DNA from: Patescibacteria group bacterium
GTDB taxonomy: Archaea; Nanobdellota; Nanobdellia; Pacearchaeales; GW2011-AR1
DNA: 64,000 nucleotides
Assembly: GCA_019428815.1 (NCBI GenBank)
Contig: JAHYJW010000002.1
Coordinates: forward strand, 81,186-145,185
Direction: 5' to 3'
Program-made: the position numbers and the translations under genes
In this document: positions 1-64,000 of the stretch, in pieces
Layout: every line of letters begins with the position of its first letter
Position numbering within the stretch: the stretch's first letter is position 1
The notes under the pieces: model-generated
Database searches by the model: none
What the model was told of the DNA's origin: nothing
What the model saw: only the letters and a program-made list of their open reading frames with translations

Positions 1-64
1 AATGGATACTGAAAATAAATTTCAATTTGCATCGAGGAGTTTGGTAATTCCCCCAGGATATTAA
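1..64 (+). CDS. 3' end (window-truncated) of a paralog of the class-III-signal protein encoded at 3711..4481
   Basis: In-frame tail DTENKFQFASRSLVIPPGY*. Nt 5..64 are nearly identical to 4425..4481, and the same MKKAINLNFKQS gene start follows as at 4491. Confidence 0.7.
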   Translation, partial: MDTENKFQFASRSLVIPPGY

Positions 65-81
65 AATGATAAAATAATAAA

Positions 82-3000
82 ATGAAAAAGGCAATAAACT
101 TAAATTTTAAACAAAGCATAATTTTAATTTTAGGAATATTTGTAATAATCTCTTCTTTAAATTTTATTAAAGCTGATCAAGCAGAATTTTATTGTGCTGA
201 AAAAACAATAAATAATGAATGGTGTCAGATGGTGCCAATTGAAGAGGTAGATACTAGTTATAGTTATTCTAGGACTTCTTGTGAGTTTACAGAATATTGT
301 TCAATAGGAACTTGTATCAGCGTTGAATCTGGAAGCTGTCAAACCTCTCCTAAAACATTGTGTAATCCTGAACAAGGCGGCTATTTTAATTCTAGTGAAA
401 TAAACCAAATAGAAGATTGTAAAAAGGGCTGTTGTATCCTCTCAAATGGTGCTAGGATCGTTAGAAAAATACAATGTACTGCTCTCTCAAGACACCTAAA
501 CCTTGTTTATAATTTTATACCAAGTATAAATACTGAGGCAGAATGCTCTGCTCAAGTTGCTTCTTCTAATTTAGGGGCTTGTATAATTGAAACAAATTCC
601 AGAAGAACTTGTTATCATAAAACTGGAGGAGAATGTCAAAGTTCTCAAGGAGAATTTCATGAAGGTTTTTTATGCAGCAATCCTCAATTGGGAACCGGGT
701 GTTTAATGTCAAATAGAACCACCTGTGTTTCTGGAAAGAATGAAGTTTATTTTATGGATTCTTGTGGTAATATTGCAAATGTTTATGACTTTAGTCGAAG
801 AGCTAGTACCCTTTATTGGAGCTATTTTCCAGGTTATGGAAACGTTGAATTAAGTACTGGGGATAACTTAGGGAATATAAGAAACCCCCGTCATGGATAT
901 TGTGATTATACAAAAGGAAGCACCTGCGCAAGGTATGATGTTCTAAAAGATGGGCTTCAGGCCAAACCAGCTTTAGGAAATTATGTCTGTAGAAATTTAA
1001 ACTGCCGCAAGAGTCCTTTAACAGGTAATCTAGAAAGAAAACATGGGGAATCTTGGTGTTCAAAACCACTTGAATATTTTGAAAATGCCAAACCGGGAGA
1101 TGTTTCTTATTTGTTATATTGTTATAATGGAGAGGTAAAATATGAACTCTGTGACCATTATAGAAATAGTTTATGTTATGAAGAAAGAACTGGAACAGGA
1201 GCCAATGCAATAAGTTCTGCAGGTTGTATTCTTAATAAATGGCAAGAATGTTTTGGTCAAGATGAAGAAAGATTTTGTTTAGGATCAGATAAGAAGTGCT
1301 CTGTGGTCCCTACCAATGAATATCCTACCAATGCAAATACGTTTATTCTGACAGAAGATGCAACCAGCAAAGGTATCACTCTTTCCGCAGGAACAGAAGT
1401 TCAGTGTATTCCAAAATACCCCCCGGGATTAAAATTTTGGGAAGCAGAACCAATAATTCCTTCAGCAGTTCTGGATAATTTAAAGAATTTAGAACTTAAT
1501 TCTGAATTAAGTAGTATCTGTGATATCTCAAGTGATGTTTGTAAAGTACAATACTATAGGAAATCTTCAGGATGGTTACCTTGGGGAACTTCAGTAAGGT
1601 GTGAAGGAAATAACTGTTTATGTATAGGGTTAAAGGATGAAGACAGAATCTACAATAATGATCGTGGGAAACAAGAAAACCTTAACAATGATTGGGTTAT
1701 ATACCAAAACGATATTTGTACATTAACCGCAGATTGTGGAGGCTATTCAAATACTAATCCTAATCCCAATTTCTTAGATATTAGCGGTATTTTTCATTTT
1801 TTAGAGTTTGCAGCTTCTAGCGGGCGTGGTGGATGGGGGAAGGTTATGGCCCGTGAAGGATGGTGGGCAAGAAGAGCTCATGGAACTGTAGATTTTACTT
1901 GTAAACCATGGCAACCAATATTAGGGGGTGAGGATTGTTCTAAATGTAATGGGCAACTTTTCCCATGTACGGAATACCAATGTAGAAGTTTAGGTAAGGC
2001 TTGTCAGTTCATCCAAGGGGATAGTGACAATCCCTTATGCATTTATATAGACGATGAAGATGTTATACCCCCAATAATTAATGAAAGAGAGGAATCACTC
2101 ATTGAAGATTATGTTTACAAAGAAATCCATTCTCCAACATCTAGAAAATTAGGGGTAGAAATTGAATATACTCAATCTGAAGATGGGTGTCTTCCTGCAT
2201 TTGAACCATTCTCTTTTGGAATTGAATTGGATAAATTAGGTTATTGTAAATTTGATTATGAACGTACAGAAGATTTCGATGAAATGGAATTCACTTTTGG
2301 GAATGAAGATAGAAATACCTTTGCTTTGAATTATACCCAAACATTTAGTTTACCAGGGGTTAAACATGTTCAAGAAGAATATGAATCAGAAGAGACAGAC
2401 GCTTATGAATATGGCTCACTAGAAGAAATTGAAGAATTTGAGAGTATTATGGAATTAATAAGACCTTCATTGCATTTAAACGGTGAGTATGAGGTTTATG
2501 TAAGATGTAAGTCTCTTAATAATGCTTATAATATCGAAGAATTTATGTTCAAATTCTGTATGGAAGACCAAGACGATATAACCCCCCCAATAATTAGGGG
2601 ATTTGACTGGCAAAATGAATCACCACTTGCCTTTTTTGGAGAAGGTGAAACAAGAAAGATAAACGTTAAAGTTTACATAAATAAACCTTCTCAATGTAAA
2701 TGGAGTTTGGAAGATAAAACTTATGAAAGTATGGAAAATAGTTTAAATTGCCAAGGTGAAGATGAAATTTTTAATAACCATCTTGCGTATTTTTGTGATG
2801 GAGAATTAACAGGACTAGAAAATAATCAAGAAAATGATTTTTATTTCAGATGTAATAGTTCATTTGGAGTTATGAATAGTGAATCTAAAAGACTTACTTT
2901 AATTGGAACAACCCCTCTTGATATAACTTCAATTTCACCAAATGTAACAACTGTAAAAAGTGGCACAAGTCCAGTAACAGTACCTCTTGAAGTTAGAACT

Positions 3001-3495
3001 TATGCAGGATATCAAAATGGAGTTGCAACCTGTCAATACAGCTCTTCAGGAAATCCGGGGACATATTCTACTTTTTCAAATACAAACTCACAACAACACT
3101 CTACAAATTTATATTTAGAAGAAGGAAGTTACGGGTATCACATAAGATGTTATGATAATGCAGGAAATTCAAAAACAGGAGTCGTGTCTTTCAATGTCGA
3201 AACAGATACTTCACCTCCAATAGTTATAAGAGTATACCGTGAAGCAAATAATTTAAAAATTATTACGAACGAAGAAGCAACCTGTGTTTACAGCAATGTA
3301 ATAAACACCGGATGTATGTATAATTTTGAAGATGGACAAACTATGACAAGAACATCTAGTAATAAGATTCATTCTACATCTTGGGATTACAGAAAAATCT
3401 TTTATATAAAGTGTAAAGATGAGTTTGAAAATCAACCTTATGGTGCTGGTTCAGGAGGTTGTAGTATAATTATAAAACCCTTTGAATTTGAATAA
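82..3495 (+). CDS. Giant secreted cysteine-rich surface protein, fused form (N-module paralogous to 4491..6245, C-module paralogous to 6999..8516)
   Basis: 1137-aa ORF. Sec-like signal MKKAINLNFKQSIILILGIFVIISSLNFIKA|DQ. Dense Cys throughout the N half. The C half has four repeated PPI(I/V)...C.(F/W/Y)...Y.(R/K)C modules. No enzymatic motif recognised. Confidence 0.85.
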   Translation: MKKAINLNFKQSIILILGIFVIISSLNFIKADQAEFYCAEKTINNEWCQMVPIEEVDTSYSYSRTSCEFTEYCSIGTCISVESGSCQTSPKTLCNPEQGGYFNSSEINQIEDCKKGCCILSNGARIVRKIQCTALSRHLNLVYNFIPSINTEAECSAQVASSNLGACIIETNSRRTCYHKTGGECQSSQGEFHEGFLCSNPQLGTGCLMSNRTTCVSGKNEVYFMDSCGNIANVYDFSRRASTLYWSYFPGYGNVELSTGDNLGNIRNPRHGYCDYTKGSTCARYDVLKDGLQAKPALGNYVCRNLNCRKSPLTGNLERKHGESWCSKPLEYFENAKPGDVSYLLYCYNGEVKYELCDHYRNSLCYEERTGTGANAISSAGCILNKWQECFGQDEERFCLGSDKKCSVVPTNEYPTNANTFILTEDATSKGITLSAGTEVQCIPKYPPGLKFWEAEPIIPSAVLDNLKNLELNSELSSICDISSDVCKVQYYRKSSGWLPWGTSVRCEGNNCLCIGLKDEDRIYNNDRGKQENLNNDWVIYQNDICTLTADCGGYSNTNPNPNFLDISGIFHFLEFAASSGRGGWGKVMAREGWWARRAHGTVDFTCKPWQPILGGEDCSKCNGQLFPCTEYQCRSLGKACQFIQGDSDNPLCIYIDDEDVIPPIINEREESLIEDYVYKEIHSPTSRKLGVEIEYTQSEDGCLPAFEPFSFGIELDKLGYCKFDYERTEDFDEMEFTFGNEDRNTFALNYTQTFSLPGVKHVQEEYESEETDAYEYGSLEEIEEFESIMELIRPSLHLNGEYEVYVRCKSLNNAYNIEEFMFKFCMEDQDDITPPIIRGFDWQNESPLAFFGEGETRKINVKVYINKPSQCKWSLEDKTYESMENSLNCQGEDEIFNNHLAYFCDGELTGLENNQENDFYFRCNSSFGVMNSESKRLTLIGTTPLDITSISPNVTTVKSGTSPVTVPLEVRTYAGYQNGVATCQYSSSGNPGTYSTFSNTNSQQHSTNLYLEEGSYGYHIRCYDNAGNSKTGVVSFNVETDTSPPIVIRVYREANNLKIITNEEATCVYSNVINTGCMYNFEDGQTMTRTSSNKIHSTSWDYRKIFYIKCKDEFENQPYGAGSGGCSIIIKPFEFE

Positions 3496-3710
3496 TAGGA
3501 TTAAGTTTAGCACAAAAAAATTAATCAGGGGGACTAATAAAAAAGTAAAAAAATTTTAATTCTAACTTGTAGTTTATTTCACTAAAATTTATAAATACTC
3601 CCCTCGTAAAAAAAGGGTATTGGATTATAAAGATTTTAAGATTCAGGTTATACTTAAAAAATTCAATTAAAGAGATGAAAAAGATCAAAAATTGAATCCC
3701 CTTAAAAAAT

Positions 3711-4481
3711 ATGGATTATCATCACATCAAAAATAAAAGAGGCCAAGTAACAATTTTTATTATTATCGCTGTAGTCCTTATAGGGGTAGCTCTTTTATTC
3801 TATTTTTTACTCCCTAAATTTCAAACAAGAATAGTTTTTGATGAAGATAACCCTCAAGATTTTATTCAAATGTGTCTTGAAGAAAAAATAGAAGATACTG
3901 TTAAAACAATTTCTTTACAAGGGGGGAGTATGGAACCAACCCACCATTTTACATATGACGATAAACCAATAGAGTATCTCTGTTTTACTAATGAGAATTA
4001 TAAAACATGTGTAATACAACAACCCTTACTTAGACAACATGTTGAAATTGAAGTTGAAAATGAAATTCAAGGAGATGTTGATATCTGTTTTAGTTCCCTA
4101 AAAGACCACTATGAAAGAAGGGGTTTTGATGTTAAAATGGACCCTGGAAGAACCAGTGTTGAAATTTTGCCCAACAGAATCACAACAAGATTTAATTATG
4201 TTTTAACTGTAACAAAAAGTATAACAGATAGGCACGACTCTTTTAGTATAACTCTTAATAACAATCTTTATGAGAGTATAGAAATAGCTAATAGCATTTT
4301 AGAGTGGGAGGCTATTTATGGAAATGCTGATCCAAGGTCTTATATGTTATTTTATCCAGATATAAGTGTTGAAAAAAATCTTAGGGATGATGGAACTAAA
4401 ATTTATATTATAAGTGAAAGAGATACTGAAAATAAATTTCAATTTGCATCGAGGAGTTTGGTAACTCTTCCCGGATATTAA
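3711..4481 (+). CDS. Prepilin-like (class III signal peptide) protein, function unknown
   Basis: N-terminus MDYHHIKNKRG|QVTIFIIIAVVLIGVALLFYFLL: a basic n-region, then Gly-Gln, then a hydrophobic helix, as in archaeal type IV pilin-like precursors. Soluble Cys-containing domain. A paralog tail sits at 1..64. Confidence 0.55.
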   Translation: MDYHHIKNKRGQVTIFIIIAVVLIGVALLFYFLLPKFQTRIVFDEDNPQDFIQMCLEEKIEDTVKTISLQGGSMEPTHHFTYDDKPIEYLCFTNENYKTCVIQQPLLRQHVEIEVENEIQGDVDICFSSLKDHYERRGFDVKMDPGRTSVEILPNRITTRFNYVLTVTKSITDRHDSFSITLNNNLYESIEIANSILEWEAIYGNADPRSYMLFYPDISVEKNLRDDGTKIYIISERDTENKFQFASRSLVTLPGY

Positions 4482-4490
4482 AATAATAAA

Positions 4491-6245
4491 ATGAAAAAGG
4501 CAATAAACTTAAATTTTAAACAGAGCATTCTTTTAGTAATAGTTTTTTTATTGATTATTCCTTCTTTGAATTTTGTTAAAGCAAACCAAGAAGAACTTTA
4601 TTGTGCTGAAAAAACAAACTGGCCAAATGGGGGAGCTTGGTGTCAAATGGTTCCTCTTGATGAGGTTAATACTAATTATAGATACTCTAGAACATCTTGT
4701 GAATCTACAGAATACTGTTCAGTAGGAACCTGTGTTAATACTTTAACTGGAAAATGTTTACCAGGTCCTCAAGCAACTTGTGACCCTGAAAAGGGAGGGT
4801 ATTTTTATAATAAAGATAAAGATGAAGTTGCAGAATGTAAAATTGGATGTTGTTTTTTAGGCGATGGAGCTGCAATGGTAGAAAGAGTAAAGTGTGATGC
4901 ATTAGGAAGAGAATACAACTTAAATGCAGAATTTAGAGCAGGAATTACAGAGGAATTAGTCTGTCTTGCAATGGCTTCTCCAAAATCAAAGGGTGCTTGC
5001 GTTTTAGGAACAGAGGTAGGTAGAAGTTGTAGTTTTATAACAAGGGAAGAATGCCAAAGTTCTCAAGGAGAATTTCATGAGGATCTTCTATGTACTAATC
5101 CTATTCTTGGAACAGTTTGTGCAATGACACAAAGAACAACCTGTGTCTCTGGGAAAAATGAAGTTTATTTTGTTGATTCTTGTGGGAATATCGCAAATGT
5201 TTATGATGCTAATAAAATAGATGATATTGCATATTGGAGTTATGTCCCAGGTGTTGAAGGTGTGGAAATTGATTGGGGACCAGATTCTAACGCTGGTTCT
5301 AGGATCTTAGGAAGTTGCGATTATCTTCTTGGAAGTACTTGTGCAAGATATGACAGATCAATAGATGGTTCAAATGCGAAACCAGATTATGGGAATTATG
5401 TTTGCAGAGATTTAAGTTGCCCAGAAAGTTCTCTAACTGGAGGAATTAAAAGAGAACACGGAGAGTCTTGGTGTTCAAAACCACTTGAATATTTTGAAAA
5501 TGCCAAACCGGGAGATATTTCTTATTTGTTATATTGCTATAATGGAGAGGTGAAATATGAACTCTGTGATCATTATAGAAATAGTTTATGTTATGAAGAA
5601 AAAGCATCTGATGGAAGAACCACTTATGCTGGTTGTACCCTTAATGAATGGACAGGGTGTATTTTTCAAGATAACACAAGAGATTGTGAAAATCTTAGAG
5701 ATTGTAAAGTTTTAGAAAATGTAGGAGTATTCAGAACAAGTTATGGAACAGAACAATTAATGTTGAATAGTACCTCAGGTGAAATGATAAGAGCTTCTTG
5801 TGTTCCAAAATATTCCCCAGGATTTAAATTTTGGGACCCAACAGGAACAATTCCCTCTTTAAGTTCAGAAAATCCTGGAAGTATCTGTGAACTTTCAAAT
5901 GTTGTTTGTTATGTTCATTACACTCAGGAATTAATTTGGACAAGTGTCTGGAGAGCAGATCCTTTCCCAGAATGTGTTGAGCTATGTAAAAAAGAAGGAG
6001 GAGGAGCGTGGAGTTGTACTAGACAGTGTACCCCTATTTGTTTTGATGGATTTACTGATCAAAGAAGTAATACTAGATTTGATGTTTATGTTGCATTTAA
6101 GTGGGCTAAAAGTTGGCAAAATTTATGCTCTTCTTTAGGAGATTGCGGGGCTGGTTCAAATTATATGGGCACATCGGGATATAACAGTTGGAAAGATTTA
6201 TTCATCCCTGGAAATCATGTTAAATTAGATAATATCCCAGAATAA
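4491..6245 (+). CDS. Secreted cysteine-rich protein, N-module-only paralog of 82..3495
   Basis: 584 aa with about 41 Cys by my count. Signal peptide nearly identical to the one at 82. Long colinear similarity to residues 1..590 of the 1137-aa protein (e.g. HGESWCSKPLEYFENAKPGD(V/I)SYLLYCYNGEVKYELCDHYRNSLCYEE). Confidence 0.85.
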   Translation: MKKAINLNFKQSILLVIVFLLIIPSLNFVKANQEELYCAEKTNWPNGGAWCQMVPLDEVNTNYRYSRTSCESTEYCSVGTCVNTLTGKCLPGPQATCDPEKGGYFYNKDKDEVAECKIGCCFLGDGAAMVERVKCDALGREYNLNAEFRAGITEELVCLAMASPKSKGACVLGTEVGRSCSFITREECQSSQGEFHEDLLCTNPILGTVCAMTQRTTCVSGKNEVYFVDSCGNIANVYDANKIDDIAYWSYVPGVEGVEIDWGPDSNAGSRILGSCDYLLGSTCARYDRSIDGSNAKPDYGNYVCRDLSCPESSLTGGIKREHGESWCSKPLEYFENAKPGDISYLLYCYNGEVKYELCDHYRNSLCYEEKASDGRTTYAGCTLNEWTGCIFQDNTRDCENLRDCKVLENVGVFRTSYGTEQLMLNSTSGEMIRASCVPKYSPGFKFWDPTGTIPSLSSENPGSICELSNVVCYVHYTQELIWTSVWRADPFPECVELCKKEGGGAWSCTRQCTPICFDGFTDQRSNTRFDVYVAFKWAKSWQNLCSSLGDCGAGSNYMGTSGYNSWKDLFIPGNHVKLDNIPE

Positions 6246-6296
6246 AAATTGGATTAAATAAAACAAAATAAAAAATAAAAAAAATAAAAAAAGAAA

Positions 6297-8516
6297 ATGA
6301 TTGAGATAAAGTCTGAAAATAAAAAAGATCATGTTTGGAGCATAAAAAAGAATCTAGCTTTAAATGAAATAATAATTTTAATTCTGAGCATAATTGCCTT
6401 TTCGTATTTAGTTGGAGAAAGCTTGCCTGTTGTAAGTGGAAGTGCAGGGACACCATCGTCTACCCTCGGTACAGAAGATTTTACGAAAGCTATAACAGAA
6501 GTTATAAATGAATCTATAGAGGAATCTAAAACAAATTTAGCTAAAGAAACTTTAGCCATGTCCAAACCTTTTGTACGGACTGAAAAGATAATTCCCCCAA
6601 CAAAATTACAACAGGTGTCAACTATCTCCCCACCATCCCCCGCTTCTAGTGGGGGGATATTTAAGAGTATATGGACGGAACTAACAAAGTCTTTAAAATT
6701 TTCTGATGGAGTGGCAGCGGTTTTTAATACAGCAACTGCTGCTTCAGGCGTAGCCTTTCTTCTGTCTTTCATAGTAGAAACCCTTATTGTAGGAATAACA
6801 ACTGGGGATTGGTCCAGGGCACTTGAAAGTGGAGTCCGAGTAGGTTCTGGTGCAGCGACAGGAGCTTTTCTAGGGTATATGATTGCCGGTCTTGTTGGTG
6901 GTCCCGCAGGCCTAATAGCTGCAGGGGTTAGCGCAATCGGTATATGGTTATTTAATAAATACTTAAAAAGAGATTCAGAAAGACAGGTTTCCTTTTTGTG
7001 TAAACCTTGGCAAGCTCAAATTGGAGGAGAAGAAGATTGTTCTAGATGTAATGACCAACTTTTCCCATGTACAGAATATCAATGTAAAAGTTTTGGGACT
7101 GCTTGTCAGTTAATAAATAAAGACACAAGTGAACCTAGATGTGTTTGGATTGCAGATAGGGACATAAATCCTCCTAGAATAACACCTTTAAGTGATTCAT
7201 TAACAGAAGGATATAATTATGAGCCACTTACTCCTGCTCTAGGAAGCGGAGGGGTTGAAATAACCTATCAAGAGTCAACAGACGGATGTCTTCCTGCATT
7301 CCAACCATTCAGTTTTGGAATTGAATTAGATAGGGAGGGATACTGTAGAATAGAATTTGAGAGAACTGGAAGTTTTGAAGAAATGAAATTTGACTTTGGC
7401 GGAAAAAACCTTTATCAAAAAGAACATACTCAACAAATGACTTTCCCGGGGGTTGTACATTTAGAAGAAGCGATTCAACAAAATGCTCTGAATATAACTG
7501 TTGATTCAAATATTGAGATGTATGTAAGGTGTATGTCAGTTAACGGAATAAAAAATGTTGAAGAATTCTTGTTTAAGTTTTGTATTGATAAAGGGCCAGA
7601 TACAACAGCTCCAATAATTAAGGGATTTAACTGGCGAGATGAAGCTCCAATTGCTTATTTTAAGGAAGGAGATACAAGGGAAGTAGATGTTCAAGTTTAT
7701 GTAAATGAACCGTCTGAATGTAAATGGGACTGGGAAGACAAAGACTACTCAAATATGAACAATGAACTTGACTGCCAATCGAGCATGGTTAATTTTAATG
7801 CACAACTTACTTATGTTTGTTCAGGGAAACTTACAGGACTAGAGAATAATCAAGAAAATGATTTTTATTTCAGATGTAAAGATCAACCTAATTCCCCTGA
7901 AGAAAATAGAAATGTGAACATAGAATCTAAAAAATTAACTTTAATCGGAACCCAACCATTATACATAAATTCTGCAAGCCCTGATTCAATAACCATAAAA
8001 GGATCTACAGATGTTATAAAAGTAACTTTAGAAGCAATAACTTCTGCGGGTTATAGGGAAGGAGAATCTACTTGTTTATATAGTAATACCGGAAATCAAG
8101 GAAGTTATGTATTATTCTCCCAAACAGACTCTCATTCACATTCTACAAATGTATATCTAGAAGAGGGAGATTATGACTTCTTTATCAGATGTATTGATTC
8201 AGCAGGAAATTCAGATACAAAAGAAATAAGTTTTGAGGTAGAAACAGATACTTATTCACCCAGAATAGTAAGAGTTTATTGGGAAACTAGCAATTTGAAA
8301 ATTGTTACAAATGAAGAAGCAGAATGTGTTTATAGTAACTTAGATTGTCAATACCTCTTTGAAGATGGGATTTCTATAAGTAGTGAGGTAAATAAAATAC
8401 TTCACACTCTTCCTTGGAATCCTTCCGAAACATTTTATATCAAATGTAAAGACCAGTTTGATAATAAACCATACCCCAACCAGTGTAGTATTGTTTTAAG
8501 GCCATTTTCTGTTTAG
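6297..8516 (+). CDS. Membrane-anchored protein carrying the C-module of the giant cysteine-rich protein
   Basis: 739 aa. N-terminal TM segment (IIILILSIIAFSYLV), a Gly/Ala-rich hydrophobic region at residues 138..219, then colinear similarity to residues 607..1137 of the 82..3495 product from CKPWQAQIGGEEDCSRCNDQLFPCTEYQC onward. Confidence 0.85.
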   Translation: MIEIKSENKKDHVWSIKKNLALNEIIILILSIIAFSYLVGESLPVVSGSAGTPSSTLGTEDFTKAITEVINESIEESKTNLAKETLAMSKPFVRTEKIIPPTKLQQVSTISPPSPASSGGIFKSIWTELTKSLKFSDGVAAVFNTATAASGVAFLLSFIVETLIVGITTGDWSRALESGVRVGSGAATGAFLGYMIAGLVGGPAGLIAAGVSAIGIWLFNKYLKRDSERQVSFLCKPWQAQIGGEEDCSRCNDQLFPCTEYQCKSFGTACQLINKDTSEPRCVWIADRDINPPRITPLSDSLTEGYNYEPLTPALGSGGVEITYQESTDGCLPAFQPFSFGIELDREGYCRIEFERTGSFEEMKFDFGGKNLYQKEHTQQMTFPGVVHLEEAIQQNALNITVDSNIEMYVRCMSVNGIKNVEEFLFKFCIDKGPDTTAPIIKGFNWRDEAPIAYFKEGDTREVDVQVYVNEPSECKWDWEDKDYSNMNNELDCQSSMVNFNAQLTYVCSGKLTGLENNQENDFYFRCKDQPNSPEENRNVNIESKKLTLIGTQPLYINSASPDSITIKGSTDVIKVTLEAITSAGYREGESTCLYSNTGNQGSYVLFSQTDSHSHSTNVYLEEGDYDFFIRCIDSAGNSDTKEISFEVETDTYSPRIVRVYWETSNLKIVTNEEAECVYSNLDCQYLFEDGISISSEVNKILHTLPWNPSETFYIKCKDQFDNKPYPNQCSIVLRPFSV

Positions 8517-8615
8517 AGTGTTATATCTTCTTTTTTTAGAATTAAAGGAAAGTCTTAAGAAAATATTTAATAAAAATAAAGTAAAGCTTAAATCCTAAAT
8601 GAGATTTTATTTATC

Positions 8616-8933
8616 ATGAACCTCGCTCTTATTCTTCTACTGATTGGGGCAATTGTTTTAACAGCAGGAGATTTATTTATGAAAAAATGGGTAAACACAA
8701 ATACCCAAATTTTTTATTTTGTTGGCTTAGTAGCTTATCTTATTGGATTGAATTTCTTAGCTCAAAGTTTTAAATTCAAGAATATTGCTATTGCTTCTGT
8801 TATGCTTGTAATTTTTAATATAATTATCTTATCTCTTGTAAGTTGGTTTTATTTTAAAGAAACTTTATCTCCATTACAAATAGCAGGAATAATATTAGGA
8901 ATAATTGCGGTAATTTTTTTAGAACTATCATAA
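8616..8933 (+). CDS. Small 4-TM membrane protein, SMR/EamA-half-like (possible lipid-linked sugar or small-molecule transporter)
   Basis: 105 aa with four hydrophobic helices. Size and topology resemble the SMR/ArnE-type family. No diagnostic catalytic residue confirmed. Confidence 0.45.
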   Translation: MNLALILLLIGAIVLTAGDLFMKKWVNTNTQIFYFVGLVAYLIGLNFLAQSFKFKNIAIASVMLVIFNIIILSLVSWFYFKETLSPLQIAGIILGIIAVIFLELS

Positions 8934-9060
8934 ATGACCTTGCCCCAAATAAAAGTTATAATTTCTTAAAGATAATAAAAAACGATTATTTGATATTCTC
9001 GTAGGCATGATTAAACCGAGAATAAGATAAATTAATAAACTTATTTTAAGATATTAATTT

Positions 9061-9549
9061 ATGGAAAAAGGAGGGCAGATGAATATCTCATTTGGGATGA
9101 TTTTCTCAGTGATTTTAGTTATTGTTTTTCTAACTGTTGCTTTTTATGCAATAAGGACGTTTCTTAAAATGCAAGAGAATGTTTCTATAGGAATTTTTTT
9201 AGAGGATTTACAAGAAGATGTAAACAATTTATGGCATGCGGAAGGCTCTCAAGAAAGAGAATATTCGCTTCCTTCGAAGATAAGATATATTTGTTTTGTT
9301 GATAATACTCAAGAACCCCAAGGAAGATATCAATCTTTTTTTGAAGATGTTTCTTTTGCAGCACAATCAACAAATAATCTTGCCTTTTATCCTCTTAGGT
9401 CTTCTGATATTGAATCTGTCGAAATAAAGAACATAAATTTAGAATCAATTATCTCTCAGGGTAATCCATATTGTATAGAAAATGTTAAGGGTGAGGTTAA
9501 ATTAACTTTAATAAAAGGGATTAGTGAAGCTTTAGTAAGAATAGAATAA
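9061..9549 (+). CDS. Prepilin-like (class III signal) protein
   Basis: MEKGG|QMNISFGMIFSVILVIVFLTVAFYAI followed by a soluble domain with 2 Cys. Confidence 0.5.
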   Translation: MEKGGQMNISFGMIFSVILVIVFLTVAFYAIRTFLKMQENVSIGIFLEDLQEDVNNLWHAEGSQEREYSLPSKIRYICFVDNTQEPQGRYQSFFEDVSFAAQSTNNLAFYPLRSSDIESVEIKNINLESIISQGNPYCIENVKGEVKLTLIKGISEALVRIE

Positions 9550-9681
9550 AGAGCTTTAATAGGATTAAATTAGATAAAATACATAAGTTAGTACTTAATC
9601 CCAAAGATAATTTAAAAAACTTTAAGATTTTTGGATTTAAGGATTTTAATAAAAAAATCTTAAAAATTAAAGATTAAAAAA

Positions 9682-10635
9682 ATGTTAAAAAATAAGAAAG
9701 GTATTGAAATTTCTTTTTCTTGGCTTTTTGCAATAATTGTAGGGGCTTTTATTATCTTTTTAGCGATTTATGGTTCTATTAGAGTTTTAAATATGGGAAG
9801 AGAATTAACAAGTGCTGAGACTAGTGCTGAGATTGGGGTTTTATTGAATCCCTTAGAAACTGGTTTTGAAAGTGGGAGAGTTACCCTCTTAAAGATGCCA
9901 AAAGAAACTAGGATTCAAAATAGGTGTGAAAGTGAGGGGAGTTTTGGAAGACAGGGAATAGTGGTTTCACAAAAAAGTTTTGGAGAATGGGCAAAGGCAG
10001 ATATTGATGTTGGTTTTTTTAACAAATATCTGTTTTCTGATTATAATCTTGAAGGTAAAGAATTTTATATTTTTTCAAAACCCTTTGAATTCCCCTTTAA
10101 AGTTTCTGATATTGTTTATATTACCTCCTCAGAAGATAAGTACTGTTTTATTGAATCTACTTCTTTTCCAGACAGAATAAAAGAAGAATTAAATGATTTA
10201 AATCAAGGGAATATCTACATAGGTAGAGAAAATTGTCCAGAAGGTAGTATAAATGTCTGTTTTAATTCATATAATCCAAGTATGAATTGTGATATCAAAG
10301 TTGATTACGGAGGTAAAACTGTTGAGAAGGACAATGAATTAATGTATTTTATAACAGACTCTTTAATGTACGGAGCTATCTTTTCAGAACCTTTAATTTA
10401 TGAATGTCAGATAAAAAGGCTGATGAAAAGGGCAGAAAAACTTTCAGGATTATATCAAAATAAATTAAATAGGCTTATACAAGAAGGATGTTTCATTAAT
10501 TTTGAGCTTTCTTCTTTTAGTTCAATGTTATCTAATATCGAAAGTTCAGAAGAGCTTATTGGGGCATTTATTGAATCAGAAAGAATCAATGAGGGGAATA
10601 GAAGGTCTATTGGCTCTAGATGTGAGTTATGGTAG
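9682..10635 (+). CDS. Prepilin-like (class III signal) protein, larger Cys-rich ectodomain
   Basis: MLKNKKG|IEISFSWLFAIIVGAFIIFLAIYG. About 10 Cys in the 317-aa product. Confidence 0.55.
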   Translation: MLKNKKGIEISFSWLFAIIVGAFIIFLAIYGSIRVLNMGRELTSAETSAEIGVLLNPLETGFESGRVTLLKMPKETRIQNRCESEGSFGRQGIVVSQKSFGEWAKADIDVGFFNKYLFSDYNLEGKEFYIFSKPFEFPFKVSDIVYITSSEDKYCFIESTSFPDRIKEELNDLNQGNIYIGRENCPEGSINVCFNSYNPSMNCDIKVDYGGKTVEKDNELMYFITDSLMYGAIFSEPLIYECQIKRLMKRAEKLSGLYQNKLNRLIQEGCFINFELSSFSSMLSNIESSEELIGAFIESERINEGNRRSIGSRCELW

Positions 10636-10702
10636 TGAAGAATTAGAGATTAAATATGAAAATTTAAGTTAATAAAATAAAAAACAAAGGATAAGAAACC
10701 AG

Positions 10703-11266
10703 ATGAAACATAATAAAAACAGAAAAATAGCAAATAGGGGTACTAAAGGTCAAATGAAGCTTCAACAAATGGCTTTTATGATGATTGGGGTTACAATTTT
10801 CTTCCTTTTTGTGGGTTTATTTTTTGCTAGGATAATTTTTTCTAATGTCCAAAAGGCAGCAGAAGAAATCAAAGAGAGAGATGCATTACTATTAGTTTCA
10901 AAATTAGCAAATTCCCCAGAATTCTCTTGTGGGGAATCTTTTGGTACATTTAAAATAAACTGTATTGATGGGGATAAATTAATAGCATTAATTGATAATA
11001 TAGAAGATTATCGTATTCAAGGAGCTAATTTCTGGAAAGTAGATGGAATAACAGTGAGAAAAATATACCCCCAAGACTCATCTTATCAGGGTTTTGAATG
11101 TAGCCCTGAAAATTATCCAGAATGTAGCGAGTTTAAAGTTTTAGACCCTCAAGATAAAGGAATTGGGGTTTCTAATTTTGTTGCTTTATGTAGAAAAGAA
11201 CAAAAAGAGGGTCTTGTCCAGAATAAATGTGAAATTGCTAAGATATTTGTTTATTATGAATCATAA
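10703..11266 (+). CDS. Prepilin-like (class III signal) protein
   Basis: Basic n-region ...NRGTKG|QMKLQQMAFMMIGVTIFFLFVGLFF. About 7 Cys in the ectodomain. Confidence 0.5.
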   Translation: MKHNKNRKIANRGTKGQMKLQQMAFMMIGVTIFFLFVGLFFARIIFSNVQKAAEEIKERDALLLVSKLANSPEFSCGESFGTFKINCIDGDKLIALIDNIEDYRIQGANFWKVDGITVRKIYPQDSSYQGFECSPENYPECSEFKVLDPQDKGIGVSNFVALCRKEQKEGLVQNKCEIAKIFVYYES

Positions 11267-11314
11267 ACTAAAAAAATGAAATTAAAGATATAAATTAACT
11301 AAATATTATTAAAA

Positions 11315-11824
11315 ATGTTAAAAATTAAGCAAAAAAAAGCTCAAGAAGAGATGTTAGGGTTTGCTTTGATAGTTATCATTGTATCAATTGCAATTATCTT
11401 TCTTTTGTTTCTTTTTTTGAGAAGCGATAGTAAACAAGGGGTAGAGAGTTATGAGGTGAATAGTTTTATCCAAACTTCTTTACATTATACGACAGAATGT
11501 AAGGAATATTCTGGTTATGTGGATGTTAGAAAACTTATTTTTAAATGTGTAAGGAATGAACATTGTCAGGGGGGTGAAGATCCTTGTGAAATGTTAAATG
11601 ATACTCTTAGAGGGATAATTGAAAAAAGTTGGCCCTATGGAGAAAATAGACCAATTAAAGGTTATTTTATGAACATTTTAGACATTGTTAGTACTGATGA
11701 AACTAGTTCTAGGAGTATAGTAGACTTAAAAGGGGGAAATGAGACAAATAATTACAAGGGATCTTCTCAGGATTTTACAGTTGTTCCTTACTCAATAAGG
11801 ATTTATTTTAGGACTTATTACTGA
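11315..11824 (+). CDS. Prepilin-like (class III signal) protein
   Basis: MLKIKQKKA|QEEMLGFALIVIIVSIAIIFLLFLF. Ectodomain with 5 Cys. Confidence 0.5.
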   Translation: MLKIKQKKAQEEMLGFALIVIIVSIAIIFLLFLFLRSDSKQGVESYEVNSFIQTSLHYTTECKEYSGYVDVRKLIFKCVRNEHCQGGEDPCEMLNDTLRGIIEKSWPYGENRPIKGYFMNILDIVSTDETSSRSIVDLKGGNETNNYKGSSQDFTVVPYSIRIYFRTYY

Positions 11825-11947
11825 AACTTATTACTGAAATTAGGGTTATTAAAGGAAAAAAGCCTTGATTTTACATCAGTTTTACATTAGGAACAAGTTG
11901 TATTTAATAATCAAGATATAGGGGAGGAAATTAAAAATAACAGAATT

Positions 11948-12301
11948 TTAGACCTTTACTTCAATGATAATTGAATCTACTGCTATTACTGGTTTATGGC
12001 GTATTCTCTTTTTGGTTTTTTCTTGTATTAGTTCTATAAACCCAAACCTTTCAAAAAGCTTAATGTCATCACTTACAGACTTAAAACTACGGCCTGTTTT
12101 TCTAGCTAGATCGTAAATTGACCCGGGTTTTTGATTCTTTATAACATTCAAAAGCCTAGCTTTTTCATTGCTAAGTAGATGTCTTAAAGCAGAAATTCCT
12201 TCAAAATCATAATCTTTTTTGGAAAAACCTGCTTTTTTAAAAACTGAGAAGGTTCCTTTTGATTGAAGTATAGTTATTTCTCTTGTTTTAGTCTTTGGCA
12301 T
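11948..12301 (-). CDS. Small winged-helix DNA-binding protein (putative transcriptional regulator)
   Basis: 117 aa. The stretch ARLLNVIKNQKPGSIYDLARKTGRSFKSVSDDIKLFERFGFIE is a typical wHTH recognition region. Transcribed divergently from the S-layer-like gene. Confidence 0.6.
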   Translation of the reverse strand: MPKTKTREITILQSKGTFSVFKKAGFSKKDYDFEGISALRHLLSNEKARLLNVIKNQKPGSIYDLARKTGRSFKSVSDDIKLFERFGFIELIQEKTKKRIRHKPVIAVDSIIIEVKV

Positions 12302-12382
12302 TGTGATTTATTCTTGGGTGTTTATTTTAACCCAATTTTTATTGATTCTCGAGGGTAATCCTTAGATGTATATTATTTTTTA

Positions 12383-12420
12383 ATATATATCTAGAGCATA
12401 TATATTCGGGATATATATTC
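12383..12420. promoter_or_regulatory. Three spaced ATATATAT(T)C direct repeats, candidate operator/promoter region of the wHTH gene
   Basis: ATATATATC at 12383, ATATATATTC at 12398 and at 12411. They lie 82..120 nt upstream of the minus-strand start at 12301. Confidence 0.3.
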
Positions 12421-12512
12421 ATCTTTGTAACATATTATTAAAAATGTAAGAGGTATTAATAAACCTTTTGTTTTAGTGATTCAAGTATTTTGTCTTATAA
12501 AAGAGTAACAGC

Positions 12513-12597
12513 AAAAGCTTTATAAATAAAACCTCAAAAAAACATCTTTTTTAAAGGGGTTTCAAAAACAATACCACAAGCTTTTTAAATAAAAATC
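12513..12597 (+). promoter_or_regulatory. Two BRE/TATA-like elements AAGCTTT(A/T)TAAATAAAA, 63 nt apart
   Basis: Copies at 12515..12531 and 12578..12594 resemble archaeal BRE+TATA boxes. They lie 370..450 nt upstream of the S-layer-like ATG at 12965. Confidence 0.35.
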
Positions 12598-12964
12598 ATT
12601 TTTTGTGTTTAAGATAAACACCATAGAGTGTATCAATTAGAGACGATGGATGATTAAATTGATACAGATAAAGAAAAAGTTAAGAGGGTTTTATTTGAGG
12701 TTATTTATGGTGTTCTAATAGGGGATTGTAAAAAACATAAAAGATAAAACAATCAAAGTAAAATATCTAATATCAAAATGTTAAAAAAAATATTCCAAAA
12801 AGATTTTTCATTTGTAAGAAATTCTGAAGATTGTAATCCGTATAATAAATCTCACAATTCATATTCACCCAATTTAGTGGTCTTACCCTATGGCTACTTA
12901 GATGGTGAAAACTGTCATAGGCAGTATATTCATAGAGTTGAAAGGAGGTTTAAAAAAAATAAAT

Positions 12965-15292
12965 ATGAAATTTAAACAAATTTCCGCAGTATTAGCTAGT
13001 GCGATGTTGGTAGGATTAACCGCAGGAGGTATCGCTAGTGCTACAAGTTATCCTCAACCATTTGTTGAAGGAAGCCAAGGCAACTTTGCTGTTGTTTATG
13101 GTAATGCAGCACCTACAGATATCACTGGAAGCGATTTATCTAGCGCAAACACAATTGCAACTCACCTTCAAGGCTTATTACCTACTGGACCTGGAATTGG
13201 TTTAGGAAGTGAATACATTAGTCTTGGTGAAGAATCTGCTTCAGATTTGATTTTAGGAACAAGCCTAAATATCTTTTCAGGAGTCGCAGATGTGGAACTT
13301 CCAACATTACTCCAAGATAGAAAAATTAGAGCGGGAGGAATCGATGTAGAATATTTCACTACTATAGCAATCGGGGATAATGTAATTGAATTTGGTAATC
13401 TGGGTTATGAAGAGAACTATTTAGTTAATACAAATCTTGCAGCAGATTTAATACCAGTCTTACATGTTAACATGGCTAATGAAGCTTGGACATTGAACAT
13501 AGATTTTGATGATTCCTTTAATGCTAGTAATGTTAGAGCTGGAGAAATATTAAATATCGCAGGAACTGAATGGTCTGTTAAACCAAATTTAGAATTTGAT
13601 GACACAACTCTTGTTTTATATCAATCTGCATTAACTATGAATGTTGACTATGGAGAAACAGAAATAGCTACAATTGGAGGAGACTCTTTCCAAGTAACAG
13701 TGCAGAGTGTTGCAGAAAATGCTGCAAGTGCAAGAATAAAGATTAATAATGTAATAGAAACAGTTTCTATTGGTGGTGAAATAGAGGTTGGAGACCAAAC
13801 TTTCTACATAAATGATATCTCTGTTTGGCAATTCCCTGAGGGGGCTGAAGTTGAGATATTTGCCGGTTCTCAAAAATTAGAAATTTCAGATGTGAATAGA
13901 GAAGTTGAAATTAACGATGAGATTGTTAGAGGTGTTACTGGCCATTTTGAAGGAGGAACTATTGATCAAATAGACAGCTTAGAATTTATCTTCACACCTT
14001 CAGATATGGAGGCAGAAAGAGATGAATTTGATTATCTTGAAATTGGAGGAACAATTGTTGATCCAGTATTTGGGACTATTGCTTTAACCTTTGATTCAGG
14101 AAGTCAAGAATTTGAAGATGGAGAATACTTTAAAATTGACGCTTCAGGTAGCTCAACTGCTATTATTAAGATTTCAAATGGGGCAGGAAAAATCTATGAA
14201 TTTACGGCATATGAATACAAAGAAGGAGCTTTAAGAGATAAGGTTCTTGTTGGAACCACTTTAGATGGGTTAGACAGAGATAATGAAAAAACAACGATAA
14301 TCCTTCCAGAAAGAGGAAAATCTAAAGCTATTGAGATTGATAGAGTTAATAACAATTATGGGGAAGACAGCAGTGTTCGATTTAGGGATAAAACAGATGG
14401 AACAACCTTTACTGTAGAAAATGGTGATCTTATGTTAAGAAATGAATACCGGGTAGTATTCTATGACACTCTTAACACATCTGGTGCTTACTTAGATAAT
14501 GTGTTAACAGGAGGAGCAGATTTTGCTATCTTCTTAGCTGGAGACACTGTTAGCAGCTCCAGTATATTGGATACTTTCGATTGGTTTGAAGCAAAGAATG
14601 AGGTTAATGTTACCTTTACAGCTGCAGCATCTAACGCTTCTACGATAAGCATTTTAGAACATTCAGATGGAAGCCATACTCCTGTGACTATTGCTTTTGA
14701 TATAGGACTAAATTTGGATGATGAAACAACAGTAAAATTAAGTTCAACCTTAAGTGGATCTTTAGACAAAGAATCAGAATATGGATATTTCCTAACTGAA
14801 TTGGGAAGTTATCTAAAAACAGAAAATGATGATTATCGTTGGATAGAGCTTTGGATTCCTGAAGAAACTACAGAATACAATGTCTACATAGGTTCTTCAG
14901 CAGAATCAGACATTCCAACTGTTGATTTACCAGTCTTCAAAGATAGCGAGATGAGTAGCATTGCTAGTACTAAGAACTTGATTGTTGTAGGAGGAAGTTG
15001 TATCAATACTGTTGCTGCACAATTACTTGACTTAAGTTATCCTTCTTGTGACAGCGCTTTCAGCGCTGAAACTGGAGTAGGAGCTGATAAATTCTTAATA
15101 CAGAGTTTTGAAAGACCAGGTCATTCAAGTAAGATTGCACTTCTTGTTGCAGGTTACCAGGCTGAAAATACTGTTGCTGCAATAAACCACTTGAAATTCA
15201 ATATGGGTACTAAAGACCTATCTGTGGGAAAGAAGTACATTGGTAGTGGTACTACTGGAAATACTGCAATTCTAACAGAAAGTACAGTATAA
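12965..15292 (+). CDS. S-layer-like secreted surface protein
   Basis: Start moved to MKFKQISAVLASAMLVGLTAGGIASA|TSYP (Sec signal), preceded by GGAGGT. Acidic, Thr/Ser-rich, almost Cys-free, with several N-x-S/T sequons. The C-terminal LIVVGGSCINTVAAQLL resembles the conserved motif of methanogen S-layer C-domains. Long leader and strong terminator. Confidence 0.55.
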   Translation: MKFKQISAVLASAMLVGLTAGGIASATSYPQPFVEGSQGNFAVVYGNAAPTDITGSDLSSANTIATHLQGLLPTGPGIGLGSEYISLGEESASDLILGTSLNIFSGVADVELPTLLQDRKIRAGGIDVEYFTTIAIGDNVIEFGNLGYEENYLVNTNLAADLIPVLHVNMANEAWTLNIDFDDSFNASNVRAGEILNIAGTEWSVKPNLEFDDTTLVLYQSALTMNVDYGETEIATIGGDSFQVTVQSVAENAASARIKINNVIETVSIGGEIEVGDQTFYINDISVWQFPEGAEVEIFAGSQKLEISDVNREVEINDEIVRGVTGHFEGGTIDQIDSLEFIFTPSDMEAERDEFDYLEIGGTIVDPVFGTIALTFDSGSQEFEDGEYFKIDASGSSTAIIKISNGAGKIYEFTAYEYKEGALRDKVLVGTTLDGLDRDNEKTTIILPERGKSKAIEIDRVNNNYGEDSSVRFRDKTDGTTFTVENGDLMLRNEYRVVFYDTLNTSGAYLDNVLTGGADFAIFLAGDTVSSSSILDTFDWFEAKNEVNVTFTAAASNASTISILEHSDGSHTPVTIAFDIGLNLDDETTVKLSSTLSGSLDKESEYGYFLTELGSYLKTENDDYRWIELWIPEETTEYNVYIGSSAESDIPTVDLPVFKDSEMSSIASTKNLIVVGGSCINTVAAQLLDLSYPSCDSAFSAETGVGADKFLIQSFERPGHSSKIALLVAGYQAENTVAAINHLKFNMGTKDLSVGKKYIGSGTTGNTAILTESTV

Positions 15293-15297
15293 ACTTA

Positions 15298-15334
15298 CTT
15301 TATTTTTTTCTTTATTTTTTTCTTTATTTTTTTA
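15298..15334 (+). terminator. Triple oligo-T archaeal intrinsic terminator
   Basis: CTTTATTTTTTT repeated three times (T7 tracts at 15303, 15315 and 15327), immediately after the stop codon at 15292. Confidence 0.6.
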
Positions 15335-15464
15335 TTAGACTCTAGTTGGAACTTTAAAACAGAAAAGGCTTAAATTATAAAAATTATTAAAAGCATGAAA
15401 AGGAATTCTGATGGAGTTAAATCTCAAAAATTAAATTTATAAATACATTTTGTGATTATCTTAT

Positions 15465-16058
15465 ATGGAAAAAATTAAAAGACTGGTTTCAAAAAATCAA
15501 AGAAAGAAAAAAAATAGGCAAAATCAAACATGGATAGGTGTTTTATTAATGATGATAATGTTTTTAAGTGTTCTAGGATTTGCACTACAATATAACCCCG
15601 ATGATAACTCTCAGAATAATGAAGATTTTTTAACTTACAATGGTTTTAAGTTTGTTCATTCAAATGGGTTTTGGATTCTTGACAATTTTGTTTTTTCTTA
15701 TAATCCTTCAGAAGTTCCAGATATTGGGAGTGGGCTAAGGGACGCTACGTATTATGCTGAACAACCATTGTATATATTTTCGGAAAATGAGGAATCTACT
15801 ATAGAGGTAATAATGAATTTAAGACAGATTGTCCAAAGATATCAAGAAGCTTGCCCTGCAGAGAATGTTTTAAATGAAAGTGTTCAATGTCTTGAAGATG
15901 TTCCTTTTAAGAGTTGTTCAGAAAATTTTATAATAATTCGAGAAGGAATGAATAATTCAATTTTTCAGGAAGAAGGATGTGTCTATATAACAGGTCCTAA
16001 AGAAGAATTATTAAAGTTAACAGACCAATTCTTATTTAAAATCTTAACAATAAAGTAA
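15465..16058 (+). CDS. Membrane-anchored hypothetical protein
   Basis: Basic N-terminus, one TM segment (WIGVLLMMIMFLSVLGFAL), and an ectodomain whose C-terminal part resembles that of the next gene. Confidence 0.6.
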   Translation: MEKIKRLVSKNQRKKKNRQNQTWIGVLLMMIMFLSVLGFALQYNPDDNSQNNEDFLTYNGFKFVHSNGFWILDNFVFSYNPSEVPDIGSGLRDATYYAEQPLYIFSENEESTIEVIMNLRQIVQRYQEACPAENVLNESVQCLEDVPFKSCSENFIIIREGMNNSIFQEEGCVYITGPKEELLKLTDQFLFKILTIK

Positions 16059-16059
16059 A

Positions 16060-16893
16060 ATGGCTAAAAAAAAGGAAAAATTAAGTGAAAAAGAAAAGAC
16101 AGAAGATAAAACAAAGGGATTAAGTGAAAAAGAGGAGGATGTTGAGGATAAGGGGGAAGATTTAGAACAAAAAGAGGGGGGACTAATAAAAGGAACATTT
16201 AGTAAAAATCTCAAGTTTAAGGGGAAAAACAAAATAAAAACTGAAAAACAAAATAAAAAGAAGGTTATAGAAGAAAAGTCCAAAAAAGAGGATGAGGTTT
16301 CAAAAAATCAGAATAGAATCTTGACAGCTTTTTTTGTTTTAGCAGGAATAGCTTTTTTAGTGATTTTCTTATTAACCTATCGTCCTGTTGAAGAAGGAAA
16401 TTTTGAATATCGGGGAATAAATTTTTCAATTGTTGATTTTTGTGGAGATAACAATATCTCGTGTTTGAGAACTTATCAAACTGCAGTTCCTTTTGTTTAT
16501 AAAAATCAAAAAGCAAATTATAACTTTTATTTAAGAAACGATCCTAGAAAATTAGATGAAAAAATCCCTTTTGAGGGGGACTTTGTCTTAAAAAAAGATT
16601 TTTTTGTTAAAATAGACTTTAATCAGTACTGTGAAGGAGATGAAACTATTGCAATTGTAAATTTTGGTAACTTACACCAGATAGCAGGAGTTAATATCAT
16701 AAATGGAGAAAATGCTAGTTGTGATTATTCTGGAGAAAATACCTTTGTGGTTATTCAGGAAGGAGATAAAACTAAAATTGAACAATTTGGGCCTTCGTGT
16801 TATCGAATAATTGTAAAAGAATGCGAAATTCTAAAAGGTTCTGAAAGATTTATGCTTGAAACACTTGTATGGGTAAATGAAAAAAGCAATTAA
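16060..16893 (+). CDS. Membrane-anchored hypothetical protein with Lys/Glu-rich cytoplasmic N-terminus
   Basis: About 90 aa of K/E-rich sequence, a TM segment (ILTAFFVLAGIAFLVIFLLTY), then a Cys-containing ectodomain. Start is 2 nt after the previous stop. Confidence 0.6.
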   Translation: MAKKKEKLSEKEKTEDKTKGLSEKEEDVEDKGEDLEQKEGGLIKGTFSKNLKFKGKNKIKTEKQNKKKVIEEKSKKEDEVSKNQNRILTAFFVLAGIAFLVIFLLTYRPVEEGNFEYRGINFSIVDFCGDNNISCLRTYQTAVPFVYKNQKANYNFYLRNDPRKLDEKIPFEGDFVLKKDFFVKIDFNQYCEGDETIAIVNFGNLHQIAGVNIINGENASCDYSGENTFVVIQEGDKTKIEQFGPSCYRIIVKECEILKGSERFMLETLVWVNEKSN

Positions 16894-16919
16894 TGTTATT
16901 CTCTATTTGAGTTTATCTT

Positions 16920-17531
16920 TTAATTTTTCTTCTTTTTAGTTTTAGAAAGGCTAAACAATTTTTTTAAGTCCGAATAGAAGGGAATTTCAGTTATCTTAAA
17001 GATCTTTACTTCAACAAACCATATTCCCACAACAAATAAAGTGCTTACCGCATACCATAAAAATTGATGGGTTACATCAAAGAATGCTGATTCAGTGTAC
17101 GCTAAAAAAGATAAAAGGACAATTCTGAGGATATTAATAACTAGGAATATACCAAAGGAAAAGAAAATTGCAGAAAGTCTCTTTTTAAACTTTAAACCAG
17201 GAGTAGATAAGTTTAGTACAAGTAATAGATAATAAGCAGAACCTGCAATACATGCAGGAATCAGTTCTATGGGAAAAATATGTCCTAATATCAAGATTGT
17301 TTCAGAAAAGAGAATCACGTCAAAAAATAATTTTAAAATAAGGTAAACTGGATAAACAGTAAGTGGTGTAAAAATAAAATAAAATATAAAAAGCCCAGGG
17401 GTTCCAGCCAATACAAGGATTAAGTATCTTGACATCAAATCAAAAACATTAAGAGGGAAAGATTTATTTTCGGATCTCTTATTTAAAGAGGATTTCTTAG
17501 AATTAATAGGCCCCCTTTTTTTCCTTACCAT
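16920..17531 (-). CDS. Exosortase/archaeosortase-family transpeptidase, short DPANN-type (pacearchaeosortase-like)
   Basis: 203-aa polytopic protein. It has the family's ordered Cys / Asn-x-x-Arg / His signature: IPACIAGSAYY ... LVINILRIVLL ... VTHQFLWYAVS. Confidence 0.6.
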   Translation of the reverse strand: MVRKKRGPINSKKSSLNKRSENKSFPLNVFDLMSRYLILVLAGTPGLFIFYFIFTPLTVYPVYLILKLFFDVILFSETILILGHIFPIELIPACIAGSAYYLLLVLNLSTPGLKFKKRLSAIFFSFGIFLVINILRIVLLSFLAYTESAFFDVTHQFLWYAVSTLFVVGIWFVEVKIFKITEIPFYSDLKKLFSLSKTKKKKN

Positions 17532-17812
17532 TTATTTTAAAAAGAGATTTAATTTAAATAGTTTGCCCATAATCCATATTTTTAATTCAATCAATTAAAA
17601 AGCTCAAATTCCAAAATTAAGCATATTTTAATCTAAGAATCCTTAAATTCTTGAAGTAAACAGTCAGTTTTAAAAAATGAATAAAATTGAGTAATTGATA
17701 GGGGTTATATCAAAGTTAAAGGTAGAAGTTAAATCAAAGTTAAATCAAAGCTGCTATATAAAATTTAGATAAAAATTGATTAAGGGGTTTTCTCTTTGAG
17801 TCTTATTTCTTA

Positions 17813-19675
17813 CTAATTGGAACCAGATTTAGAACTAGATTTAGTATCAGGCTTAGGTTTATCCTTATTTTTCCTTCTTGCTATTCTTATTGCAACAAAC
17901 ACTATTATCAAAATAAGTAAGATGTTCAAAAGTCCAAGACCCCATAGATATGCATCTTCTCCAGAGATTACAAATCCAGTAGTTCCTGAAAAATCAAAGA
18001 GGCCTTTTCTTTTTTCAATATTGAAGGATATATACTCTGTACCGATAAAACTTCCATCAGAGAATACATTAACATTAAATCCTTTTTCGCCAGAAACATC
18101 TTTGTTTACATTCAACTTAATGAAAACTTCTTTCATTTCCCCACCCTCAAGGAATACTAATTCTGGAAGTTCGCTAATTCCTGCCCAAGTTTCATAACCA
18201 GAAACTCCAACATTAAAAGACCTAGAGTTATCTGCTTTATTACTCAAAAGGACTTTTATTACAACCTCTTCTCCAGCTTTAGCTTCAGAAACTAAACTTG
18301 GGAAAATTTCAATATTTGGGCGTATAATACAATTTCCTTCTACTTTTAAAAGTGCTTCAAAAGTTTTATCTGAAGAAAGATCATACCTATCGTTATCTTC
18401 ATCATAATCATAATATGTTTTCATAGAAAGGGTGTATTGTTTTTCAGTTGCATTTCTTGGGATATTGAATGCAAAAGATACACTTTCTTTATCCCCTTCA
18501 TAAAGTCCTCGAGGGATAACTTCTTCTTCAAAAATCCCTAACTCTGAATTATAAAGAACTACTTTAACTTGTTCTTCAAAATCAATATCACCAATGTTAT
18601 AGATATCTGCAGTTAAAGAAACATAATCCCCGCATCTAACTTCAATTAAATTGGGATAACTGTCGTCATCAACGATAATCATATTATCTTCATCAGATTC
18701 TTTATCAAGTATTAATTCTGCGAAATATCCCTTGTAATCTCCTTTGAATGAAGAGGTAAAGGAATTTCCTCCAAAGCCTTTTGAGGTAGAATCTGTTGAA
18801 AAATCAACACAAAATTCATCTTCTCCTCCATCAGGGTAAGCTTTAACAACCAGGATATAATCCCCAAAATCCATAGCTGATGGATCAATTCTGAATTTAA
18901 AGATGTGAGTTTTTCTTTCTCCGCCCCTAACTCTACCTAAGTTTACTTCTTCTTCATCATTACTTAACCAAATCATTTCACTGATTATGTTAGTGGTAGA
19001 ACCCTTTTTGAATAACCCCAATTCAAGGATTACTTTGTCTAGCCTATTTTCGATTGTGTCTTCACGATCATTTTTAAATTCAACTTCTACTTCAAGAGTA
19101 TCCAAAGGTTTCCATTCATTATTATCCCCCCTCCCAAGATTAGTTATCCTTGCTCTAGTTATTTCTAAATCTCTATTATCATCTAAAGTTCCATATTTAC
19201 AAAAAGAATTTAAAAAATCAAGATTTAATTCTTTTGTTTCATTAATATTAATTATTGAATCTTCTGATTCTTCTTCAATTGTTTCATTAAAAGCAGTTAT
19301 AGATTTTTTTTGGGTAAAAACCCCTAGAGGTAATGAACTAGGAAGAGAATCTAAGTTTATATTTGCAGATATTTCTTTTACTTGTTCAGGGTTTAAATTA
19401 AAATCTGAATTTTGATTAAATGTTACTTCTAAATTTGAAGTTCCGATAGGGATTAAGATTAAAGAATCTCCAAAGGTAACATTCATAGAGTAATCCTGGT
19501 TTAGGTTCTTAATTGTAAATGTCTGGGTAGATTCGGTTTTAGAGAAAGTTAATGTTTCTGGAGAAAGAGACATATAGTTCGTAGTGGTCCCACTAGATAT
19601 AGAAAAAACCAACAATGTCATCAATGCTAAGAATAAATAACCGAAGATAAATTTATTTTTCGTTTTCTTTTCCAT
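17813..19675 (-). CDS. Secreted CARDB/COG1361-like surface protein with C-terminal TM anchor and basic tail (candidate sortase substrate)
   Basis: Signal peptide MEKKTKNKFIFGYLFLALMTLLVFSISSG. Repeated beta-sandwich-like segments (GDYVSLTADIYNIGDIDFEE..., AGEEVVIKVLLSNKADNSRSF...). C-terminus LWGLGLLNILLILIIVFVAIRIARRKNK... Confidence 0.6.
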   Translation of the reverse strand: MEKKTKNKFIFGYLFLALMTLLVFSISSGTTTNYMSLSPETLTFSKTESTQTFTIKNLNQDYSMNVTFGDSLILIPIGTSNLEVTFNQNSDFNLNPEQVKEISANINLDSLPSSLPLGVFTQKKSITAFNETIEEESEDSIININETKELNLDFLNSFCKYGTLDDNRDLEITRARITNLGRGDNNEWKPLDTLEVEVEFKNDREDTIENRLDKVILELGLFKKGSTTNIISEMIWLSNDEEEVNLGRVRGGERKTHIFKFRIDPSAMDFGDYILVVKAYPDGGEDEFCVDFSTDSTSKGFGGNSFTSSFKGDYKGYFAELILDKESDEDNMIIVDDDSYPNLIEVRCGDYVSLTADIYNIGDIDFEEQVKVVLYNSELGIFEEEVIPRGLYEGDKESVSFAFNIPRNATEKQYTLSMKTYYDYDEDNDRYDLSSDKTFEALLKVEGNCIIRPNIEIFPSLVSEAKAGEEVVIKVLLSNKADNSRSFNVGVSGYETWAGISELPELVFLEGGEMKEVFIKLNVNKDVSGEKGFNVNVFSDGSFIGTEYISFNIEKRKGLFDFSGTTGFVISGEDAYLWGLGLLNILLILIIVFVAIRIARRKNKDKPKPDTKSSSKSGSN

Positions 19676-19877
19676 TTTCTATTGTCATTTCAAAGTGAGG
19701 ATTAATTTATAAAGATTTGTGTCTCTTAAAATATATGTTTAGGGTAACCTTCTGAGAGGCTCCCTATTTTTAGTAATGCCTAGTAATAAAAATCAGGATT
19801 TACTTATCTTTTAAAACTTTAAAAGAGAAAATTTATATAAGTAGAAAACTTCTTTTCAATAGAGATTCAAAAGAAAA

Positions 19878-20264
19878 ATGGCAATAAAATCCAAAGAAAA
19901 TTCTGTAGGAGCATGGGCATTTCTTATAGGAGTCGTTTTAGCAACACTTGTCGGATTATCTAGCACAATTTTCTCTATACCTTATGTAGTTACATATAGT
20001 GCTCAAATCTATGGAATTTTAGTGATCTTAGGTTTAGTTATTGGATTTGTAAACATTCCCGGAAAAGATTCTCAAACTTTCTTAATGGCCGGAACAGCAC
20101 TAGTTGTTGTAAGTAGGTTTGGTATGGATGGTGTAAGAGGTTCGATAATTGGAGTGGGAGTTGGTGATGCTGTTGCGGCCATTTTTGGAGCTTTTTTAGC
20201 GTTATTTGTTCCTGCAACAATTGTGGTCGCTCTAAAATCTGTTTTTTCAATTTCTAAGATATAA
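19878..20264 (+). CDS. Small polytopic membrane protein, unknown function
   Basis: 128 aa with about 4 hydrophobic helices, Gly/Val/Ala-rich. Confidence 0.55.
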   Translation: MAIKSKENSVGAWAFLIGVVLATLVGLSSTIFSIPYVVTYSAQIYGILVILGLVIGFVNIPGKDSQTFLMAGTALVVVSRFGMDGVRGSIIGVGVGDAVAAIFGAFLALFVPATIVVALKSVFSISKI

Positions 20265-20410
20265 GCCAGAAAAAACAATTCAAGACTATCTAGTAAAAGT
20301 AAATACCTTAAAACTCTAAAAAGATGTTTAAAACTCTACAAACAGGTAATATGTGATATATAAGCCTCAAGATATCGCATAATATGCCCAACCCTTTAAC
20401 TGTAGAATTT

Positions 20411-20442
20411 CTTTATAATCTAAAATCTTTATAATCTAAAAG
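20411..20442. repeat. Tandem 16-nt duplication CTTTATAATCTAAAA(T/G)
   Basis: Two adjacent copies, 20411..20426 and 20427..20442, in the 300-nt spacer. Confidence 0.8.
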
Positions 20443-20542
20443 TAGTCTAATATAAAATCGGTTTGGGGAATAATTAAGGGATAATTAATAATTACTTCAT
20501 AAATATTAAAAATCACTTCAGGAGTATAAAAGAAACTAATTA

Positions 20543-20574
20543 AGAGTTAATAATCAAAAGAGTTAATAATCAAA
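20543..20574. repeat. Tandem 16-nt duplication AGAGTTAATAATCAAA spanning the sepF stop codon
   Basis: Two perfect copies, 20543..20558 and 20559..20574. The second copy contains the sepF stop (20563..20565, minus strand). Confidence 0.8.
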
Positions 20575-20955
20575 TTTTTTCTTTTCTTCTTTTGGTTGTG
20601 GTTCTTCTTTGTGGATTTTGGCAAAAGAAGGGGTTGCAATAACAATGTTTTCTCCGAATCCGGCTATGTTTCCTTCTAAAGCATCAATTGTTTTCTTTAT
20701 TTTAGAAATAGCTCTTTTCAACTCAATCGAATCTTTTTGTCTTAATGTTTTAATTTCAATAACTGCAATAGTATATCCCTCTCTTAATGAGTTAAGGATA
20801 GGGTTAACATCATCGTAATCTTTTAATACAAATAATTTTACAAAAACTTTATTTTCTTTCTCTTTTTGACTTAAATCAATTTCTATATAATCTTCGTCAA
20901 AATCACCTGAAGATTTTTTTTCGGATATAAATTTCCTTATTTTTTTGAAAACCAT
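20563..20955 (-). CDS. sepF: Cell division protein SepF (archaeal FtsZ anchor)
   Basis: 130 aa. Core VFVKLFVLKDYDDVNPILNSLREGYTIAVIEIKTL...IAGFGENIVIATP matches the SepF/DUF552 fold pattern. ftsZ lies nearby. Confidence 0.7.
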   Translation of the reverse strand: MVFKKIRKFISEKKSSGDFDEDYIEIDLSQKEKENKVFVKLFVLKDYDDVNPILNSLREGYTIAVIEIKTLRQKDSIELKRAISKIKKTIDALEGNIAGFGENIVIATPSFAKIHKEEPQPKEEKKKFDY

Positions 20956-21198
20956 AACATTTTCAGCTTACAAATATTTATAAAGATTTCGTAAGTTTTG
21001 AGTATACAAAAAGGCAGTTATTTGTGATTTTTTATAGAAGGAGTTAAATGAAAAAAAGTTAAATTTTTGTTTTAGTTACCCCTTTATTTCTGTCTTTTTA
21101 TGTTTCAGATTTAATTTTTAATCTTTATATTTTAAAGATTTAATTTTTAAAAAAGATGTTCAATTATCGGCGAATAAAAGAGGGCTTCAGATGAATAT

Positions 21199-21519
21199 TT
21201 ATTCAAATAATTCTTTTTTAAGTTCTTCAAATCTCTCTTGTAAAGAATTCTCTTGGTTCTCTATTGATTTAACTCTCAATTCTAATATTTTCTCTTTATT
21301 TATTAACTCATCTTTGATTTTAGTTTTATCTGATTTGATCATTAATTGCCCAATTATTTTGAATACCTCTTCTGATTTTTCAATTTCCATTTTAGCAGAT
21401 TTAGTTTCTGAAAGTTCAAGTTGAAATGCTTGTTTTTGAAGAAGTAAATTTTGAAGATTTTGTTCAATAATTTGTATTTCTTGAATTTTTTTCTGTTTAT
21501 CTTTTTTATCCATGGTCAT
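21199..21519 (-). CDS. pfdB: Prefoldin beta subunit
   Basis: 106 aa with coiled-coil / beta-hairpin / coiled-coil layout (QKQAFQLELSETKSAKMEI...VFKIIGQLMIKSDK...). Follows L37ae-rpoP as in many archaea. Confidence 0.75.
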   Translation of the reverse strand: MTMDKKDKQKKIQEIQIIEQNLQNLLLQKQAFQLELSETKSAKMEIEKSEEVFKIIGQLMIKSDKTKIKDELINKEKILELRVKSIENQENSLQERFEELKKELFE

Positions 21520-21634
21520 TTTTAAATTATTATTTCTCTGGGGTAATTCTATATCTCTTAAGTTTCTTAAAGGGAAAAATAATCTTTGAGTAATTAATCT
21601 GAGTAATCAAACCAAAGACAAAACAACAGAGTAT

Positions 21635-21772
21635 TTATTCTGTTTTTATTTTCTTAACTCGTGTTCTAGGTTTATAAAAAATTTTACAACCACAATGGGG
21701 ACACATAAATCTTTTATCTAGTTTATTACTCTGAATTTTCTTTTCGCACTTAAAACATTTATAGGTAGGCAT
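21635..21772 (-). CDS. rpoP: DNA-directed RNA polymerase subunit P (Rpo12)
   Basis: Short ORF not in the supplied track: MPTYKCFKCEKKIQSNKLDKRFMCPHCGCKIFYKPRTRVKKIKTE. It has a CxxC...CxxC zinc ribbon, is 45 aa, and sits beside L37ae. Confidence 0.75.
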   Translation of the reverse strand: MPTYKCFKCEKKIQSNKLDKRFMCPHCGCKIFYKPRTRVKKIKTE

Positions 21773-21801
21773 TTTTATTCAGTTAAATTTATTTAGTTAT
21801 T

Positions 21802-22029
21802 TTAAGGTTCTAAGTAGTAAGTATCTGAAGCAAATTTTTTATTACATTTCTTTCTACTACATTGCCAAATTCCTTTGGACAATCTTTTAGCTCCCAACTT
21901 ACCACAAAAAGGGCATTTTTGTTTTACTCTTTGTTTATCTTCTACTCCAACGAGTTTATCTCTAACTCTTTTTCCATACCTTGCTCCAAAACGACCTGCG
22001 GCTTTTGTTTTTTTAAGTTTTGATGCCAT
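21802..22029 (-). CDS. rpl37ae: 50S ribosomal protein L37Ae (eL43)
   Basis: MASKLKKTKAAGRFGARYGKRVR...CPFCGK...WQCSRKKCNKKF zinc ribbon. Confidence 0.9.
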   Translation of the reverse strand: MASKLKKTKAAGRFGARYGKRVRDKLVGVEDKQRVKQKCPFCGKLGAKRLSKGIWQCSRKKCNKKFASDTYYLEP

Positions 22030-22141
22030 CTTATCTTTACCCTGTTAATAAGTGAAAATAGTGGTTTTTAAATTATTTGTATTGGCTTTTTTCTGATATT
22101 CAGACAAATTCTCTTAAAATAATCCTAAAGTCTGAGATAAA

Positions 22142-22215
22142 TGGGGTCGCTGGGATTTGAACCCAGATCTCCAGGTCCCAAACCTGGAATACTAGCCAGG
22201 TTATACTACGACCCC
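22142..22215 (-). tRNA. tRNA-Pro (anticodon UGG)
   Basis: Hand-folded cloverleaf. Acceptor GGGGTCG/CGACCCC, anticodon arm CCAGG-TTTGGGA-CCTGG, T arm CTGGG-TTCAAAT-CCCAG, discriminator A. No encoded CCA. Confidence 0.85.
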
Positions 22216-22308
22216 TTTAAAAATTTAGTAGTTAATGGTTTTTAACCTTTTCTAAGAATGTTATCAAAAAATCTATTTTTTAATAATCTCAAAAAGTTTT
22301 TAAAAAAA

Positions 22309-22941
22309 TTATTTAGGTTTTTCAGGAGCTTTAACGCCTTTTTGTTTTTTCTCTTCTGCTTCTTTCTCTGCATCTTTTTCAATCTTTAACTTTTTATCTT
22401 GTTCTACCTTTAAATCATTAAAAAAGGAATCGAGAATCTTCTTTTTTTCTTCAGGGGTTTCTATCTTCTCTTGAGAAATTTCAGAGTCATATAATCCTTC
22501 TTCAACTTCAGATATTACCTCTACTGGACTTTTGCTTTCAACGAGGATGCCTAAACTTAAACAACTCCCCAGAGTAATCTTAACTGCTGCTTTAAGATCT
22601 TTGCATAAAAGATTGGGGAATTTAGTCTTAGCAACAGAAATGATTTGCTCTATTGAAGCGTTAGCACATTTAAACTTTTTTTGACTTCCAGAACCTTTAT
22701 CTACACCTAACTCCTTTTTTAATAGTTCTGAAATTGGGGGGGAAAAAACTTCTACGCTAAATTCTTTTGTTGACGGGTTTACATCTAAAACTACTGGAAC
22801 TTTCATTCCTTGAAAAGATTTTGTTGCTTCGTTAACTTTTTTAATAACCTCGTTTAAGGGGATTCCTGCTGGACCAAGCTTTTGACTAAGTGCCGGACCG
22901 GGTTTCATTTCTCCGCCTTCAGCGAGTATTTTTATTTGCAT
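22309..22941 (-). CDS. rpl11: 50S ribosomal protein L11 (uL11) with about 60-aa Lys/Glu-rich C-terminal extension
   Basis: GGEMKPGPALSQKLGPAGIPLNEVIKKVNEAT. Lies in the secE-spt5-L11 synteny. Confidence 0.9.
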   Translation of the reverse strand: MQIKILAEGGEMKPGPALSQKLGPAGIPLNEVIKKVNEATKSFQGMKVPVVLDVNPSTKEFSVEVFSPPISELLKKELGVDKGSGSQKKFKCANASIEQIISVAKTKFPNLLCKDLKAAVKITLGSCLSLGILVESKSPVEVISEVEEGLYDSEISQEKIETPEEKKKILDSFFNDLKVEQDKKLKIEKDAEKEAEEKKQKGVKAPEKPK

Positions 22942-23003
22942 TTTATTTTTTCTATTAAATTGATATTTTTTTATATTTACTTAAATTGAGCATTAAACTA
23001 ACT

Positions 23004-23462
23004 TTAATTATTTTCGTTGTTTTCTTCTTCTCTTCTTATTGCTCTGACATTATCTATTTTTATAGTTACCGGCAATTGAACTGCTGCTCCTAATAAAACA
23101 ACAACAACTTCTTCTTTTTGTTTATCAACCCTTAAAACTCTTGCTTTTTCTCCTTTGAGTGTTGCCCCGATTATTTCAACAATATCTCCTTCTTTTATAG
23201 AAATTTCAACTGCAGAAGGTTCAACCATATTTTTTATTTCTTCGTATCCAATCGTTTTACCGATAATACCCTTAACATAAGGTAAATTAAACACTGCTTC
23301 TTCTGCACTTTCTCTATCCTCAGCTTCGAGAAGAATATAACCTCTTAAACCGTGTGCCCTCAAAATAGAGAATACATTAAGCTGTTTTTTTTCTACTCTT
23401 TCAGAAATCATATCCACAGCTTTTTCTTCTTTATTTGTTGTAACTTTTATTATAAAAATCAT
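23004..23462 (-). CDS. spt5: Transcription elongation factor Spt5 (NusG)
   Basis: NGN domain followed by a KOW motif (GDIVEIIGATLKGEKARVLRVD). Lies between secE and L11. Confidence 0.85.
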   Translation of the reverse strand: MIFIIKVTTNKEEKAVDMISERVEKKQLNVFSILRAHGLRGYILLEAEDRESAEEAVFNLPYVKGIIGKTIGYEEIKNMVEPSAVEISIKEGDIVEIIGATLKGEKARVLRVDKQKEEVVVVLLGAAVQLPVTIKIDNVRAIRREEENNENN

Positions 23463-23649
23463 TTTATCTTAATTTTTTAAGTTTTTTAGCTCCGTCTACC
23501 CCTTAACTCTTTAAGAAGTAGTTAAGTTTATTTAATATTTTGGCTTTATAAAACTTACTGCTCTTATTATTATAATTCAGAGAATCCTTTTAAGGGGGTA
23601 ATAATTAAAACGATTCCTTTAAGTTTTATAGAAATTTTAAGAATAGTAA

Positions 23650-23844
23650 TCAAATGAAAAGCTGTATAATTAGAGAGATTATAAATCCCCCTGCACCAAT
23701 TACCCCTATTCCTATTGCAGAGATTTTTGCTACCATTTCAAATTCTTTTTTAGAAGGTTTTTTTAAAACAAGCCAAACCCTTTTTGATTTTGCAACAAAT
23801 GATTTCAAATCTTTTATTTTTTCTTTGACAATTTTCATAAACAA
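23650..23844 (-). CDS. secE: Protein translocase subunit SecE (Sec61 gamma)
   Basis: 64 aa with a single C-terminal TM segment. Conserved position upstream of spt5. Confidence 0.8.
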   Translation of the reverse strand: MFMKIVKEKIKDLKSFVAKSKRVWLVLKKPSKKEFEMVAKISAIGIGVIGAGGFIISLIIQLFI

Positions 23845-23912
23845 GATAGAGATTATGAGTTTTTAAAATTATTCAATCTTTTTTTAAAAATATTTTTAGA
23901 GCTTTTTTAGAG

Positions 23913-24995
23913 CTACTCAAAGAATTCAATTCCTAATTCTTCTTCAATTTCTCGATGCTTTACGCTTTCCATAGTCTCCCCATGACCTAGAATCTGAGAA
24001 CTATTCACTCCTGTTGCAATTAAAAGAACACGAATGGATTTATCCATATCTGCAGAGATTTGAGCCCCCCATATAAGTTTTGCATCTGGGCTTAGCTTTT
24101 CTCCTACTGTTTCAATTATAGACTTACACTCATCAAGACTCATGTCTGGACCTCCAATTACATTAACTAAGGCCCCTGTAGCATTTGAGATATCAACATC
24201 TAATAAGGGATTGTTAATTGCTTTTTCAACTGCTTCCATTGCTCTATTTGTACTATCAGCTTCTCCCATCCCTATCAAAGAAACTCCCCCATTGGACATT
24301 ACGGATTTTATATCTGCAAAATCTAAGTTAACTAAACCTGAAGTTGTTACAAGTTCAGTTATCCCTTTGACAGCATTTGTAAGAATTTCATCAGCGATTT
24401 TAAAGGCAGTATGTAATGGCAATTCAGGGGCAAGTTCAAGAAGCTTGTCATTTGGGATTACAATTAAAGTATCTGCTGCAGCCTCCATCTTTTCTAAACC
24501 ATTCATAGCATTTTCAATTCTCTTTTTACCTTCTATTGTAAAAGGTAATGTGACAACCCCAATTGTTAATGCACCTAATTTTTTAGCTATAGAAGTTATT
24601 ACTGGAGCTCCTCCTGTTCCAGTTCCCCCCCCTAAACCACAAGTAATGAATATCATATCACTGCCGGAAAGTTTTTTCTTTATCTCTGATTCTGACTCCC
24701 TTGCTGATTCTTCACCAATTTTAGGATTACTCCCTGCCCCCAATCCTTGAGTAAGCTCTTTTCCCATAAGGATCTTATAATCTGCATTTGTGTATAAAAG
24801 ATCTTGAGCATCTGTATTAATAGCAATTAATTCTCCACCACGAATCCCTATCTCCCTCATCCTGCTTAAAGAATTATTTCCACCACCACCAACACCTATA
24901 ACTTTTATTTTTGTGCGTTGTTTTTTCAGTAATTCTTCTAATTCCTGATCGATTTCTTTCATCTTCAGAGAATTTGCCCCATAAATTTCGTCCAT
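23913..24995 (-). CDS. ftsZ: Cell division GTPase FtsZ
   Basis: GVGGGGNNSL and the tubulin signature GLGGGTGTGGAPV. Confidence 0.95.
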   Translation of the reverse strand: MDEIYGANSLKMKEIDQELEELLKKQRTKIKVIGVGGGGNNSLSRMREIGIRGGELIAINTDAQDLLYTNADYKILMGKELTQGLGAGSNPKIGEESARESESEIKKKLSGSDMIFITCGLGGGTGTGGAPVITSIAKKLGALTIGVVTLPFTIEGKKRIENAMNGLEKMEAAADTLIVIPNDKLLELAPELPLHTAFKIADEILTNAVKGITELVTTSGLVNLDFADIKSVMSNGGVSLIGMGEADSTNRAMEAVEKAINNPLLDVDISNATGALVNVIGGPDMSLDECKSIIETVGEKLSPDAKLIWGAQISADMDKSIRVLLIATGVNSSQILGHGETMESVKHREIEEELGIEFFE

Positions 24996-25017
24996 AAAAG
25001 AATTAACTTATTTAGAT

Positions 25018-25737
25018 TTATAAGGATTGCTGTGATTTTTTATCATTTTCAGAATTTTCTTTAGAGAGATTTTTAGAAAACTCTTTCGGTTCATTAATAA
25101 TCTCAGTTTCTATTTCTAAATCTAAAGTTTCTTTGAATTTATCGTTGAATAATTTTAAAAATTCTACTAAAGGTTTTTCTACCTTGAAGATTATTTTTTT
25201 ATCTTTTTCTCTTAAATCAAACTCTAATTCTCTTTTGAATAAAAAATCTGTAAGCGCTTTAATTTTCTCTTTTGTATCTTCTACTTTTCTTATGACTTCA
25301 ATCTCATATTGAACATCTTTCCCTGCAAGAAGATGATTAAAATCAACCATAACCCTCCCTCCAGAAACAATGAGGATTTTTCCAATTCTCCCATCAAAGT
25401 TTAAAGTTGTTCCCATGATTGGTTTAATCTTCTGTTCATGGAATAGTCTAATAGGGACCCTTTGTATTAAAGAAGGACTTCTTTTACCAAACGCTTCTTC
25501 TGGTTTTAATTTCACAGAATATTTCTTTCCAATTTCTTTTCCTATAAGAAATTTATCTAAGGATTTAAGAAACATATCTTTACCAACACAAAAAATAAAG
25601 GGTTTAGGATTTATTTTGTTTCCATCAGCGGGGTCTATTTTATCCAGCTCTTCTTTAAGTGTAGAATCAAAAGTTTCTCCATCTTGAGTCTTTCCAGTAA
25701 AATTAACTTCAATAAAATCTTTTTCTTTTATTTCCAT
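25018..25737 (-). CDS. FKBP-type peptidyl-prolyl cis-trans isomerase (SlyD-like with IF insert)
   Basis: VNFTGKTQDGETFDST...VDFNHLLAGKDVQYEIEV pattern, plus a C-terminal charged tail. Confidence 0.75.
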   Translation of the reverse strand: MEIKEKDFIEVNFTGKTQDGETFDSTLKEELDKIDPADGNKINPKPFIFCVGKDMFLKSLDKFLIGKEIGKKYSVKLKPEEAFGKRSPSLIQRVPIRLFHEQKIKPIMGTTLNFDGRIGKILIVSGGRVMVDFNHLLAGKDVQYEIEVIRKVEDTKEKIKALTDFLFKRELEFDLREKDKKIIFKVEKPLVEFLKLFNDKFKETLDLEIETEIINEPKEFSKNLSKENSENDKKSQQSL

Positions 25738-26032
25738 TACAAATTAAAAATTTAAGTTTATTTTATGCTTTCTGTAACATTTCTTGTTAAGCATATCTAA
25801 TGGAAATTAATAATACGTTTTTAAATTTTTGTTTATTCTCCCCTTTCACCCATCCTTTTAGAGCATCTTGTGTTTTAACACATTCAAAAAACAAAGGTTT
25901 AGAGGTTTTTTTCTTTTTTTAGCAAAAAGACACTCTTCTCAGAGTAATGTCTAAAATAAGCTAAAGAATTGTTAAAAAACCACAAGTATGGGTATAGTAA
26001 AACTTTTTAAAGATATTTTTGTTTTTTCCTTT

Positions 26033-26419
26033 ATGGTTTTAAAAATAATAAGTGCGACAGAAGCAAAATCAGGTACAAATATCATAATTGATGGAGAACC
26101 TTATACTGTCAAAAAAAGTGATGTAAGTAAGACTGGAAAACACGGCGCAAGTAAATGTAGGATAGAAGCAATAGGGATAATAAGCGAACAAAAAAAGATT
26201 GTTGCTGTTCCAGGACATGAAAGATTTGAAGTTCCAATGGTCGATAAAAGAAAAGGGCAGGTTCTTTCCGTAGGTGAGAAAATAAGCATTATGGATTTAG
26301 AGAGTTTTGAGACAATTGAAATGGATTGTAGTGAAGATATTAAATCCCAGTTAGAAGTTAACTCTACAGTGGAGTATTGGGACATTGAAGGAAGGAAGGT
26401 AATAAAAAGGAAGGTATAA
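26033..26419 (+). CDS. eif5a: Translation initiation factor 5A (aIF5A)
   Basis: Hypusine-site motif SKTGKHGASK. Start placed at the internal MVLKIISATEAKSG; the ORF is open from 25988. Confidence 0.85.
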   Translation: MVLKIISATEAKSGTNIIIDGEPYTVKKSDVSKTGKHGASKCRIEAIGIISEQKKIVAVPGHERFEVPMVDKRKGQVLSVGEKISIMDLESFETIEMDCSEDIKSQLEVNSTVEYWDIEGRKVIKRKV

Positions 26420-26454
26420 ACTAAAAAAGAATATAATAATAAAAATAGATAAAC

Positions 26455-26616
26455 ATGGCAAAAATTTTAGAAGCTCAAAATAGACTTTTTAAGAATATGT
26501 TTGTTTGTAAGAAATGTCAAACAAAGATGAAGGCTGATCCACAGAAAATACTAAAGGGTAAGGTTAAATGTAGAAAATGTCAAAAAAAGTCTTTTCGCCC
26601 TTTAAAGAAAAAATAA
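26455..26616 (+). CDS. rpl40e: 50S ribosomal protein L40e (eL40)
   Basis: Short ORF not in the supplied track: MAKILEAQNRLFKNMFVCKKCQTKMKADPQKILKGKVKCRKCQKKSFRPLKKK (CxxC...CxxC, 53 aa). Confidence 0.75.
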   Translation: MAKILEAQNRLFKNMFVCKKCQTKMKADPQKILKGKVKCRKCQKKSFRPLKKK

Positions 26617-26647
26617 TGGTATTAATAAAAAGAGGTTTTAAGAAAGT

Positions 26648-28084
26648 ATGAGTTTTTTAGTTTATGATTTAATATTTCTTGGGTTTTTCTTAACAGTCTC
26701 TATAATTTTTCTTTATAAAAAAAAGAAGAATATCAAAAAAGATGGACTTTTTTATCTTTATAGAGCTAATTGGGGAATAAATCTCATTAATCGTATCGGC
26801 AAAAAGTATCAAAAAACCATGAAGGTTCTGAGTTATGCATGTATAACCTGTGGTTATATGTTAATGATAGGGATGTTTTATCTTGTTTATACTCTTGTTA
26901 AACTTTACATTTTTATGCCTGATGCAGTTAAGGCAATAAAGGTCCCTCCAATAACACCTTTAGTTCCATATCTCCCTCAGATATTCAATCTTGAATTCCT
27001 CCCCCCTTTTTATTTTACTTATTGGATATTAATTTTAGCTGTGATTGCAATAACGCATGAAATGGCTCACGGGATATTAGCGGCTTATAATGATGTAAGA
27101 ATCAAAAAAACTGGTTTTGGTTTCTTTCCTTTTTTCTTACCTATATTCTTAGCAGCTTTTGTTGAGCTTGATGAAAAGATTATGCAAAAAAAGAAAAACT
27201 TTTCGCAAAGAGCTATATTGAGTGCGGGAACTTTTGCTAATGTTTTAACCGCAATTTTATTTGGTGCAATTTTATTAATCTTTTCTGCTATGGCTTTCGT
27301 CCCTTCTGGTGTTATCTTTGATAATTATGCTATGTCTTTTATTACAATCGGGGGAATTAGTTCTGTTAATGGAATTGCTTTGAATAATCCCACTTATGAT
27401 TCGGTTTTAGACAACCTTGAGGAAGATCTTAACGTTCTTGTCTTTGATGAAAAAGAGTACCTTATCACAAGAAAGATGTTTGAAGAACAAAATGAAGAGG
27501 GAGAAGAAGAAATACTTGCATATGTTTCTGCTCCTGCAATTAAAGCGAATCTTAGTAGCATCATAACAGAGATTAATGATGTGCCTATTTACGGTTGGGA
27601 TAGCTTAACAAAAGAACTTTTAAAATATAGCCCTGGAGATAAAATAACAATCACAACTCTTTTCCAAGGAGGTGTTAAAACAACAGAAATAGAATTGGGA
27701 GAACACCCAAATCCTGAGCTTGGTGGAAGAGCTTGGTTAGGAATAACAGTACCTCAAGCTTATTCTGGTAATAATATCTTAATGAAACTGATGAATCCGC
27801 TTTCACTTACAGAATCAGGAGTGTATCATGAGTCTAAACTTGGGGATTTAGGATTTTTTATATATCACTTATTCTGGTGGGTTTTCTTAATTAGTATCAG
27901 TGTTGCTTTGATAAACATGCTTCCTATGGGAGTCTTTGATGGGGGAAGATTCTTTTATCTGACTGTTCTTTCAATAACTAAAAATGAAAAACTTTCCAAA
28001 AAGATGTTCTCATTTTCAACTAAGTTTTTCTTGTTGATAGCCTTGTTATTAATTATACTTTGGGGAGTTTCATTCTTTAGATAA
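26648..28084 (+). CDS. Site-2 protease family (M50) intramembrane metalloprotease with PDZ-like insert
   Basis: HEMAHG zinc motif in a TM helix and the NMLPMGVFDGGRFFY motif near the C-terminus. Confidence 0.8.
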   Translation: MSFLVYDLIFLGFFLTVSIIFLYKKKKNIKKDGLFYLYRANWGINLINRIGKKYQKTMKVLSYACITCGYMLMIGMFYLVYTLVKLYIFMPDAVKAIKVPPITPLVPYLPQIFNLEFLPPFYFTYWILILAVIAITHEMAHGILAAYNDVRIKKTGFGFFPFFLPIFLAAFVELDEKIMQKKKNFSQRAILSAGTFANVLTAILFGAILLIFSAMAFVPSGVIFDNYAMSFITIGGISSVNGIALNNPTYDSVLDNLEEDLNVLVFDEKEYLITRKMFEEQNEEGEEEILAYVSAPAIKANLSSIITEINDVPIYGWDSLTKELLKYSPGDKITITTLFQGGVKTTEIELGEHPNPELGGRAWLGITVPQAYSGNNILMKLMNPLSLTESGVYHESKLGDLGFFIYHLFWWVFLISISVALINMLPMGVFDGGRFFYLTVLSITKNEKLSKKMFSFSTKFFLLIALLLIILWGVSFFR

Positions 28085-28183
28085 TCCTATTTTATTAATT
28101 CTAAAGACTTATTCAAATTGTACTTTTATTTAGATTTAAAAAAAATTTTTAAAAAAGTTTTTTATGAAGAGTTTTTATTAGGA

Positions 28184-28534
28184 TTATAAATCAACAATTC
28201 CTTCTCTAGTTAAAGCTGCAAATCTTACGCCCACAGGCATATTAATCAAAGCAGAAATCAAGGCCATATGTTCTTTTCCATCTCCAGAAGCAATACTCAA
28301 TGCAACTTCTAATTCTTCTAACTTCCCTTTAAGTTTTTTAGAGAATTCTTCTTTTAGATCTACAAGTTTTTTATTTAAGTCAACTTTAATAAATTCAAAG
28401 GGTTTTTCATGTGTGAAATTTTTAGCAAAATCATCTCCAAGGATTATAACTTTATCCCAATTACCATGTTTGATAAGTCCAGCAACTTGAGCCCAGGTTC
28501 CTTTACCAGAGGATAATAATGCAACGAGTTCCAT
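28184..28534 (-). CDS. Hypothetical protein (117 aa)
   Basis: Start placed at MELVALLSSGKGTW. The longer ORF, open to 28630, would invade the L1 promoter region. No recognisable motif. Confidence 0.5.
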   Translation of the reverse strand: MELVALLSSGKGTWAQVAGLIKHGNWDKVIILGDDFAKNFTHEKPFEFIKVDLNKKLVDLKEEFSKKLKGKLEELEVALSIASGDGKEHMALISALINMPVGVRFAALTREGIVDL

Positions 28535-28680
28535 CTCTAAAAAAAAATGAGGTGATTTATAAGCATTGTTGTGGTAAGATTTATAAAGCACATTTATTTG
28601 TGAAAAATACCGATTGAACCATATCGCCAATATTTTAAGAGAATTATTCTAGGATACTGGCGCATAATGTGGGAGGTAAA

Positions 28681-29319
28681 ATGGAAATTGAAGAAAAAAT
28701 AAAACTAGCTTTAATAGAACTTAGAAAAGAAAAGAAAAGAAAATTTGAACAAACATTAGATTTAGTGATAAACCTCCAAAAGTTTGATGCTAAAAGAAAC
28801 CAGATAAATATCTTTGTGGAGGTTCCACATAAAATTAAAGATAAGAAAATCTGTGCTTTTCTTGAAGAAAAAAATAGTGCGGTAGAGACGATAACCCCTG
28901 ACAAATTTAAAAAATATTCTGATAAGAATGCATTAAAAGGATTAGTAAAAAATTATGATTTTTTTATTGCACAAGCAAGTTTAATGCCAAAAGTTGCAAC
29001 AACGTTTGGAAGAGTTTTAGGACCTGCAGGTAAAATGCCCTCTCCTCAAAAAGGAATTCTTATGAAAGTTGATGAAAAAGAAATAGAGAACCTGAAAAAA
29101 AAGATTGAGAGTAGTGTGAGAATTAGAGTTAAAGAACCAAGTGTAAAGTTAGCTATTGGAAAAGAAAATATGAAAGATGAAGCTCTAATTGAAAACATTC
29201 TTTCTGTTTATGAATCACTTCTAAAAGAACTTACAAAGGGTAAAGAAAACATAAAGAATCTAGAATTAAAATTCACTATGACTAAACCTCAAAAGATTAA
29301 TCCAAGGGAAAATGACTAA
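28681..29319 (+). CDS. rpl1: 50S ribosomal protein L1 (uL1)
   Basis: MEIEEKIKLALIELRKEKKRKFEQTLDLVINL. GGAGGT lies 5 nt upstream of this ATG. Confidence 0.9.
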   Translation: MEIEEKIKLALIELRKEKKRKFEQTLDLVINLQKFDAKRNQINIFVEVPHKIKDKKICAFLEEKNSAVETITPDKFKKYSDKNALKGLVKNYDFFIAQASLMPKVATTFGRVLGPAGKMPSPQKGILMKVDEKEIENLKKKIESSVRIRVKEPSVKLAIGKENMKDEALIENILSVYESLLKELTKGKENIKNLELKFTMTKPQKINPREND

Positions 29320-30157
29320 TAAAAAGCATAAAATTCCAGAAAAGAAAGTAAAGGCTGTTTCAGAATTAGAGAAATTAATAAAAGAAAAAAGAACTCTTCT
29401 TATAGCTTCTATAAAAAGTATTCCTGCATCACAGTATCAAGAAATTGTAAAAAAATTTAGGAGGAAAGCTATTGTTAAGGTGCCTAAAAAAAGTGTAACT
29501 TTTAGGGCTATTGAAAATTCTGGAGAAGAGATTATAAAAAAACTTGAAGGGTACATAAAGGAAAGCTCTGCACTTTTATTCTCTGATTTAGATGCTTTTG
29601 ATCTTGCAGGAGAATTGCTCAGTAAAAAAACTCCCGCAAAGGCAAAAACTGGTCAAGTAGCACTTGAAGATTTAGAAATTCAGGCAGGACCCACAGATCT
29701 TGTTCCAGGCCCTGCAATAAGTGAACTAGGTGCACTAGGAATCCAGATTCAGATTGAAAAAGGAAAGATACACATAAAAGAACCAAAGATAATTGTAAAA
29801 AAAGGAGAAAAAATTTCAAGGGCGAGTGCTGATATCATGAGTAAGCTAGATATGAAACCCTTTTCAATTGGATTTATACCTCTTGCAGCTATTGATACAA
29901 AGGAAAAGAAAATTTATGTTGATATTAGAATTAATAAGGAAGAAAGTATTAAAAGTTTAAAAGAAGCTTTCTCAAAGGCATTGCCTTTTGCGGTAGAAAT
30001 TGGATATCCTACAAAGGAGACTATAACTTTTATGATTAGTGAAGCAAGTATTTCTAAAAAAGCATTAGAAAGGTTTGTTGAATCTAAGGCTTCTGAAAAA
30101 AAGGATATTGACTCAAAAAATGAATTAAACAATCAAGAAAATTCCAAGGAGGTTTAA
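29312..30157 (+). CDS. rpl10: 50S ribosomal protein L10 (uL10 / P0)
   Basis: Position between L1 and L12, with an N-terminal uL10 domain ([34 protein letters not shown]). The C-terminus lacks the usual P-protein tail. Confidence 0.85.
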
Positions 30158-30158
30158 A

Positions 30159-30461
30159 ATGGATTATATCTATGCAGCTTTGTTACTACACAAGTTAGGT
30201 AAGGAAGTTAATGAAGGAAATCTTAAGAAAGTTTTAGTTGCTGCTGGCACAGAGATTGGTTCTGAAGAAGAATCAAGAATAAAGTCTCTAGTTGCAAGCT
30301 TGAAGGGTGTTGATATAGAAAAAGAACTTGAAAATGCAAGTCTTATTTCTGCCGCACCATCTGTGAGTGGAACAGCCCCAGCAGAAGAAAAGAAAGAAGA
30401 AAAGCCAAAAGAAGAAAAGAAAGTTGCAGCAGCAGAAGGACTTAGTGCGCTCTTCGGATAA
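30159..30461 (+). CDS. rpl12: 50S ribosomal stalk protein L12 (P1)
   Basis: [26 protein letters not shown]...[22 protein letters not shown] upstream. Confidence 0.9.
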
Positions 30462-30598
30462 TTAATTTTGAATTTTTATATCTGAAGAGCTTTTTCTTAC
30501 CTTGGGTTAGGAATTAGAAAAATAATTTAAAAGATTTCTTAAATCTCTTAAGGGATAATTTTATAATTTTGATTTTGTTTTTAGGGGATACTCTTTTC

Positions 30599-30671
30599 GC
30601 CTTCGTAGCTCAGTTGGAAGAGCGCCACTCTCGTAAAGTGGAGGTCCCGGGTTCAACTCCCGGCGAAGGCT
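30599..30671 (+). tRNA. tRNA-Thr (anticodon CGU)
   Basis: Cloverleaf GCCTTCG-TA-GCTC-AGTTGGAA-GAGC-G-CCACT-CTCGTAA-AGTGG-AGGTC-CCGGG-TTCAACT-CCCGG-CGAAGGC-T. Confidence 0.9.
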
Positions 30672-30778
30672 TAAGAGAATATCCAAAAGTATTAGATAAT
30701 GAAAGAATTTTAAGAAATGTTTTTAATTCAAATAAAGAGTATACAAAACTTTATTAATGTATTTTTCTCGCCTGAAAA

Positions 30779-30997
30779 ATGCCAAAAAATGATACAGAAA
30801 AGCATGAAGTCTTAGAAGCATACCAACAATCGATTGAGAAGGGAATTTATTCTCTCTCTGTTGAAACAGACAAAGTAAAATTTAACGGTCTTGAAAGCCG
30901 GACAGGAATGAACTATAAACCAGGGGTATTCTGTAAAAAGTATGTATTTCTCGAGGGAGTAAACAATAGAAGGGGGGGAAATTGCAGAATCAAGTAG
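30779..30997 (+). CDS. Hypothetical small protein (72 aa)
   Basis: ORF only, no recognisable motif. Lies between two tRNA genes. Confidence 0.35.
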   Translation: MPKNDTEKHEVLEAYQQSIEKGIYSLSVETDKVKFNGLESRTGMNYKPGVFCKKYVFLEGVNNRRGGNCRIK

Positions 30998-30998
30998 G

Positions 30999-31202
30999 AT
31001 GGTTCTTGAAGGGAGAATTCCATTATACGAATCTAGCCGAGAAATAACTTTTGATGAAGGATTTGTTTTGGGAAAATCTCATGACGATTTTGTTAGTGAA
31101 GTAGAACAAAGCCCAGAATGGGATTTTCAAAAGGTTCGAGGTAAAATTACTATCGTGGCTAACAAAACGAGAAAAAGATTATTAAAAAATAATAACTATT
31201 AA
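30999..31202 (+). CDS. Hypothetical small protein (67 aa)
   Basis: ORF only. It starts 1 nt after the previous stop, in a different frame. Confidence 0.35.
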   Translation: MVLEGRIPLYESSREITFDEGFVLGKSHDDFVSEVEQSPEWDFQKVRGKITIVANKTRKRLLKNNNY

Positions 31203-31402
31203 TCTTTAAAAATTTTTAATTTTCTGTTTAGTTAGATATTTGGAAAAATTCTAGGATTAAACTAATCTAAAGGGGCATTAATTTTTCTTTAAATTTGGCT
31301 CCTTTTTATTTTTTAGATTTTCACTATAAGTTTATAGTAGAGGGTATTACCACAAGTTAAAAGGATTTTTTATTAAGATTATTAAGATATCTTTAAGGTA
31401 TA

Positions 31403-32104
31403 CTAATGCGTGTAATCAATATAATTTTCAATTCTTGTTCCAAAACTAGTGCCTTTAGGTGTATGAGAAATTAAACCTCTTGAGGTTATTTTTCCATTGA
31501 TTAATGTCTTCCCTCCCTTATTAACGCGGTTCAGTCCCAAAAGAAGACTTTTAGCTTTCATGTCTCCTACAGATGAATTGTCATTAACCTCATTGTCTCC
31601 CACTATAATACCCCCAGCATTCATGTCTCCTACAATAGAGTTATCTTTAACATTGTTTAATCCAAAAAAAAGACTTTTAGCTTTCATATCCCCTACAGAT
31701 GAATAATTTTTAACATCATTTGATCCCATGATAAGAGCCTGAGAATTCATATTTCTTACAAAAGACTGATCCCCACTAGTATTACCCCCAAAAATAAGGC
31801 CATATGCGTTAACATTTCCTGTTGAGGAATTACTTTCGATGTAATTCTCCCCCATGATACTAAAGTTGGTTATGCTTACATCAGATTCTCCAGTTATTTT
31901 AGTAAAGGGAAAAAATCCCCAAACATACTGATCTTTTTGAGGACTATTTATCTCCATTGTTCCTGCTGGTAAAAAATGAACATTATCTTTTATACTTGTG
32001 AATAATGTCAAACCGACTAACCCACCTAAAAGAATAGTATTTCTTATTGGTTTTCTAATATAAGAATCTTTTATTTTTGTCAATAAATTTTTTGTTTTTT
32101 TCAT
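31403..32104 (-). CDS. Membrane-anchored protein with about six tandem 21-residue repeats (predicted beta-solenoid)
   Basis: Start moved to MKKTKNLL, because the longer ORF overlaps tRNA-Ser. TM segment ILLGGLVGLTLF. Repeats include GDMKAKSLFFGLNNVKDNSIV, GDMNAGGIIVGDNEVNDNSSV and GDMKAKSLLLGLNRVNKGGKT. Confidence 0.6.
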   Translation of the reverse strand: MKKTKNLLTKIKDSYIRKPIRNTILLGGLVGLTLFTSIKDNVHFLPAGTMEINSPQKDQYVWGFFPFTKITGESDVSITNFSIMGENYIESNSSTGNVNAYGLIFGGNTSGDQSFVRNMNSQALIMGSNDVKNYSSVGDMKAKSLFFGLNNVKDNSIVGDMNAGGIIVGDNEVNDNSSVGDMKAKSLLLGLNRVNKGGKTLINGKITSRGLISHTPKGTSFGTRIENYIDYTH

Positions 32105-32167
32105 AAAAATCTTATGAGGGAGATATTTATAAACCTTTCTATATGTTACTCCCTGAAAGTTAAGAAA

Positions 32168-32249
32168 CGCCGTCACCAGGAATCGAACCTGGATGCCCGT
32201 AAGGGCCCTGGGCTCAAACCAGGTGGAATACCATTCTCCGCATGACGGC
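32168..32249 (-). tRNA. tRNA-Ser (anticodon UGA)
   Basis: Reverse complement folds as GCCGTCA...CCTGG-TTTGAGC-CCAGG, with a long variable arm GCCC-TTAC-GGGC, T arm CCAGG-TTCGATT-CCTGG, acceptor TGACGGC and discriminator G. Confidence 0.85.
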
Positions 32250-32335
32250 ATAGATTAAACATAAATTAATATGTTTTAAAGATTGCGATATAAGAAAAAA
32301 GGGTATGAAAAAAGAGATTTTTTAGTTAGTAGAAT

Positions 32336-32602
32336 TTATTTCTTGAAAATTTTCTTCCACCAAGGGTTTTTGATAATTATGGGATTATCGTTTTCATCAA
32401 AGATCTCATATTTGATAACTGGTTTTTCTTTAAGAATCGGGGCATTTCTTGCTAACTCTTTATTTAATTCAGAAATAGCTCTTTCAATAGAAGGTTTTGA
32501 ATATCCTTGTCCTACCAAAGCCCACTTTAATGATTCTAGGGTATAACCCTTTTTTATATTCTTTTTTAAGTATTCTAAGATATTTTTTCGGTAACTTTCC
32601 AT
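32336..32602 (-). CDS. Hypothetical small protein (88 aa)
   Basis: Protein-like composition (MESYRKNILEYLKKNIKKGYTLESLKWALVGQGYSKPSIERAISEL). Preferred over the antisense ORF 32283..32546. Confidence 0.5.
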   Translation of the reverse strand: MESYRKNILEYLKKNIKKGYTLESLKWALVGQGYSKPSIERAISELNKELARNAPILKEKPVIKYEIFDENDNPIIIKNPWWKKIFKK

Positions 32603-32681
32603 AAAAAAAAGAACATTTAGAAGTTTAAAAAGATAGTTATGATATCTTAGTTTATTTTTTAAAAAAATTAAATTAAGGATA

Positions 32682-34166
32682 TTATTTTAGTAAGATAGGT
32701 TTTGTTTTTTTGTAATAATCTATAGCAGATTCTAATCTTGAACTTGATTGAGTATAAATAGTAATAATCTTTTGTCCCTTTTTTATTTTATCCCCCTGAT
32801 GGATATGTAAATAAATTCCTGAGGACTTATCTACTGGGCATCCCGCAGTTCTTGCTAAAGAGTTTATTTTCTTATTATCTATCTCTTCAACTGTGCAAGC
32901 CTTTCCCGCAAATATATCTTTTTTAAATTTAGAGATTCTTAATCTCCTTAACTCCCCTCTTTGAGCTTTGATTATTTGTTTAAATTTTTCAAAGGCTTTT
33001 CCAGAATTAAGGATTTCTTCTGCTAATTTTTTACCTTGACCTTTTTTTGATCTTTTAGTCATTTCAAAAATTTCTCCTGCTAAAAAAATTGCTTTTTTTC
33101 TTAGATCTTCTGGGCCAACTTCTTTAGGATCGAGAATTTTGATAATGTCTCTTAATTCTAAAACTGGACCAATTCCAGCTCCTATTGGTTGGCTCCCGTC
33201 AGTTAAAACACATCGGATATTTTTCTTAAAGTATTTTCCCAAATAGTTAAATTTCTTTTTTAGTTTTACAGCTCTTTTTTTGTCTACTTTTGCACCTTTT
33301 CCATAAGGGATATCAATAAGGATATAATTACTTCCAGCAGCAAGTTTTTTAGACATTATTGAAGCGATTAACATTGGCTCTGGATCTATTTTTAAAGATT
33401 TTTCAATACGGATTATCTTTTGATCTGCTGGAGCTATACCTAAACCTCCCCCCCAGATTAAACAGGCGTCAGTCTCTTTAATGATCTTCTTTACTTCTTC
33501 TAAAGAGAATTCAACATCGGCGATAGCTTCTATGACATCTGCTGTTCCTGCAGCGCTTGTTATGGCTCGGGAAGAATTCTTAGGCATTACAAAACCTCCT
33601 GCAGCAGCGCAAATTGAAACCACCAAGGGGGTAGTTCTATTTCCAGGAATCCCTCCGATGGAATGTTTATCGACGATGAACTTATTCTTTAAATCTAATC
33701 TTTCCCCAGTTTTTAAAATCGCCTTTATCAGATAAATAGTTTCTTTCATGTTCATTCCATTTTTATCTATTGAAGAAATAAAAAGTGCAATTTCAGATTC
33801 AGATAAAGAGTTACTTACAACATCTGAGATTATTGCATCGACTTCTTTTTCAGTTAACCTTTTTCCGCTTCTCTTCTTGTTTATATAGTCCACACTTATT
33901 GGAGGACTTAACATATTAACCTCTACTTTTTTACCAACCTTCAAACCAAGTTTCTTTCTTAATTCATATGAAATTGCAATTTCTGAAGGTCTTACAATAT
34001 CTTTAACGACATCTATAGTTGTAGAAATTTCTTTTGCATCTTTTGAGAGAGCTTTTAAAGTTATCATATCCCTAGAATGAACCCCTATTTTCTTCGCAGT
34101 TTTATAATGTAACATTGCAATAGGAAGGCCTTTTGACCAGTTTAGATTTTTTATTTTTAATTCCAT
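32682..34166 (-). CDS. deoA: AMP phosphorylase (archaeal thymidine phosphorylase family, DeoA-like)
   Basis: 494 aa with the archaeal-type N-terminal extension and DKHSIGGIPGNRTTPLVVSICAAAG...SSRAITSAAGTADVIE. Confidence 0.8.
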   Translation of the reverse strand: MELKIKNLNWSKGLPIAMLHYKTAKKIGVHSRDMITLKALSKDAKEISTTIDVVKDIVRPSEIAISYELRKKLGLKVGKKVEVNMLSPPISVDYINKKRSGKRLTEKEVDAIISDVVSNSLSESEIALFISSIDKNGMNMKETIYLIKAILKTGERLDLKNKFIVDKHSIGGIPGNRTTPLVVSICAAAGGFVMPKNSSRAITSAAGTADVIEAIADVEFSLEEVKKIIKETDACLIWGGGLGIAPADQKIIRIEKSLKIDPEPMLIASIMSKKLAAGSNYILIDIPYGKGAKVDKKRAVKLKKKFNYLGKYFKKNIRCVLTDGSQPIGAGIGPVLELRDIIKILDPKEVGPEDLRKKAIFLAGEIFEMTKRSKKGQGKKLAEEILNSGKAFEKFKQIIKAQRGELRRLRISKFKKDIFAGKACTVEEIDNKKINSLARTAGCPVDKSSGIYLHIHQGDKIKKGQKIITIYTQSSSRLESAIDYYKKTKPILLK

Positions 34167-34334
34167 TTTTTATTTTAATTTGAAATACTAATGAATCTCA
34201 GTTTTATAAATTCTAAAGAAGAATGTTACTTTTCTAATTAAAGATTCCTCTTTTTATAGTAATATTTTGAAAAAATAGTTTTTATATTTAACTAGTTTTT
34301 ATTTGCTTAAAATTAATGTTGTATCTTCTTAAAA

Positions 34335-35366
34335 TTATTTAAATAACTGAGGTGAACCTTCTTTTCCCCTATAGATATCTAGGAATATCAAAAGATATGA
34401 AATAATCAGGGGTCCGAGAAGTATTCCTAATATACCAAAAAAGAACATTCCTCCAATCATTGAAATGAAAATTACAGCAGGATGTATTTTTGTGGATTTA
34501 GATACAATTGCAGGTTTTAAGTAATTATCAATTGATGAAGCAACATTACCGAAAATTAAAACTCCCCAAAAATCTAGAGAAAATCCTTGTGTAACAAAGA
34601 GGTATATACATAAAGGCACCCAAATAACAAATGGCCCAATTATTGGGATTATCCCTGCAATCATCGCAATAGCAGTTAAAAATAATGCGTTTGGAATTCC
34701 GAAGATAAAAAGGCCAATCCCGAGAATTAAACCTTGGAGTATTCCTACAACAACCTGTCCGTAAAGCAAAGAGCGGGTAATTTCTGAAGAATGTTTGAAT
34801 AATTTATTAATAACATCTTTTGAAAAAGGAAGAATAGTCCTGATATAAGATAAAAGGTTTTCTTTTTCTCTCATAACAAAGAAAAATGTAAATAAAATGA
34901 CCAAAAAATTAAGCAATATTGTTGGAAAATTGAGTATTATTTTTGCAAGTGAATTTACAATATTATTAGCTAGATTAGAAGTAAATGAAGAAAGAATTGA
35001 CCCCACCTCTTCTGCAAATTGACTAGATTCAAACAACTTCGGGGAAATGGATTGTATTGTAGAAACGAAGTCTATTTGGAAAGTTAAACGAAATATTTCA
35101 ATAGCTTCAGAAATTAAAATAGGGGTTAGGAACCATATTGGTAAAGCGATTATCATTATTAAGAGGGCAAGAACAATAATAACCGAGAGAGTTTTACGTT
35201 TTGTTTTTTTGTAGAGCCAATTGTAAATAGGGGCAAATATGAAAACCAAAACTAAGGCCATGAAAATTGATAGAGCTATAGGTTTTATTATAAATACAGA
35301 AAAAATTACTAATGAAACTAGAATCAAGGCAGAAATTGCTTTACCGAGGTAGTTTTTATCGTCCAT
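34335..35366 (-). CDS. AI-2E family (PerM/UPF0118) transporter
   Basis: 343 aa with about 8 TM segments and the family's typical layout (…LLYGQVVVGILQGLILGIGLFIFGIPNALFL…). Confidence 0.65.
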   Translation of the reverse strand: MDDKNYLGKAISALILVSLVIFSVFIIKPIALSIFMALVLVFIFAPIYNWLYKKTKRKTLSVIIVLALLIMIIALPIWFLTPILISEAIEIFRLTFQIDFVSTIQSISPKLFESSQFAEEVGSILSSFTSNLANNIVNSLAKIILNFPTILLNFLVILFTFFFVMREKENLLSYIRTILPFSKDVINKLFKHSSEITRSLLYGQVVVGILQGLILGIGLFIFGIPNALFLTAIAMIAGIIPIIGPFVIWVPLCIYLFVTQGFSLDFWGVLIFGNVASSIDNYLKPAIVSKSTKIHPAVIFISMIGGMFFFGILGILLGPLIISYLLIFLDIYRGKEGSPQLFK

Positions 35367-35496
35367 TTTAGGGAATTAAAGATTAATTTACTTCAATTAT
35401 CTAAGATGAAGGAAATTTATAAAACTTTGTTTAGAAGATATTTAATAAATCAGGGAGTATCGTAAGTTTTATAAGTAAAATGTTGCAACTAAAATT

Positions 35497-36204
35497 ATGA
35501 ATTTTATAAATAAAATTTTAGAGGGGAAAGAAGATCTTTTTTTGCATTTACAATTCCAAAAGTTCAGTAAAGGTGAGTTTCAAAATCGAGCCTTAATAAG
35601 TGCAACTAGGGTCGGGGAAAAATACTCTATTTACACTAGTGCAGAATTCGCGAATGAATTAGTAATCTTTCTTGCAAAAAAATTAGGTTCAAAAAAAACA
35701 AAAGTTACTGGGGCGATTATTTCAACAAATGATCTTAAGGGGCAAATAGAATTCAAAGAAATAAAACAATTTCAAGGCGTAAAAAGATACTTAATCGATA
35801 AAGAAATGTCAGGAACAGAAATCCAAGAACTGATTCTAAAATTTCCAAAAGCATTTTTTGCTTTAAGTTTTTCTTTTGAAGAAACCACCTTAAAAATACA
35901 ACCTAAAGCTCCTAAATCTGGTAAGCCAAAAACAAAAGAATCTGGAGATTCAAAACCAAATTTTTGTAAGATTATTACAAAAGATAAAGAACTTGGAAAA
36001 AGCTTTATTTTTGAAAAGCCAGACTTTAAAAAAGCAAATATAAATCACACTTTTTTAGTTAAAGAAATTGTAATACCCGAAGAATTAAAAAAAACAGAAG
36101 ATTTTGCTAGAATGAGGGAAGAAGCCAAAAGAATGGGAACAATTATAAGAATGGCTGAGATTGATGGCCAAGAGATTAAAAAAGAATTTAAATTTTCAGC
36201 TTAA
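35497..36204 (+). CDS. Hypothetical protein (235 aa)
   Basis: ORF with normal composition and no recognisable motif. A GGGAA...TTCCC hairpin follows the stop. Confidence 0.55.
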   Translation: MNFINKILEGKEDLFLHLQFQKFSKGEFQNRALISATRVGEKYSIYTSAEFANELVIFLAKKLGSKKTKVTGAIISTNDLKGQIEFKEIKQFQGVKRYLIDKEMSGTEIQELILKFPKAFFALSFSFEETTLKIQPKAPKSGKPKTKESGDSKPNFCKIITKDKELGKSFIFEKPDFKKANINHTFLVKEIVIPEELKKTEDFARMREEAKRMGTIIRMAEIDGQEIKKEFKFSA

Positions 36205-36350
36205 AAAGTGGGAATTATTCTTTAAGGACTTCCCGCAACGCTTTTAAACCCTCTTTTTCTTGATATACCACATTCCAGAGCTATGAAAATTATTTTTCCC
36301 ACATTAGGAAAAAACAAATAATAAAATGCTATCCGCTAGATTAATTAGAG

Positions 36351-37322
36351 ATGCCTACAAAGAAATCACCAAGAAAAGGAAGTTTGCAGTATTGGCCAAG
36401 AAAAAGGGCCAGTAAATTTTTACCTAGAGTTAACTGGAGTGCTATTCTTTCTAATTCTGAAAATAAAAAATTAAAGGGATTTATTGGATACAAAGCAGGA
36501 ATGGCTTCTGCTTATATCAAGGACGATACTCCTAATTCTATGACTAAAGGTAAAAAAATTGTAATTCCAGTAACCTTAATAGAATGCCCCCCATTAAAGA
36601 TTTTTTCTGTTAGATTTTATAAAAACGGTAAGGTAGTTAATGAGATCTTAGGAGAAAATTTAGATAAAGAATTAAAGAGAAAAATAAAACTTCCAAAAAA
36701 GAAATCAGAGAATCCTAAAAGATTTGATTTTGCGGAGATAGAAAAAGAAAAATTTGATGATGTAACTGTTCTATGTTACTCTGTGGTAAAGAGAACTAAT
36801 ATAAAGAAGACTCCGGATTTAAGTGAAATTGGTATTTGGGGAACATTAGAAGAAAAATTGAATTTTGTTAAAGAAAACCTAAATAAAGAGATTTCTATCT
36901 TAGATATATTCAAAAAAGGAGAGTTGATTGATTTTAGAGGACTTACAAAAGGGAAAGGATTTCAGGGACCAGTGAAAAGATTTGGTGTAGGTCTTAGACA
37001 GCATAAATCTGAAAAAGGAAGAAGAGGACCGGGTTCAATTGGCCCATGGCATCCTGCAAGAGTTACATTCAGAACACCTATGGCAGGACAGTTGGGGATG
37101 TTTACTCGGGTTTCTTATAATAATAAGATCGTTGAAATGGGAAAGTCTCAAGATAATCCTGGATTAAAGGGTAGAAAGAAGTACGGGGATTTAAAGACAG
37201 ATTTTATCATTGTAAATGGGTCTGTTCAAGGACCAGTGAAAAGACAACTTGTTTTAAGTGCTACCCTAAGACCAGTTAAAAAACAATTAAAAAAGAATTA
37301 TGAATTTATTGAATTAAGATGA
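36351..37322 (+). CDS. rpl3: 50S ribosomal protein L3 (uL3)
   Basis: MPTKKSPRKGSLQYWPRKRA. First gene of the L3-L4-L23-L2 block. Confidence 0.95.
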   Translation: MPTKKSPRKGSLQYWPRKRASKFLPRVNWSAILSNSENKKLKGFIGYKAGMASAYIKDDTPNSMTKGKKIVIPVTLIECPPLKIFSVRFYKNGKVVNEILGENLDKELKRKIKLPKKKSENPKRFDFAEIEKEKFDDVTVLCYSVVKRTNIKKTPDLSEIGIWGTLEEKLNFVKENLNKEISILDIFKKGELIDFRGLTKGKGFQGPVKRFGVGLRQHKSEKGRRGPGSIGPWHPARVTFRTPMAGQLGMFTRVSYNNKIVEMGKSQDNPGLKGRKKYGDLKTDFIIVNGSVQGPVKRQLVLSATLRPVKKQLKKNYEFIELR

Positions 37323-38134
37323 AAGGACATATACTAAATACTAATGGAAGTGCATCTAAACCTATAGAGGTGCCTAAATTTTTCTCAGAAAGAATAAGAG
37401 AAGATATTGTTTCTAAAGTTTTAGAAGCAAAAAAAACTAAGCAACCTTATTCCCCTTCTCCTGTTGCAGGAAAACAACAATCTGCTTCTGGTAAAATGGT
37501 ACACCGAAGACATGTATGGAGAAGTGGTTATGGAAGAGGTATGTCAAGAGTTCCAAGAAAGATAATGCTTGAAAGAGGTTCTCAGTTCAATATGGTGGCT
37601 GCAGAAGTACCTTCAGTAAGGGGGGGAAGGAGAGCACATCCTCCTAAAATAATTTCTATGATCAACACAAAAAGCATTAACAAAAAAGAAATGAAAATTG
37701 CTTTTTTATCTGCATTAAGTGCAACCGCAAACAAGAAAATGATTTTTTCTAAATATCAAAGTTTAAATGAAAAGGATGCTAAAGAATTTCCCGAGTTTCC
37801 TCTGATAGTGGAGTCAAAGATTACTTCATTAAAAACAAAAGACTTAATTGAAAGTTTAAAAAACATTTTGAAAGAACCATTGTTTAGTGTTGGATCTGTA
37901 AAGAAAAAAGTTAGAAGTGGTAAAGGAAAGATTAGGGGAAGAAGATATAAAAGAAATGCAGGACTTCTGATTGTTTTAAGTAATGGTGAGAAGATTAAGA
38001 CTAAGATAATTGAAACAAAAAATGTCAAAAATTTAAGTGTGACTGATTTAGCTAAGGGAGGATTAGGAAGGATAACTATTTACACTGAAAACGCAATAAA
38101 TGAATTAAAACAAAAATTGGGAGAAAAAGAATGA
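37319..38134 (+). CDS. rpl4: 50S ribosomal protein L4 (uL4)
   Basis: Synteny, plus SPVAGKQQSASGKMVHRRHVWRSGYGRGMSRVPR. Confidence 0.9.
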   Translation: MKGHILNTNGSASKPIEVPKFFSERIREDIVSKVLEAKKTKQPYSPSPVAGKQQSASGKMVHRRHVWRSGYGRGMSRVPRKIMLERGSQFNMVAAEVPSVRGGRRAHPPKIISMINTKSINKKEMKIAFLSALSATANKKMIFSKYQSLNEKDAKEFPEFPLIVESKITSLKTKDLIESLKNILKEPLFSVGSVKKKVRSGKGKIRGRRYKRNAGLLIVLSNGEKIKTKIIETKNVKNLSVTDLAKGGLGRITIYTENAINELKQKLGEKE

Positions 38135-38373
38135 GACTAAAACCAGTAGTTACAGAAAAGGCAGTAATGATAATTGAAACTCAGAATATCTTAACATTTC
38201 AAACAGAGAAAAAATTTAGTAAAACTGAAATAAAAGAAGAGATTGAAACCCTATTTGGAGTTAAAGCTGAAAAAATAAGAACCTTAGTTCGAAAAAACCA
38301 AAAGTATGTTTATATAAAACTAAAAAAAGAATTTCCAGCAATTGATGTTGCAACGAAATTAGGTATGATTTAA
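38131..38373 (+). CDS. rpl23: 50S ribosomal protein L23 (uL23)
   Basis: LKPVVTEKAVMIIE...FGVKAEKIRTL, plus synteny. Confidence 0.9.
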   Translation: MRLKPVVTEKAVMIIETQNILTFQTEKKFSKTEIKEEIETLFGVKAEKIRTLVRKNQKYVYIKLKKEFPAIDVATKLGMI

Positions 38374-38378
38374 ACAAA

Positions 38379-39089
38379 ATGGGTAAAAGAATAATTCAAC
38401 AGGCAAGAGGACATGGAAGTGGAACATATAGAGTAAAAAGAAGAGCATTTAGATTTAAAACAGGATACCCTTTAAACCTCCAAGGAGAGGGACAAGTGGT
38501 TAAACTTCTAAATTCTACAGGCCATTCTGCTCCTCTAGCAAAAGTTAGTTATCAAAAAAATGGAAAGAGAGAATGTTTCTATATCCCCGCATTTAAAGAA
38601 ATGTATGAAGGGCAAAAGATTATTCTTGATGATAAAGAAGCTAAAATAGGGAGCGTATTACGATTAGCAGACATACCTATTAAAAAACAAGTATACTGTG
38701 TTGAATCAAAACCTGGGGACGGAGGAGTTTTTATGAAAAGTGCTGGTAGTAGCGGGGTAATTAGTAAAGTAGTTGGTAAAAAAACATATATTCAAATGCC
38801 CTCTAAAAAAGAAAAAGCATTTAACCAAGACTGTAGAGCAATAGTTGGAGTAGCAGCTGGATCAGGGAGATTAGACAAACCAATTGTTAAAGCAGGAAGA
38901 GGACATTATATTCATAAATCTAAAGGAAAACTCTGGCCAAGAACCTCCGCGGTTAAAGTAAATGTTATAGACCATCCCTTTGGTTCTGGAAGGGGTAAAA
39001 ATCCTAAGAGTAAAATTCCAAAAAGAAATGCTCCTCCTGGAAGGAAAGTAGGATTGCTAAGAGCTAGAAGAACTGGAAAAAGGAAATAA
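38379..39089 (+). CDS. rpl2: 50S ribosomal protein L2 (uL2)
   Basis: MGKRIIQQARGHGSGTYR...VIDHPFGSGRGKNP. Confidence 0.95.
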   Translation: MGKRIIQQARGHGSGTYRVKRRAFRFKTGYPLNLQGEGQVVKLLNSTGHSAPLAKVSYQKNGKRECFYIPAFKEMYEGQKIILDDKEAKIGSVLRLADIPIKKQVYCVESKPGDGGVFMKSAGSSGVISKVVGKKTYIQMPSKKEKAFNQDCRAIVGVAAGSGRLDKPIVKAGRGHYIHKSKGKLWPRTSAVKVNVIDHPFGSGRGKNPKSKIPKRNAPPGRKVGLLRARRTGKRK

Positions 39090-39091
39090 AA

Positions 39092-39517
39092 ATGGAAGAC
39101 GAAAAAACAAATTTTGATGTTGAGGAAATAAAGAAAAAAGAATTCACATATAGAGGGAAAACTATTGATGAATTAAGTAAACTAGATGTAAGAGAAACTG
39201 CACAGTATCTTCCTTCAAGAAAAAGAAGAAGTGTCTTAAGACAATTTCATGAAATAGAGAAATTTATTAGTCGATCAAAAGAAAAAATTAAGAAAAATAA
39301 ACCAATAAGAACTCATCAAAGAGATTTGGTTATTGTTCCACAGATGGTTGGGATGAGGATATATATTCATAATGGGAAAAGTTTTATCGCAAAAGATATT
39401 ACAGAAGACAGTGTTGGCCATCTTTTTGGGGAATTTGCATTAACAAGAAATAAAGTTAAACATAGCAAAAGCGGAGTAGGCGCAACAAAAGGATCTAAAC
39501 ATAAATCAAAGAAATAA
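39092..39517 (+). CDS. rps19: 30S ribosomal protein S19 (uS19)
   Basis: RDLVIVPQMVGMRIYIHNGKSF...VGHLFGEFALTR. Confidence 0.95.
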   Translation: MEDEKTNFDVEEIKKKEFTYRGKTIDELSKLDVRETAQYLPSRKRRSVLRQFHEIEKFISRSKEKIKKNKPIRTHQRDLVIVPQMVGMRIYIHNGKSFIAKDITEDSVGHLFGEFALTRNKVKHSKSGVGATKGSKHKSKK

Positions 39518-39524
39518 AAATAAG

Positions 39525-40175
39525 ATGACTGAAAAAAAAGAAAAAGAAATAGTTGAAAAAGAAAAAGAAGAAAGTTTAGAACAGAAAGTTCAGATTAAAA
39601 AACCTACTGAAAAGACTTCAGAAGAAGAAAAGTCAGATGATTCAAAAGCTAATCCAAAAATTGATTCAAAAGAAGAAGATGTTAAAGTAAAAGAAAATGA
39701 AGAATCAAAAGAAGAGAAAAAAACTACTGAAGGTAAGAAGAGTACAATAAAGAAAAGTCAAACACTAGTTGATATAAAAAATGTTCCAATCTCGACAAAA
39801 CACTCAATAGCAATCTGTAATTTTATTAGAAAAAAAGAAATTGCCCAGATTATTCCTTATTTAGAAGATGTTTTAAGATTGAAAAAGTCTATACCCATGA
39901 CCGGAGAGATTCCTCATCGAAAAGGAAGGGGAGTTATGTCGGGGAGATTTCCAAAAAAAGCTACAATGAACTTTATAAAAATATTGAAGAGCGCATCTGC
40001 AAATGCAATTTATAATGGGATAGAAAACCCCTTTATTTTAGAAGCAGTATCTAATATTGGTATCAGACCCTATGGAAGATTTGGGAGAGTAAGAAGAAAA
40101 AGAACCCACATCAGATTAATTATCAGCTCAAAAAAAGAGACGGGGAATAAAAAGATGGGGAAAAATAAAAAATAA
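39525..40175 (+). CDS. rpl22: 50S ribosomal protein L22 (uL22) with about 70-aa Lys/Glu-rich N-terminal extension
   Basis: Core ISTKHSIAICNFIRKKEI...IPHRKGRGVMSGRFPKKA, plus synteny. Confidence 0.9.
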   Translation: MTEKKEKEIVEKEKEESLEQKVQIKKPTEKTSEEEKSDDSKANPKIDSKEEDVKVKENEESKEEKKTTEGKKSTIKKSQTLVDIKNVPISTKHSIAICNFIRKKEIAQIIPYLEDVLRLKKSIPMTGEIPHRKGRGVMSGRFPKKATMNFIKILKSASANAIYNGIENPFILEAVSNIGIRPYGRFGRVRRKRTHIRLIISSKKETGNKKMGKNKK

Positions 40176-40176
40176 G

Positions 40177-40845
40177 ATGGAAGAAAAAAGTATTGTTAAG
40201 TTTAAGAAAGAAGAATTTGCTATTCGAAATTATGTAAGAAATTCATTAAGTAGAGGAAGAGTTAGTAAAGTAAAGATAGAATACACTCCTGTAGGTGAAA
40301 GGATTATTGTTTCTACAAGTAAACCTGGTTTGATAATTGGAAGAAGAGGGGAAAAAATTGATGAATTAACTAATGTTTTAAAAAATAAGTTTAAGCTTGG
40401 AAATCCTAGAATAGAAATAGACGATATTCAAAAACCGGAATTTGATGCCCAGATAATGGCAGATGATATTGCAATGTCTCTAGAAAGATTTGGCCCATTA
40501 AAATTTAAAGTTACAGCATACAGAACACTTCAAAAGATAATGAATTCTGGAGCATTGGGCGCAGAAATAAGATTGAATGGGAAATTGCCTGGAGCAAGAG
40601 CTAAAACTTGGAGGTTTGCACAAGGTTATCTTAAAAAAACAGGAGATTCTGCAAAGGTAGTAGATAGGGCTAAAGCAGTAGCACAAACAAAACCTGGAAC
40701 AGTGGGGATAAAAGTAGCAATTCTTTCACCAGAAGCTATACTTACAGATAAAATATCTGTTAATGATCAAATGATCGAAGAGATTAAAGAAAATACTCAA
40801 ATGGAAAAGATAGCAGTACCTAAAAAGAAGAATAAACAAAAATAA
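40177..40845 (+). CDS. rps3: 30S ribosomal protein S3 (uS3)
   Basis: KH domain IIVSTSKPGLIIGRRGEKIDEL, plus synteny. Confidence 0.95.
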   Translation: MEEKSIVKFKKEEFAIRNYVRNSLSRGRVSKVKIEYTPVGERIIVSTSKPGLIIGRRGEKIDELTNVLKNKFKLGNPRIEIDDIQKPEFDAQIMADDIAMSLERFGPLKFKVTAYRTLQKIMNSGALGAEIRLNGKLPGARAKTWRFAQGYLKKTGDSAKVVDRAKAVAQTKPGTVGIKVAILSPEAILTDKISVNDQMIEEIKENTQMEKIAVPKKKNKQK

Positions 40846-40852
40846 GTAAAAA

Positions 40853-41083
40853 ATGGCAAAAATAAAAAACAAAGATCTCGTAAAACTTAACGAAAAGGAA
40901 AGAGAAAGTAAATTAAAAGAATTAAAAATAGAATTAATAAAATCAAGAATAGATTCTTCAAAATCTGGAAGTTCAAGAGCTAAAGAAATAAGAAAAATGA
41001 TTGCAAGGATACTCACTATAAATAATCTCAAAGATAAAGAAAAAAATCAAAGAGATAAAACGATTACACTCAACAAAAAATAA
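40853..41083 (+). CDS. rpl29: 50S ribosomal protein L29 (uL29)
   Basis: [21 protein letters not shown], plus synteny. Confidence 0.9.
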
Positions 41084-41084
41084 T

Positions 41085-41384
41085 ATGGAGATATGTCCAA
41101 AATGTGGCCTGCCAAAACAGGCATGTGTATGTGAACAGATTGTAAAGAGTTCGCAGAAAATACGAGTAACAACTGATAAGAAGAGATACGGAAAGATTGT
41201 AACGATTGTTACTGGTTTTGCAGACGGAATTGATATAAAACAGATTGCAAAAGACCTTAAAAACCGTCTTGCTTGTGGGGGAACCTACAAGGGAGATTCA
41301 ATTGAGCTCCAAGGGGATCATCGAGAGAAGATAAAAGATGCCTTGGTAAAGATGGGTTTTGAAGGAGATTCCGTAGAGAACTAA
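41085..41384 (+). CDS. sui1: Translation initiation factor SUI1 (aIF1)
   Basis: [13 protein letters not shown] zinc knuckle, plus [11 protein letters not shown]...[22 protein letters not shown]. Confidence 0.9.
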
Positions 41385-41412
41385 AAAATCTGAAAACATA
41401 CCTAAATAGAAA

Positions 41413-41814
41413 ATGAAAAGAAAAGAACAAAAGAAAAAATTAGAAGTAAAAGAAAAACCCGAAGTAACCGAAGGTTCATGCAATGATAGAGATTGCCCTT
41501 TCCATGGGAATTTAAAAGTCAGGGGGAGAGCATTTGAAGGGGAAGTTAAAAAGAAGTTCCCTAGAAGAGTTGCTTTAGAATTTGAAAGAATGATTTATAT
41601 TAGGAAATATGAAAGATATGCAAAGGCTAAGACAAAAGTTCATGCGAGATTACCTTCATGTATGATTAAACAGATTAATGTGGGGGATATAATTCGGGTT
41701 CAGGAATGTAGGCCTTTAAGCAAGATTATACACTTTGTTGTATTAAAAAAATTAAAAGAATCTGAACACAAAATTAAACAGCCGTTAAAAACAAAAAACA
41801 AAAAACAAAAATGA
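41413..41814 (+). CDS. rps17: 30S ribosomal protein S17 (uS17)
   Basis: CNDRDCPFHGNLKVRGRAFEGEV...YERYAKAKTKVHA. Confidence 0.9.
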   Translation: MKRKEQKKKLEVKEKPEVTEGSCNDRDCPFHGNLKVRGRAFEGEVKKKFPRRVALEFERMIYIRKYERYAKAKTKVHARLPSCMIKQINVGDIIRVQECRPLSKIIHFVVLKKLKESEHKIKQPLKTKNKKQK

Positions 41815-42212
41815 AAGCAGTATCAGCAAAAATAACTCCTGGATTAAACCTTGGTGCAACACTTTTTGTCTCAGATAACAGTGGAGGAAAGGTAGCAAGA
41901 TTAGTCTCGGTAAAAAGAGGTAAAGGTACAAAGGGTAAACAGGGTTGTGCAAAAGTTGCAGATATGGTTAAGGTAAGTATCAGAAAAGGAATCCCTGATA
42001 TGAGGGGTAAGGTATTTGATGGAGTAATTGTAAGACAAAAAAAATCATACCGAAGAAGAGATGGTGAAAGAGTCGCATTTCAAGATAATGCTGTTGCTAT
42101 ACTCAAGGATACTAAAGGTAATCCAAAAGGAACTCAAATAAAAGGACCTGTTGCAAGGGAGGTTATGGAAAGATGGCCTCAAGTCTCTAGAATTGCAGCA
42201 ATAGTATATTAA
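41811..42212 (+). CDS. rpl14: 50S ribosomal protein L14 (uL14)
   Basis: LFVSDNSGGKVARLVSV...GPVAREVMERWPQV. Confidence 0.95.
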   Translation: MKAVSAKITPGLNLGATLFVSDNSGGKVARLVSVKRGKGTKGKQGCAKVADMVKVSIRKGIPDMRGKVFDGVIVRQKKSYRRRDGERVAFQDNAVAILKDTKGNPKGTQIKGPVAREVMERWPQVSRIAAIVY

Positions 42213-42213
42213 G

Positions 42214-42714
42214 ATGAAAAAGAAATTTAGCACGTCGTGGAAATCAAGTAAACAACCAAGGAAGCAGAGAAAATACAAAGCTAATGCTCCCCTTCACTTA
42301 AAAAGGAAATTTATAAGCTCAAATTTGTCTAAAGATCTAAGAAAAAAATATGGGAAAAGAGCACTTCCATTAAGAAAAGGGGATTTGGTTAAGTTAATGA
42401 GGGGCAAATTTAAGGGAAAGAAAGGTAAGATTATCAAAGTTATGGTAAAAACTCAAAAAATTTGGGTTGAAGGAATTCAAGTAAAAAAACAGGATGGTGC
42501 TAAAGTAAACATATCTTTAAGACCATCTAATCTGCAAATTATAGAACTTAATTTAGAAGACAAAAAAAGAAACAACTCCTTGAAAAAAATAGTCAAAGAA
42601 GAAAGAACTAAAGAAAAAAAAGAACTTCCTGAAAAAAAATTAGAAAAACAAGAAAAATCAGAAGAAAATAAAAAAAATCAAAATAAAAAAAATCAAATGG
42701 AGAGTAAAAAATAA
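42214..42714 (+). CDS. rpl24: 50S ribosomal protein L24 (uL24) with Lys/Glu-rich C-terminal extension
   Basis: KOW motif KGDLVKLMRGKFKGKKGKIIKV, plus synteny. Confidence 0.9.
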   Translation: MKKKFSTSWKSSKQPRKQRKYKANAPLHLKRKFISSNLSKDLRKKYGKRALPLRKGDLVKLMRGKFKGKKGKIIKVMVKTQKIWVEGIQVKKQDGAKVNISLRPSNLQIIELNLEDKKRNNSLKKIVKEERTKEKKELPEKKLEKQEKSEENKKNQNKKNQMESKK

Positions 42715-43361
42715 TGCACTTAAAAAGACAAAAAGTTCCAAAAAACTGGCCAATATATCGTAAAGGAACGAGGTATGTAGTTAGACCAAAAAATGACCTT
42801 AGAAATGGGATTCCTCTTTTGGTAGTCCTAAGGGACATGTTGGGGATTATTACTAACAGAAAGGAAGCAAAAAGAGCAATTCATGAAAGGAATATCTTAG
42901 TTAACAGTAAGTACTCTCTTGATGAAAGAGAAGGAATACTCTTGTTTGATGTTATTGAAATTGTTCCTTCAAAAAAAGCATTTAGACTGGAATTAACTGA
43001 AAATGGAAAGTTTTTAATAAACGAAATTAAATTAAGTGAGGCGAATGAAAAAATTTCAAAAATAGTTGATAAAAAAGTTCTCAAGGGAAAAAGAACACAA
43101 TTAAATCTCTCTGATGGGAGGAATATTCTCTCAGATTTAAAATGTAACATAAACGATTCTGTTATTCTCAACTTTAAAAATAAAAAAATTGACAAATGTC
43201 TCGCCTTAAAAGAAGGTTCAGAGGCGATTATCTTTGCTGGGAAACATTCTGGGAAAAAGGGGATTATAAAAGGATTAGATAAAGAAAAAAAGATTGCCCA
43301 AGTAGAATTTGAAGATAAATCAATTAATGTTTTAATTAAACAATTAATGGTAATAAAATGA
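42714..43361 (+). CDS. rps4e: 30S ribosomal protein S4e (eS4)
   Basis: MHLKRQKVPKNWPIYRKGTRYVVRP. Confidence 0.95.
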   Translation: MHLKRQKVPKNWPIYRKGTRYVVRPKNDLRNGIPLLVVLRDMLGIITNRKEAKRAIHERNILVNSKYSLDEREGILLFDVIEIVPSKKAFRLELTENGKFLINEIKLSEANEKISKIVDKKVLKGKRTQLNLSDGRNILSDLKCNINDSVILNFKNKKIDKCLALKEGSEAIIFAGKHSGKKGIIKGLDKEKKIAQVEFEDKSINVLIKQLMVIK

Positions 43362-43879
43362 ACAACGTTAAAGAATCAAAAGAGAATAACCTTATGGAGG
43401 AAATTAAGTTAGAAAAAGTTGTTTTAAGCGTAGGTGGAACTGCTGAAAATCTCGAGAAGGGGTATAAACTTTTAAAAATACTTACTGGGCGAACTCCAGC
43501 TAAAATGAAAACGAGAAAAAGAATTCCAACATTAGGCGTTCGACCAAAACTTGAAATTGGGGCATTAGTAACAATAAGAAAAAATCCGGAAGAGGTAATC
43601 AAAAGAATGTTGGCGCCTATTAATAATACTCTTAAGAAAAAACAAGTAAGTGAGAATACTTTTTCTTTTGGAGTTAAAGAATATATTGAAATTCCCGGAG
43701 TTGAATACCAAAGGGAATTAGGAATTTTGGGATTAGACGTTACTTTAACTTTTATAAAAGCTGGAAAAAGGGTAAAATTAAGAAAAATTAGGAGAAATAA
43801 AATTCCAAAAAAACAAAATGTTTCAAAAGAAGAGATAATTAAATTTATGAAGGAGAGATTTAACACAAAGTTTGTTTAA
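43358..43879 (+). CDS. rpl5: 50S ribosomal protein L5 (uL5)
   Basis: IKLEKVVLSVGGT...FSFGVKEYIEIPGVEY, plus synteny. Confidence 0.9.
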   Translation: MNNVKESKENNLMEEIKLEKVVLSVGGTAENLEKGYKLLKILTGRTPAKMKTRKRIPTLGVRPKLEIGALVTIRKNPEEVIKRMLAPINNTLKKKQVSENTFSFGVKEYIEIPGVEYQRELGILGLDVTLTFIKAGKRVKLRKIRRNKIPKKQNVSKEEIIKFMKERFNTKFV

Positions 43880-43909
43880 AATAAAAAAGCTTTGTAAATC
43901 AAAACAAAA

Positions 43910-44140
43910 ATGACAGCAAGTGATTGGAGAAAAATACTAAAACAACTAAAGAATAAGCCTGAAAAAACAGAGAAATTCTTAAAACATAATAAACCAAAAG
44001 AAAGGAAAATTGGGATTGCAAAGAAGAAATGTGAAATATGTGGGAGATTTGGGGCCCATATAAAATCTTATGGTTTAAACTTATGCAGACACTGTTTTAG
44101 AGAAGTTGCTGTAGATATTGGATTTAAAAAATATAACTAG
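43910..44140 (+). CDS. rps14: 30S ribosomal protein S14 (uS14, zinc type) with N-terminal extension
   Basis: CEICGRFGAHIKSYGLNLCRHCFRE. Confidence 0.9.
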   Translation: MTASDWRKILKQLKNKPEKTEKFLKHNKPKERKIGIAKKKCEICGRFGAHIKSYGLNLCRHCFREVAVDIGFKKYN

Positions 44141-44152
44141 GATAAATAAAAA

Positions 44153-44533
44153 ATGTCACAAGATATTGTTGCAGATGCGTTGAATATGATGCTTAATGCA
44201 AAAAAGGCGAAGAAAGAAGTAATAAAGGTAAAGAGAATTTCAAATGTCTTAATTGAGATTTTGAAGATAATGAAAAGATTTGGGGCAATTAAAAAGTACA
44301 AAATTGAAACCAAAGAAAAATCTATTGAAATAACTCTTGGAGATTTTTTAGAATGTAAGGTCATAAAACCCAGATTTACTGTAGAAAAAACTGAAATTGA
44401 GAAGTACAAACGAAGATATCTCCCTGCGAGAAATATTGGAGTAATTATTATCTCAACAAATCAGGGATTAATGACTCATGAAGAAGCATATGAGAAAGGT
44501 ATTGGAGGAAGTTTGATATCTTACTTTTACTGA
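44153..44533 (+). CDS. rps8: 30S ribosomal protein S8 (uS8)
   Basis: QDIVADALNMMLNAKKAKK...GVIIISTNQGLMTHEEA. Confidence 0.95.
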   Translation: MSQDIVADALNMMLNAKKAKKEVIKVKRISNVLIEILKIMKRFGAIKKYKIETKEKSIEITLGDFLECKVIKPRFTVEKTEIEKYKRRYLPARNIGVIIISTNQGLMTHEEAYEKGIGGSLISYFY

Positions 44534-44567
44534 GATATGCTATCAAAGAAAACAAGGATACTTCAAA

Positions 44568-45110
44568 ATGAAAAAAGAACTTTATCAAGAAATAGAAATT
44601 CCTAAGGGAGTGGATGTTGAGCTAGTAGGCTCTTTATTAACTATAAAAGGCCCAGAAGGAGAAAATAAGAGAGAGTTTAGAATAAAAAAACTTGAACTGA
44701 AAAAAGAAGGAGATACTCTGATTGTGGGTAATAAAAAAGCTTCAAAAAATGAAAAGAAATTAATGAATACAATTGCTGCCCATATCAGAAATATGATCTT
44801 AGGGGTAAATAAAAAATTTGAATATAAATTAAAAATTTGTTATAGTCATTTCCCAATCACTGTTGAAAAGAAAGGTGAAGAAGTTTCAGTAAAAAACTTC
44901 ATTGGAGAAAAAGTACCTCGAAGGGTAATAATCCCTCAGGGGGTTGAAGTTGATTTAGGAAAAGAAATAATCACAGTACAATCTTCAGATAAAGAACTGG
45001 CAGGACAATTTTCAGCAAGTTTAGAAAAGTTAACTAGGATAAGGCGTAAAGATAGAAGGATATTCCAAGACGGGATATTTATAATAAGTAAAAATGGAAA
45101 AGAAATTTAA
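44568..45110 (+). CDS. rpl6: 50S ribosomal protein L6 (uL6)
   Basis: Synteny, plus IEIPKGVDVEL...LTIKGPEGE. Confidence 0.9.
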   Translation: MKKELYQEIEIPKGVDVELVGSLLTIKGPEGENKREFRIKKLELKKEGDTLIVGNKKASKNEKKLMNTIAAHIRNMILGVNKKFEYKLKICYSHFPITVEKKGEEVSVKNFIGEKVPRRVIIPQGVEVDLGKEIITVQSSDKELAGQFSASLEKLTRIRRKDRRIFQDGIFIISKNGKEI

Positions 45111-45116
45111 GATAAA

Positions 45117-45569
45117 ATGAAAAAAACAAAATTTTTGAGGAGAATTTGGGGCAGATATTCCAAATTAGGAAAAAGAAGAAAGAAAAAACAGATTTGGAGG
45201 AGACCTACTGGTAGAGACAACAAGATGAGGGAAAAAAGGAAGGGTTATCCAGCTGTTGTTAGTATTGGTTATAAAACTCCAAAAAGCGAAAAGAAAAAGA
45301 TTATTTTTATTAGAAATGTTAATGATTTAAAGAATATCTCCAAAGAAGATTTAATCCTTTTAGGGAATGTTGGAAAAAAGAAAAAATTGGAAATATTAAA
45401 AAAAGCTTCTGAAGAGAAAATAAAATTCAGTAATATCAATGAAAAAAAGTTTTTAAAAGAAATTGAAAAGAAAAAGAAAAAAAAGGAACTTTCTTCCAAA
45501 AAGTCAGCAAATTTAAAAGAATCCAAAAAAGAAGTTATTAAGAAAAACAAAGAGGAAAATAAAAAATGA
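45117..45569 (+). CDS. rpl32e: 50S ribosomal protein L32e (eL32) with Lys-rich C-terminal extension
   Basis: WRRPTGRDNKMREKRKGYPAVVSIGY. Confidence 0.9.
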   Translation: MKKTKFLRRIWGRYSKLGKRRKKKQIWRRPTGRDNKMREKRKGYPAVVSIGYKTPKSEKKKIIFIRNVNDLKNISKEDLILLGNVGKKKKLEILKKASEEKIKFSNINEKKFLKEIEKKKKKKELSSKKSANLKESKKEVIKKNKEENKK

Positions 45570-45967
45570 ATTTAAAGAAAAAAAAGGAACTTGCTGAAAG
45601 AACTTTTGGTTTAGGAAAAAAAAGAATAATCTTTGTAAAATCTAGACTGAAAGACATAAAAGATGCTATAACAAAACAGGATATAAGAGATTTACATCAA
45701 GATGGAGCAATATTAATCAAGGAAGTTAAAGGAAGAAAAAAAATAACAAGAAGAAAAGTTAGGGGAGCAGGGAGTGTAAGAAAAAAGGTAAGTAAACGAA
45801 AACAAGATTATGTTATCCTAACTAGAAAATTAAGGAAGTACCTTTCAGAACTTAAAAAACAAGGAAAAATTTCAAAAGAGCAATCAGAAGATTTAAGAAA
45901 GAAAATAAGAAACAAGGCTTTTAGAAGTAAAGCACATTTAAAAGCCCAGTTACAAGGAGAATATTAA
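45566..45967 (+). CDS. rpl19e: 50S ribosomal protein L19e (eL19)
   Basis: LKKKKELAERTFGLGKKRIIF...IRDLHQDGAI. Confidence 0.9.
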   Translation: MNLKKKKELAERTFGLGKKRIIFVKSRLKDIKDAITKQDIRDLHQDGAILIKEVKGRKKITRRKVRGAGSVRKKVSKRKQDYVILTRKLRKYLSELKKQGKISKEQSEDLRKKIRNKAFRSKAHLKAQLQGEY

Positions 45968-45968
45968 T

Positions 45969-46475
45969 ATGAGGATACAAAAAAGAAGAAAACAAGCAAA
46001 AACAGATTATTTGAGAAGAATGAAACTTTTAAAGGGCGGAGATTCAAGGATTGTCTTCAGGAAGACTAATAGGTATGTGATTTCTCAGTTTATAGTTAGT
46101 GAAGAAGCTAAAGATAAGATTAAAATCGGATTAACATCTCTAGAACTTGAGAAGTATGGTTGGTCAAAAAACCTAAAAGGAAGTCTTAAATCTTTACCTG
46201 CAGTTTACCTCACAGGATTATTATTCGGAAAAATAGTCCAAAAAGAAATAAAGAACCTTAAAAACTTCTCTGTAGATTCTGGGATGATTAGAAAAATACA
46301 CAAAAATAGATTCTTTGCATTTTTAAAGGGAATCAAAGATTCAGGAATGCAAATAACTTGTGAAGATAAATTCTTCCCAGACGAAGAAAGGATAAAGGGT
46401 AAACATCTCAAGGAAGATTTTTCAAGCATGTTTGAAAAAATAAAGCAAAATATTGAAAGTAAATTTGGTAAATAA
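45969..46475 (+). CDS. rpl18: 50S ribosomal protein L18 (uL18)
   Basis: Synteny, plus RIVFRKTNRYVISQFI. Confidence 0.85.
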   Translation: MRIQKRRKQAKTDYLRRMKLLKGGDSRIVFRKTNRYVISQFIVSEEAKDKIKIGLTSLELEKYGWSKNLKGSLKSLPAVYLTGLLFGKIVQKEIKNLKNFSVDSGMIRKIHKNRFFAFLKGIKDSGMQITCEDKFFPDEERIKGKHLKEDFSSMFEKIKQNIESKFGK

Positions 46476-46476
46476 A

Positions 46477-47397
46477 ATGGAAGAAAATAAAGATAAAAAC
46501 GCAAAAAAAGAAGAATTCAATGCTTTAAAGAAAACAATAGAAGCTCACAAAACAATTTCTGAAGAAGAATCTGAAGAAAGAGCTAAAGATAGTGAAAAAA
46601 TCACAAAAGAACTTTTAGAATCTGAGATTGAGGAAGAAAATAAGAAAGAGAAGGCTATAAAAGATAAAAAAATCTTAGAAAAAGAAGTAGAAGATATCAA
46701 AGAGTACAGGACAGAAAAAGAAATTGCGATTGAAAGAGCAAAAGAGGAGTTGGTTCTAGGTTGGGAACCTAAAACAAAATTAGGTCGAGAAGTTAAAGAT
46801 GGAAAAATTAAGAATATAGATGAAATTTTAGATAACAACAACAAAATCCTTGAAGAACAAATAGTGGATATACTCATCAATCCCCAAACAGATTTAATAT
46901 CGATGGGACAAGCGAAGGGAAAATTTGGAGGAGGAAAAAGAAGAGTTTGGCGTCAAACTCAAAAGAAAACTAAAGAGGGGAATATCCCAACTTTCTCTGC
47001 AATGGCTGTAATTGGAGATGGAAGGGGGCATGTGGGTATAGGAGTCGGAAAAGCGAAAGAAACTCTTCCTGCAAGAGATAAAGCTATCAGAAAGGCTAAG
47101 TTAAATGTGATAAAAGTCAAAAGGGCTTGCGCTAGTTTTGATTGTGCATGTTCAGAACTTCACACAGTTCCATTTAAAGTAACTGGAAAAGAAGGAAGTA
47201 CAAAAGTTGTGCTTATTCCGGCACCACAAGGAACAGGTCTTGTTGTTGGAGGAGAATTAAAAAAAGTTCTAAAATTTGCAGGTATTGAAGACGTATACAG
47301 TATGACTTTTGGAAAACAAAGAACTACATTTAATCTTGTTAAAGCATGTATGAATGCATTACAAAAAACAAATATTAAACTTAACTCAAATAAATAA
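46477..47397 (+). CDS. rps5: 30S ribosomal protein S5 (uS5) with about 100-aa Lys/Glu-rich N-terminal extension
   Basis: VIGDGRGHVGIGVGKAKETLPARDKAIRKAK. ATG at 46477 is preferred over the TTG at 46453, which overlaps L18. Confidence 0.9.
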   Translation: MEENKDKNAKKEEFNALKKTIEAHKTISEEESEERAKDSEKITKELLESEIEEENKKEKAIKDKKILEKEVEDIKEYRTEKEIAIERAKEELVLGWEPKTKLGREVKDGKIKNIDEILDNNNKILEEQIVDILINPQTDLISMGQAKGKFGGGKRRVWRQTQKKTKEGNIPTFSAMAVIGDGRGHVGIGVGKAKETLPARDKAIRKAKLNVIKVKRACASFDCACSELHTVPFKVTGKEGSTKVVLIPAPQGTGLVVGGELKKVLKFAGIEDVYSMTFGKQRTTFNLVKACMNALQKTNIKLNSNK

Positions 47398-47415
47398 TTT
47401 AAAAAATAAAAAAAT

Positions 47416-47856
47416 ATGGAAAAAAGAACTTGTATTATAAGGATTAGGGGACGTGTGGGGTTAAAAAAAGATGTAAAAGAAACCCTAGATAGACTTAGAA
47501 TCAGAAGGAAATATTCTTGTGTTGTCATAATCCCAAATAAAGATCAAGAAGGGATGATTAAAAGAATCAGAAGTTTTGTAACTTATGGCGAAATAAAAAA
47601 AGATACATTTGAGAAATTGATTGAAAAAAGAGCTCAGGTTATTGATAAAAATAAATCAAAGAAAGAACAGATTGATCCAAAGAAAATTATTGAGGAATTA
47701 GACAGGGGGAAGCGTTATGAAGATTTAAATCTTAAGCCATTTTTTAGGTTACATCCCCCAAGAGGCGGAATAGAAAGTAAAAAGCATGTTGGAGAAGGGA
47801 AAGGAATCTTAGGACATAACGAAAAAATAAATGAATTACTTGAAAGGATGTTATAA
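47416..47856 (+). CDS. rpl30: 50S ribosomal protein L30 (uL30)
   Basis: IRIRGRVGLKKDVKETLDRLRIRRKYSCVV, plus synteny. Confidence 0.9.
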   Translation: MEKRTCIIRIRGRVGLKKDVKETLDRLRIRRKYSCVVIIPNKDQEGMIKRIRSFVTYGEIKKDTFEKLIEKRAQVIDKNKSKKEQIDPKKIIEELDRGKRYEDLNLKPFFRLHPPRGGIESKKHVGEGKGILGHNEKINELLERML

Positions 47857-47860
47857 TCAA

Positions 47861-48190
47861 ATGGAATTTACTGAATACCAAAAAAAAGCAGAAGAAACCG
47901 CGATTTACCCTAACAGAGGAAACAATATTACTTATCCTGCTTTAGGCCTTGGAGGAGAAACAGGAGAGGTTCTTGAAGAGATAAAAAGAGTTCTTAGAGA
48001 CGATAATTCAAAGGTTAGTGAAGAAAGGAAAAAGAATATTGAAAAAGAGATGGGGGATGTTTTGTGGTATCTTGCAACATTATCCACAGAATTAGGTTTA
48101 GATTTAAATAAAATTGCGGAGTTGAATATAGAAAAGTTAAGTTCAAGGAAAGAAAGAGATCAGTTACATGGATCAGGTGCAGATAGATAA
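47861..48190 (+). CDS. MazG-like all-alpha nucleoside triphosphate pyrophosphohydrolase
   Basis: MEFTEYQKKAEETAIYP...GLGGETGEVLEEIKRVL...EKEMGDVLWYLATL carries the E-x-x-E ... E-x-x-D metal-binding pattern of the MazG/NTP-PPase family. An alternative ATG at 47831 would overlap L30. Confidence 0.7.
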   Translation: MEFTEYQKKAEETAIYPNRGNNITYPALGLGGETGEVLEEIKRVLRDDNSKVSEERKKNIEKEMGDVLWYLATLSTELGLDLNKIAELNIEKLSSRKERDQLHGSGADR

Positions 48191-48214
48191 TAAAAATAAA
48201 AAAGGAAAAATAAA

Positions 48215-48766
48215 ATGACATTAAAGGTAAAAAAAAGGAAAAAGAATATTAGAATGAGGGGAAAGGGTATGGGAACCCATGGAGGAGGAGCTAGAAAGAA
48301 AAGGAAAAAATCTGGGCATAGAGGAGGTGTTGGAATGTCTGGTTCTGGAAAAAGGGCAGATCATAAAAAAACTCTTATAACTAAACTTTATGGAAGTGGT
48401 TATTTTGGGAAGCAAGGTATCACGAGTAAAAAAACAGAAAGAGATAAAAGAAAAAGAATAAATCTTTTTGAAGTTGAATTAAATCTTGAAAAATACCTGA
48501 AAAAAGGGATTGCTAAAAAAACTTCTTCTGGAGTTGAGATTAATTTAAAGGACTATAAAATTCTTGGGGGTTCTAATCGAGCAGAATATGTTGGTAAAGA
48601 AAAAATTACCATAATTGCAAAAGAAGCATCAAAATCTGCAATTGAAAAAATCAAAGAATCTGGAGGAGAGATAATATTACTTAAAAAATTAGAAAAAAGA
48701 AAAGGTAAAGAACTTATCCCTAAGGAAAAAGTTGGGAAGGATAAACCTAAAACAGTCAAAAAATAA
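48215..48766 (+). CDS. rpl15: 50S ribosomal protein L15 (uL15)
   Basis: RMRGKGMGTHGGGARKKRKKSGHRGGVGMSGSGKRADHK. Confidence 0.9.
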   Translation: MTLKVKKRKKNIRMRGKGMGTHGGGARKKRKKSGHRGGVGMSGSGKRADHKKTLITKLYGSGYFGKQGITSKKTERDKRKRINLFEVELNLEKYLKKGIAKKTSSGVEINLKDYKILGGSNRAEYVGKEKITIIAKEASKSAIEKIKESGGEIILLKKLEKRKGKELIPKEKVGKDKPKTVKK

Positions 48767-48887
48767 AGGGGAAATTTTAGGGATAGCTAAAATTTAAGAA
48801 TTATTAAATATTAACAATTAAGAGCCTAATTTAGTCTCAGAAATATTGAACATAAAAGTTAGAAACTAAGGATTATTCAAAAATAAG

Positions 48888-50330
48888 ATGGTTAATTTAA
48901 AAAAAATTTTGAGCTATATTCCCGAAGTAAAAAAACCAGAAGAAAAAAAACTTGGTTTTAATGAAAAGGCAAAATGGACATTAATTATCCTTGTTGCATT
49001 TTTTGTTTTAGCCAATATCCCTCTGTTTGGTTTGGATATAAATGCTTTAGCCCAGTTTGAATTTTTAGCAATAGTTCTTGCAACAGATTTTGGTAGCCTT
49101 ATTTCTCTAGGTATCGGGCCAATTGTTACTGCATCTATTATCTTACAATTACTCACTGGTTCTAAAATAATCAACATTGACACCAGTACAGAAGAAGGAC
49201 GAATGTTCTTTCAGGGATTACAAAAACTTTTGGTATTCTTCTTTATAGTCTTTGAGGCTTGTGTATTTGTTTTAATGCAAGGATTAAAAGCTCAACCCGG
49301 TTTTGCAGGTATTTTAATTTTTCAATTAATAGTTGGAGGATTAATGATATTTTACATGGATGAACTCTCTACAAAATGGGGTTTTGGTTCTGGAGTAAGT
49401 TTATTTATTGCTGCAGGAGTTTCAAGAAGTTTGATAACAAGGGCGTTTCAGTTTATCGATTCTCAAGGAAGAAACTGTCTCCTAGATTTTACTAATACCC
49501 CCTGTACAGGTAGAGTTTTAGTTTTTATACAATCTGTGATAAACCAGTATCCTATTGAGTTACTCTCTGCTGGAACAGCAATTGTTGTGACTGTCTTGAT
49601 ATTTTTAGTGGTAGTTTGGGCACAGTCTCTTAAGATTGAAATTCCTTTATCTTTTGGGAGGATTAGAGGTTATGGAATGAAATGGCCATTATCATTTTTC
49701 TATGCTTCTGTTATACCTGTTATTTTAACAGCAGCTTTAGTTGCGAATATCCAACTTTTTGGAGGAATTATTTATAATGCTGCACAGCCTTGTCTTTTAG
49801 GAGTTGCTGGAGAATGTGTTGGAAGCGCAAAGATTGCGTCTTATTTTACTTTTTTAGGAAGATTCATTGAAGGACAACCAGTTTCTGGTCTTGCTTTTTG
49901 GATTAGTTCAACGAATATGGTAGAATTAATTATTCGGGGGGGATTTTTACCCATTTATCTCCTTCAGGGGGTAATTCACGTATTGTTCTTTATGATATTA
50001 TCTACCCTCTTTGCAATATTTTGGGTTAAGACCTCTGGAATGGATTCTAAAAGCCAAGCAGAAAAAATCCTTTCTTCTGGACTTCAAGTTTCTGGTTTCA
50101 GACAAGATGAAAGAATTTTAGAGAGTATTTTAGACAGATATATCATGCCATTAACTGTAATGGGGGGTTTAGCAATCGGTTTATTGGCAGCATTAACAAA
50201 CCTTATCGGAGCCTTAATCTCTGGAACAGCAATTCTTCTTGTAATCATGATTATCTACCAATTTTATCAGAATATTGCTCAGCAACACCAAATGGATATG
50301 CATCCCGCAATTAGAAAATTTGTTAAATAA
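48888..50330 (+). CDS. secY: Preprotein translocase subunit SecY
   Basis: 480 aa, 10 TM segments, conserved position after L15. GIGPIVTASIILQLL motif. Confidence 0.95.
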   Translation: MVNLKKILSYIPEVKKPEEKKLGFNEKAKWTLIILVAFFVLANIPLFGLDINALAQFEFLAIVLATDFGSLISLGIGPIVTASIILQLLTGSKIINIDTSTEEGRMFFQGLQKLLVFFFIVFEACVFVLMQGLKAQPGFAGILIFQLIVGGLMIFYMDELSTKWGFGSGVSLFIAAGVSRSLITRAFQFIDSQGRNCLLDFTNTPCTGRVLVFIQSVINQYPIELLSAGTAIVVTVLIFLVVVWAQSLKIEIPLSFGRIRGYGMKWPLSFFYASVIPVILTAALVANIQLFGGIIYNAAQPCLLGVAGECVGSAKIASYFTFLGRFIEGQPVSGLAFWISSTNMVELIIRGGFLPIYLLQGVIHVLFFMILSTLFAIFWVKTSGMDSKSQAEKILSSGLQVSGFRQDERILESILDRYIMPLTVMGGLAIGLLAALTNLIGALISGTAILLVIMIIYQFYQNIAQQHQMDMHPAIRKFVK

Positions 50331-50419
50331 GCTCCTTGATAAAATTTAAAATTCTTTTATAAAATTTAAAATAAAATATCAAGGTTAATGTTTAAAAACT
50401 AAGTTTGTTTTTTTATAAA

Positions 50420-50965
50420 ATGGGTAATCAGAAAAAAGAAGGACGATTTAGGAGTATCTTATTAGTTTTCTTATTAGTCATGCTAATTGCACTTTTTTGG
50501 GATAGTATCCCTATTCTGAAAGATACTGTTAGTGCATTATTAGATCCAACTGCAGGAGCATTATTAAGATGGAATTTAGAATTTGGAATGATGTTAATTG
50601 TTATGGTAATCACAATTCTTACAACTTTTGTTCAGAAGTATCTAACTGATCAGAATGCTATGCGAGAAATGAAAAAAGAACAAAAAGAACTGCAAGAAGA
50701 AATGAAAAAATATAAAGAACATCCTGAAAAATTAATGGAATTGCAGAAAAAACAAATGGAGTTTATACCAAAAATGTTAAAAGTCAGTTTTAGAGGAACA
50801 ACATACACAATGGTACCTTTTGTTTTATTCTTTAGATGGTTTAGCGATTATTTTGTCAGTGCTGGAAACCCTAAATTTTTTGGAATTTTTACATGGTTTT
50901 GGTTTTATTTCTTATTCTCAATTATCATAAGTAGTATTTTAAGAAAGATTATGAAAGTTGTTTAA
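50420..50965 (+). CDS. DUF106 / EMC3-like archaeal YidC/Oxa1-family membrane insertase
   Basis: TM, coiled coil (MREMKKEQKELQEEMKKYKEHPEKLMELQKKQMEF), then two TM segments. Usual location downstream of secY. ATG at 50420 is preferred over the TTG at 50405. Confidence 0.7.
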   Translation: MGNQKKEGRFRSILLVFLLVMLIALFWDSIPILKDTVSALLDPTAGALLRWNLEFGMMLIVMVITILTTFVQKYLTDQNAMREMKKEQKELQEEMKKYKEHPEKLMELQKKQMEFIPKMLKVSFRGTTYTMVPFVLFFRWFSDYFVSAGNPKFFGIFTWFWFYFLFSIIISSILRKIMKVV

Positions 50966-51033
50966 TTGTCTATTTAACCCTCACTCCTGAAATTAGACTT
51001 AATAATTTTAAATTACAATTTATTCAAAAACAT

Positions 51034-51441
51034 ATGGAAGAAAAACAAAAAGAACTTTTATTTAGATTAAGTATGGCTGAACAAAATCTTAAGCTTATTG
51101 AGCAACAGCTTCAAGCAGTTGAAGAAGGAATTCTAGATATAAACTCGATTAGCTTAGGTTTAGATGAGCTTAAAGGGGCTATAGGAAAAGAAATTCTTGC
51201 GCCTGTAGGAAGAGGGATATTCGTAAAAGCTAAACTTTTATCAGAAGATTTAACTGTCGATGTCGGGGGTAAAAATTTTGTTAAGAAAAGTATTCCTGAG
51301 ACTAAAGAAATAATAAAAACTCAATCTGGGAAATTAAATGAGATTAAGAAAGATTTAGAAAAAAATGCACGAGAGATAGATCAAGAATTAACAGAAATGA
51401 TAATTAAAGCACAAAATAAAAATTCTGAAAATCCTGAATAA
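51034..51441 (+). CDS. pfdA: Prefoldin alpha subunit
   Basis: Coiled coil, two beta hairpins (ILAPVGRGIFVKAKL...LTVDVGGKNFVKKS), coiled coil. Confidence 0.75.
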   Translation: MEEKQKELLFRLSMAEQNLKLIEQQLQAVEEGILDINSISLGLDELKGAIGKEILAPVGRGIFVKAKLLSEDLTVDVGGKNFVKKSIPETKEIIKTQSGKLNEIKKDLEKNAREIDQELTEMIIKAQNKNSENPE

Positions 51442-51477
51442 TCTTCTTATGAAATTTTTCTTATGAGACTTAAATTT

Positions 51478-52311
51478 TTATTTTAATATTTTTTTAACAA
51501 AAGAATCGTAATTCATTAAACCCAATTCTGTTATTATTCCTGTAAGATACTTCTTAGGTACAAATTCAAATGCAGGATTTTTTATTTTTATTTTTTTTGG
51601 AGCTTTATCCCAAACTTCATTTAGTTCTCTTTGTTCTATAGGGACCTCTTTCTTGGTAAATTTCCAGGAGTCAGCAACAATATAAAGGGGAATTTTCTCT
51701 TCTTTAGCAATTCTAGCAATAATTTCTGAACCCACTTTATTGATTATACCCTCTTCTAATAAGGCGTCTGCACCTAGAAAAACAATATCGGCCTTTTTTG
51801 TTCCTTGTTCTTTAGAAAGAGCAATTCCTATTGCAGAATCAACAAATAGTGTTGTTTCTATTTTAGCTTTTTTTAAGCTTTTAGCTGTTTTTCTACCTTG
51901 AAGGAGGGGCCTTGTTTCAGTAACATATGCTTCAAATTTTTTACCTTGTTCTTTTGAATAAATAAGTGCATTACAGACATTTGAAGAGTGGCAGTGTGTA
52001 AAAATTACAAAATTCTTTTTAATTAATTTATAGAGTTCTTTGTTAATCTTTTCCTGAGCATTATCAAAATGTTTTAGAATTTCTTCAGAAGGAATTTTTT
52101 TTTCTGCCATATCCAAAACATTTCCTACCATTGGTTCTGTGGGCCTAGAAGAAAGAAGAATTTTTTTAGAATTTTTGTTGGGGATTAATGAATAGGCCTC
52201 AAATGCAGCTTTAGCAATATTTCTAGCACCTTGTATTTTAACAGATTTTATTTTTTTAACTATCTTATCAAAGGTTTTTTGTTTGTTTTTTTTTGAATTT
52301 ATCTTAAGCAT
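51478..52311 (-). CDS. Ribose-1,5-bisphosphate isomerase (eIF-2B alpha/beta/delta family, e2b2)
   Basis: IQGARNIAKAA...THCHSSNV...YVTETRPLLQGRKTAKSL...FLGADALLEEGIINKVGSE. Confidence 0.7.
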   Translation of the reverse strand: MLKINSKKNKQKTFDKIVKKIKSVKIQGARNIAKAAFEAYSLIPNKNSKKILLSSRPTEPMVGNVLDMAEKKIPSEEILKHFDNAQEKINKELYKLIKKNFVIFTHCHSSNVCNALIYSKEQGKKFEAYVTETRPLLQGRKTAKSLKKAKIETTLFVDSAIGIALSKEQGTKKADIVFLGADALLEEGIINKVGSEIIARIAKEEKIPLYIVADSWKFTKKEVPIEQRELNEVWDKAPKKIKIKNPAFEFVPKKYLTGIITELGLMNYDSFVKKILK

Positions 52312-52419
52312 AATAAAATAAAAAATAAGGGATATAAAAACTATTCTAAATTTTTTAAAAGATTTTAAAAGATTAGAATACCAGACAACATTTAAAAATT
52401 CATTTTGACTATTGGATTA

Positions 52420-53289
52420 ATGTTAGAAAGTTTAATTGATCCAAGGAAAGTTGAAAGAAATTTTTTAAAGATGTTTCTTGTAGGGATCCTTTATGCATCT
52501 TTATCCCTTCTTTTTGTAAAGTGGTTTTTCTCCGGAGATGCAGTACTTTCGCAATATTCAGGAGTTATTGTTGTAACATTTTCAGTAATGTTTTCTTTAC
52601 CTTTCATGTACTTTATTATAAGACAAGAAGAAAAGGAGGATGAAGAAGTTTATGGTTTTTTAGGGGTATGGAATACCCATAAAGATGCTATTTATGCACT
52701 TATGGGTTTATTTTTAGGATTTATTATTGCTTTTTCATTTTGGTATATTGTCTTAGGCGATTCTAATCTTTTTAATGCTCAGATAGAAACTTATTGTATG
52801 ATTAATAGCCCCGGAGATGTTTCGGGATGTGTTCAGAGGTATGATTTTTCAGCTTCTGGAATTAGCGCAAGTACTGGAACAGGGGCTGTGACTAGAGGGA
52901 TGAGATTTTTTGCAATTATAGAGAATAATGTTTATGTGATGATATTCACTCTTTTACTTTCTTTAATATTCGGTGCAGGAGCAATGTTTGTTCTTGCTTG
53001 GAATGCGAGTGTTATCGCAGCAGCAATAGCAATATTCACACAACATCAACTAAAAGAGATTCCCTTAGGTTTACTTAGATATATGATTCATGGATTCCCT
53101 GAAATAACAGCTTATTTCATTGCTGCTCTTGCAGGGGGAATGTTTGGGATAGGAGTTTTACGAAATGGTGTTAGAGGGAGGAAGTTTCTTAAAATTCTTG
53201 AAAACACAATTGTACTTCTTTTCTTAGCTTTAATAGTAATCATTCTCGCAGCGGTAATAGAGGTTTATTTTACTTCTTTGATATTTTAA
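52420..53289 (+). CDS. SpoIIM-like (DUF95) polytopic membrane protein
   Basis: IENNVYVMIFTLLLSLIFGAGAMFVLAWNASVIAA...IHGFPEITAYFIAALAGG. ATG at 52420 is preferred over the TTG at 52405. Confidence 0.6.
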   Translation: MLESLIDPRKVERNFLKMFLVGILYASLSLLFVKWFFSGDAVLSQYSGVIVVTFSVMFSLPFMYFIIRQEEKEDEEVYGFLGVWNTHKDAIYALMGLFLGFIIAFSFWYIVLGDSNLFNAQIETYCMINSPGDVSGCVQRYDFSASGISASTGTGAVTRGMRFFAIIENNVYVMIFTLLLSLIFGAGAMFVLAWNASVIAAAIAIFTQHQLKEIPLGLLRYMIHGFPEITAYFIAALAGGMFGIGVLRNGVRGRKFLKILENTIVLLFLALIVIILAAVIEVYFTSLIF

Positions 53290-53442
53290 ACTCCAGAAAA
53301 TAAAAAATAGCTTCATCTCCTCCTTGATTTATTAAATAATTTTGATTATCCTTTTTGTTAAATTTAAAGTCTTGTTAAATTTAAAATAAGGGGTGTAGCC
53401 CAATTCTATAAACTTTAAAAACAATTATTGATTAATTAAGGC

Positions 53443-54450
53443 ATGGAATTAATCTTACTTTTTTCATTAGTTATCAGTTTTTTAGGCACTATTCTTGTAA
53501 TGCCTTTCTGGATAAGGAAAGCCAAGAAAGCAGGGCTTATTTGGGAAGATATGAATAAACCAAAACAACCAAAGAATGTTGCAGGTTCTGGTGGAATGGT
53601 TGTCGTTTTAGCATTTACAATTGGGATTTTGTATTATATTGCAACGAGGACATTTTTCTCGAGAGAGGCTTCGGTAAGTCTAGAAATCTTTGCTTTATTA
53701 AGCGTTATCCTTATATTTGCAATTGTAGGGCTTGTTGATGACTTATTCGGTTGGCATAATAAAGGTCTATCTAAAAAATCAAGAATTTTGCTTGCAATTG
53801 CTGCTGCTATTCCTTTAGTAGTGATAAATGCAGGAGCATCTACAATGGCTTTCCCTTTTTTAGGTATAATAAACCTAGGATTATTTTATCCTTTGTTATT
53901 TATCCCCCTAGGAGTTGCAGGGGCAGCTATAACTTATAATTTTTTAGCAGGATTTAACGGATTAGAGGCTGGTCAAGGGATACTTATTATTGGGTTCTTA
54001 TCTTATGTTGCTTATATAACCGGGAATCCTTGGCTTGCAGTTGTTGGGTTAACAATGGTTACTGCTTTGATTGGTTTTTTATTTTTTAATAAATGCCCTG
54101 CAAAAGTTTTTCCGGGGGATTCTTTAACTTGGTCTATTGGAGCTCTTGCTGCAGGGATGGCTATTTTGGGTGATTTTCAAAGAATTGCACTTTTTATTTT
54201 TATTCCATATCTTCTTGAGATGATCTTAAAAATCAGGGGGAGGTTAGAGAAACAATCATTTGGGAAAGCAAATGAAGATGGAAGTTTAGAACTCAGATAT
54301 GATAAAATTTATGGGTTAGAACACTTGGCAATTTATCTTCTTAAAAAAATTAAGCCGAGTAAGAAGGTTTATGAAAAAGAGGTTGTTTATCTTATCCATG
54401 GATTCCAGATATTAATAATTATTCTTGCTTTTTTCTTATTTGTCTATTAA
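53443..54450 (+). CDS. aglH: Dolichyl-phosphate GlcNAc-1-phosphate transferase (MraY/WecA/GPT family, AglH-like)
   Basis: VDDLFGWHNKGL, NFLAGFNGLEAGQG and VFPGDSLTW motifs in a 10-TM protein. Confidence 0.75.
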   Translation: MELILLFSLVISFLGTILVMPFWIRKAKKAGLIWEDMNKPKQPKNVAGSGGMVVVLAFTIGILYYIATRTFFSREASVSLEIFALLSVILIFAIVGLVDDLFGWHNKGLSKKSRILLAIAAAIPLVVINAGASTMAFPFLGIINLGLFYPLLFIPLGVAGAAITYNFLAGFNGLEAGQGILIIGFLSYVAYITGNPWLAVVGLTMVTALIGFLFFNKCPAKVFPGDSLTWSIGALAAGMAILGDFQRIALFIFIPYLLEMILKIRGRLEKQSFGKANEDGSLELRYDKIYGLEHLAIYLLKKIKPSKKVYEKEVVYLIHGFQILIIILAFFLFVY

Positions 54451-54495
54451 GACCTTAACAAAGATTTTAAAAGGTTTTTTCCTTAATTTTTAGAA

Positions 54496-57400
54496 ATGGT
54501 AGAAAAAAAAGATACAATAACTGTTAACTTAGAGATATTCAGTAACCTAAAAAATTATTTTTTGAAAAATAACTTTGTTTTAACCTTTAGTATCCTTGCC
54601 TTTTTATCTGTTCTTATAGGAATCTTAAAATTGTTTGAAGTCCCTTTAGGAATTCCTTTTTTAGAGCAACTAATCGGGCTTTTTTCTGGGGGATTTTGGT
54701 TTTTCTTTAGTACTATGTCAGCTCTATCGGGCATATTGGCTTATCACAAAAAATTTAAATTGATGTTTATTCCCATATTAATCTGGCTTTTGATTATAAC
54801 TGTTTATGTTAGAACTTCAAATATCCCTCTTCTCATAAATGCGGCAACAGGAGAACCTGTATTAGGCCCAGATTTAGACCCTTTTTTATACCTTAGGCAT
54901 GCGGAGGATATCATTAATGGAGAAAATCTAGGAGATATAGACTATATGAGATATGCCCCCATTGGTGCTCCGAGTTACCTTAAAAGAAGTCTAATGCCTT
55001 GGACGATTGTAGGAATTTACTATGTTATAAATATTTTTGGGGAGTATTCAGTTACACAGGCAGCTATAATAACTCCTGTTATCCTATTCATTCTTTCTTT
55101 AATAGGATTTTTCTTTTTTACATATGTTTTATTTTCCTTTAAACTTTCTGAAAAAAAATCTTTAACAGGAGCAACAATAGCCAGTTTCTTTTATGCTTTT
55201 ATTCCTTCCATGTTGCATAGAACAACTGCGGGAATTCCAGAAATAGAGAGCTTAGGGATGGTTTGGTTTTGGCTCGCTTTTTTGTTCTTTGCATTAGCTT
55301 GGAAACAAAAAGTTCCAGAAGAAAATAGAACTAAGAACAAAGTTAAGATAAAAATAATCATCTTAGGATTAATCTCTGGGTTATTTACAGGATTAATGTC
55401 TTGGTCTTGGGGAGGTTATACCTACATTTATATGGTTATTTCTTTAGCAACTTTTTTAGGGTTTTTATTTAATATTCAATTTAAGAAAAACTTGACAATA
55501 TTTAGTTCTTTCTTATTCTTAGGGGTTTTGGGAGAATTCCTCAAATACAATGGTTTTTTTAGTATCAAAGAGTCTTTGATTATTATCGCAACAAGTTTTA
55601 ATGACACCGGATTTGCGTTGGGGGTTTTTTTGATCCTTATAGGAAACTTTATTCTCTTTTCAAGTAAAATAAAAGATACAAGGGGGATAAAAATCATCAA
55701 AAGAAAAATAAATCTTCCAGAAAATCTCTTGACTATCTTAATTTTATTCATTCTTCTCATTGTTTTTGTCTTAATTTCAAATCCAGGTGTTTTTTCTGAT
55801 TTCGTCTTGAATATTGCTGGGAGACTTTTACAACCTTTTGGTGAAAGTCGGATTGGCCTAACTGTTGCAGAGAATAGAGCCCCTTACTTCAACGAAATTT
55901 TAGGTAGTTTCGGGATTCTCATTTGGTTATTCTTAATAGGTCTGATTTTAATTTTTTATGAAACAATAAAGAATTTTGATTTAAAAAAAAGATTAATGTT
56001 ACTTTCCTCTTTTATTTTGTTTTTATTTGCTATTACTTTTAGCCGAATATCTAATAATCACCTATTAGATGGGGAGAATTTAATATCTAAAATTTTGTTC
56101 TTTGGAGGATTTATTTTATTTGGGGGGGTTGCTTTATACACATATGTTCTGTCTTGGTTAGAAAAAAAATCAAAAAAAGATGATACGGCATTCAAAAAAT
56201 TTTCGGAAATAGATATCACTTATTTAATTTTTATTTCATTTGGATTTTGGGCCATCATTTCTATGAGGGGTGCAGTTAGATTGTTTTTTATAATCGGGCC
56301 CATGGTGATATTAATATCGGTTTATTTTTTTATTAAGATAATGGATTATAAAAAGACAAAAGAAGAATTATCTAAAATTTTTCTGGGGGTAACAATTTTT
56401 TTAAGCATTTTAATTTTAGGATTATCCTTCTTAACCTATGCAAATAGCACTATTTTAAGTGCATCAAATATGGTTCCAAGTGTATATAACCAACAATGGC
56501 ACAATGCTATGTACTGGGTTTCTGAAAATACCCCTGAAGGAGCAATTTTTACACACTGGTGGGATTATGGTTACTGGGTTCAAACTTTAGGAAAAAGACC
56601 AACTGTGAGTGATGGTCAACACATAACAAATTGGTGGGATCATACAGTAGGCAGGTATCTTTTAACATCCCCTACGCCAGAAACAGCCTTAAGTCTAATG
56701 AAGTCTCATAACGTTTCTTATCTTCTTATAGATTCAACAGACATAGGGAAATATGCTGCTTTTTCCACAATTGGATCAGATGATACAGGTAAAGACCGGA
56801 GATCTTGGATACCAATAATGCCCCTGGAACCAAGCCAAGTGTACGAAACAGGTAATAGTACAAAACTTTTGTTTATTGGGGGAACAGCCCTTGATGGGGA
56901 CATCATTTATAACCAAGAAGAAGGAAAACAGTTATTCTTACCCGAGAATAAAGCGGGATTAGGGGGCATTATTTTAGAATATTCCACAAAAGAAGAAAAA
57001 GTTTCCTTCTCACAACCAAAGGGGATTTTTGTTTATAACAATCAAAGATATGACTTACCTTTAAGATATCTTTATTATAACAACCAAATTATCGATTTCA
57101 ATTCAGGTGTAAATTCTATGATTAAAATCGTTCCAGGTCTTTCTCAAGATAACAAACAAGGTTTGAGTATAAGTCAGATGGGGGCGGTTATGTATTTATC
57201 TGAAAAAACAAAAGATTCTCTTCTTGTACAACTTTATTTATTAGATGATCCTGAAAATCTTTATCCCACATTAAAAATTGCGCATATTGAAGATGACTTT
57301 ATCATAAAAAACCTTAAACAACAGGGGATTGATTTAGGTTCTTTTGTTTACTACCAAGGGCTTAGGGGGCCTATAAAGATTTGGGAGGTTAATTTTCCGG

Positions 57401-57504
57401 GTAATATCCTTAAAAGAGAAGAATTCCTAGAATTTTTACCTGAAGGATTTAATCCTGTAACTGGTCCTTGGGCGACATTAGATAACCTAAGTTTTAGTGT
57501 TTAA
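54496..57504 (+). CDS. aglB: Archaeal oligosaccharyltransferase AglB (STT3 family)
   Basis: 1002 aa with 13 or more TM segments in the N half. Catalytic WWDYGYW motif, and a DK-type motif (LLIDSTDIGKYAAF) downstream. Confidence 0.9.
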   Translation: MVEKKDTITVNLEIFSNLKNYFLKNNFVLTFSILAFLSVLIGILKLFEVPLGIPFLEQLIGLFSGGFWFFFSTMSALSGILAYHKKFKLMFIPILIWLLIITVYVRTSNIPLLINAATGEPVLGPDLDPFLYLRHAEDIINGENLGDIDYMRYAPIGAPSYLKRSLMPWTIVGIYYVINIFGEYSVTQAAIITPVILFILSLIGFFFFTYVLFSFKLSEKKSLTGATIASFFYAFIPSMLHRTTAGIPEIESLGMVWFWLAFLFFALAWKQKVPEENRTKNKVKIKIIILGLISGLFTGLMSWSWGGYTYIYMVISLATFLGFLFNIQFKKNLTIFSSFLFLGVLGEFLKYNGFFSIKESLIIIATSFNDTGFALGVFLILIGNFILFSSKIKDTRGIKIIKRKINLPENLLTILILFILLIVFVLISNPGVFSDFVLNIAGRLLQPFGESRIGLTVAENRAPYFNEILGSFGILIWLFLIGLILIFYETIKNFDLKKRLMLLSSFILFLFAITFSRISNNHLLDGENLISKILFFGGFILFGGVALYTYVLSWLEKKSKKDDTAFKKFSEIDITYLIFISFGFWAIISMRGAVRLFFIIGPMVILISVYFFIKIMDYKKTKEELSKIFLGVTIFLSILILGLSFLTYANSTILSASNMVPSVYNQQWHNAMYWVSENTPEGAIFTHWWDYGYWVQTLGKRPTVSDGQHITNWWDHTVGRYLLTSPTPETALSLMKSHNVSYLLIDSTDIGKYAAFSTIGSDDTGKDRRSWIPIMPLEPSQVYETGNSTKLLFIGGTALDGDIIYNQEEGKQLFLPENKAGLGGIILEYSTKEEKVSFSQPKGIFVYNNQRYDLPLRYLYYNNQIIDFNSGVNSMIKIVPGLSQDNKQGLSISQMGAVMYLSEKTKDSLLVQLYLLDDPENLYPTLKIAHIEDDFIIKNLKQQGIDLGSFVYYQGLRGPIKIWEVNFPGNILKREEFLEFLPEGFNPVTGPWATLDNLSFSV

Positions 57505-57571
57505 ATAAACTATAATTAGAATCCTTTTTCACAATCTTTAAAATAGCTGCTTTTTTAGGAGATTTATAAAA

Positions 57572-58636
57572 ATGAAAATTGCTTTTGTTAACGATACCTT
57601 TTTAGAGGGCCGTGGGGCAGATGTAGTTATTTATGAATTAGCTAGAAGACTTGGAAAAAAACATAAGGTTTATGTTATTGCCTCAGAAGCTAACATTAAA
57701 GAAGAAAATTTTGAGATAATTTTAATAAAAGCAAAAAAACTTTTTACGGGAAATTCTTTAGAAAGTGCTATGAATTATTTTCCAAATTTAAGGAAATTTA
57801 AAAAAGAAATATTAAAAATTCAAAAAAAGTATCAAATTGAGGTTTTTAATGTCCATCATTCTGCTTTAAATAATGCATTAAAAGGTCTTCCTCGAATAGT
57901 TACTTGGCATGGAACACCCCCTTCAAGGAATAAGTTAAGAATTTTTTTTAATCGGTTTCTCCTAAGAAAATTAAAAAAGAATAAGATAACAATAACAATC
58001 TCTGACTATATGAAAAATGAACTTTCATTAGTAATTCCTGAAAAAAAGATAAAAAAAATTTATAATGGAATCAGTGAAGAATTTAAACCTAAAATAAAGG
58101 GATATGATAAAGGGTATATGTTGTATGTAGGAAGATTTGAACAACATAAAAGAGTTCAAGATTTGATAAAATTAAGTAAGGAGACTAATTTTCCTTTACA
58201 TTTATGTGGTTCGGGACCCCTTGAAAAAGAACTAAGAGAATATGCCCAAAATATTCAAGCAAAAAAAGTGATCTTCTTAGGGAAAGTCCCAAGAGAAGAT
58301 TTAATAAAACAATATCAGCAATGCAGTTTTTTTGTTTCGGGATCTATATGGGAAGGTTTTGGGTTAATTTTCATAGAAGCTGCTGCCTGCAAAAAGGCAG
58401 CTGTAGGGTATAAAAAAGGATCTATTCCCGAAGTGATCTCAAACAAAAAATCAGGTTTTGTAGTTAAAAATTTTAATGAATTTAAGAAAAAAGTAAAAGA
58501 TTTAATAAAAAACAAAAAATTAAGGTATGATATGGGGAAAAATGCTTTAAAATTTAGTAAAAATTTTGGATGGGATAAAGCAGCCGCGGAATATGAAATG
58601 ACATTTAGGGAGATTTTAAATGAAGAAACTTTTTGA
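57572..58636 (+). CDS. Glycosyltransferase, GT4 family (GT-B fold)
   Basis: FVSGSIWEGFGLIFIEAAACKKAAVG (E-x7-E region). Confidence 0.8.
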   Translation: MKIAFVNDTFLEGRGADVVIYELARRLGKKHKVYVIASEANIKEENFEIILIKAKKLFTGNSLESAMNYFPNLRKFKKEILKIQKKYQIEVFNVHHSALNNALKGLPRIVTWHGTPPSRNKLRIFFNRFLLRKLKKNKITITISDYMKNELSLVIPEKKIKKIYNGISEEFKPKIKGYDKGYMLYVGRFEQHKRVQDLIKLSKETNFPLHLCGSGPLEKELREYAQNIQAKKVIFLGKVPREDLIKQYQQCSFFVSGSIWEGFGLIFIEAAACKKAAVGYKKGSIPEVISNKKSGFVVKNFNEFKKKVKDLIKNKKLRYDMGKNALKFSKNFGWDKAAAEYEMTFREILNEETF

Positions 58637-59702
58637 AAGGTTTAAGATGAAAAAAATAAATGAAAAAAATAAGATACCCAAAATAGTCTCTATCAGTGTT
58701 AAAGGACCCTCTAGTTTTGGAGGATCGGAAATTGTTTGGAAAAATCTTCAAGAAAACGGTTTTTTGTTTAAGAATCTTTCTTTAGAAGAAAAAACACTAC
58801 CTAAATTGTTAAAAAAAGTCCCAAACGTATTTCATCTAAAAGAAATTTTTTCTTCTAATTACCTATTAAAACAGGCAGAGAAAGAATCTCCATTAGTAAT
58901 TATCTACGATAAGATATTTGGTTGGCCAAAAATAAAAACAATTGCTAAAAGAATTTGTTATAATCATGGGTCCTATACTCTAGCAGGTTTAACTTTTAGA
59001 AGTAAAAATTGGGGGGTGTATCTTTTCTATAAATTTATTATTTCTTACTTTGAGAAAAGATCTTATAAAAACGCAGATAAAATAATCGCTGTTTCAGATT
59101 CTGTAAAAAAAGAGATGGTTGAATACTTCAGAATTCCCCCCGAGAAGATATTTATTATAAAAAATGGGATAAATCTTAAAAAATTTTGCCCAATAAAAGA
59201 AAAAAAAGTTTTAAGAAAAAAATTGGGGTTACCTCTAAATAAAAAGGTAATTTTTTTCCCAGGAAGGGCTTCTTTTGGAAAAGGATTTGATATTGCTGAG
59301 AGAATTTTGGAAAAATTGGGGGAAGATTATTTTATGTTTGTTTTAGGAAAGGGAGACTCCTCATTAAAGAATATAAAATTTATTGGGGAAGTTGATAATG
59401 AAAAAATGCCGGAGGTTTATAATTGTGCAGACTGGTGCATCTTCCCTTCAAGATACGAGGGTAATTCTGTCTCAGTTATAGAATCTGCGAGTTGTGGGGT
59501 CCCCCTTTTGCTTTCTAAAGTGGGGGAAATGAAAAATAATAAATTAGTCCAAGAATTTGGTTGCGATTCTGTTGATGAGTATATTAAAAAAATAAAAACA
59601 ATGAATATAAAAAATTCTTCTGAGAAATGGAGGGTATTTTCAAAAGATTTTGATATACGAAAACAGATTAATAGATTAAAGGAGGTTTTAGAATATGGGT
59701 GA
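58620..59702 (+). CDS. Glycosyltransferase, GT4 family
   Basis: FPSRYEGNSVSVIESASCGVPLL. An alternative start at 58647 (MKKINEK) would remove the overlap with the upstream gene. Confidence 0.75.
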   Translation: MKKLFERFKMKKINEKNKIPKIVSISVKGPSSFGGSEIVWKNLQENGFLFKNLSLEEKTLPKLLKKVPNVFHLKEIFSSNYLLKQAEKESPLVIIYDKIFGWPKIKTIAKRICYNHGSYTLAGLTFRSKNWGVYLFYKFIISYFEKRSYKNADKIIAVSDSVKKEMVEYFRIPPEKIFIIKNGINLKKFCPIKEKKVLRKKLGLPLNKKVIFFPGRASFGKGFDIAERILEKLGEDYFMFVLGKGDSSLKNIKFIGEVDNEKMPEVYNCADWCIFPSRYEGNSVSVIESASCGVPLLLSKVGEMKNNKLVQEFGCDSVDEYIKKIKTMNIKNSSEKWRVFSKDFDIRKQINRLKEVLEYG

Positions 59703-60822
59703 TAAAAACCACATCCTCTTCTTTACAAATAAATGCCCCCATTATAGAGTCCCCTTATTTAATGAACTTGGGAAACGTGAAGAGATTAAGTTTTTTTTTA
59801 CTCACGAAGATAAATCTCCTAGGGGATTAAAGGTTAAATATTATATCCCCCAATCCCATTATTTACTCGGTATAAAGAAGCGCCATTTTAGGATAAGTTT
59901 AGAATTCTTAAAAGAGATAAAGCAAAATTATAACATTATCTTACTTCCTCCCCCAGACGGCCCCTTTGAATTATTAAACTTTTACTTATCCTTAAAAAAG
60001 GCTAAAAAAAAGGGCATAAAGAAGAGAATTTTATGGTGGAATCCTCCAAATTGGAAGGATGTCTTTATTAAAAATGTTTATTTTTATTTTAGAATGAGAA
60101 TACTTAAATTTTTGTTTAAAGATGTAACCCACTTTTTAACATATTCCAATTCAGGTTTAAAGGTTTTTAATGAAGTCTATGATATCCCCCGAAATAAGAT
60201 ATTTGTTGCACCCAATAGCCTAGATAATCTTGAGATAAAGAAAAATTCTGAAAAATTCGTTAAAAATGGGGAGACAAATAAACTAAAAGATAACTTAAAT
60301 TTAATTAACAAAAGAGTGATTGTGTTTATTGGGGGATTACACAAAAGAAAAAAAATAAAAGAATTATTAGAAGCTATTTCAAGATTAGGAAAAGAATATT
60401 TTTTGTTAATTATTGGGAAGGGACCTTATAAAAAAAATTTGAAAAAAAGGGTCAGAGAATTATGTTTACAGGATCAAGTAATTTTTTTGGGGGAAATTTT
60501 AAAAGATTCGGAAAAATACTTAAACCTTGCAGATATTGTTGTTCTCCCCGGATTGGGGGGTTTAGCGATTAATCATGCACTTGTATGTGGCAAACCTGTT
60601 ATTACTTCTTTAGCTGACGGAACATCCTTAGACTTAATAGAAGAAGGAAAGAATGGTTATATTTTAAAAGAAAATTCTTCTAAGGAAATTTATGAAAAGA
60701 TAAAAAAGACTTATGTTTTAATCAAAGAAAATAAAAACCTCAAGAAGAAGTGCCAATTATCGGTAACAAAAAAAACAGGTATAAACCTAATGATTAAAAT
60801 ATTTCAAAAGACATTCAAATGA
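59695..60822 (+). CDS. Glycosyltransferase, GT4-like
   Basis: VVLPGLGGLAINHALVCGKPVITS...LIEEGKNGYIL. GGAGGT upstream. Confidence 0.7.
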   Translation: MGDKNHILFFTNKCPHYRVPLFNELGKREEIKFFFTHEDKSPRGLKVKYYIPQSHYLLGIKKRHFRISLEFLKEIKQNYNIILLPPPDGPFELLNFYLSLKKAKKKGIKKRILWWNPPNWKDVFIKNVYFYFRMRILKFLFKDVTHFLTYSNSGLKVFNEVYDIPRNKIFVAPNSLDNLEIKKNSEKFVKNGETNKLKDNLNLINKRVIVFIGGLHKRKKIKELLEAISRLGKEYFLLIIGKGPYKKNLKKRVRELCLQDQVIFLGEILKDSEKYLNLADIVVLPGLGGLAINHALVCGKPVITSLADGTSLDLIEEGKNGYILKENSSKEIYEKIKKTYVLIKENKNLKKKCQLSVTKKTGINLMIKIFQKTFK

Positions 60823-61925
60823 AAATTATTAATGTTGTAGGCGCTAGGCCTAATTTCATAAAAATTGCTCCATTATTAGAGGAATATAAAAAATGGCCTA
60901 AAATAAAATCTCTTTTAGTACACACTGGACAACATTATGATTTTAATATGAGCCAAAGATTTTTTGATGAATTAAAAATTTCTAAACCAGATTATAACCT
61001 TGGAATTGGTTCGGGAAGCCATGCACAGCAAACGGCTAGGATAATGCTTTCTTTTGAAAAAGTTTGTATTAAAGAAAAACCAGATTTAGTTGTTGTTGTA
61101 GGAGATGTTAATTCTACGGTTGCATGTGCTTTAGTAGCAAAAAAGATGAATATAAATGTTGCACATGTAGAGGCTGGGCTTAGGAGTTTCGATGAATCAA
61201 TGCCTGAAGAAATAAACAGAATTTTAACAGACCATCTATCCGATTTTTTATTTGTAACTGAAGAATCTGGCAAGAAAAATCTCCAAAATGAAAATATCCC
61301 CCCCAAAAAAATATTCTTTGTGGGGAATATAATGATTGATTCTTTAGTTAAAAATTTGAGAGAGATAAATAATCGTAAAATAATTGAAAATCTTAATTTA
61401 AACAAAAAAGACTATCTTGTTATCACATTTCATAGACCTTCTAATGTGGAGAATAAAGAAATTCTTTCTAAACTTTTAGGGTATATAAAAGACCTTTCTA
61501 AAGACATGGTTATTGTTTTTCCAATTCACCCCAGAACAAAAAAGGCGTTAGAAGATTATAAACTAAAAGAAATAGGAGGGTATTTAAAAAATATTAAGGT
61601 AACAGAACCTTTAGGATACTTAGATTTTATCTCTCTTGTCAAAAATTCTAAAGGGGTTTTAACAGATTCGGGGGGGGTTCAAGAAGAAACAACCTTTTTG
61701 GGAGTCCCGTGTATAACCCTCCGAGAGAATACTGAAAGGCCAATAACGATTAAAAGAGGAACAAATCACCTAATCTCAAACATTCACGAAGAGGGGGTAT
61801 TAGAAAAAATAAAAAATTTGATTGAAAATTTTAAACCTAGAGTGAAGAACCCAGAAAAATGGGATGGGAAAACTGCTGAAAGAATTTTAAAAGTAATCGT
61901 TAAGAGTGCATCTGAAGAGTCTTAA
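60819..61925 (+). CDS. wecB: UDP-N-acetylglucosamine 2-epimerase (non-hydrolysing)
   Basis: MKIINVVGARPNFIKIAPL...HTGQHYD...DSGGVQEETTFLGVPCITLRENTERP. Confidence 0.9.
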   Translation: MKIINVVGARPNFIKIAPLLEEYKKWPKIKSLLVHTGQHYDFNMSQRFFDELKISKPDYNLGIGSGSHAQQTARIMLSFEKVCIKEKPDLVVVVGDVNSTVACALVAKKMNINVAHVEAGLRSFDESMPEEINRILTDHLSDFLFVTEESGKKNLQNENIPPKKIFFVGNIMIDSLVKNLREINNRKIIENLNLNKKDYLVITFHRPSNVENKEILSKLLGYIKDLSKDMVIVFPIHPRTKKALEDYKLKEIGGYLKNIKVTEPLGYLDFISLVKNSKGVLTDSGGVQEETTFLGVPCITLRENTERPITIKRGTNHLISNIHEEGVLEKIKNLIENFKPRVKNPEKWDGKTAERILKVIVKSASEES

Positions 61926-62715
61926 GATTAATCAAAAGATTAGGCCTTTTAAAAAATTCTTTTAACCTTGGGAGGGTATATGTTATATAAAAAGAATAAA
62001 ACAGCCCGTTGGTGTTTAAATTAAAAATCAATAAGAATAGGTTAAGAAAAAAGACAAGAAGGAGGGTTAAGGAATAGTAAATTTTTTTATTTTTAAAAAT
62101 TTTGAGATTATTTAAAAAATCTTTTTTCTTTGATTTCGTTTTTCTTATCGAATATCCCCAAATTTCTAGATAGTTATAACCCCAAAAAATAAATAAGATA
62201 GTTATAATTTCTATCAAGTTAAACCTAAAAAAAGAAAGAACCCAAAAAACTTTCCAAAGTCTTAATAAAACAAAAGTAATTGGTCTAAATTTTTCTTTTA
62301 GGTTGTTATGAGCAGAATAAAGAATAAAAAGAAGAAATAGTAGGGGGAAACCCAAATAATAAAATCTCGTTAGGTATAAAAAAAGGGAAATTAAACCAAA
62401 TCTAAAAAAGAGAATAAGATAATAATCTCTCTTTTTTAAGGTTTTTTTATGTTTTATTGTGGGATTTTTTTCTATTTTAATTGAAAAAAAATCGTTATAA
62501 ATATGGCCTAATTCATAAACAAAATTACAGGTGATAATAGAAAAGAAATAAATCAAAAGGGTATCCAGAAGAGTATCTTTTCTAAAGAAGAATAAATAAA
62601 AGGGGATAAAAGAAAAGATTAAAAAATAACCTGCAACTTTCTTTAAGGGAGACTTATTTTCTCTTACAAAAAAATCGTAATAAAACGGACAAAAAAATAG
62701 AAGTTTTTTATTCAT
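61900..62715 (-). CDS. Polytopic membrane protein of unknown function in the glycan cluster
   Basis: 271 aa, Phe/Leu/Tyr-rich with about 8 helices. No clean UbiA or peptidase motif. Its 3' end overlaps wecB convergently by 26 nt. Confidence 0.5.
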   Translation of the reverse strand: MNKKLLFFCPFYYDFFVRENKSPLKKVAGYFLIFSFIPFYLFFFRKDTLLDTLLIYFFSIITCNFVYELGHIYNDFFSIKIEKNPTIKHKKTLKKRDYYLILFFRFGLISLFLYLTRFYYLGFPLLFLLFILYSAHNNLKEKFRPITFVLLRLWKVFWVLSFFRFNLIEIITILFIFWGYNYLEIWGYSIRKTKSKKKDFLNNLKIFKNKKIYYSLTLLLVFFLNLFLLIFNLNTNGLFYSFYITYTLPRLKEFFKRPNLLINLKTLQMHS

Positions 62716-63305
62716 TTTATTTTTTTAATCTCACCCCTCGAAACTAAATAAACTTTTTTAGAGTATTTAAGTAAAGAAAAATCTTCCTTTAGATTATTCG
62801 TAAAAAAGATAAAATTTTTATTTAGGTTAGATTTTTCAAATAATCTAGCTTTATTTTCTAAATAATTGTCCCAAATTAAATTTCCTGTGCAAATTTTGGA
62901 TTTTTTAAATTCCAAAACAGATGAATAAATATCTTTTTTACTAAAGCCTAATAATTCTCCTATTTTTTTAGCGGGGTAATCTGGAGAAGCAGTAAAAAGA
63001 ACTTTTTTTTTATTTTTTAAAAATTTCTTTAGATTTTTAAATAAAGAAGGATAAAAAACCAAATTAAAGTATTCTTCAGACATTTTTTCTAGTTCCTCTC
63101 TATGGAAACCCCCATAAAAAAGTTTAATTCTTAATCTTCTAGATTTATAAGGATTTTTTTTAAAGATTATTGAAATAATTTTAGAGATTAATTTTCTCCA
63201 AAAAAAGAGCATTCTTTTATTTTTCTTAAAATAGACAAATCTTATAAAATCCCAAGTATTATTTAAAGGGGATAAGGTACCACATAAATCAAAAAGATAG
63301 GGCAT
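62712..63305 (-). CDS. HAD-superfamily-like protein with non-canonical motif I (DLCGT)
   Basis: MPYLFDLCGTLSP at the N-terminus and VLFTASPD (motif II-like). Motifs III and IV are unclear. Confidence 0.35.
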   Translation of the reverse strand: MPYLFDLCGTLSPLNNTWDFIRFVYFKKNKRMLFFWRKLISKIISIIFKKNPYKSRRLRIKLFYGGFHREELEKMSEEYFNLVFYPSLFKNLKKFLKNKKKVLFTASPDYPAKKIGELLGFSKKDIYSSVLEFKKSKICTGNLIWDNYLENKARLFEKSNLNKNFIFFTNNLKEDFSLLKYSKKVYLVSRGEIKKIK

Positions 63306-63365
63306 ATCTTTTGAAGTTATAAGAAGATTAAAAATCTTTTTATACTCTTTTTTTTAAGATTATAG

Positions 63366-64000
63366 ATGATAAATAAAATTAAGAGAAAAATAAAAACTTT
63401 TAGCATAGTTAAGAAATATGCTATTAGCTCTTCCTTAGAGATTATTATAGCTTACCTAAATAAAAGCAAAAAGATTAGACTAAAGGGTTTTTCTGTACCT
63501 TTATCTTGGAAAGATGCGAAAGATATTGCTTATGCTTACTATTTTGGGTGGGTAATTGAAGAAGGAAAAAGTTTTAAATATAAAAATAAAGGAGATGGGA
63601 GGATTTTAGAGATTCCTTTTGAAAAAAAGGATATTTTTTCAGAGGATTTTAACGAACTTTATGGAATCTTTGATTATAAAAATAAAAAAGTTTTAGACGT
63701 GGGCGCATATATTGGAGATACCGCATTATTTTTTCTTTCAAAGGGGGCGATTTATGTAGAAGCTTATGAACCTATAAAAGAAAATGTAGATTTAATTAAA
63801 AAAAATTTCAAAAAAGAGATAAAAGAAAAAAAATTAAAAATTTTGGATTATGCATTATATTCCAATGACGGGGAAAAAAATTTTTATGTGGATAAAAAGA
63901 GTATCGGACGAAAAAATTTTGGTATTATGGAAGGTAAAGAAAAGATTAGTATAAAGACTCTAGGTTGGGATTCTGTATTAAGAAGGGGGAACTATGATAT
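63366..64000 (+). CDS. FkbM-family-like SAM-dependent methyltransferase (3' end truncated by the window)
   Basis: ORF open from the ATG at 63366 to the window end. KVLDVGAYIGDTALFFLSKGA glycine-rich SAM-binding loop. Confidence 0.55.
   Translation, partial: MINKIKRKIKTFSIVKKYAISSSLEIIIAYLNKSKKIRLKGFSVPLSWKDAKDIAYAYYFGWVIEEGKSFKYKNKGDGRILEIPFEKKDIFSEDFNELYGIFDYKNKKVLDVGAYIGDTALFFLSKGAIYVEAYEPIKENVDLIKKNFKKEIKEKKLKILDYALYSNDGEKNFYVDKKSIGRKNFGIMEGKEKISIKTLGWDSVLRRGNYD

What the first reader, a model, noticed from the sequence alone, without database searches (positions are those of the whole stretch)
1..11824. Candidate undescribed surface/attachment apparatus: duplicated prepilin-like plus giant cysteine-rich protein modules followed by four more prepilin-like genes
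Eleven same-strand genes with short spacers form one block. The order is: prepilin-like fragment (1..64), 1137-aa Cys-rich secreted protein, prepilin-like protein (3711), 584-aa Cys-rich protein, 739-aa membrane-anchored partner, small SMR-like membrane protein, then four prepilin-like proteins (9061, 9682, 10703, 11315). Five N-termini fit the archaeal class III (prepilin) signal layout, a basic n-region followed by G/A, Q or I, and a hydrophobic helix: KRG|QVTIF, GG|QMNISF, KKG|IEISF, KG|QMKLQQMAF, KA|QEEMLGF. The large proteins carry Sec-type signals, about 7% Cys (about 41 in 584 aa by my count), and no enzymatic motif I can recognise. All ectodomains in the block contain Cys, which implies a disulfide-stabilised extracellular structure. 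No pilus ATPase, platform protein or prepilin peptidase is in the window, so this is not a canonical complete type IV pilus operon. My inference is a pilus-like fibre that presents or anchors large adhesins, plausibly used by an episymbiotic small-genome archaeon to contact a host.
Basis: partly seen in the sequence, partly recalled or inferred. Interest (0 to 1): 0.85.

Follow-up and report, generated by a model that had tools for sequence, protein, structure and literature searches.

The report
Conserved pilin-like plus giant-protein surface cluster
A tiny-genome archaeon (Pacearchaeota) carries, next to its S-layer gene, an uncharacterised gene set conserved in at least 84 related loci (most of them species-representative genomes): five pilin-like proteins and giant cysteine-rich surface proteins that most likely form a pilus-related attachment structure.

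Summary
Bases 1-11824 carry the tail of one gene plus nine same-strand ORFs at the stated coordinates. The 1137-aa protein is a fusion-type paralogue of the 584-aa plus 739-aa pair.

The block is not chance. In 84 related loci from Pacearchaeota/Woesearchaeota the order is [256-aa protein, giant N-part, giant C-part] x1-3, then four small genes A-B-C-D, then a reverse-strand wHTH gene, then the S-layer gene.

All five small families share a conserved N-terminus, N-K-[KR]-[G/A/S]|Q followed by a hydrophobic helix. This is a class III (prepilin) layout of the Methanococcus EppA kind. None matches any Pfam, NCBIfam or PDB family.

The giants have about 60-70 largely invariant cysteines. Their C-halves are tandem Ig/FN3-like arrays, as in large adhesins.

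No pilus ATPase, platform or peptidase lies in the window or within 10 kb of any related locus.

Best reading (0.45): the pilin and adhesin half of a type-IV-filament system whose motor is encoded elsewhere. Main rival (0.25): a membrane-to-S-layer envelope scaffold.

I rate it a new variant of a known kind. It is undescribed and widespread, so it is interesting, but its function is unproven.

The parts
1..64 (+). 3' end of the accessory-module pilin-like gene (257-aa paralogue of the 256-aa protein; P0206)
   Evidence: Bases 2-64 translate to MDTENKFQFASRSLVIPPGY*, identical to the C-terminus of P0206, which lies on the same 147,171-bp contig.
82..3495 (+). Accessory giant protein, 1137 aa. 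Fused type: Sec signal, Cys-rich N-domain (about 35-495), a linker that is disordered in the model and has no predicted membrane segment, and a C-domain (about 598-1137) of tandem Ig/FN3-like beta-sandwiches. 60 Cys.
   Evidence: 53% identity to the 584-aa protein over residues 1-491 and 50% to residues 225-737 of the 739-aa protein. AF2 mean pLDDT 79. Foldseek finds only Ig/FN3 arrays. Only the N-terminal signal is hydrophobic enough for a membrane segment. 127 homologues, all unnamed.
3711..4481 (+). Core pilin-like adaptor 'PL256' (256 aa): class-III-like N-terminus KRG|QVTIFIIIA, then an alpha/beta globular domain with 4 invariant Cys and a conserved C-terminal FASRSxxxPPGY.
   Evidence: Q12 is invariant and G11 is at least 90% conserved in 51 homologues. 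The -1 position is G/A/S in 98% and +1 is Q in 99% of 110 copies. A giant N-domain gene follows in 96 of 98 evaluable copies. AF2 pLDDT 88.6, with no PDB fold match at E<=1e-3. The profile finds 512 clusters at E<=1e-30.
4491..6245 (+). Core giant protein, N-part (584 aa): Sec signal plus a Cys-rich domain (41 Cys, 7.0%), secreted.
   Evidence: The split architecture next to A-B-C-D is seen in 51 of 52 loci.
6297..8516 (+). Core giant protein, C-part (739 aa): Sec/SPase I-type signal (NEIIILILSIIAFSY...PVVSG), an 80-aa Ser/Thr/Pro linker, a Gly/Ala-rich cluster of 2-4 membrane segments (about 128-212), then an Ig-like array (225-739; 21 Cys).
   Evidence: Weak Big_13, DUF4625 and Y_Y_Y hits. 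Most homologues carry a central hydrophobic cluster.
9061..9549 (+). Pilin-like protein A (162 aa): KGG|QMNISFGMIFS..., 2 conserved Cys.
   Evidence: Orthologues sit in the same position in 35 loci. -1 is G/A/S in 98%, +1 is Q in 83%, and S+5 and G+7 are invariant.
9682..10635 (+). Pilin-like protein B (317 aa, the largest): KKG|IEISFSWLFAII..., 8 Cys, C-terminal C-x-LW.
   Evidence: 1598 homologues, all unnamed and where labelled from Pacearchaeota or Nanoarchaeota. -1 is G/A in 96%. The N-terminal 78 columns are homologous to family A (hhalign probability 96.5%). No PDB relative.
10703..11266 (+). Pilin-like protein C (187 aa): TKG|QMKLQQMAFMM..., 6 Cys.
   Evidence: Q+1, K+3 and Q+5 are invariant and -1 is G/A/S in 98% of 39 orthologues.
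11315..11824 (+). Pilin-like protein D (169 aa): KKA|QEEMLGFALIV..., 4 invariant Cys.
   Evidence: Q+1, E+3, G+6 and F+7 are invariant and -1 is A/G/S in 98% of 38 orthologues. Its N-terminal 113 columns resemble PL256 (hhalign probability 89%).
11948..12301 (-). Conserved neighbour: winged-helix regulator of the HVO_A0114 family.
   Evidence: Pfam PF25212, E=2e-16. It follows gene D on the opposite strand in 34 loci.
12902..15292 (+). Conserved neighbour: S-layer protein (S_layer_C), with a signal peptide and no membrane anchor of its own.
   Evidence: Pfam PF05124, 32.4 bits against a cut-off of 23.9. It follows the wHTH gene in 30 loci. The sequence ends without a hydrophobic segment.

Best explanation
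The block is the structural half (pilin-like subunits plus adhesin-like giants) of a type-IV-filament (TFF) related surface apparatus. It is characteristic of Pacearchaeota/Woesearchaeota. Its assembly genes (prepilin peptidase, ATPase, platform) would lie elsewhere in the genome.

Shown:
- Seven core genes are kept together in a fixed order: PL256, giant N-part, giant C-part, A, B, C, D.
- The five small proteins share only an N-terminal module: a basic stretch, G/A/S, Q (in four of the five families), then a hydrophobic helix.
- Each PL256 gene is tightly coupled to one giant gene.
- The giants are exported, rich in conserved cysteines (presumably disulfide-bonded), and end in an Ig-like array.

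Inferred:
- A PibD/EppA-type peptidase cuts before the Q.
- The freed hydrophobic helices of A-D bundle into a short filament or priming/tip complex, by analogy with bacterial minor pilins (GspH-K, or FimU/PilVWX).
- PL256 is the adaptor pilin that docks one giant protein onto this complex, much as minor pilins carry PilY1.
- The core giant is rooted in the membrane by its Gly/Ala-rich segments.
- The extra, fast-evolving fused copies (here the 1137-aa protein) supply alternative binding surfaces displayed at or beyond the S-layer, for attachment to a host cell or a surface.
For: Motif:
- N-K-[KR]-[G/A/S]|Q is conserved across orthologues of all five families.
- hhalign similarity among the families is confined to the N-terminal 40-110 residues, as in pilins.
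- The motif is confined to this block within the 64-kb window.

Synteny:
- PL256 is followed by a giant N-domain in 96 of 98 copies.
- A-B-C-D directly follows a module in 35 loci.
- There is one PL256 per giant but a single A-B-C-D set whatever the number of modules.
- Spacers between PL256 and the giant are 9 and 17 nt here. In L002-L004 they are 1-4 nt or the genes overlap.

Giants:
- They carry Sec signals and invariant cysteines.
- The C-domain is an Ig/FN3 array matching adhesins such as SiiE, MpIBP and GhpA at fold level.
- Accessory copies diverge much faster (30-57% identity) than core copies (50-79%) or the pilin-like genes (50-64%).

Precedent from the literature:
- Archaeal clade-1/Epd loci hold at least 5 minor pilins plus two large adhesin-like proteins (PMC4858521).
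- Major pilins and pilin sets are often encoded away from the motor (PMC6098224).
- TFF system 1 and subsystem 4A, and FlaI/FlaJ/FlaK-like genes, are reported in some DPANN, Nanoarchaeota and Woesearchaeota.

From my own knowledge: Q at +1 typifies EppA substrates in Methanococcus maripaludis.
Against: - No match to any pilin family: Pfam Class_IIIsignal, Pilin_N and archaellin models, NCBIfam and PDB profiles.
- The confident PL256 model has no pilin-like or any other PDB neighbour. Its membrane helix is separated from the globular domain by a low-confidence loop.
- Families A-D have 4-7 partly polar residues between the putative cut site and the hydrophobic core. By my manual check they fail the strict FlaFind-type pattern as I remember it.
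- No TFF ATPase (Walker A motif search) or GxGD peptidase (motif search) lies within 10 kb in any of 84 loci or in the window; no platform protein showed up among the window ORFs scanned against Pfam, and the related loci were not searched for one.
- One paper states that type IV pilus components are missing in DPANN genomes.
- The high conservation and broad distribution of the small proteins, and their fixed place beside the S-layer gene, are unusual for minor pilins and fit a housekeeping envelope role.
- No major pilin candidate was identified.
Confidence: 0.45

Rival explanations
1. Envelope scaffold. The pilin-like proteins stay in the membrane, cleaved or not. Together with the bipartite giant protein they form a fixed complex that spans the pseudo-periplasm and anchors or organises the S-layer. 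No extended filament is built. The accessory fused copies are surface decorations.
For: - In all 30 loci that reach that far, the cluster is followed by the wHTH gene and then the S-layer gene.
- The island continues with two small anchored proteins, pacearchaeosortase and a PACE-CTERM putative S-layer protein.
- The S_layer_C protein has no membrane anchor of its own, while the core giant C-part has a cluster of membrane segments.
- The core set was found in at least 179 species-representative genomes and is well conserved, like a housekeeping component.
- No motor genes lie nearby.
- Precedent from my own knowledge: the pilin-like archaellum protein FlaF/ArlF binds the S-layer.
Against: - Five different families sharing one processing-type motif is the signature of pilin sets, not of simple anchors.
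- The variable number and fast divergence of the accessory modules suggest interaction with changing external partners.
- No direct evidence links these proteins to the S-layer protein.
Confidence: 0.25
2. Ordinary surface proteins. The small proteins are type II signal-anchor proteins with no pilin-type processing, and the block is just a co-located set of lineage-specific envelope proteins.
For: No hit to any pilin family or fold. A-D fail the strict FlaFind-type pattern by my manual check. No peptidase is seen in the window or nearby.
Against: A simple anchor does not explain the near-invariant small residue at -1 in five otherwise unrelated families, with Q at +1 in four of them, together with N-terminal-only homology. 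It also does not explain a fixed gene order kept at 30-60% identity across 84 loci.
Confidence: 0.15
3. Type-II-secretion-like pseudopilus. A-D and PL256 form a piston or short pseudopilus that pushes the giant proteins through the S-layer, so the giants are cargo rather than tip components.
For: Five pilin-like genes of graded size (about 160, 310, 180, 165 and 250 aa) recall GspG-K. The giants carry Sec signals, so they would need a second step to pass the S-layer. One PL256 gene pairs with each giant.
Against: No ATPase or platform lies nearby. Archaea are not known to have T2SS-type secretion. The core giant is itself membrane-rooted, which fits poorly with being cargo.
Confidence: 0.08
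4. Host-membrane contact or penetration device. The Gly/Ala-rich hydrophobic segments between the two ectodomains insert into a partner cell's membrane as a pore or fusion element, with the pilin-like proteins forming the stalk.
For: The central region is a glycine-zipper-like run of amphipathic hydrophobic segments ending in one strong membrane helix. The A2 profile gives a chance-level hit of this region to the type III secretion translocator AopB (E=0.66). Cultivated DPANN depend on hosts (literature seen).
Against: The AopB hit is not significant. The accessory copy in this window lacks the segment entirely. The simplest reading is an ordinary membrane anchor in the cell's own membrane. 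Nothing here shows a host.
Confidence: 0.07

Closest known systems
Archaeal TFF system 1 / clade-1 (Epd) pili of Methanococcus maripaludis and relatives
   Same: Both have several different class-III-signal pilin-like genes in a row (at least 5 minor pilins) together with two large adhesin-like proteins. In both, the major pilin and some pilins are encoded away from the motor (PMC4858521; PMC6098224; preprint 10.64898/2026.04.22.720090). From my own knowledge, both have a basic-G|Q cleavage-site layout.
   Different: No ATPase, TadC pair or EppA in or near the locus. No DUF361/Class_IIIsignal or DUF2341 match. The giants are Cys-rich, bipartite and carry a central membrane cluster. The locus is fixed next to the S-layer gene.
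Bacterial minor-pilin sets with a large tip adhesin (FimU-PilVWX-PilY1; T2SS GspH-I-J-K)
   Same: In both, four to five distinct low-copy pilin-like proteins that share only the N-terminal helix are encoded together with a non-pilin, Sec-exported protein of more than 1000 aa. The proposed logic is the same: a priming/tip complex that carries an adhesin. This is an analogy drawn from established knowledge.
   Different: No sequence or fold similarity was detected. The cleavage motif is G/A/S|Q rather than G|F-x-x-x-E. There is no beta-propeller or vWA domain. The host domain is archaeal and the envelope has an S-layer.
Giant Ig-array adhesins (SiiE, MpIBP, GhpA grappling-hook protein)
   Same: The C-domain of the giant proteins is a tandem beta-sandwich array that Foldseek aligns to these at probability 1.0.
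   Different: TM-scores are low (<=0.4), which is generic repeat similarity. These adhesins have no Cys-rich N-domain, no central membrane cluster and no pilin-like partners. They are secreted by T1SS or other routes.
arCOG02884-type membrane-associated S-layer-like proteins with an Ig-like domain (predicted archaeal secretion/envelope complex, Makarova 2015)
   Same: Both combine 2-4 membrane segments with an extracellular Ig-like region and are encoded with S-layer-like proteins (PMC5898192).
   Different: No pfam07760/DUF1616 hit was found. The partner genes differ: there is no MoxR ATPase, vWA protein or arCOG01314 here.

Membership tests
Archaeal type IV pilin-like proteins (class III signal peptide) | Short basic n-region, a small residue (G/A/S) at -1, and the cut site N-terminal to the hydrophobic helix | tested here: met
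   The -1 position is G/A/S in 96-98% of copies in all five families. The -2 and -3 positions are mostly K/R. The +1 position is Q in 83-100% of four families.
Archaeal type IV pilin-like proteins (class III signal peptide) | Strict FlaFind-type pattern, [KRDE][GA][ALIFQMVED][ILMVTAS]x3, with the hydrophobic stretch starting at +1 to +2 | tested here: inconclusive
   I checked the sequences by hand against the pattern as I remember it. PL256 (RGQVTI) fits. A, B, C and D have polar residues at +2 to +6 and do not fit. The program itself was not available.
Archaeal type IV pilin-like proteins (class III signal peptide) | Match to curated pilin or archaellin models (Pfam Class_IIIsignal/DUF361, Pilin_N, Arch_flagellin; NCBIfam) | tested here: not met
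   None appears at E<=1 for the window proteins or at E<=10 among the families listed (all 19 for C, the top 25 of 56 for D) across 27 and 35 orthologues.
Archaeal type IV pilin-like proteins (class III signal peptide) | Pilin fold: a long N-terminal helix whose C-half packs on a beta-sheet | tested here: inconclusive
   Only PL256 could be modelled (pLDDT 88.6). It shows helix 10-33, a low-confidence loop, then an alpha/beta domain. No pilin appears among the Foldseek PDB hits, and none has E<=1e-3.
Archaeal type IV pilin-like proteins (class III signal peptide) | Processing by a PibD/FlaK/EppA peptidase and assembly by a PilB/FlaI ATPase and a PilC/FlaJ platform encoded in the same genome | not testable with these tools
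   No ATPase or GxGD-peptidase motif was found in the 64-kb window or within 10 kb of 84 related loci, and no platform protein among the window ORFs scanned against Pfam; the related loci were not searched for a platform. The rest of the genomes could not be read. The literature conflicts.
PilY1 / DUF2341-type pilus tip adhesins | DUF2341 or PilY1 beta-propeller domain | tested here: not met
   No such Pfam hit in the window giants or in 7 homologues. Foldseek's listed top hits are almost all Ig/FN3-type beta-sandwich arrays and include no propeller.
Ig-like / FN3 array surface proteins | Tandem beta-sandwich domains in an exported protein | tested here: met
   The AF2 C-domain (598-1137) is all-beta at pLDDT about 85-95. 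462 PDB matches have E<=1e-3, and the listed top 50 are almost all Ig/FN3-type beta-sandwich arrays. There are sub-threshold Big_13, DUF4625 and Y_Y_Y hits.
SMR / EamA small membrane transporters (the 105-aa ORF) | Score above the curated family cut-off | tested here: inconclusive
   EamA scores 27.5 bits against a cut-off of 28.2. Multi_Drug_Res scores 19.1 against 23.7. NCBIfam SMR models score about 20 bits against cut-offs above 100. Its four hydrophobic helices fit the fold.
Archaeal S-layer protein (S_layer_C) for 12902-15292 | Pfam PF05124 above the gathering score | tested here: met
   32.4 bits against 23.9, E=8.9e-8.

The most novel reading that the evidence does not exclude
Pacearchaeota and Woesearchaeota build a lineage-defining envelope machine that uses pilin-type subunits without a classical type IV pilus motor. 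Five processed pilin-like proteins form a membrane-rooted stalk. The stalk carries a bipartite, presumably disulfide-locked giant protein through the S-layer. Interchangeable fast-evolving giant-plus-adaptor cassettes would set host specificity. The glycine-zipper segment might engage the partner's membrane.
Probability: 0.2. Interest if true: 0.85.

Novelty: new variant of a known kind. Interest (0 to 1): 0.6.

Why it matters
Pacearchaeota and Woesearchaeota are among the most abundant uncultured archaea in groundwater, sediments and lakes. How they hold on to other cells or surfaces is unknown, and published surveys disagree on whether they have pili at all.

This cluster gives seven concrete, conserved, unannotated gene families. 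One has more than 1,500 sequence clusters at 90% identity, and another more than 500 clusters at 50% identity. They can be used as markers and as targets for metaproteomics, antibodies or tomography. The cluster also gives a testable model: a constant core plus variable giant-protein cassettes.

If the pilin reading is right, it extends type-IV-filament biology to a very divergent pilin set with a new partner protein. If instead the genomes lack the motor, it would be a new way of using pilin-like subunits.

Tried and rejected
- Known families. Pfam and NCBIfam scans of all nine proteins gave nothing above cut-off. Pfam scans of 27 and 35 orthologues of families C and D at E<=10 gave only scattered membrane-helix noise. 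Seven giant homologues gave only weak Ig-like hits.
- PDB by sequence. The 1137-aa protein alone and profiles of five families gave no significant hit.
- Folds. PL256 has no neighbour. The giant finds only generic Ig/FN3 arrays in PDB and in viral models, with nothing specific to the N-domain.
- Haem or redox role. Rejected: there are no CxxCH motifs and almost no CxxC motifs in the giants.
- Mobile element or provirus. Rejected: composition is the same as the rest of the window. The locus sits between PCNA and the S-layer gene in distant genomes.
- Frameshift artefact for the 584/739 split. Rejected: the split recurs in 51 of 52 loci, and the C-part has its own signal peptide.
- Class III signal on the giants. 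Rejected: they have n-h-c signals ending in P-x-V-S-A, the SPase I type.
- Reading upstream of base 1. Look-ups of the window's own proteins and of P0206 found no record.
- Pilus motor or peptidase near the cluster. Motif scans of 84 loci plus the window found none.
- One large alignment job failed and was repeated with fewer sequences.

Full report
WHAT IS THERE

Spacers between them are 9-215 nt.

The 20-residue fragment at bases 2-64 is identical to the C-terminus of P0206. P0206 is a 257-aa protein, 60% identical to the 256-aa protein, and lies on the same 147,171-bp contig.

The 1137-aa protein aligns over residues 1-491 with the 584-aa protein (53% identity). Over residues 597-1134 it aligns with residues 225-737 of the 739-aa protein (50%). 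So the block contains two paralogous modules:
- a pilin-like gene plus a fused giant;
- a pilin-like gene plus the same giant split into an N-part and a C-part.

The rest of the window is plainly archaeal and, specifically, from Pacearchaeota:
- FtsZ, archaeal L10/P0, L1, L3/L4, AglB and glycosyltransferases;
- an S_layer_C protein;
- pacearchaeosortase with its PACE-CTERM substrate.

THE BLOCK IS A CONSERVED UNIT, NOT A COINCIDENCE

Homologues of the giant protein (127), the 256-aa protein (538) and the 317-aa protein (1598) are all unnamed. Where labelled, they come from Pacearchaeota, Woesearchaeota or Nanoarchaeota metagenome genomes. A profile of the 256-aa family finds 512 clusters (50% identity level) at E<=1e-30 among 1.84 billion representatives.

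I collected four contexts by exact-protein look-up. I collected 80 more from species-representative genomes and mapped all window proteins onto them. The recurring order is:

[PL256 - giant N-domain - giant C-domain] x1-3, then A(162) - B(317) - C(187) - D(169), then an HVO_A0114-type wHTH gene on the opposite strand, then the S-layer gene.

The counts are as follows:
- A giant N-domain follows PL256 in 96 of 98 evaluable copies.
- A-B-C-D directly follows a module in 35 loci. 34 of these continue with the wHTH gene and 30 with the S-layer gene. Most of the other loci end too early to tell; a few show insertions or a different continuation (L001, L002).
- The SMR/EamA-like ORF at 8616-8933 is in none of them.
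- Where loci reach further, the island continues with the two small anchored proteins and pacearchaeosortase, as in the window.

A RULE FOR THE MODULES

The module next to A-B-C-D is split in 51 of 52 loci. Extra upstream modules are fused in 28 of 31.

C-domains of split copies are most similar to split copies of other genomes (52 of 54), and fused to fused (23 of 30). These are therefore two old paralogue classes:
- a well-conserved core, 50-79% identity between genomes;
- a fast-diverging accessory class, about 30-57%.

The window's 1137-aa copy is one of the few exceptions. It is closest to its own split copy, so it looks like a more recent duplicate in which the two parts were joined and the membrane linker lost.

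THE SMALL PROTEINS

Alignments of orthologues show the same N-terminal layout in all five families: N-K-[KR]-[G/A/S] followed by Q, then a hydrophobic helix. The Q frequency is 99% in PL256, 83% in A, 100% in C and 100% in D. Family B instead has F, Y, A, Q, L or I at +1.

Each family has its own invariant continuation:
- PL256: QVTIF
- A: Q-x-x-L-S-F-G-M-I-F-S
- B: x-E/Q-I-S-F-x-W-L-F-A
- C: Q-M-K-I-Q-Q-M-A-F-M
- D: Q-E-E-M-V-G-F

Profile-profile comparison finds similarity between families mainly in the N-terminal 40-110 residues (A-B probability 96.5%; D-PL256 89%; the one alignment lying elsewhere, B-PL256, is weak at 41%). That is the pattern of pilin sets.

Within the other 52 kb of the window no real N-terminus has this motif; the only other match was an internal Met inside the 48888-50330 ORF, which I take to be SecY. 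All ectodomains have conserved, even numbers of cysteines.

Against a simple filing as pilins:
- No Pfam or NCBIfam pilin model matches.
- No PDB pilin is found by profile.
- The confident model of PL256 (pLDDT 88.6) has no structural neighbour at all.
- A-D have a few polar residues between the putative cut and the hydrophobic core, so by my manual check only PL256 fits the strict FlaFind-type pattern as I remember it.

THE GIANT PROTEINS

Forty-five homologues share 55 invariant columns, most of them Cys. Typical members have 62-70 cysteines.

They start with ordinary Sec/SPase I signals. A conserved form, F-E-I-x-L-L-I...A-F-A-Y...P-x-V-S-A, is shared by most of the fused giants examined and by the C-parts of split copies; some fused giants, including the window's 1137-aa protein, and the N-parts of split copies have a different Sec signal.

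The N-domain (about 460 aa, about 40 Cys) is modelled with good confidence but matches nothing known. The C-domain (about 540 aa) is an all-beta array. It aligns only with generic Ig/FN3 tandem arrays: receptor ectodomains, the adhesins SiiE and MpIBP, the GhpA grappling hook, and phage fibre decorations. Pfam hits to Big_13, DUF4625 and Y_Y_Y are sub-threshold.

Between the domains most homologues have a hydrophilic linker. After it comes a Gly/Ala-rich run of 2-4 hydrophobic segments ending in one very strong membrane helix. The window's 739-aa C-part has this run; the 1137-aa copy does not.

Both ectodomains are Cys-rich, and they are directly joined in the copies that lack the membrane segments. 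I therefore infer both are outside the cell, which requires an even number of membrane passes. This topology is not shown.

There are no haem motifs.

WHAT IS MISSING

No type-IV-filament ATPase, platform or prepilin peptidase is in the window (Pfam scans; motif scans). No ATPase or peptidase motif lies within 10 kb of the cluster in 84 related loci; those loci were not searched for a platform protein. I could not read the rest of any genome.

The literature conflicts:
- One groundwater study says type IV pilus components are missing from DPANN genomes.
- A comparative study annotates FlaI/FlaJ/FlaK-like genes in Nanoarchaeota and Woesearchaeota.
- A 2026 preprint places TFF system 1 and subsystem 4A in some DPANN.
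- Makarova et al. noted TFF ATPases in nanoarchaea whose cognate pilins could not be found.

MOST LIKELY MECHANISM (confidence 0.45)

The cluster is the structural half of a TFF-related apparatus. The five proteins are cut before Q by a PibD/EppA-type peptidase encoded elsewhere. A-D bundle through their freed helices into a short filament or priming/tip complex. PL256, always paired one-to-one and almost contiguous with a giant gene, is the adaptor that docks a giant protein. The core giant is rooted in the membrane. Accessory fused copies provide variable binding surfaces at or beyond the S-layer.

The steps that are shown are the conserved motif, the N-terminal-only homology, the gene coupling, the export signals, the Ig-array fold and the unequal divergence rates. 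Cleavage, polymerisation, docking and adhesion are inferred.

The closest precedent is the Methanococcus-type (clade 1, Epd) system, with at least five minor pilins and two large adhesin-like proteins. The bacterial counterpart is minor pilins plus PilY1. From my own knowledge, Q at +1 is the hallmark of EppA substrates.

RIVALS

- A membrane-to-S-layer scaffold (0.25). This is favoured by the invariable S-layer neighbourhood, the anchor-less S-layer protein, the membrane-rooted core giant, and the breadth and conservation of the core set.
- Plain signal-anchor surface proteins (0.15).
- A secretion pseudopilus (0.08).
- A host-membrane contact device using the glycine-zipper segment (0.07). 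Its only sequence hint is a non-significant match to the translocator AopB.

NOVELTY

I found no description of these families in Pfam, NCBIfam (which does hold Pacearchaeota-specific models) or the papers searched. A DPANN dark-matter family listed as a secreted protein encoded next to S-layer-like proteins (cls.004306) may overlap with one of them, but I could not check this.

In kind, a set of pilin-like genes with large adhesin-like partners is known. The families, the bipartite Cys-rich giant, the core/accessory cassette rule and the fixed link to the S-layer gene are new. I rate it a new variant of a known kind, interest 0.6.

Noticed in passing
window 16920-17531 (-) and 17813-19675 (-): Pacearchaeosortase (NF033505, 213 bits) lies next to its PACE-CTERM putative S-layer protein (NF033506, 391 bits). 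The latter ends in a membrane helix plus a basic tail. Together with the S_layer_C gene, this makes the first 20 kb of the window one cell-envelope island.
   Followed up: partly
window 1-64 and the source contig: The upstream gene (P0206) is named in NCBI as K0A97_01460 from a 'Patescibacteria group bacterium'. The contig's genes are archaeal and Pacearchaeota-specific, so the public record appears to be mislabelled or mis-binned.
   Followed up: partly
window 8616-8933 (+): A 105-aa four-helix membrane protein with sub-threshold EamA/SMR similarity sits between the giant C-part and gene A. It is absent at this position, and anywhere else, in all 84 related loci, so it is probably a recent insertion unrelated to the cluster.
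   Followed up: yes
window 15465-16058 and 16060-16893 (+): Two small N-terminally anchored proteins with no family match follow the S-layer gene. The first recurs after the S-layer gene in L005, L029, L043, L059 and L074. Both, followed by pacearchaeosortase, recur in L059.
   Followed up: partly
window 82-3495 versus 4491-8516: Unlike most fused accessory giants, which group with fused copies of other genomes, this window's fused copy is closest to its own split copy (50%). This suggests a recent duplication with fusion and loss of the membrane linker, or gene conversion.
   Followed up: partly
window 6297-6440; L003:12498, L004:12500, P0003, P0006, P0066: Giant proteins and split C-parts share an unusually conserved Sec signal peptide, F-E-I-x-L-L-I...A-F-A-Y...P-x-V-S-A. 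Signal peptides are normally not conserved, so this may mark a dedicated targeting or retention step.
   Followed up: no
L001 (JGI Ga0247841_10000007) and L002 (JAVZZP010000001.1): In these more distant genomes the PL256-plus-giant modules are present, but A-B-C-D and the S-layer gene do not follow. tRNA synthetase or other genes follow instead. The link between the modules and A-D is therefore not universal. In L001 a ParE/MazE-like pair sits between two modules, and in L004 an NTP-transferase/HepT pair sits between the module and gene A.
   Followed up: no
window 53443-62000 (+): An N-glycosylation cluster: GT4-family phosphotransferase, a 1002-aa AglB/STT3, three GT1/GT4 glycosyltransferases and UDP-GlcNAc 2-epimerase. 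Yet the giant proteins have few N-x-S/T sequons (6 in 1137 aa).
   Followed up: no
alignment A2, profile positions 527-696: The central Gly/Ala-rich hydrophobic region of the giant family gives a chance-level hit (E=0.66) to the type III secretion translocator AopB. It is not significant and is recorded only as a lead.
   Followed up: no

Follow-up and report, generated by a model that had tools for sequence, protein, structure and literature searches.

The window analysed here is a stretch of 64,000 nucleotides, and coordinates refer to its + strand unless stated otherwise. Three of its genes encode members of one family of exported, Cys-rich surface proteins. The fused gene F (82..3495) encodes 1137 aa, with a Sec-type signal (nt 82..174), a Cys-rich N-module with 39 Cys (nt 175..1758), a disordered join of 45 residues (1759..1896) and a C-module with 21 Cys and Ig-like domains (1897..3492). 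The two modules are found a second time as adjacent genes. The first half of this split copy is an anchorless N-module protein of 584 aa (4491..6245) with a Sec-type signal and 41 Cys, and the second half is a protein of 739 aa (6297..8516). Between them lies an intergenic spacer of 51 nt (6246..6296), which is A-rich (76% A).

A previous sequence-only reading had proposed that one architecture is encoded here both as a fused gene and as two adjacent genes. All three open reading frames (ORFs) are present and BLASTP bears the proposal out. Residues 1-491 of F align with residues 1-477 of the 584-aa protein (53% identity, E 4e-170), and a weak tail of this alignment gets as far as the family-wide ...DCG...N motif, a region with the nearly invariant columns C546, G550, C552, G553 and N557. 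Residues 597-1134 of F align with residues 225-737 of the 739-aa protein (50% identity, 540 bits), whose C-terminal part comprises the roughly 515 residues matched by F. The two split products share no similarity (best E 2.6 in BLASTP), and each is colinear with a different, non-overlapping part of F. Similarity limited to Cys spacing of low complexity is ruled out by these scores and by long identical stretches shared by F and the 584-aa protein, for example EYFENAKPGD.SYLLYCYNGEVKYELCDHYRNSLCYEE. At the DNA level the F unit and the split unit are 71% identical over 1288 nt. F is intact: it keeps 128 out of the 149 family-conserved residues (86%), and its AlphaFold2 model has a mean pLDDT of 84.2.

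The two versions differ at the junction between the modules. As the sequence-only reading had described, F joins them by about 45 residues (approximately residues 560-605), which lack both Cys and a hydrophobic segment; AlphaFold2 gives residues 557-595 a pLDDT below 50. Comparing 1759..1896 with 6165..6992 by blastn and tblastx detected no similarity except for the final residues RRAHGTVDFTCKPW. The join stands in place of the tail of the N-module protein, the stop, the spacer, a signal peptide and a transmembrane (TM) linker. The 739-aa protein starts with a signal-peptide-like N-terminus of its own (residues 1-48, nt 6297..6440, hydrophobic segment 15-48), followed by a stretch rich in Ser, Thr and Pro, a linker that is hydrophobic and rich in Gly and Ala (residues ~138-220, nt ~6708..6956) and the C-module with 21 Cys (residues 233-739, nt 6993..8513); residues 1-232 hold no Cys. 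This N-terminus is conserved and resembles that of full-length family members. Because the downstream half has its own conserved signal peptide, it is, judged from its sequence, not the product of a simple stop codon. The earlier description of a stop, a 51-nt A-rich spacer and about 230 anchor residues is right about the spacer and the hydrophobic region, and is to be amended in that these residues also begin with a complete signal-peptide-like N-terminus. The contrast that it drew between a secreted and a membrane-tethered version holds as a sequence prediction: the N-terminal signal is the only hydrophobic segment of F. In the split pair, given the presumed topology of the linker, the C-module protein alone would be anchored, and the N-module protein has no anchor.

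Among the matches listed, relatives of these proteins are found solely in DPANN archaea of the Pacearchaeota/Woesearchaeota type. About 90 of the 120 database homologues carry the N-module, TM linker and C-module in a single chain of 1150-1500 aa, about 20 consist of the N-module only and a few are fused without the TM linker. The usual chain, which lay outside the reach of the sequence-only reading, starts with a signal peptide and an N-module (about 520 aa, about 40 conserved Cys), continues with a hydrophobic Gly/Ala-rich linker with membrane helices and ends in a C-module, in which a small Cys-knot precedes several Ig-like domains. Although the AlphaFold2 model of the 584-aa protein has a pLDDT above 90 across most of residues 40-410, Foldseek found no match to the N-module in PDB or BFVD at E<=0.001. 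Scanning F and both split proteins against NCBIfam and the family profile against PDB sequences gave no match either. The only Pfam match is to Big_13 (Pfam: PF19077), below threshold with 18.2 and 19.0 bits against a gathering threshold of 27. The C-module is predicted to be a β-sandwich chain like Big_13 and tandem Ig/FN3 surface proteins, for example Aureispira GhpA and the adhesin SiiE; however, the Foldseek matches are to generic Ig/FN3 arrays (E ~1e-11 to 1e-8) with low TM-scores, so the likeness is generic, and the N-module has no counterpart in those proteins.

The genome is that of a Pacearchaeota/Woesearchaeota-type DPANN archaeon. The window encodes the archaeal markers Sec61-type SecY and AglB, a pacearchaeosortase (NCBIfam: NF033505, 213 bits) and, at 17813..19675, a PACE-CTERM protein (NCBIfam: NF033506, 391 bits), and the related loci are all assigned to Pace-, Woese- or Nanoarchaeota. 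The three genes belong to a cluster of about 13 genes, for which at least 600 matching stretches were found in species-representative genomes, 599 of them confirmed. The locus thus appears to be among the most conserved surface-protein clusters of Pacearchaeota and Woesearchaeota. Gene order and split pairs were counted in 82 related loci. A prepilin-like gene (p256) followed by a large gene occurs twice. Downstream of these lie four more prepilin-like genes, followed by genes for a small HVO_A0114-type protein and for an S-layer-like protein and, finally, by two small genes. Normally the two large-gene units are old paralogues, of which the upstream one is a single fused gene and the downstream one is split into an anchorless N-module gene and a gene with signal peptide, TM linker and C-module.

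In the window, the p256 partner ahead of the split pair is located at 3711..4481 and has a class III-type signal, KRG followed by QVTIFIIIAVVLIG; such a partner is conserved ahead of each large-gene unit. Of the p256 ahead of F only the 3' end remains (2..63), cut by the window start; up to its stop it translates as MDTENKFQFASRSLVIPPGY, where the complete copy ends in ...RDTENKFQFASRSLVTLPGY. The four further prepilin-like genes, p162 (9061..9549), p317 (9682..10635), p187 (10703..11266) and p169 (11315..11824), are arranged alike in most of the 82 loci. Each has an N-terminal [KR][GAS]Q or KKG motif followed by a hydrophobic stretch, a class III signal predicted at the motif level. At that level, [KR][GAS]Q is found in 98 of 121 p256, 50 of 57 p187, 41 of 54 p169 and 37 of 64 p162 orthologues, and p317 carries KKG and (A)FE.SF. 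The HVO_A0114-family protein (Pfam: PF25212, E 2e-16), on the - strand at 11948..12301, is kept in related loci. The protein with S_layer_C (Pfam: PF05124) is found at 12902..15292, and the small conserved genes p197 (15465..16058) and p277 (16060..16893) end the cluster.

Small proteins with class III signals encoded together with large Cys-rich, secreted Ig-domain proteins and S-layer-like proteins recall the archaeal type IV filament loci, in which minor pilins occur with large Ig-fold proteins that resemble adhesins or S-layer proteins (Makarova et al. 2016, PMC4858521; bioRxiv 10.64898/2026.04.22.720090). Unlike in those loci, Pfam detected no secretion ATPase, TadC/platform protein or prepilin peptidase in the 29 window ORFs scanned. 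The large proteins are also outside the described families: F and the split proteins have no PilY1/DUF2341-type domain in Pfam or NCBIfam, nor anything specific in Foldseek, and the described adhesins lack the central membrane linker between two ectodomains of the usual family chain. The pacearchaeosortase/PACE-CTERM system is encoded directly downstream in the same surface neighbourhood. However, the tripartite sorting signal (a motif, a TM helix, then a basic tail) is absent from the C-termini of F and the split proteins, and since they lack its hydrophobic segment they are not archaeosortase substrates.

It is possible, although we lean against it, that these proteins are structural components of the envelope (S-layer anchors, for instance, or pseudo-periplasm spacers) rather than adhesins or pilus-associated proteins, and that their prepilin-like neighbours are merely membrane-anchored envelope proteins. 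The S_layer_C protein near the end of the cluster, the pacearchaeosortase and putative PACE-CTERM S-layer protein beyond it and the lack of filament ATPase and platform genes in the scanned ORFs all fit such a role. So does the position of the cluster, which has housekeeping genes around it: PCNA is conserved on the upstream side in 50 loci, and the flanks are otherwise unrelated. Against it, F and both split proteins do not resemble known S-layer families, with no match to S_layer_C or PACE-CTERM (NF033506), and the five co-conserved proteins with class III-type signals are reminiscent of the sets of minor pilins plus adhesin in the filament loci cited above.

The sequence-only reading had suggested polarising the event by separate phylogenies of the two modules. 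We built neighbour-joining trees with Kimura correction from trimmed MAFFT alignments, which are distance-based and not maximum likelihood trees. Both have one clade of upstream (fused) copies and another of downstream (split) copies, and in both F is placed inside the group formed by the window split pair and the related loci L005, L006, L007, L008, L038 and L069 (bootstrap 100/100). Moreover, F and the 584-aa protein have in common the derived losses of the conserved cysteines C39/C56 and C255/C271 (F numbering). As both modules of F nest in the split-pair clade, the recent event in the window genome is, by these trees, a fusion and not a fission. This direction comes from a distance-based method applied to genes that bear signs of gene conversion. 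The upstream large copy is absent from the 10-kb upstream flanks of L005, L038 and L069, and in L006-L008 the upstream sequence is too short to judge.

The duplicated unit includes p256. Window positions 5..1263 align with 4422..5672, with an exact 43-nt DNA match of 5..47 to 4422..4464, and from the p256 remnant at 2..63 it follows that the unit consists of p256 and the large gene. Copies are counted within the window, and a further copy may lie upstream of its start. The exact DNA runs shared by the two units measure 51, 44 and 43 nt, and such stretches of nearly identical sequence point to gene conversion. The longest, 1051..1101 matching 5466..5516, is probably a conversion patch: residues 332-361 of F and 334-363 of the 584-aa protein are 97% identical, with 90% identity at third positions against a background of about 0.5. 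At a distance of 0.46, the 584-aa protein is closer to its L005 orthologue than to F (0.69), and therefore either the duplication predates the separation of the window genome from L005, with loss elsewhere, or F evolved faster.

Gene conversion between paralogues could also pull F toward the split pair. F sits where other genomes hold the old upstream paralogue, with p256 genes on both sides, and might be the positional orthologue of that paralogue, overwritten by conversion from the split pair and only later deprived of its TM linker. The tracts shared by the two units show that conversion is plausible, L036 also has nearly identical N-termini in its upstream and downstream copies, and upstream paralogues without the TM segment are known elsewhere (e.g. 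L003, L026, L055 and L078). We nevertheless consider this history improbable. Along F, windows of 50 columns are without exception as near to the downstream clade as to the upstream one, or nearer. F diverges from the split pair to much the same degree over both modules (about 50% of amino acids), so that any wholesale conversion must have been ancient and complete, and L005, L038 and L069 have no upstream paralogue to convert.

The split state is widespread in the related genomes. The split pair is adjacent in at least 65 of the 82 related loci, with a median gap of 23 nt in these 65, and about 8 more have it with a larger gap. In these relatives both ORFs are intact with their own starts and targeting signals: a gene for a secreted N-module is followed by one with its own signal peptide, hydrophobic linker and C-module. 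The orthologue of L003 aligns with the entire 739-aa protein, including its N-terminus and linker (E 4e-121), and split pairs elsewhere align over their full length at 31-34% identity. From its recurrence and from identities as low as these, the split is ancient and the norm for the downstream copy, and not an assembly artefact.

A recent fission in the window genome, with F keeping the ancestral fused state, is thus very unlikely. Fused genes are the majority architecture of the database homologues, and in L027 and L077 a single fused gene directly before p162 may be the pre-duplication state, but at least 65 further species-level genomes have the same split, again with a second gene that bears its own signal peptide, and F is nested within the split clade and lacks the TM linker borne by fused ancestors. 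That a sequencing or assembly error at 6243..6296 or 1759..1896 hides a single true architecture is scarcely credible: the spacer is of the A-rich, low-complexity, error-prone type, but independent assemblies from many studies have the same split, the second gene opens with a conserved and complete signal-peptide-like N-terminus, F is a clean ORF of 1137 codons, and the two copies are not collapsed repeats, since their DNA differs along its whole length, by about 30-40%.

F is thus best read as a lineage-specific duplicate that was re-fused and lost the signal peptide and membrane linker. We give a probability of about 0.7 to the whole explanation, in which an exported surface family had its downstream unit duplicated and then re-fused and the two modules form one surface unit. 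The history is drawn from phylogeny and synteny: the old upstream unit is missing in the close relatives with a long enough upstream flank, and in the window genome a tandem duplication would have copied the downstream unit of p256, N-module gene and TM linker/C-module gene. In the new copy the two ORFs would have been joined in frame through a deletion of about 260 codons, which took out the tail of the N-module protein with its stop, the spacer, and both the second signal peptide and the membrane linker, and left the disordered connector of 45 residues. The fused copy would then have diverged faster than the split pair, with short tracts re-homogenised by gene conversion.

Composite and split genes that form fusion/fission pairs are the basis of the Rosetta-stone concept. 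As in such pairs, two adjacent genes are colinear with the halves of a longer paralogue and their adjacency is kept across many genomes, from which it follows that the two products act together. The proposal that the modules work together is strengthened by the adjacency in the related loci and by the fusion in the upstream paralogue of many genomes. Different from the usual pairs, both states occur here in one locus, the split is ancient and the fusion secondary, and the re-fusion dropped an internal signal peptide and membrane linker, so that the versions differ in predicted anchoring.

Both modules are probably extracellular and disulfide-bonded and work as one unit, and they may contact each other physically. 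The secreted N-module protein of the split pair would be held non-covalently, most simply by the membrane-anchored C-module protein, and the anchorless fused protein would be released or held by partners such as the co-duplicated prepilin-like p256. The cluster most likely encodes a cell-surface structure that serves in adhesion or belongs to the envelope, and the family probably functions in surface adhesion or an envelope complex. Tentatively, and we hold this rather doubtful, the cluster might be an undescribed, DPANN-specific surface apparatus for attaching to host cells or surfaces, in which a membrane hairpin connects a Cys-rich N-module of orphan fold to an Ig-stalk C-module and the resulting two-ectodomain protein pairs with a dedicated prepilin-like subunit. 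Repeated splitting, re-fusing and linker loss would then serve these organisms to set how the binding module is displayed: anchored, held non-covalently or shed.

Pacearchaeota and Woesearchaeota are abundant archaea that have not been cultivated, and to our knowledge almost nothing is known about how they hold hosts or surfaces. The family described here is widely conserved, yet it has no Pfam, NCBIfam or PDB entry. Gene fusion and fission are in themselves well-known processes, and this is a clean case rather than a revolutionary one: a neat example of an ancient fission, a lineage-specific re-fusion and patches of probable gene conversion. The fused and split paralogues predict a protein-protein interaction between the N-module and the C-module, and with a pair predicted to be membrane-tethered beside an anchorless single chain the locus would provide a natural experiment on anchoring.

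All three large genes of the locus are present as forward-strand open reading frames at the positions and lengths first described: the fused gene F (82..3495, 1137 aa), N (4491..6245, 584 aa) and C (6297..8516, 739 aa; TM-C below). In BLAST, residues 1-491 of F align with residues 1-477 of N at 53% identity (E 4e-170) and residues 597-1134 with residues 225-737 of C at 50% identity (540 bits), and N and C show no relatedness to each other (best E = 2.6). The sequence-only reading had residues 1-590 of F colinear with the whole of N, and the C-terminal part of F colinear with residues ~233-739 of C. The second of these is confirmed; for the first, the BLAST alignment covers F1-491 and N1-477, and its weakly aligned end still reaches the family motif SLGDCG...N, almost invariant at the end of the N-module across 82 sequences. 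At the DNA level, positions 5..1263 match 4422..5672 at 71% identity and 2490..3296 match 7514..8338 at 67%. These protein and DNA identities indicate genuine homology, and a likeness based on cysteine spacing alone is rejected.

F contains 60 cysteines, N 41 and C 21, all those of C lying within its Ig-like C-module. The Sec signals of F and N look cleavable from their sequence. Residues 1-232 of C are free of cysteine, with a signal-like hydrophobic segment at 15-48 and a hydrophobic Gly/Ala-rich region at 138-220. The latter agrees with the suggestion that the ~230 extra residues of C add membrane anchoring, although the same extension also holds the signal-like segment. The spacer between N and C (6246..6296, 51 nt) is A-rich as claimed, with 76% A. 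F carries a predicted helical acidic insert of ~27 residues (EEYESEETDAYEYGSLEEIEEFESIMELI; residues ~756-798, window 2350..2470), which is missing from C and is located in the C-module's first β-sandwich region.

Neither cysteines nor hydrophobic segments occur in the join of F (about residues 560-605). In the AlphaFold2 model, residues 557-595 have pLDDT < 50 with a whole-model mean of 84.2, and no other extended region of mature F is as prominent in its low confidence. Searches of the 45-residue join with blastn-short and tblastx detected no remnants of a stop, spacer, signal or linker and matched only the start of the C-module.

Searching a database with F yielded 127 matches, and the 120 listed were sorted by hydropathy and by BLAST comparison with each module. 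About 90 are one chain of 1150-1500 aa with the Cys-rich N-module, a linker of 200-450 residues with several hydrophobic helices (TM linker) and the C-module; about 20 consist of the N-module only (630-750 aa), and a few have the two modules fused but lack a hydrophobic linker (975-1104 aa), as F does. As the commonest form has both modules and the membrane linker in one protein, F and the split pair represent two derived forms. The window's own N and C and any C-only protein were absent among the matches listed, which we ascribe to an apparent word-index limit, since C-only genes are plentiful in GTDB loci.

The homologues bear solely names such as 'hypothetical protein [Nanoarchaeota / Pacearchaeota archaeon]'. 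Pfam assigns no family to F, N, C or their small neighbours, with sub-threshold Big_13/DUF4625 matches only, located in the C-module, and NCBIfam gave no match for any of them. A profile of 93 family sequences matched no PDB sequence at E<=1. The AlphaFold2 model of N is confident (pLDDT > 90 across most of residues 40-410), and Foldseek found no match to the N-module at E<=0.001 in PDB or BFVD, the best PDB match being the FnI/EGF-like modules of factor XII (E 0.59). The C-module is predicted to start with a small Cys-rich unit and to continue with β-sandwich domains, and with the full F model Foldseek returned only generic Ig/FN3 arrays, these for the C-module. The family is thus without a curated model or a solved relative. 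A literature search found no description of the family, nor of pacearchaeosortase neighbours; none of the resources searched describes the gene family or its cluster.

A scan of species-representative genomes matched at least 600 stretches, 599 of which were confirmed; the titled records are all Pace-, Woese- or Nanoarchaeota or an unclassified 'archaeon', save one labelled 'bacterium'. From these stretches we took 80 related loci, called ORFs and classified them with phmmer. The recurring order begins with the prepilin-like gene p256 and, often, a fused N-TM-C gene, then again p256, N and TM-C, and continues with the prepilin-like p162, p317, p187 and p169, an HVO_A0114 gene on the minus strand, an S-layer-like protein and the small closing genes p197 and p277. 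Contigs with N-only homologues have the gene order of the window's cluster. Locus L003, for example, encodes a large gene, a p256-like protein, a protein of 1041 aa, a second p256-like protein, a 639-aa N, a 751-aa C, four small genes, HVO_A0114 and S_layer_C; its 751-aa protein aligns with C over the full length including N-terminus and linker (E 4e-121), and its 639-aa protein matches N (E 2e-81). Among 82 non-redundant loci, 65 have the two split genes next to each other, with a median intergenic distance of 23 nt in this set, and ~8 more have them with a larger gap. Such conservation excludes an assembly or sequencing artefact as the source of the split. The upstream paralogue was seen in 32 loci (28 with TM linker, 3 without, 1 cut or unclear); in 17 loci, 6 kb or more of upstream sequence lacks it. 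A fused paralogue next to a split one is therefore an old and widespread arrangement. In locus L001, p256 and the N gene are separated by an inserted nucleotidyltransferase/HepT toxin-antitoxin-like pair (7401..8004), and the N and TM-C genes by a 412-aa ORF without a family match (10054..11292).

The direction of the event was polarised, as had been proposed, by separate phylogenies of the two modules: neighbour-joining trees of 117 N-modules and 131 C-modules, built with Kimura distances from trimmed MAFFT alignments, with bootstraps on subsets of 32-33 taxa. Each tree contains two groups. In the upstream clade p256 comes next after the gene and nearly every member is fused; in the downstream clade p162 comes next and nearly every member is split, L036, L062, L074 and L049 being among the few fused exceptions. 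F stands physically at the upstream position, and both of its modules lie deep inside the downstream clade, in a group with the window's own N/C and L005, L006, L007, L008, L038 and L069 (bootstrap 100/100 in both trees). F and N also share derived replacements of the conserved cysteines C39/C56 and C255/C271 (F numbering). No upstream large gene was found in the 10-kb upstream flanks of L005, L038 and L069, and the upstream sequence of L006-L008 is too short to tell. The split is thus ancient and conserved, and F is best read as a recent re-fusion with anchor loss. A recent fission in this genome is rejected; the natural fusion/fission pair of the sequence-only reading is real and of the right kind, and its polarity is set anew. 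Gene fusion and fission are already familiar as evolutionary processes.

The main caveat on this tree-based polarity is gene conversion. The background identity of F and N at third codon positions is about 0.5, and the 30-codon block F332-361/N334-363 reaches 90% at third positions with 97% protein identity, and includes 51 nt that match exactly (1051..1101 with 5466..5516). Two further exact runs, of 43 and 44 nt, lie in the region formed by the p256 3' end, the spacer and the first 11 codons. The block and the exact runs suggest patchy conversion between the units. We consider it unlikely that F is the old upstream paralogue overwritten by conversion: in no 50-column window is F more similar to members of the upstream clade than to those of the downstream clade, and in most of them its closest match is the split pair of this genome. 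In L036 the upstream and downstream large genes (5008.. and 9983..) are both fused (1327 and 1385 aa) and differ very little over the first ~35 residues (MVERRFINKKAGISYLEILLLIVSVFAFSFLV.. and MVERKFISEKAGISYLEILLLIVSVFAFSFLV..), suggesting that homogenisation of the 5' ends between paralogues recurs there as in the window.

For F as a re-fusion, the simplest history would start with a tandem duplication of p256, N and TM-C, followed by an in-frame join that deleted the N tail, stop, spacer, second signal peptide and membrane linker. The DNA homology of the two units begins inside the preceding p256 gene, where window positions 2..63 encode ...DTENKFQFASRSLVIPPGY before a stop and the p256 gene at 3711..4481 ends in ...DTENKFQFASRSLVTLPGY and a stop. 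The distance of N to its L005 orthologue is 0.46 versus 0.69 to F, so F either diverged faster or predates the separation from L005. Of the 149 residues conserved across the family, F retains 128, and it is not decaying. Besides L036, fused genes with or without TM linker occupy the normally split downstream position in L049 (2436..), L062 (9941..) and L074 (9932..). They fall in different parts of the downstream clade, and re-fusion seems to have occurred several times independently.

As for the second split gene, TM-C proteins start with a conserved signal-like sequence (e.g. ...LAISQIILLIVSIIAFSYLVGS...VVSAQ) that resembles how many of the full-length fused proteins begin (...ALSYLQIIILVIGTFAFAYLIGS..VVSAQ), and N-only proteins have more ordinary signal peptides. 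A FAFSY-like motif occurs within the first 60 residues in 42 of 73 TM-C, 18 of 35 fused, 5 of 74 N-only and 2 of 121 p256 proteins. Because this start is common to TM-C and fused members, an origin of the TM-C gene as a full-length copy minus the N-module, or with a family-type 5' end gained by recombination, fits better; a bare mid-gene stop codon would explain its start less well.

The window is archaeal, with a low GC content of about 31%, and encodes SecY with a Sec61-type plug, AglB/STT3, FtsZ and a ribosomal protein operon. Small proteins around F, N and C have N-termini resembling class III (prepilin-type) signals (KRG/QVTIFIIIAVVLIG, KGGQMNISFGMIFSVILV, KKG/IEISFSWLFAIIVGA, KGQMKLQQMAFMMIGV, KKAQEEMLGFALIVIIV), and beyond them lie an HVO_A0114-family protein and a 796-aa S-layer-like protein (12902..15292, plus strand; S_layer_C PF05124, E 9e-8, residues 49-764). 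Directly downstream of the conserved cluster, a pacearchaeosortase (16920..17531, minus strand; NF033505, 213 bits, cut-off 80) adjoins a PACE-CTERM putative S-layer protein (17813..19675, minus strand; NF033506, 391 bits, cut-off 110), so the genome encodes two different S-layer-like proteins within 7 kb. Of 30 loci whose flank is long enough, 24 keep an archaeosortase-like gene downstream. Between TM-C and p162, usually direct neighbours in related loci, the window has an EamA/SMR-like small membrane protein of 105 aa (8616..8933, plus strand; PF00892, E 4e-6, just below cut-off); none of the 80 GTDB loci classified has a matching ORF, and it looks like a lineage-specific insertion. A glycosylation neighbourhood at the far window end (53443..62000), with a GT4-family glycosyltransferase, AglB/STT3 (54496..57504), a GT1-family enzyme (57572..58636) and three ORFs of ~360-375 aa, may be relevant to surface-protein modification. 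Upstream flanks of related loci encode Cys-rich surface proteins of ~605 aa and ~432 aa with C-terminal membrane anchors (29 and 16 loci; e.g. L021 1689..3506 and L020 869..2167), and a ~456-aa protein recurs upstream of the cluster in 36 loci.

With its five co-conserved class III-signal proteins, large Ig-domain protein and S-layer-like protein, the cluster resembles archaeal type IV filament accessory sets (PMC4858521; bioRxiv 10.64898/2026.04.22.720090). It differs from the filament loci in that a Pfam scan of 29 window ORFs found no ATPase, platform or peptidase gene. This difference, the flanking housekeeping genes (PCNA is upstream in 50 loci) and the adjoining S-layer genes and pacearchaeosortase make an envelope-structural role a serious alternative.

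For the fused and split genes themselves, the Sec signals of F and N and the many cysteines of all three proteins indicate that the modules are probably extracytoplasmic and disulfide-bonded. Since the C-module of F would be exported with the rest of its chain, its counterpart in the anchored forms is likewise expected outside the cell, which would require an even number of linker membrane passes after signal cleavage. The N protein of the split pair, itself anchorless, would be held by TM-C, as their conserved adjacency and their fusion in paralogues suggest. F, with both modules in one anchorless chain, would be either shed or held by partners, the obvious candidate being the prepilin-like p256, which is co-duplicated with every large-gene unit.
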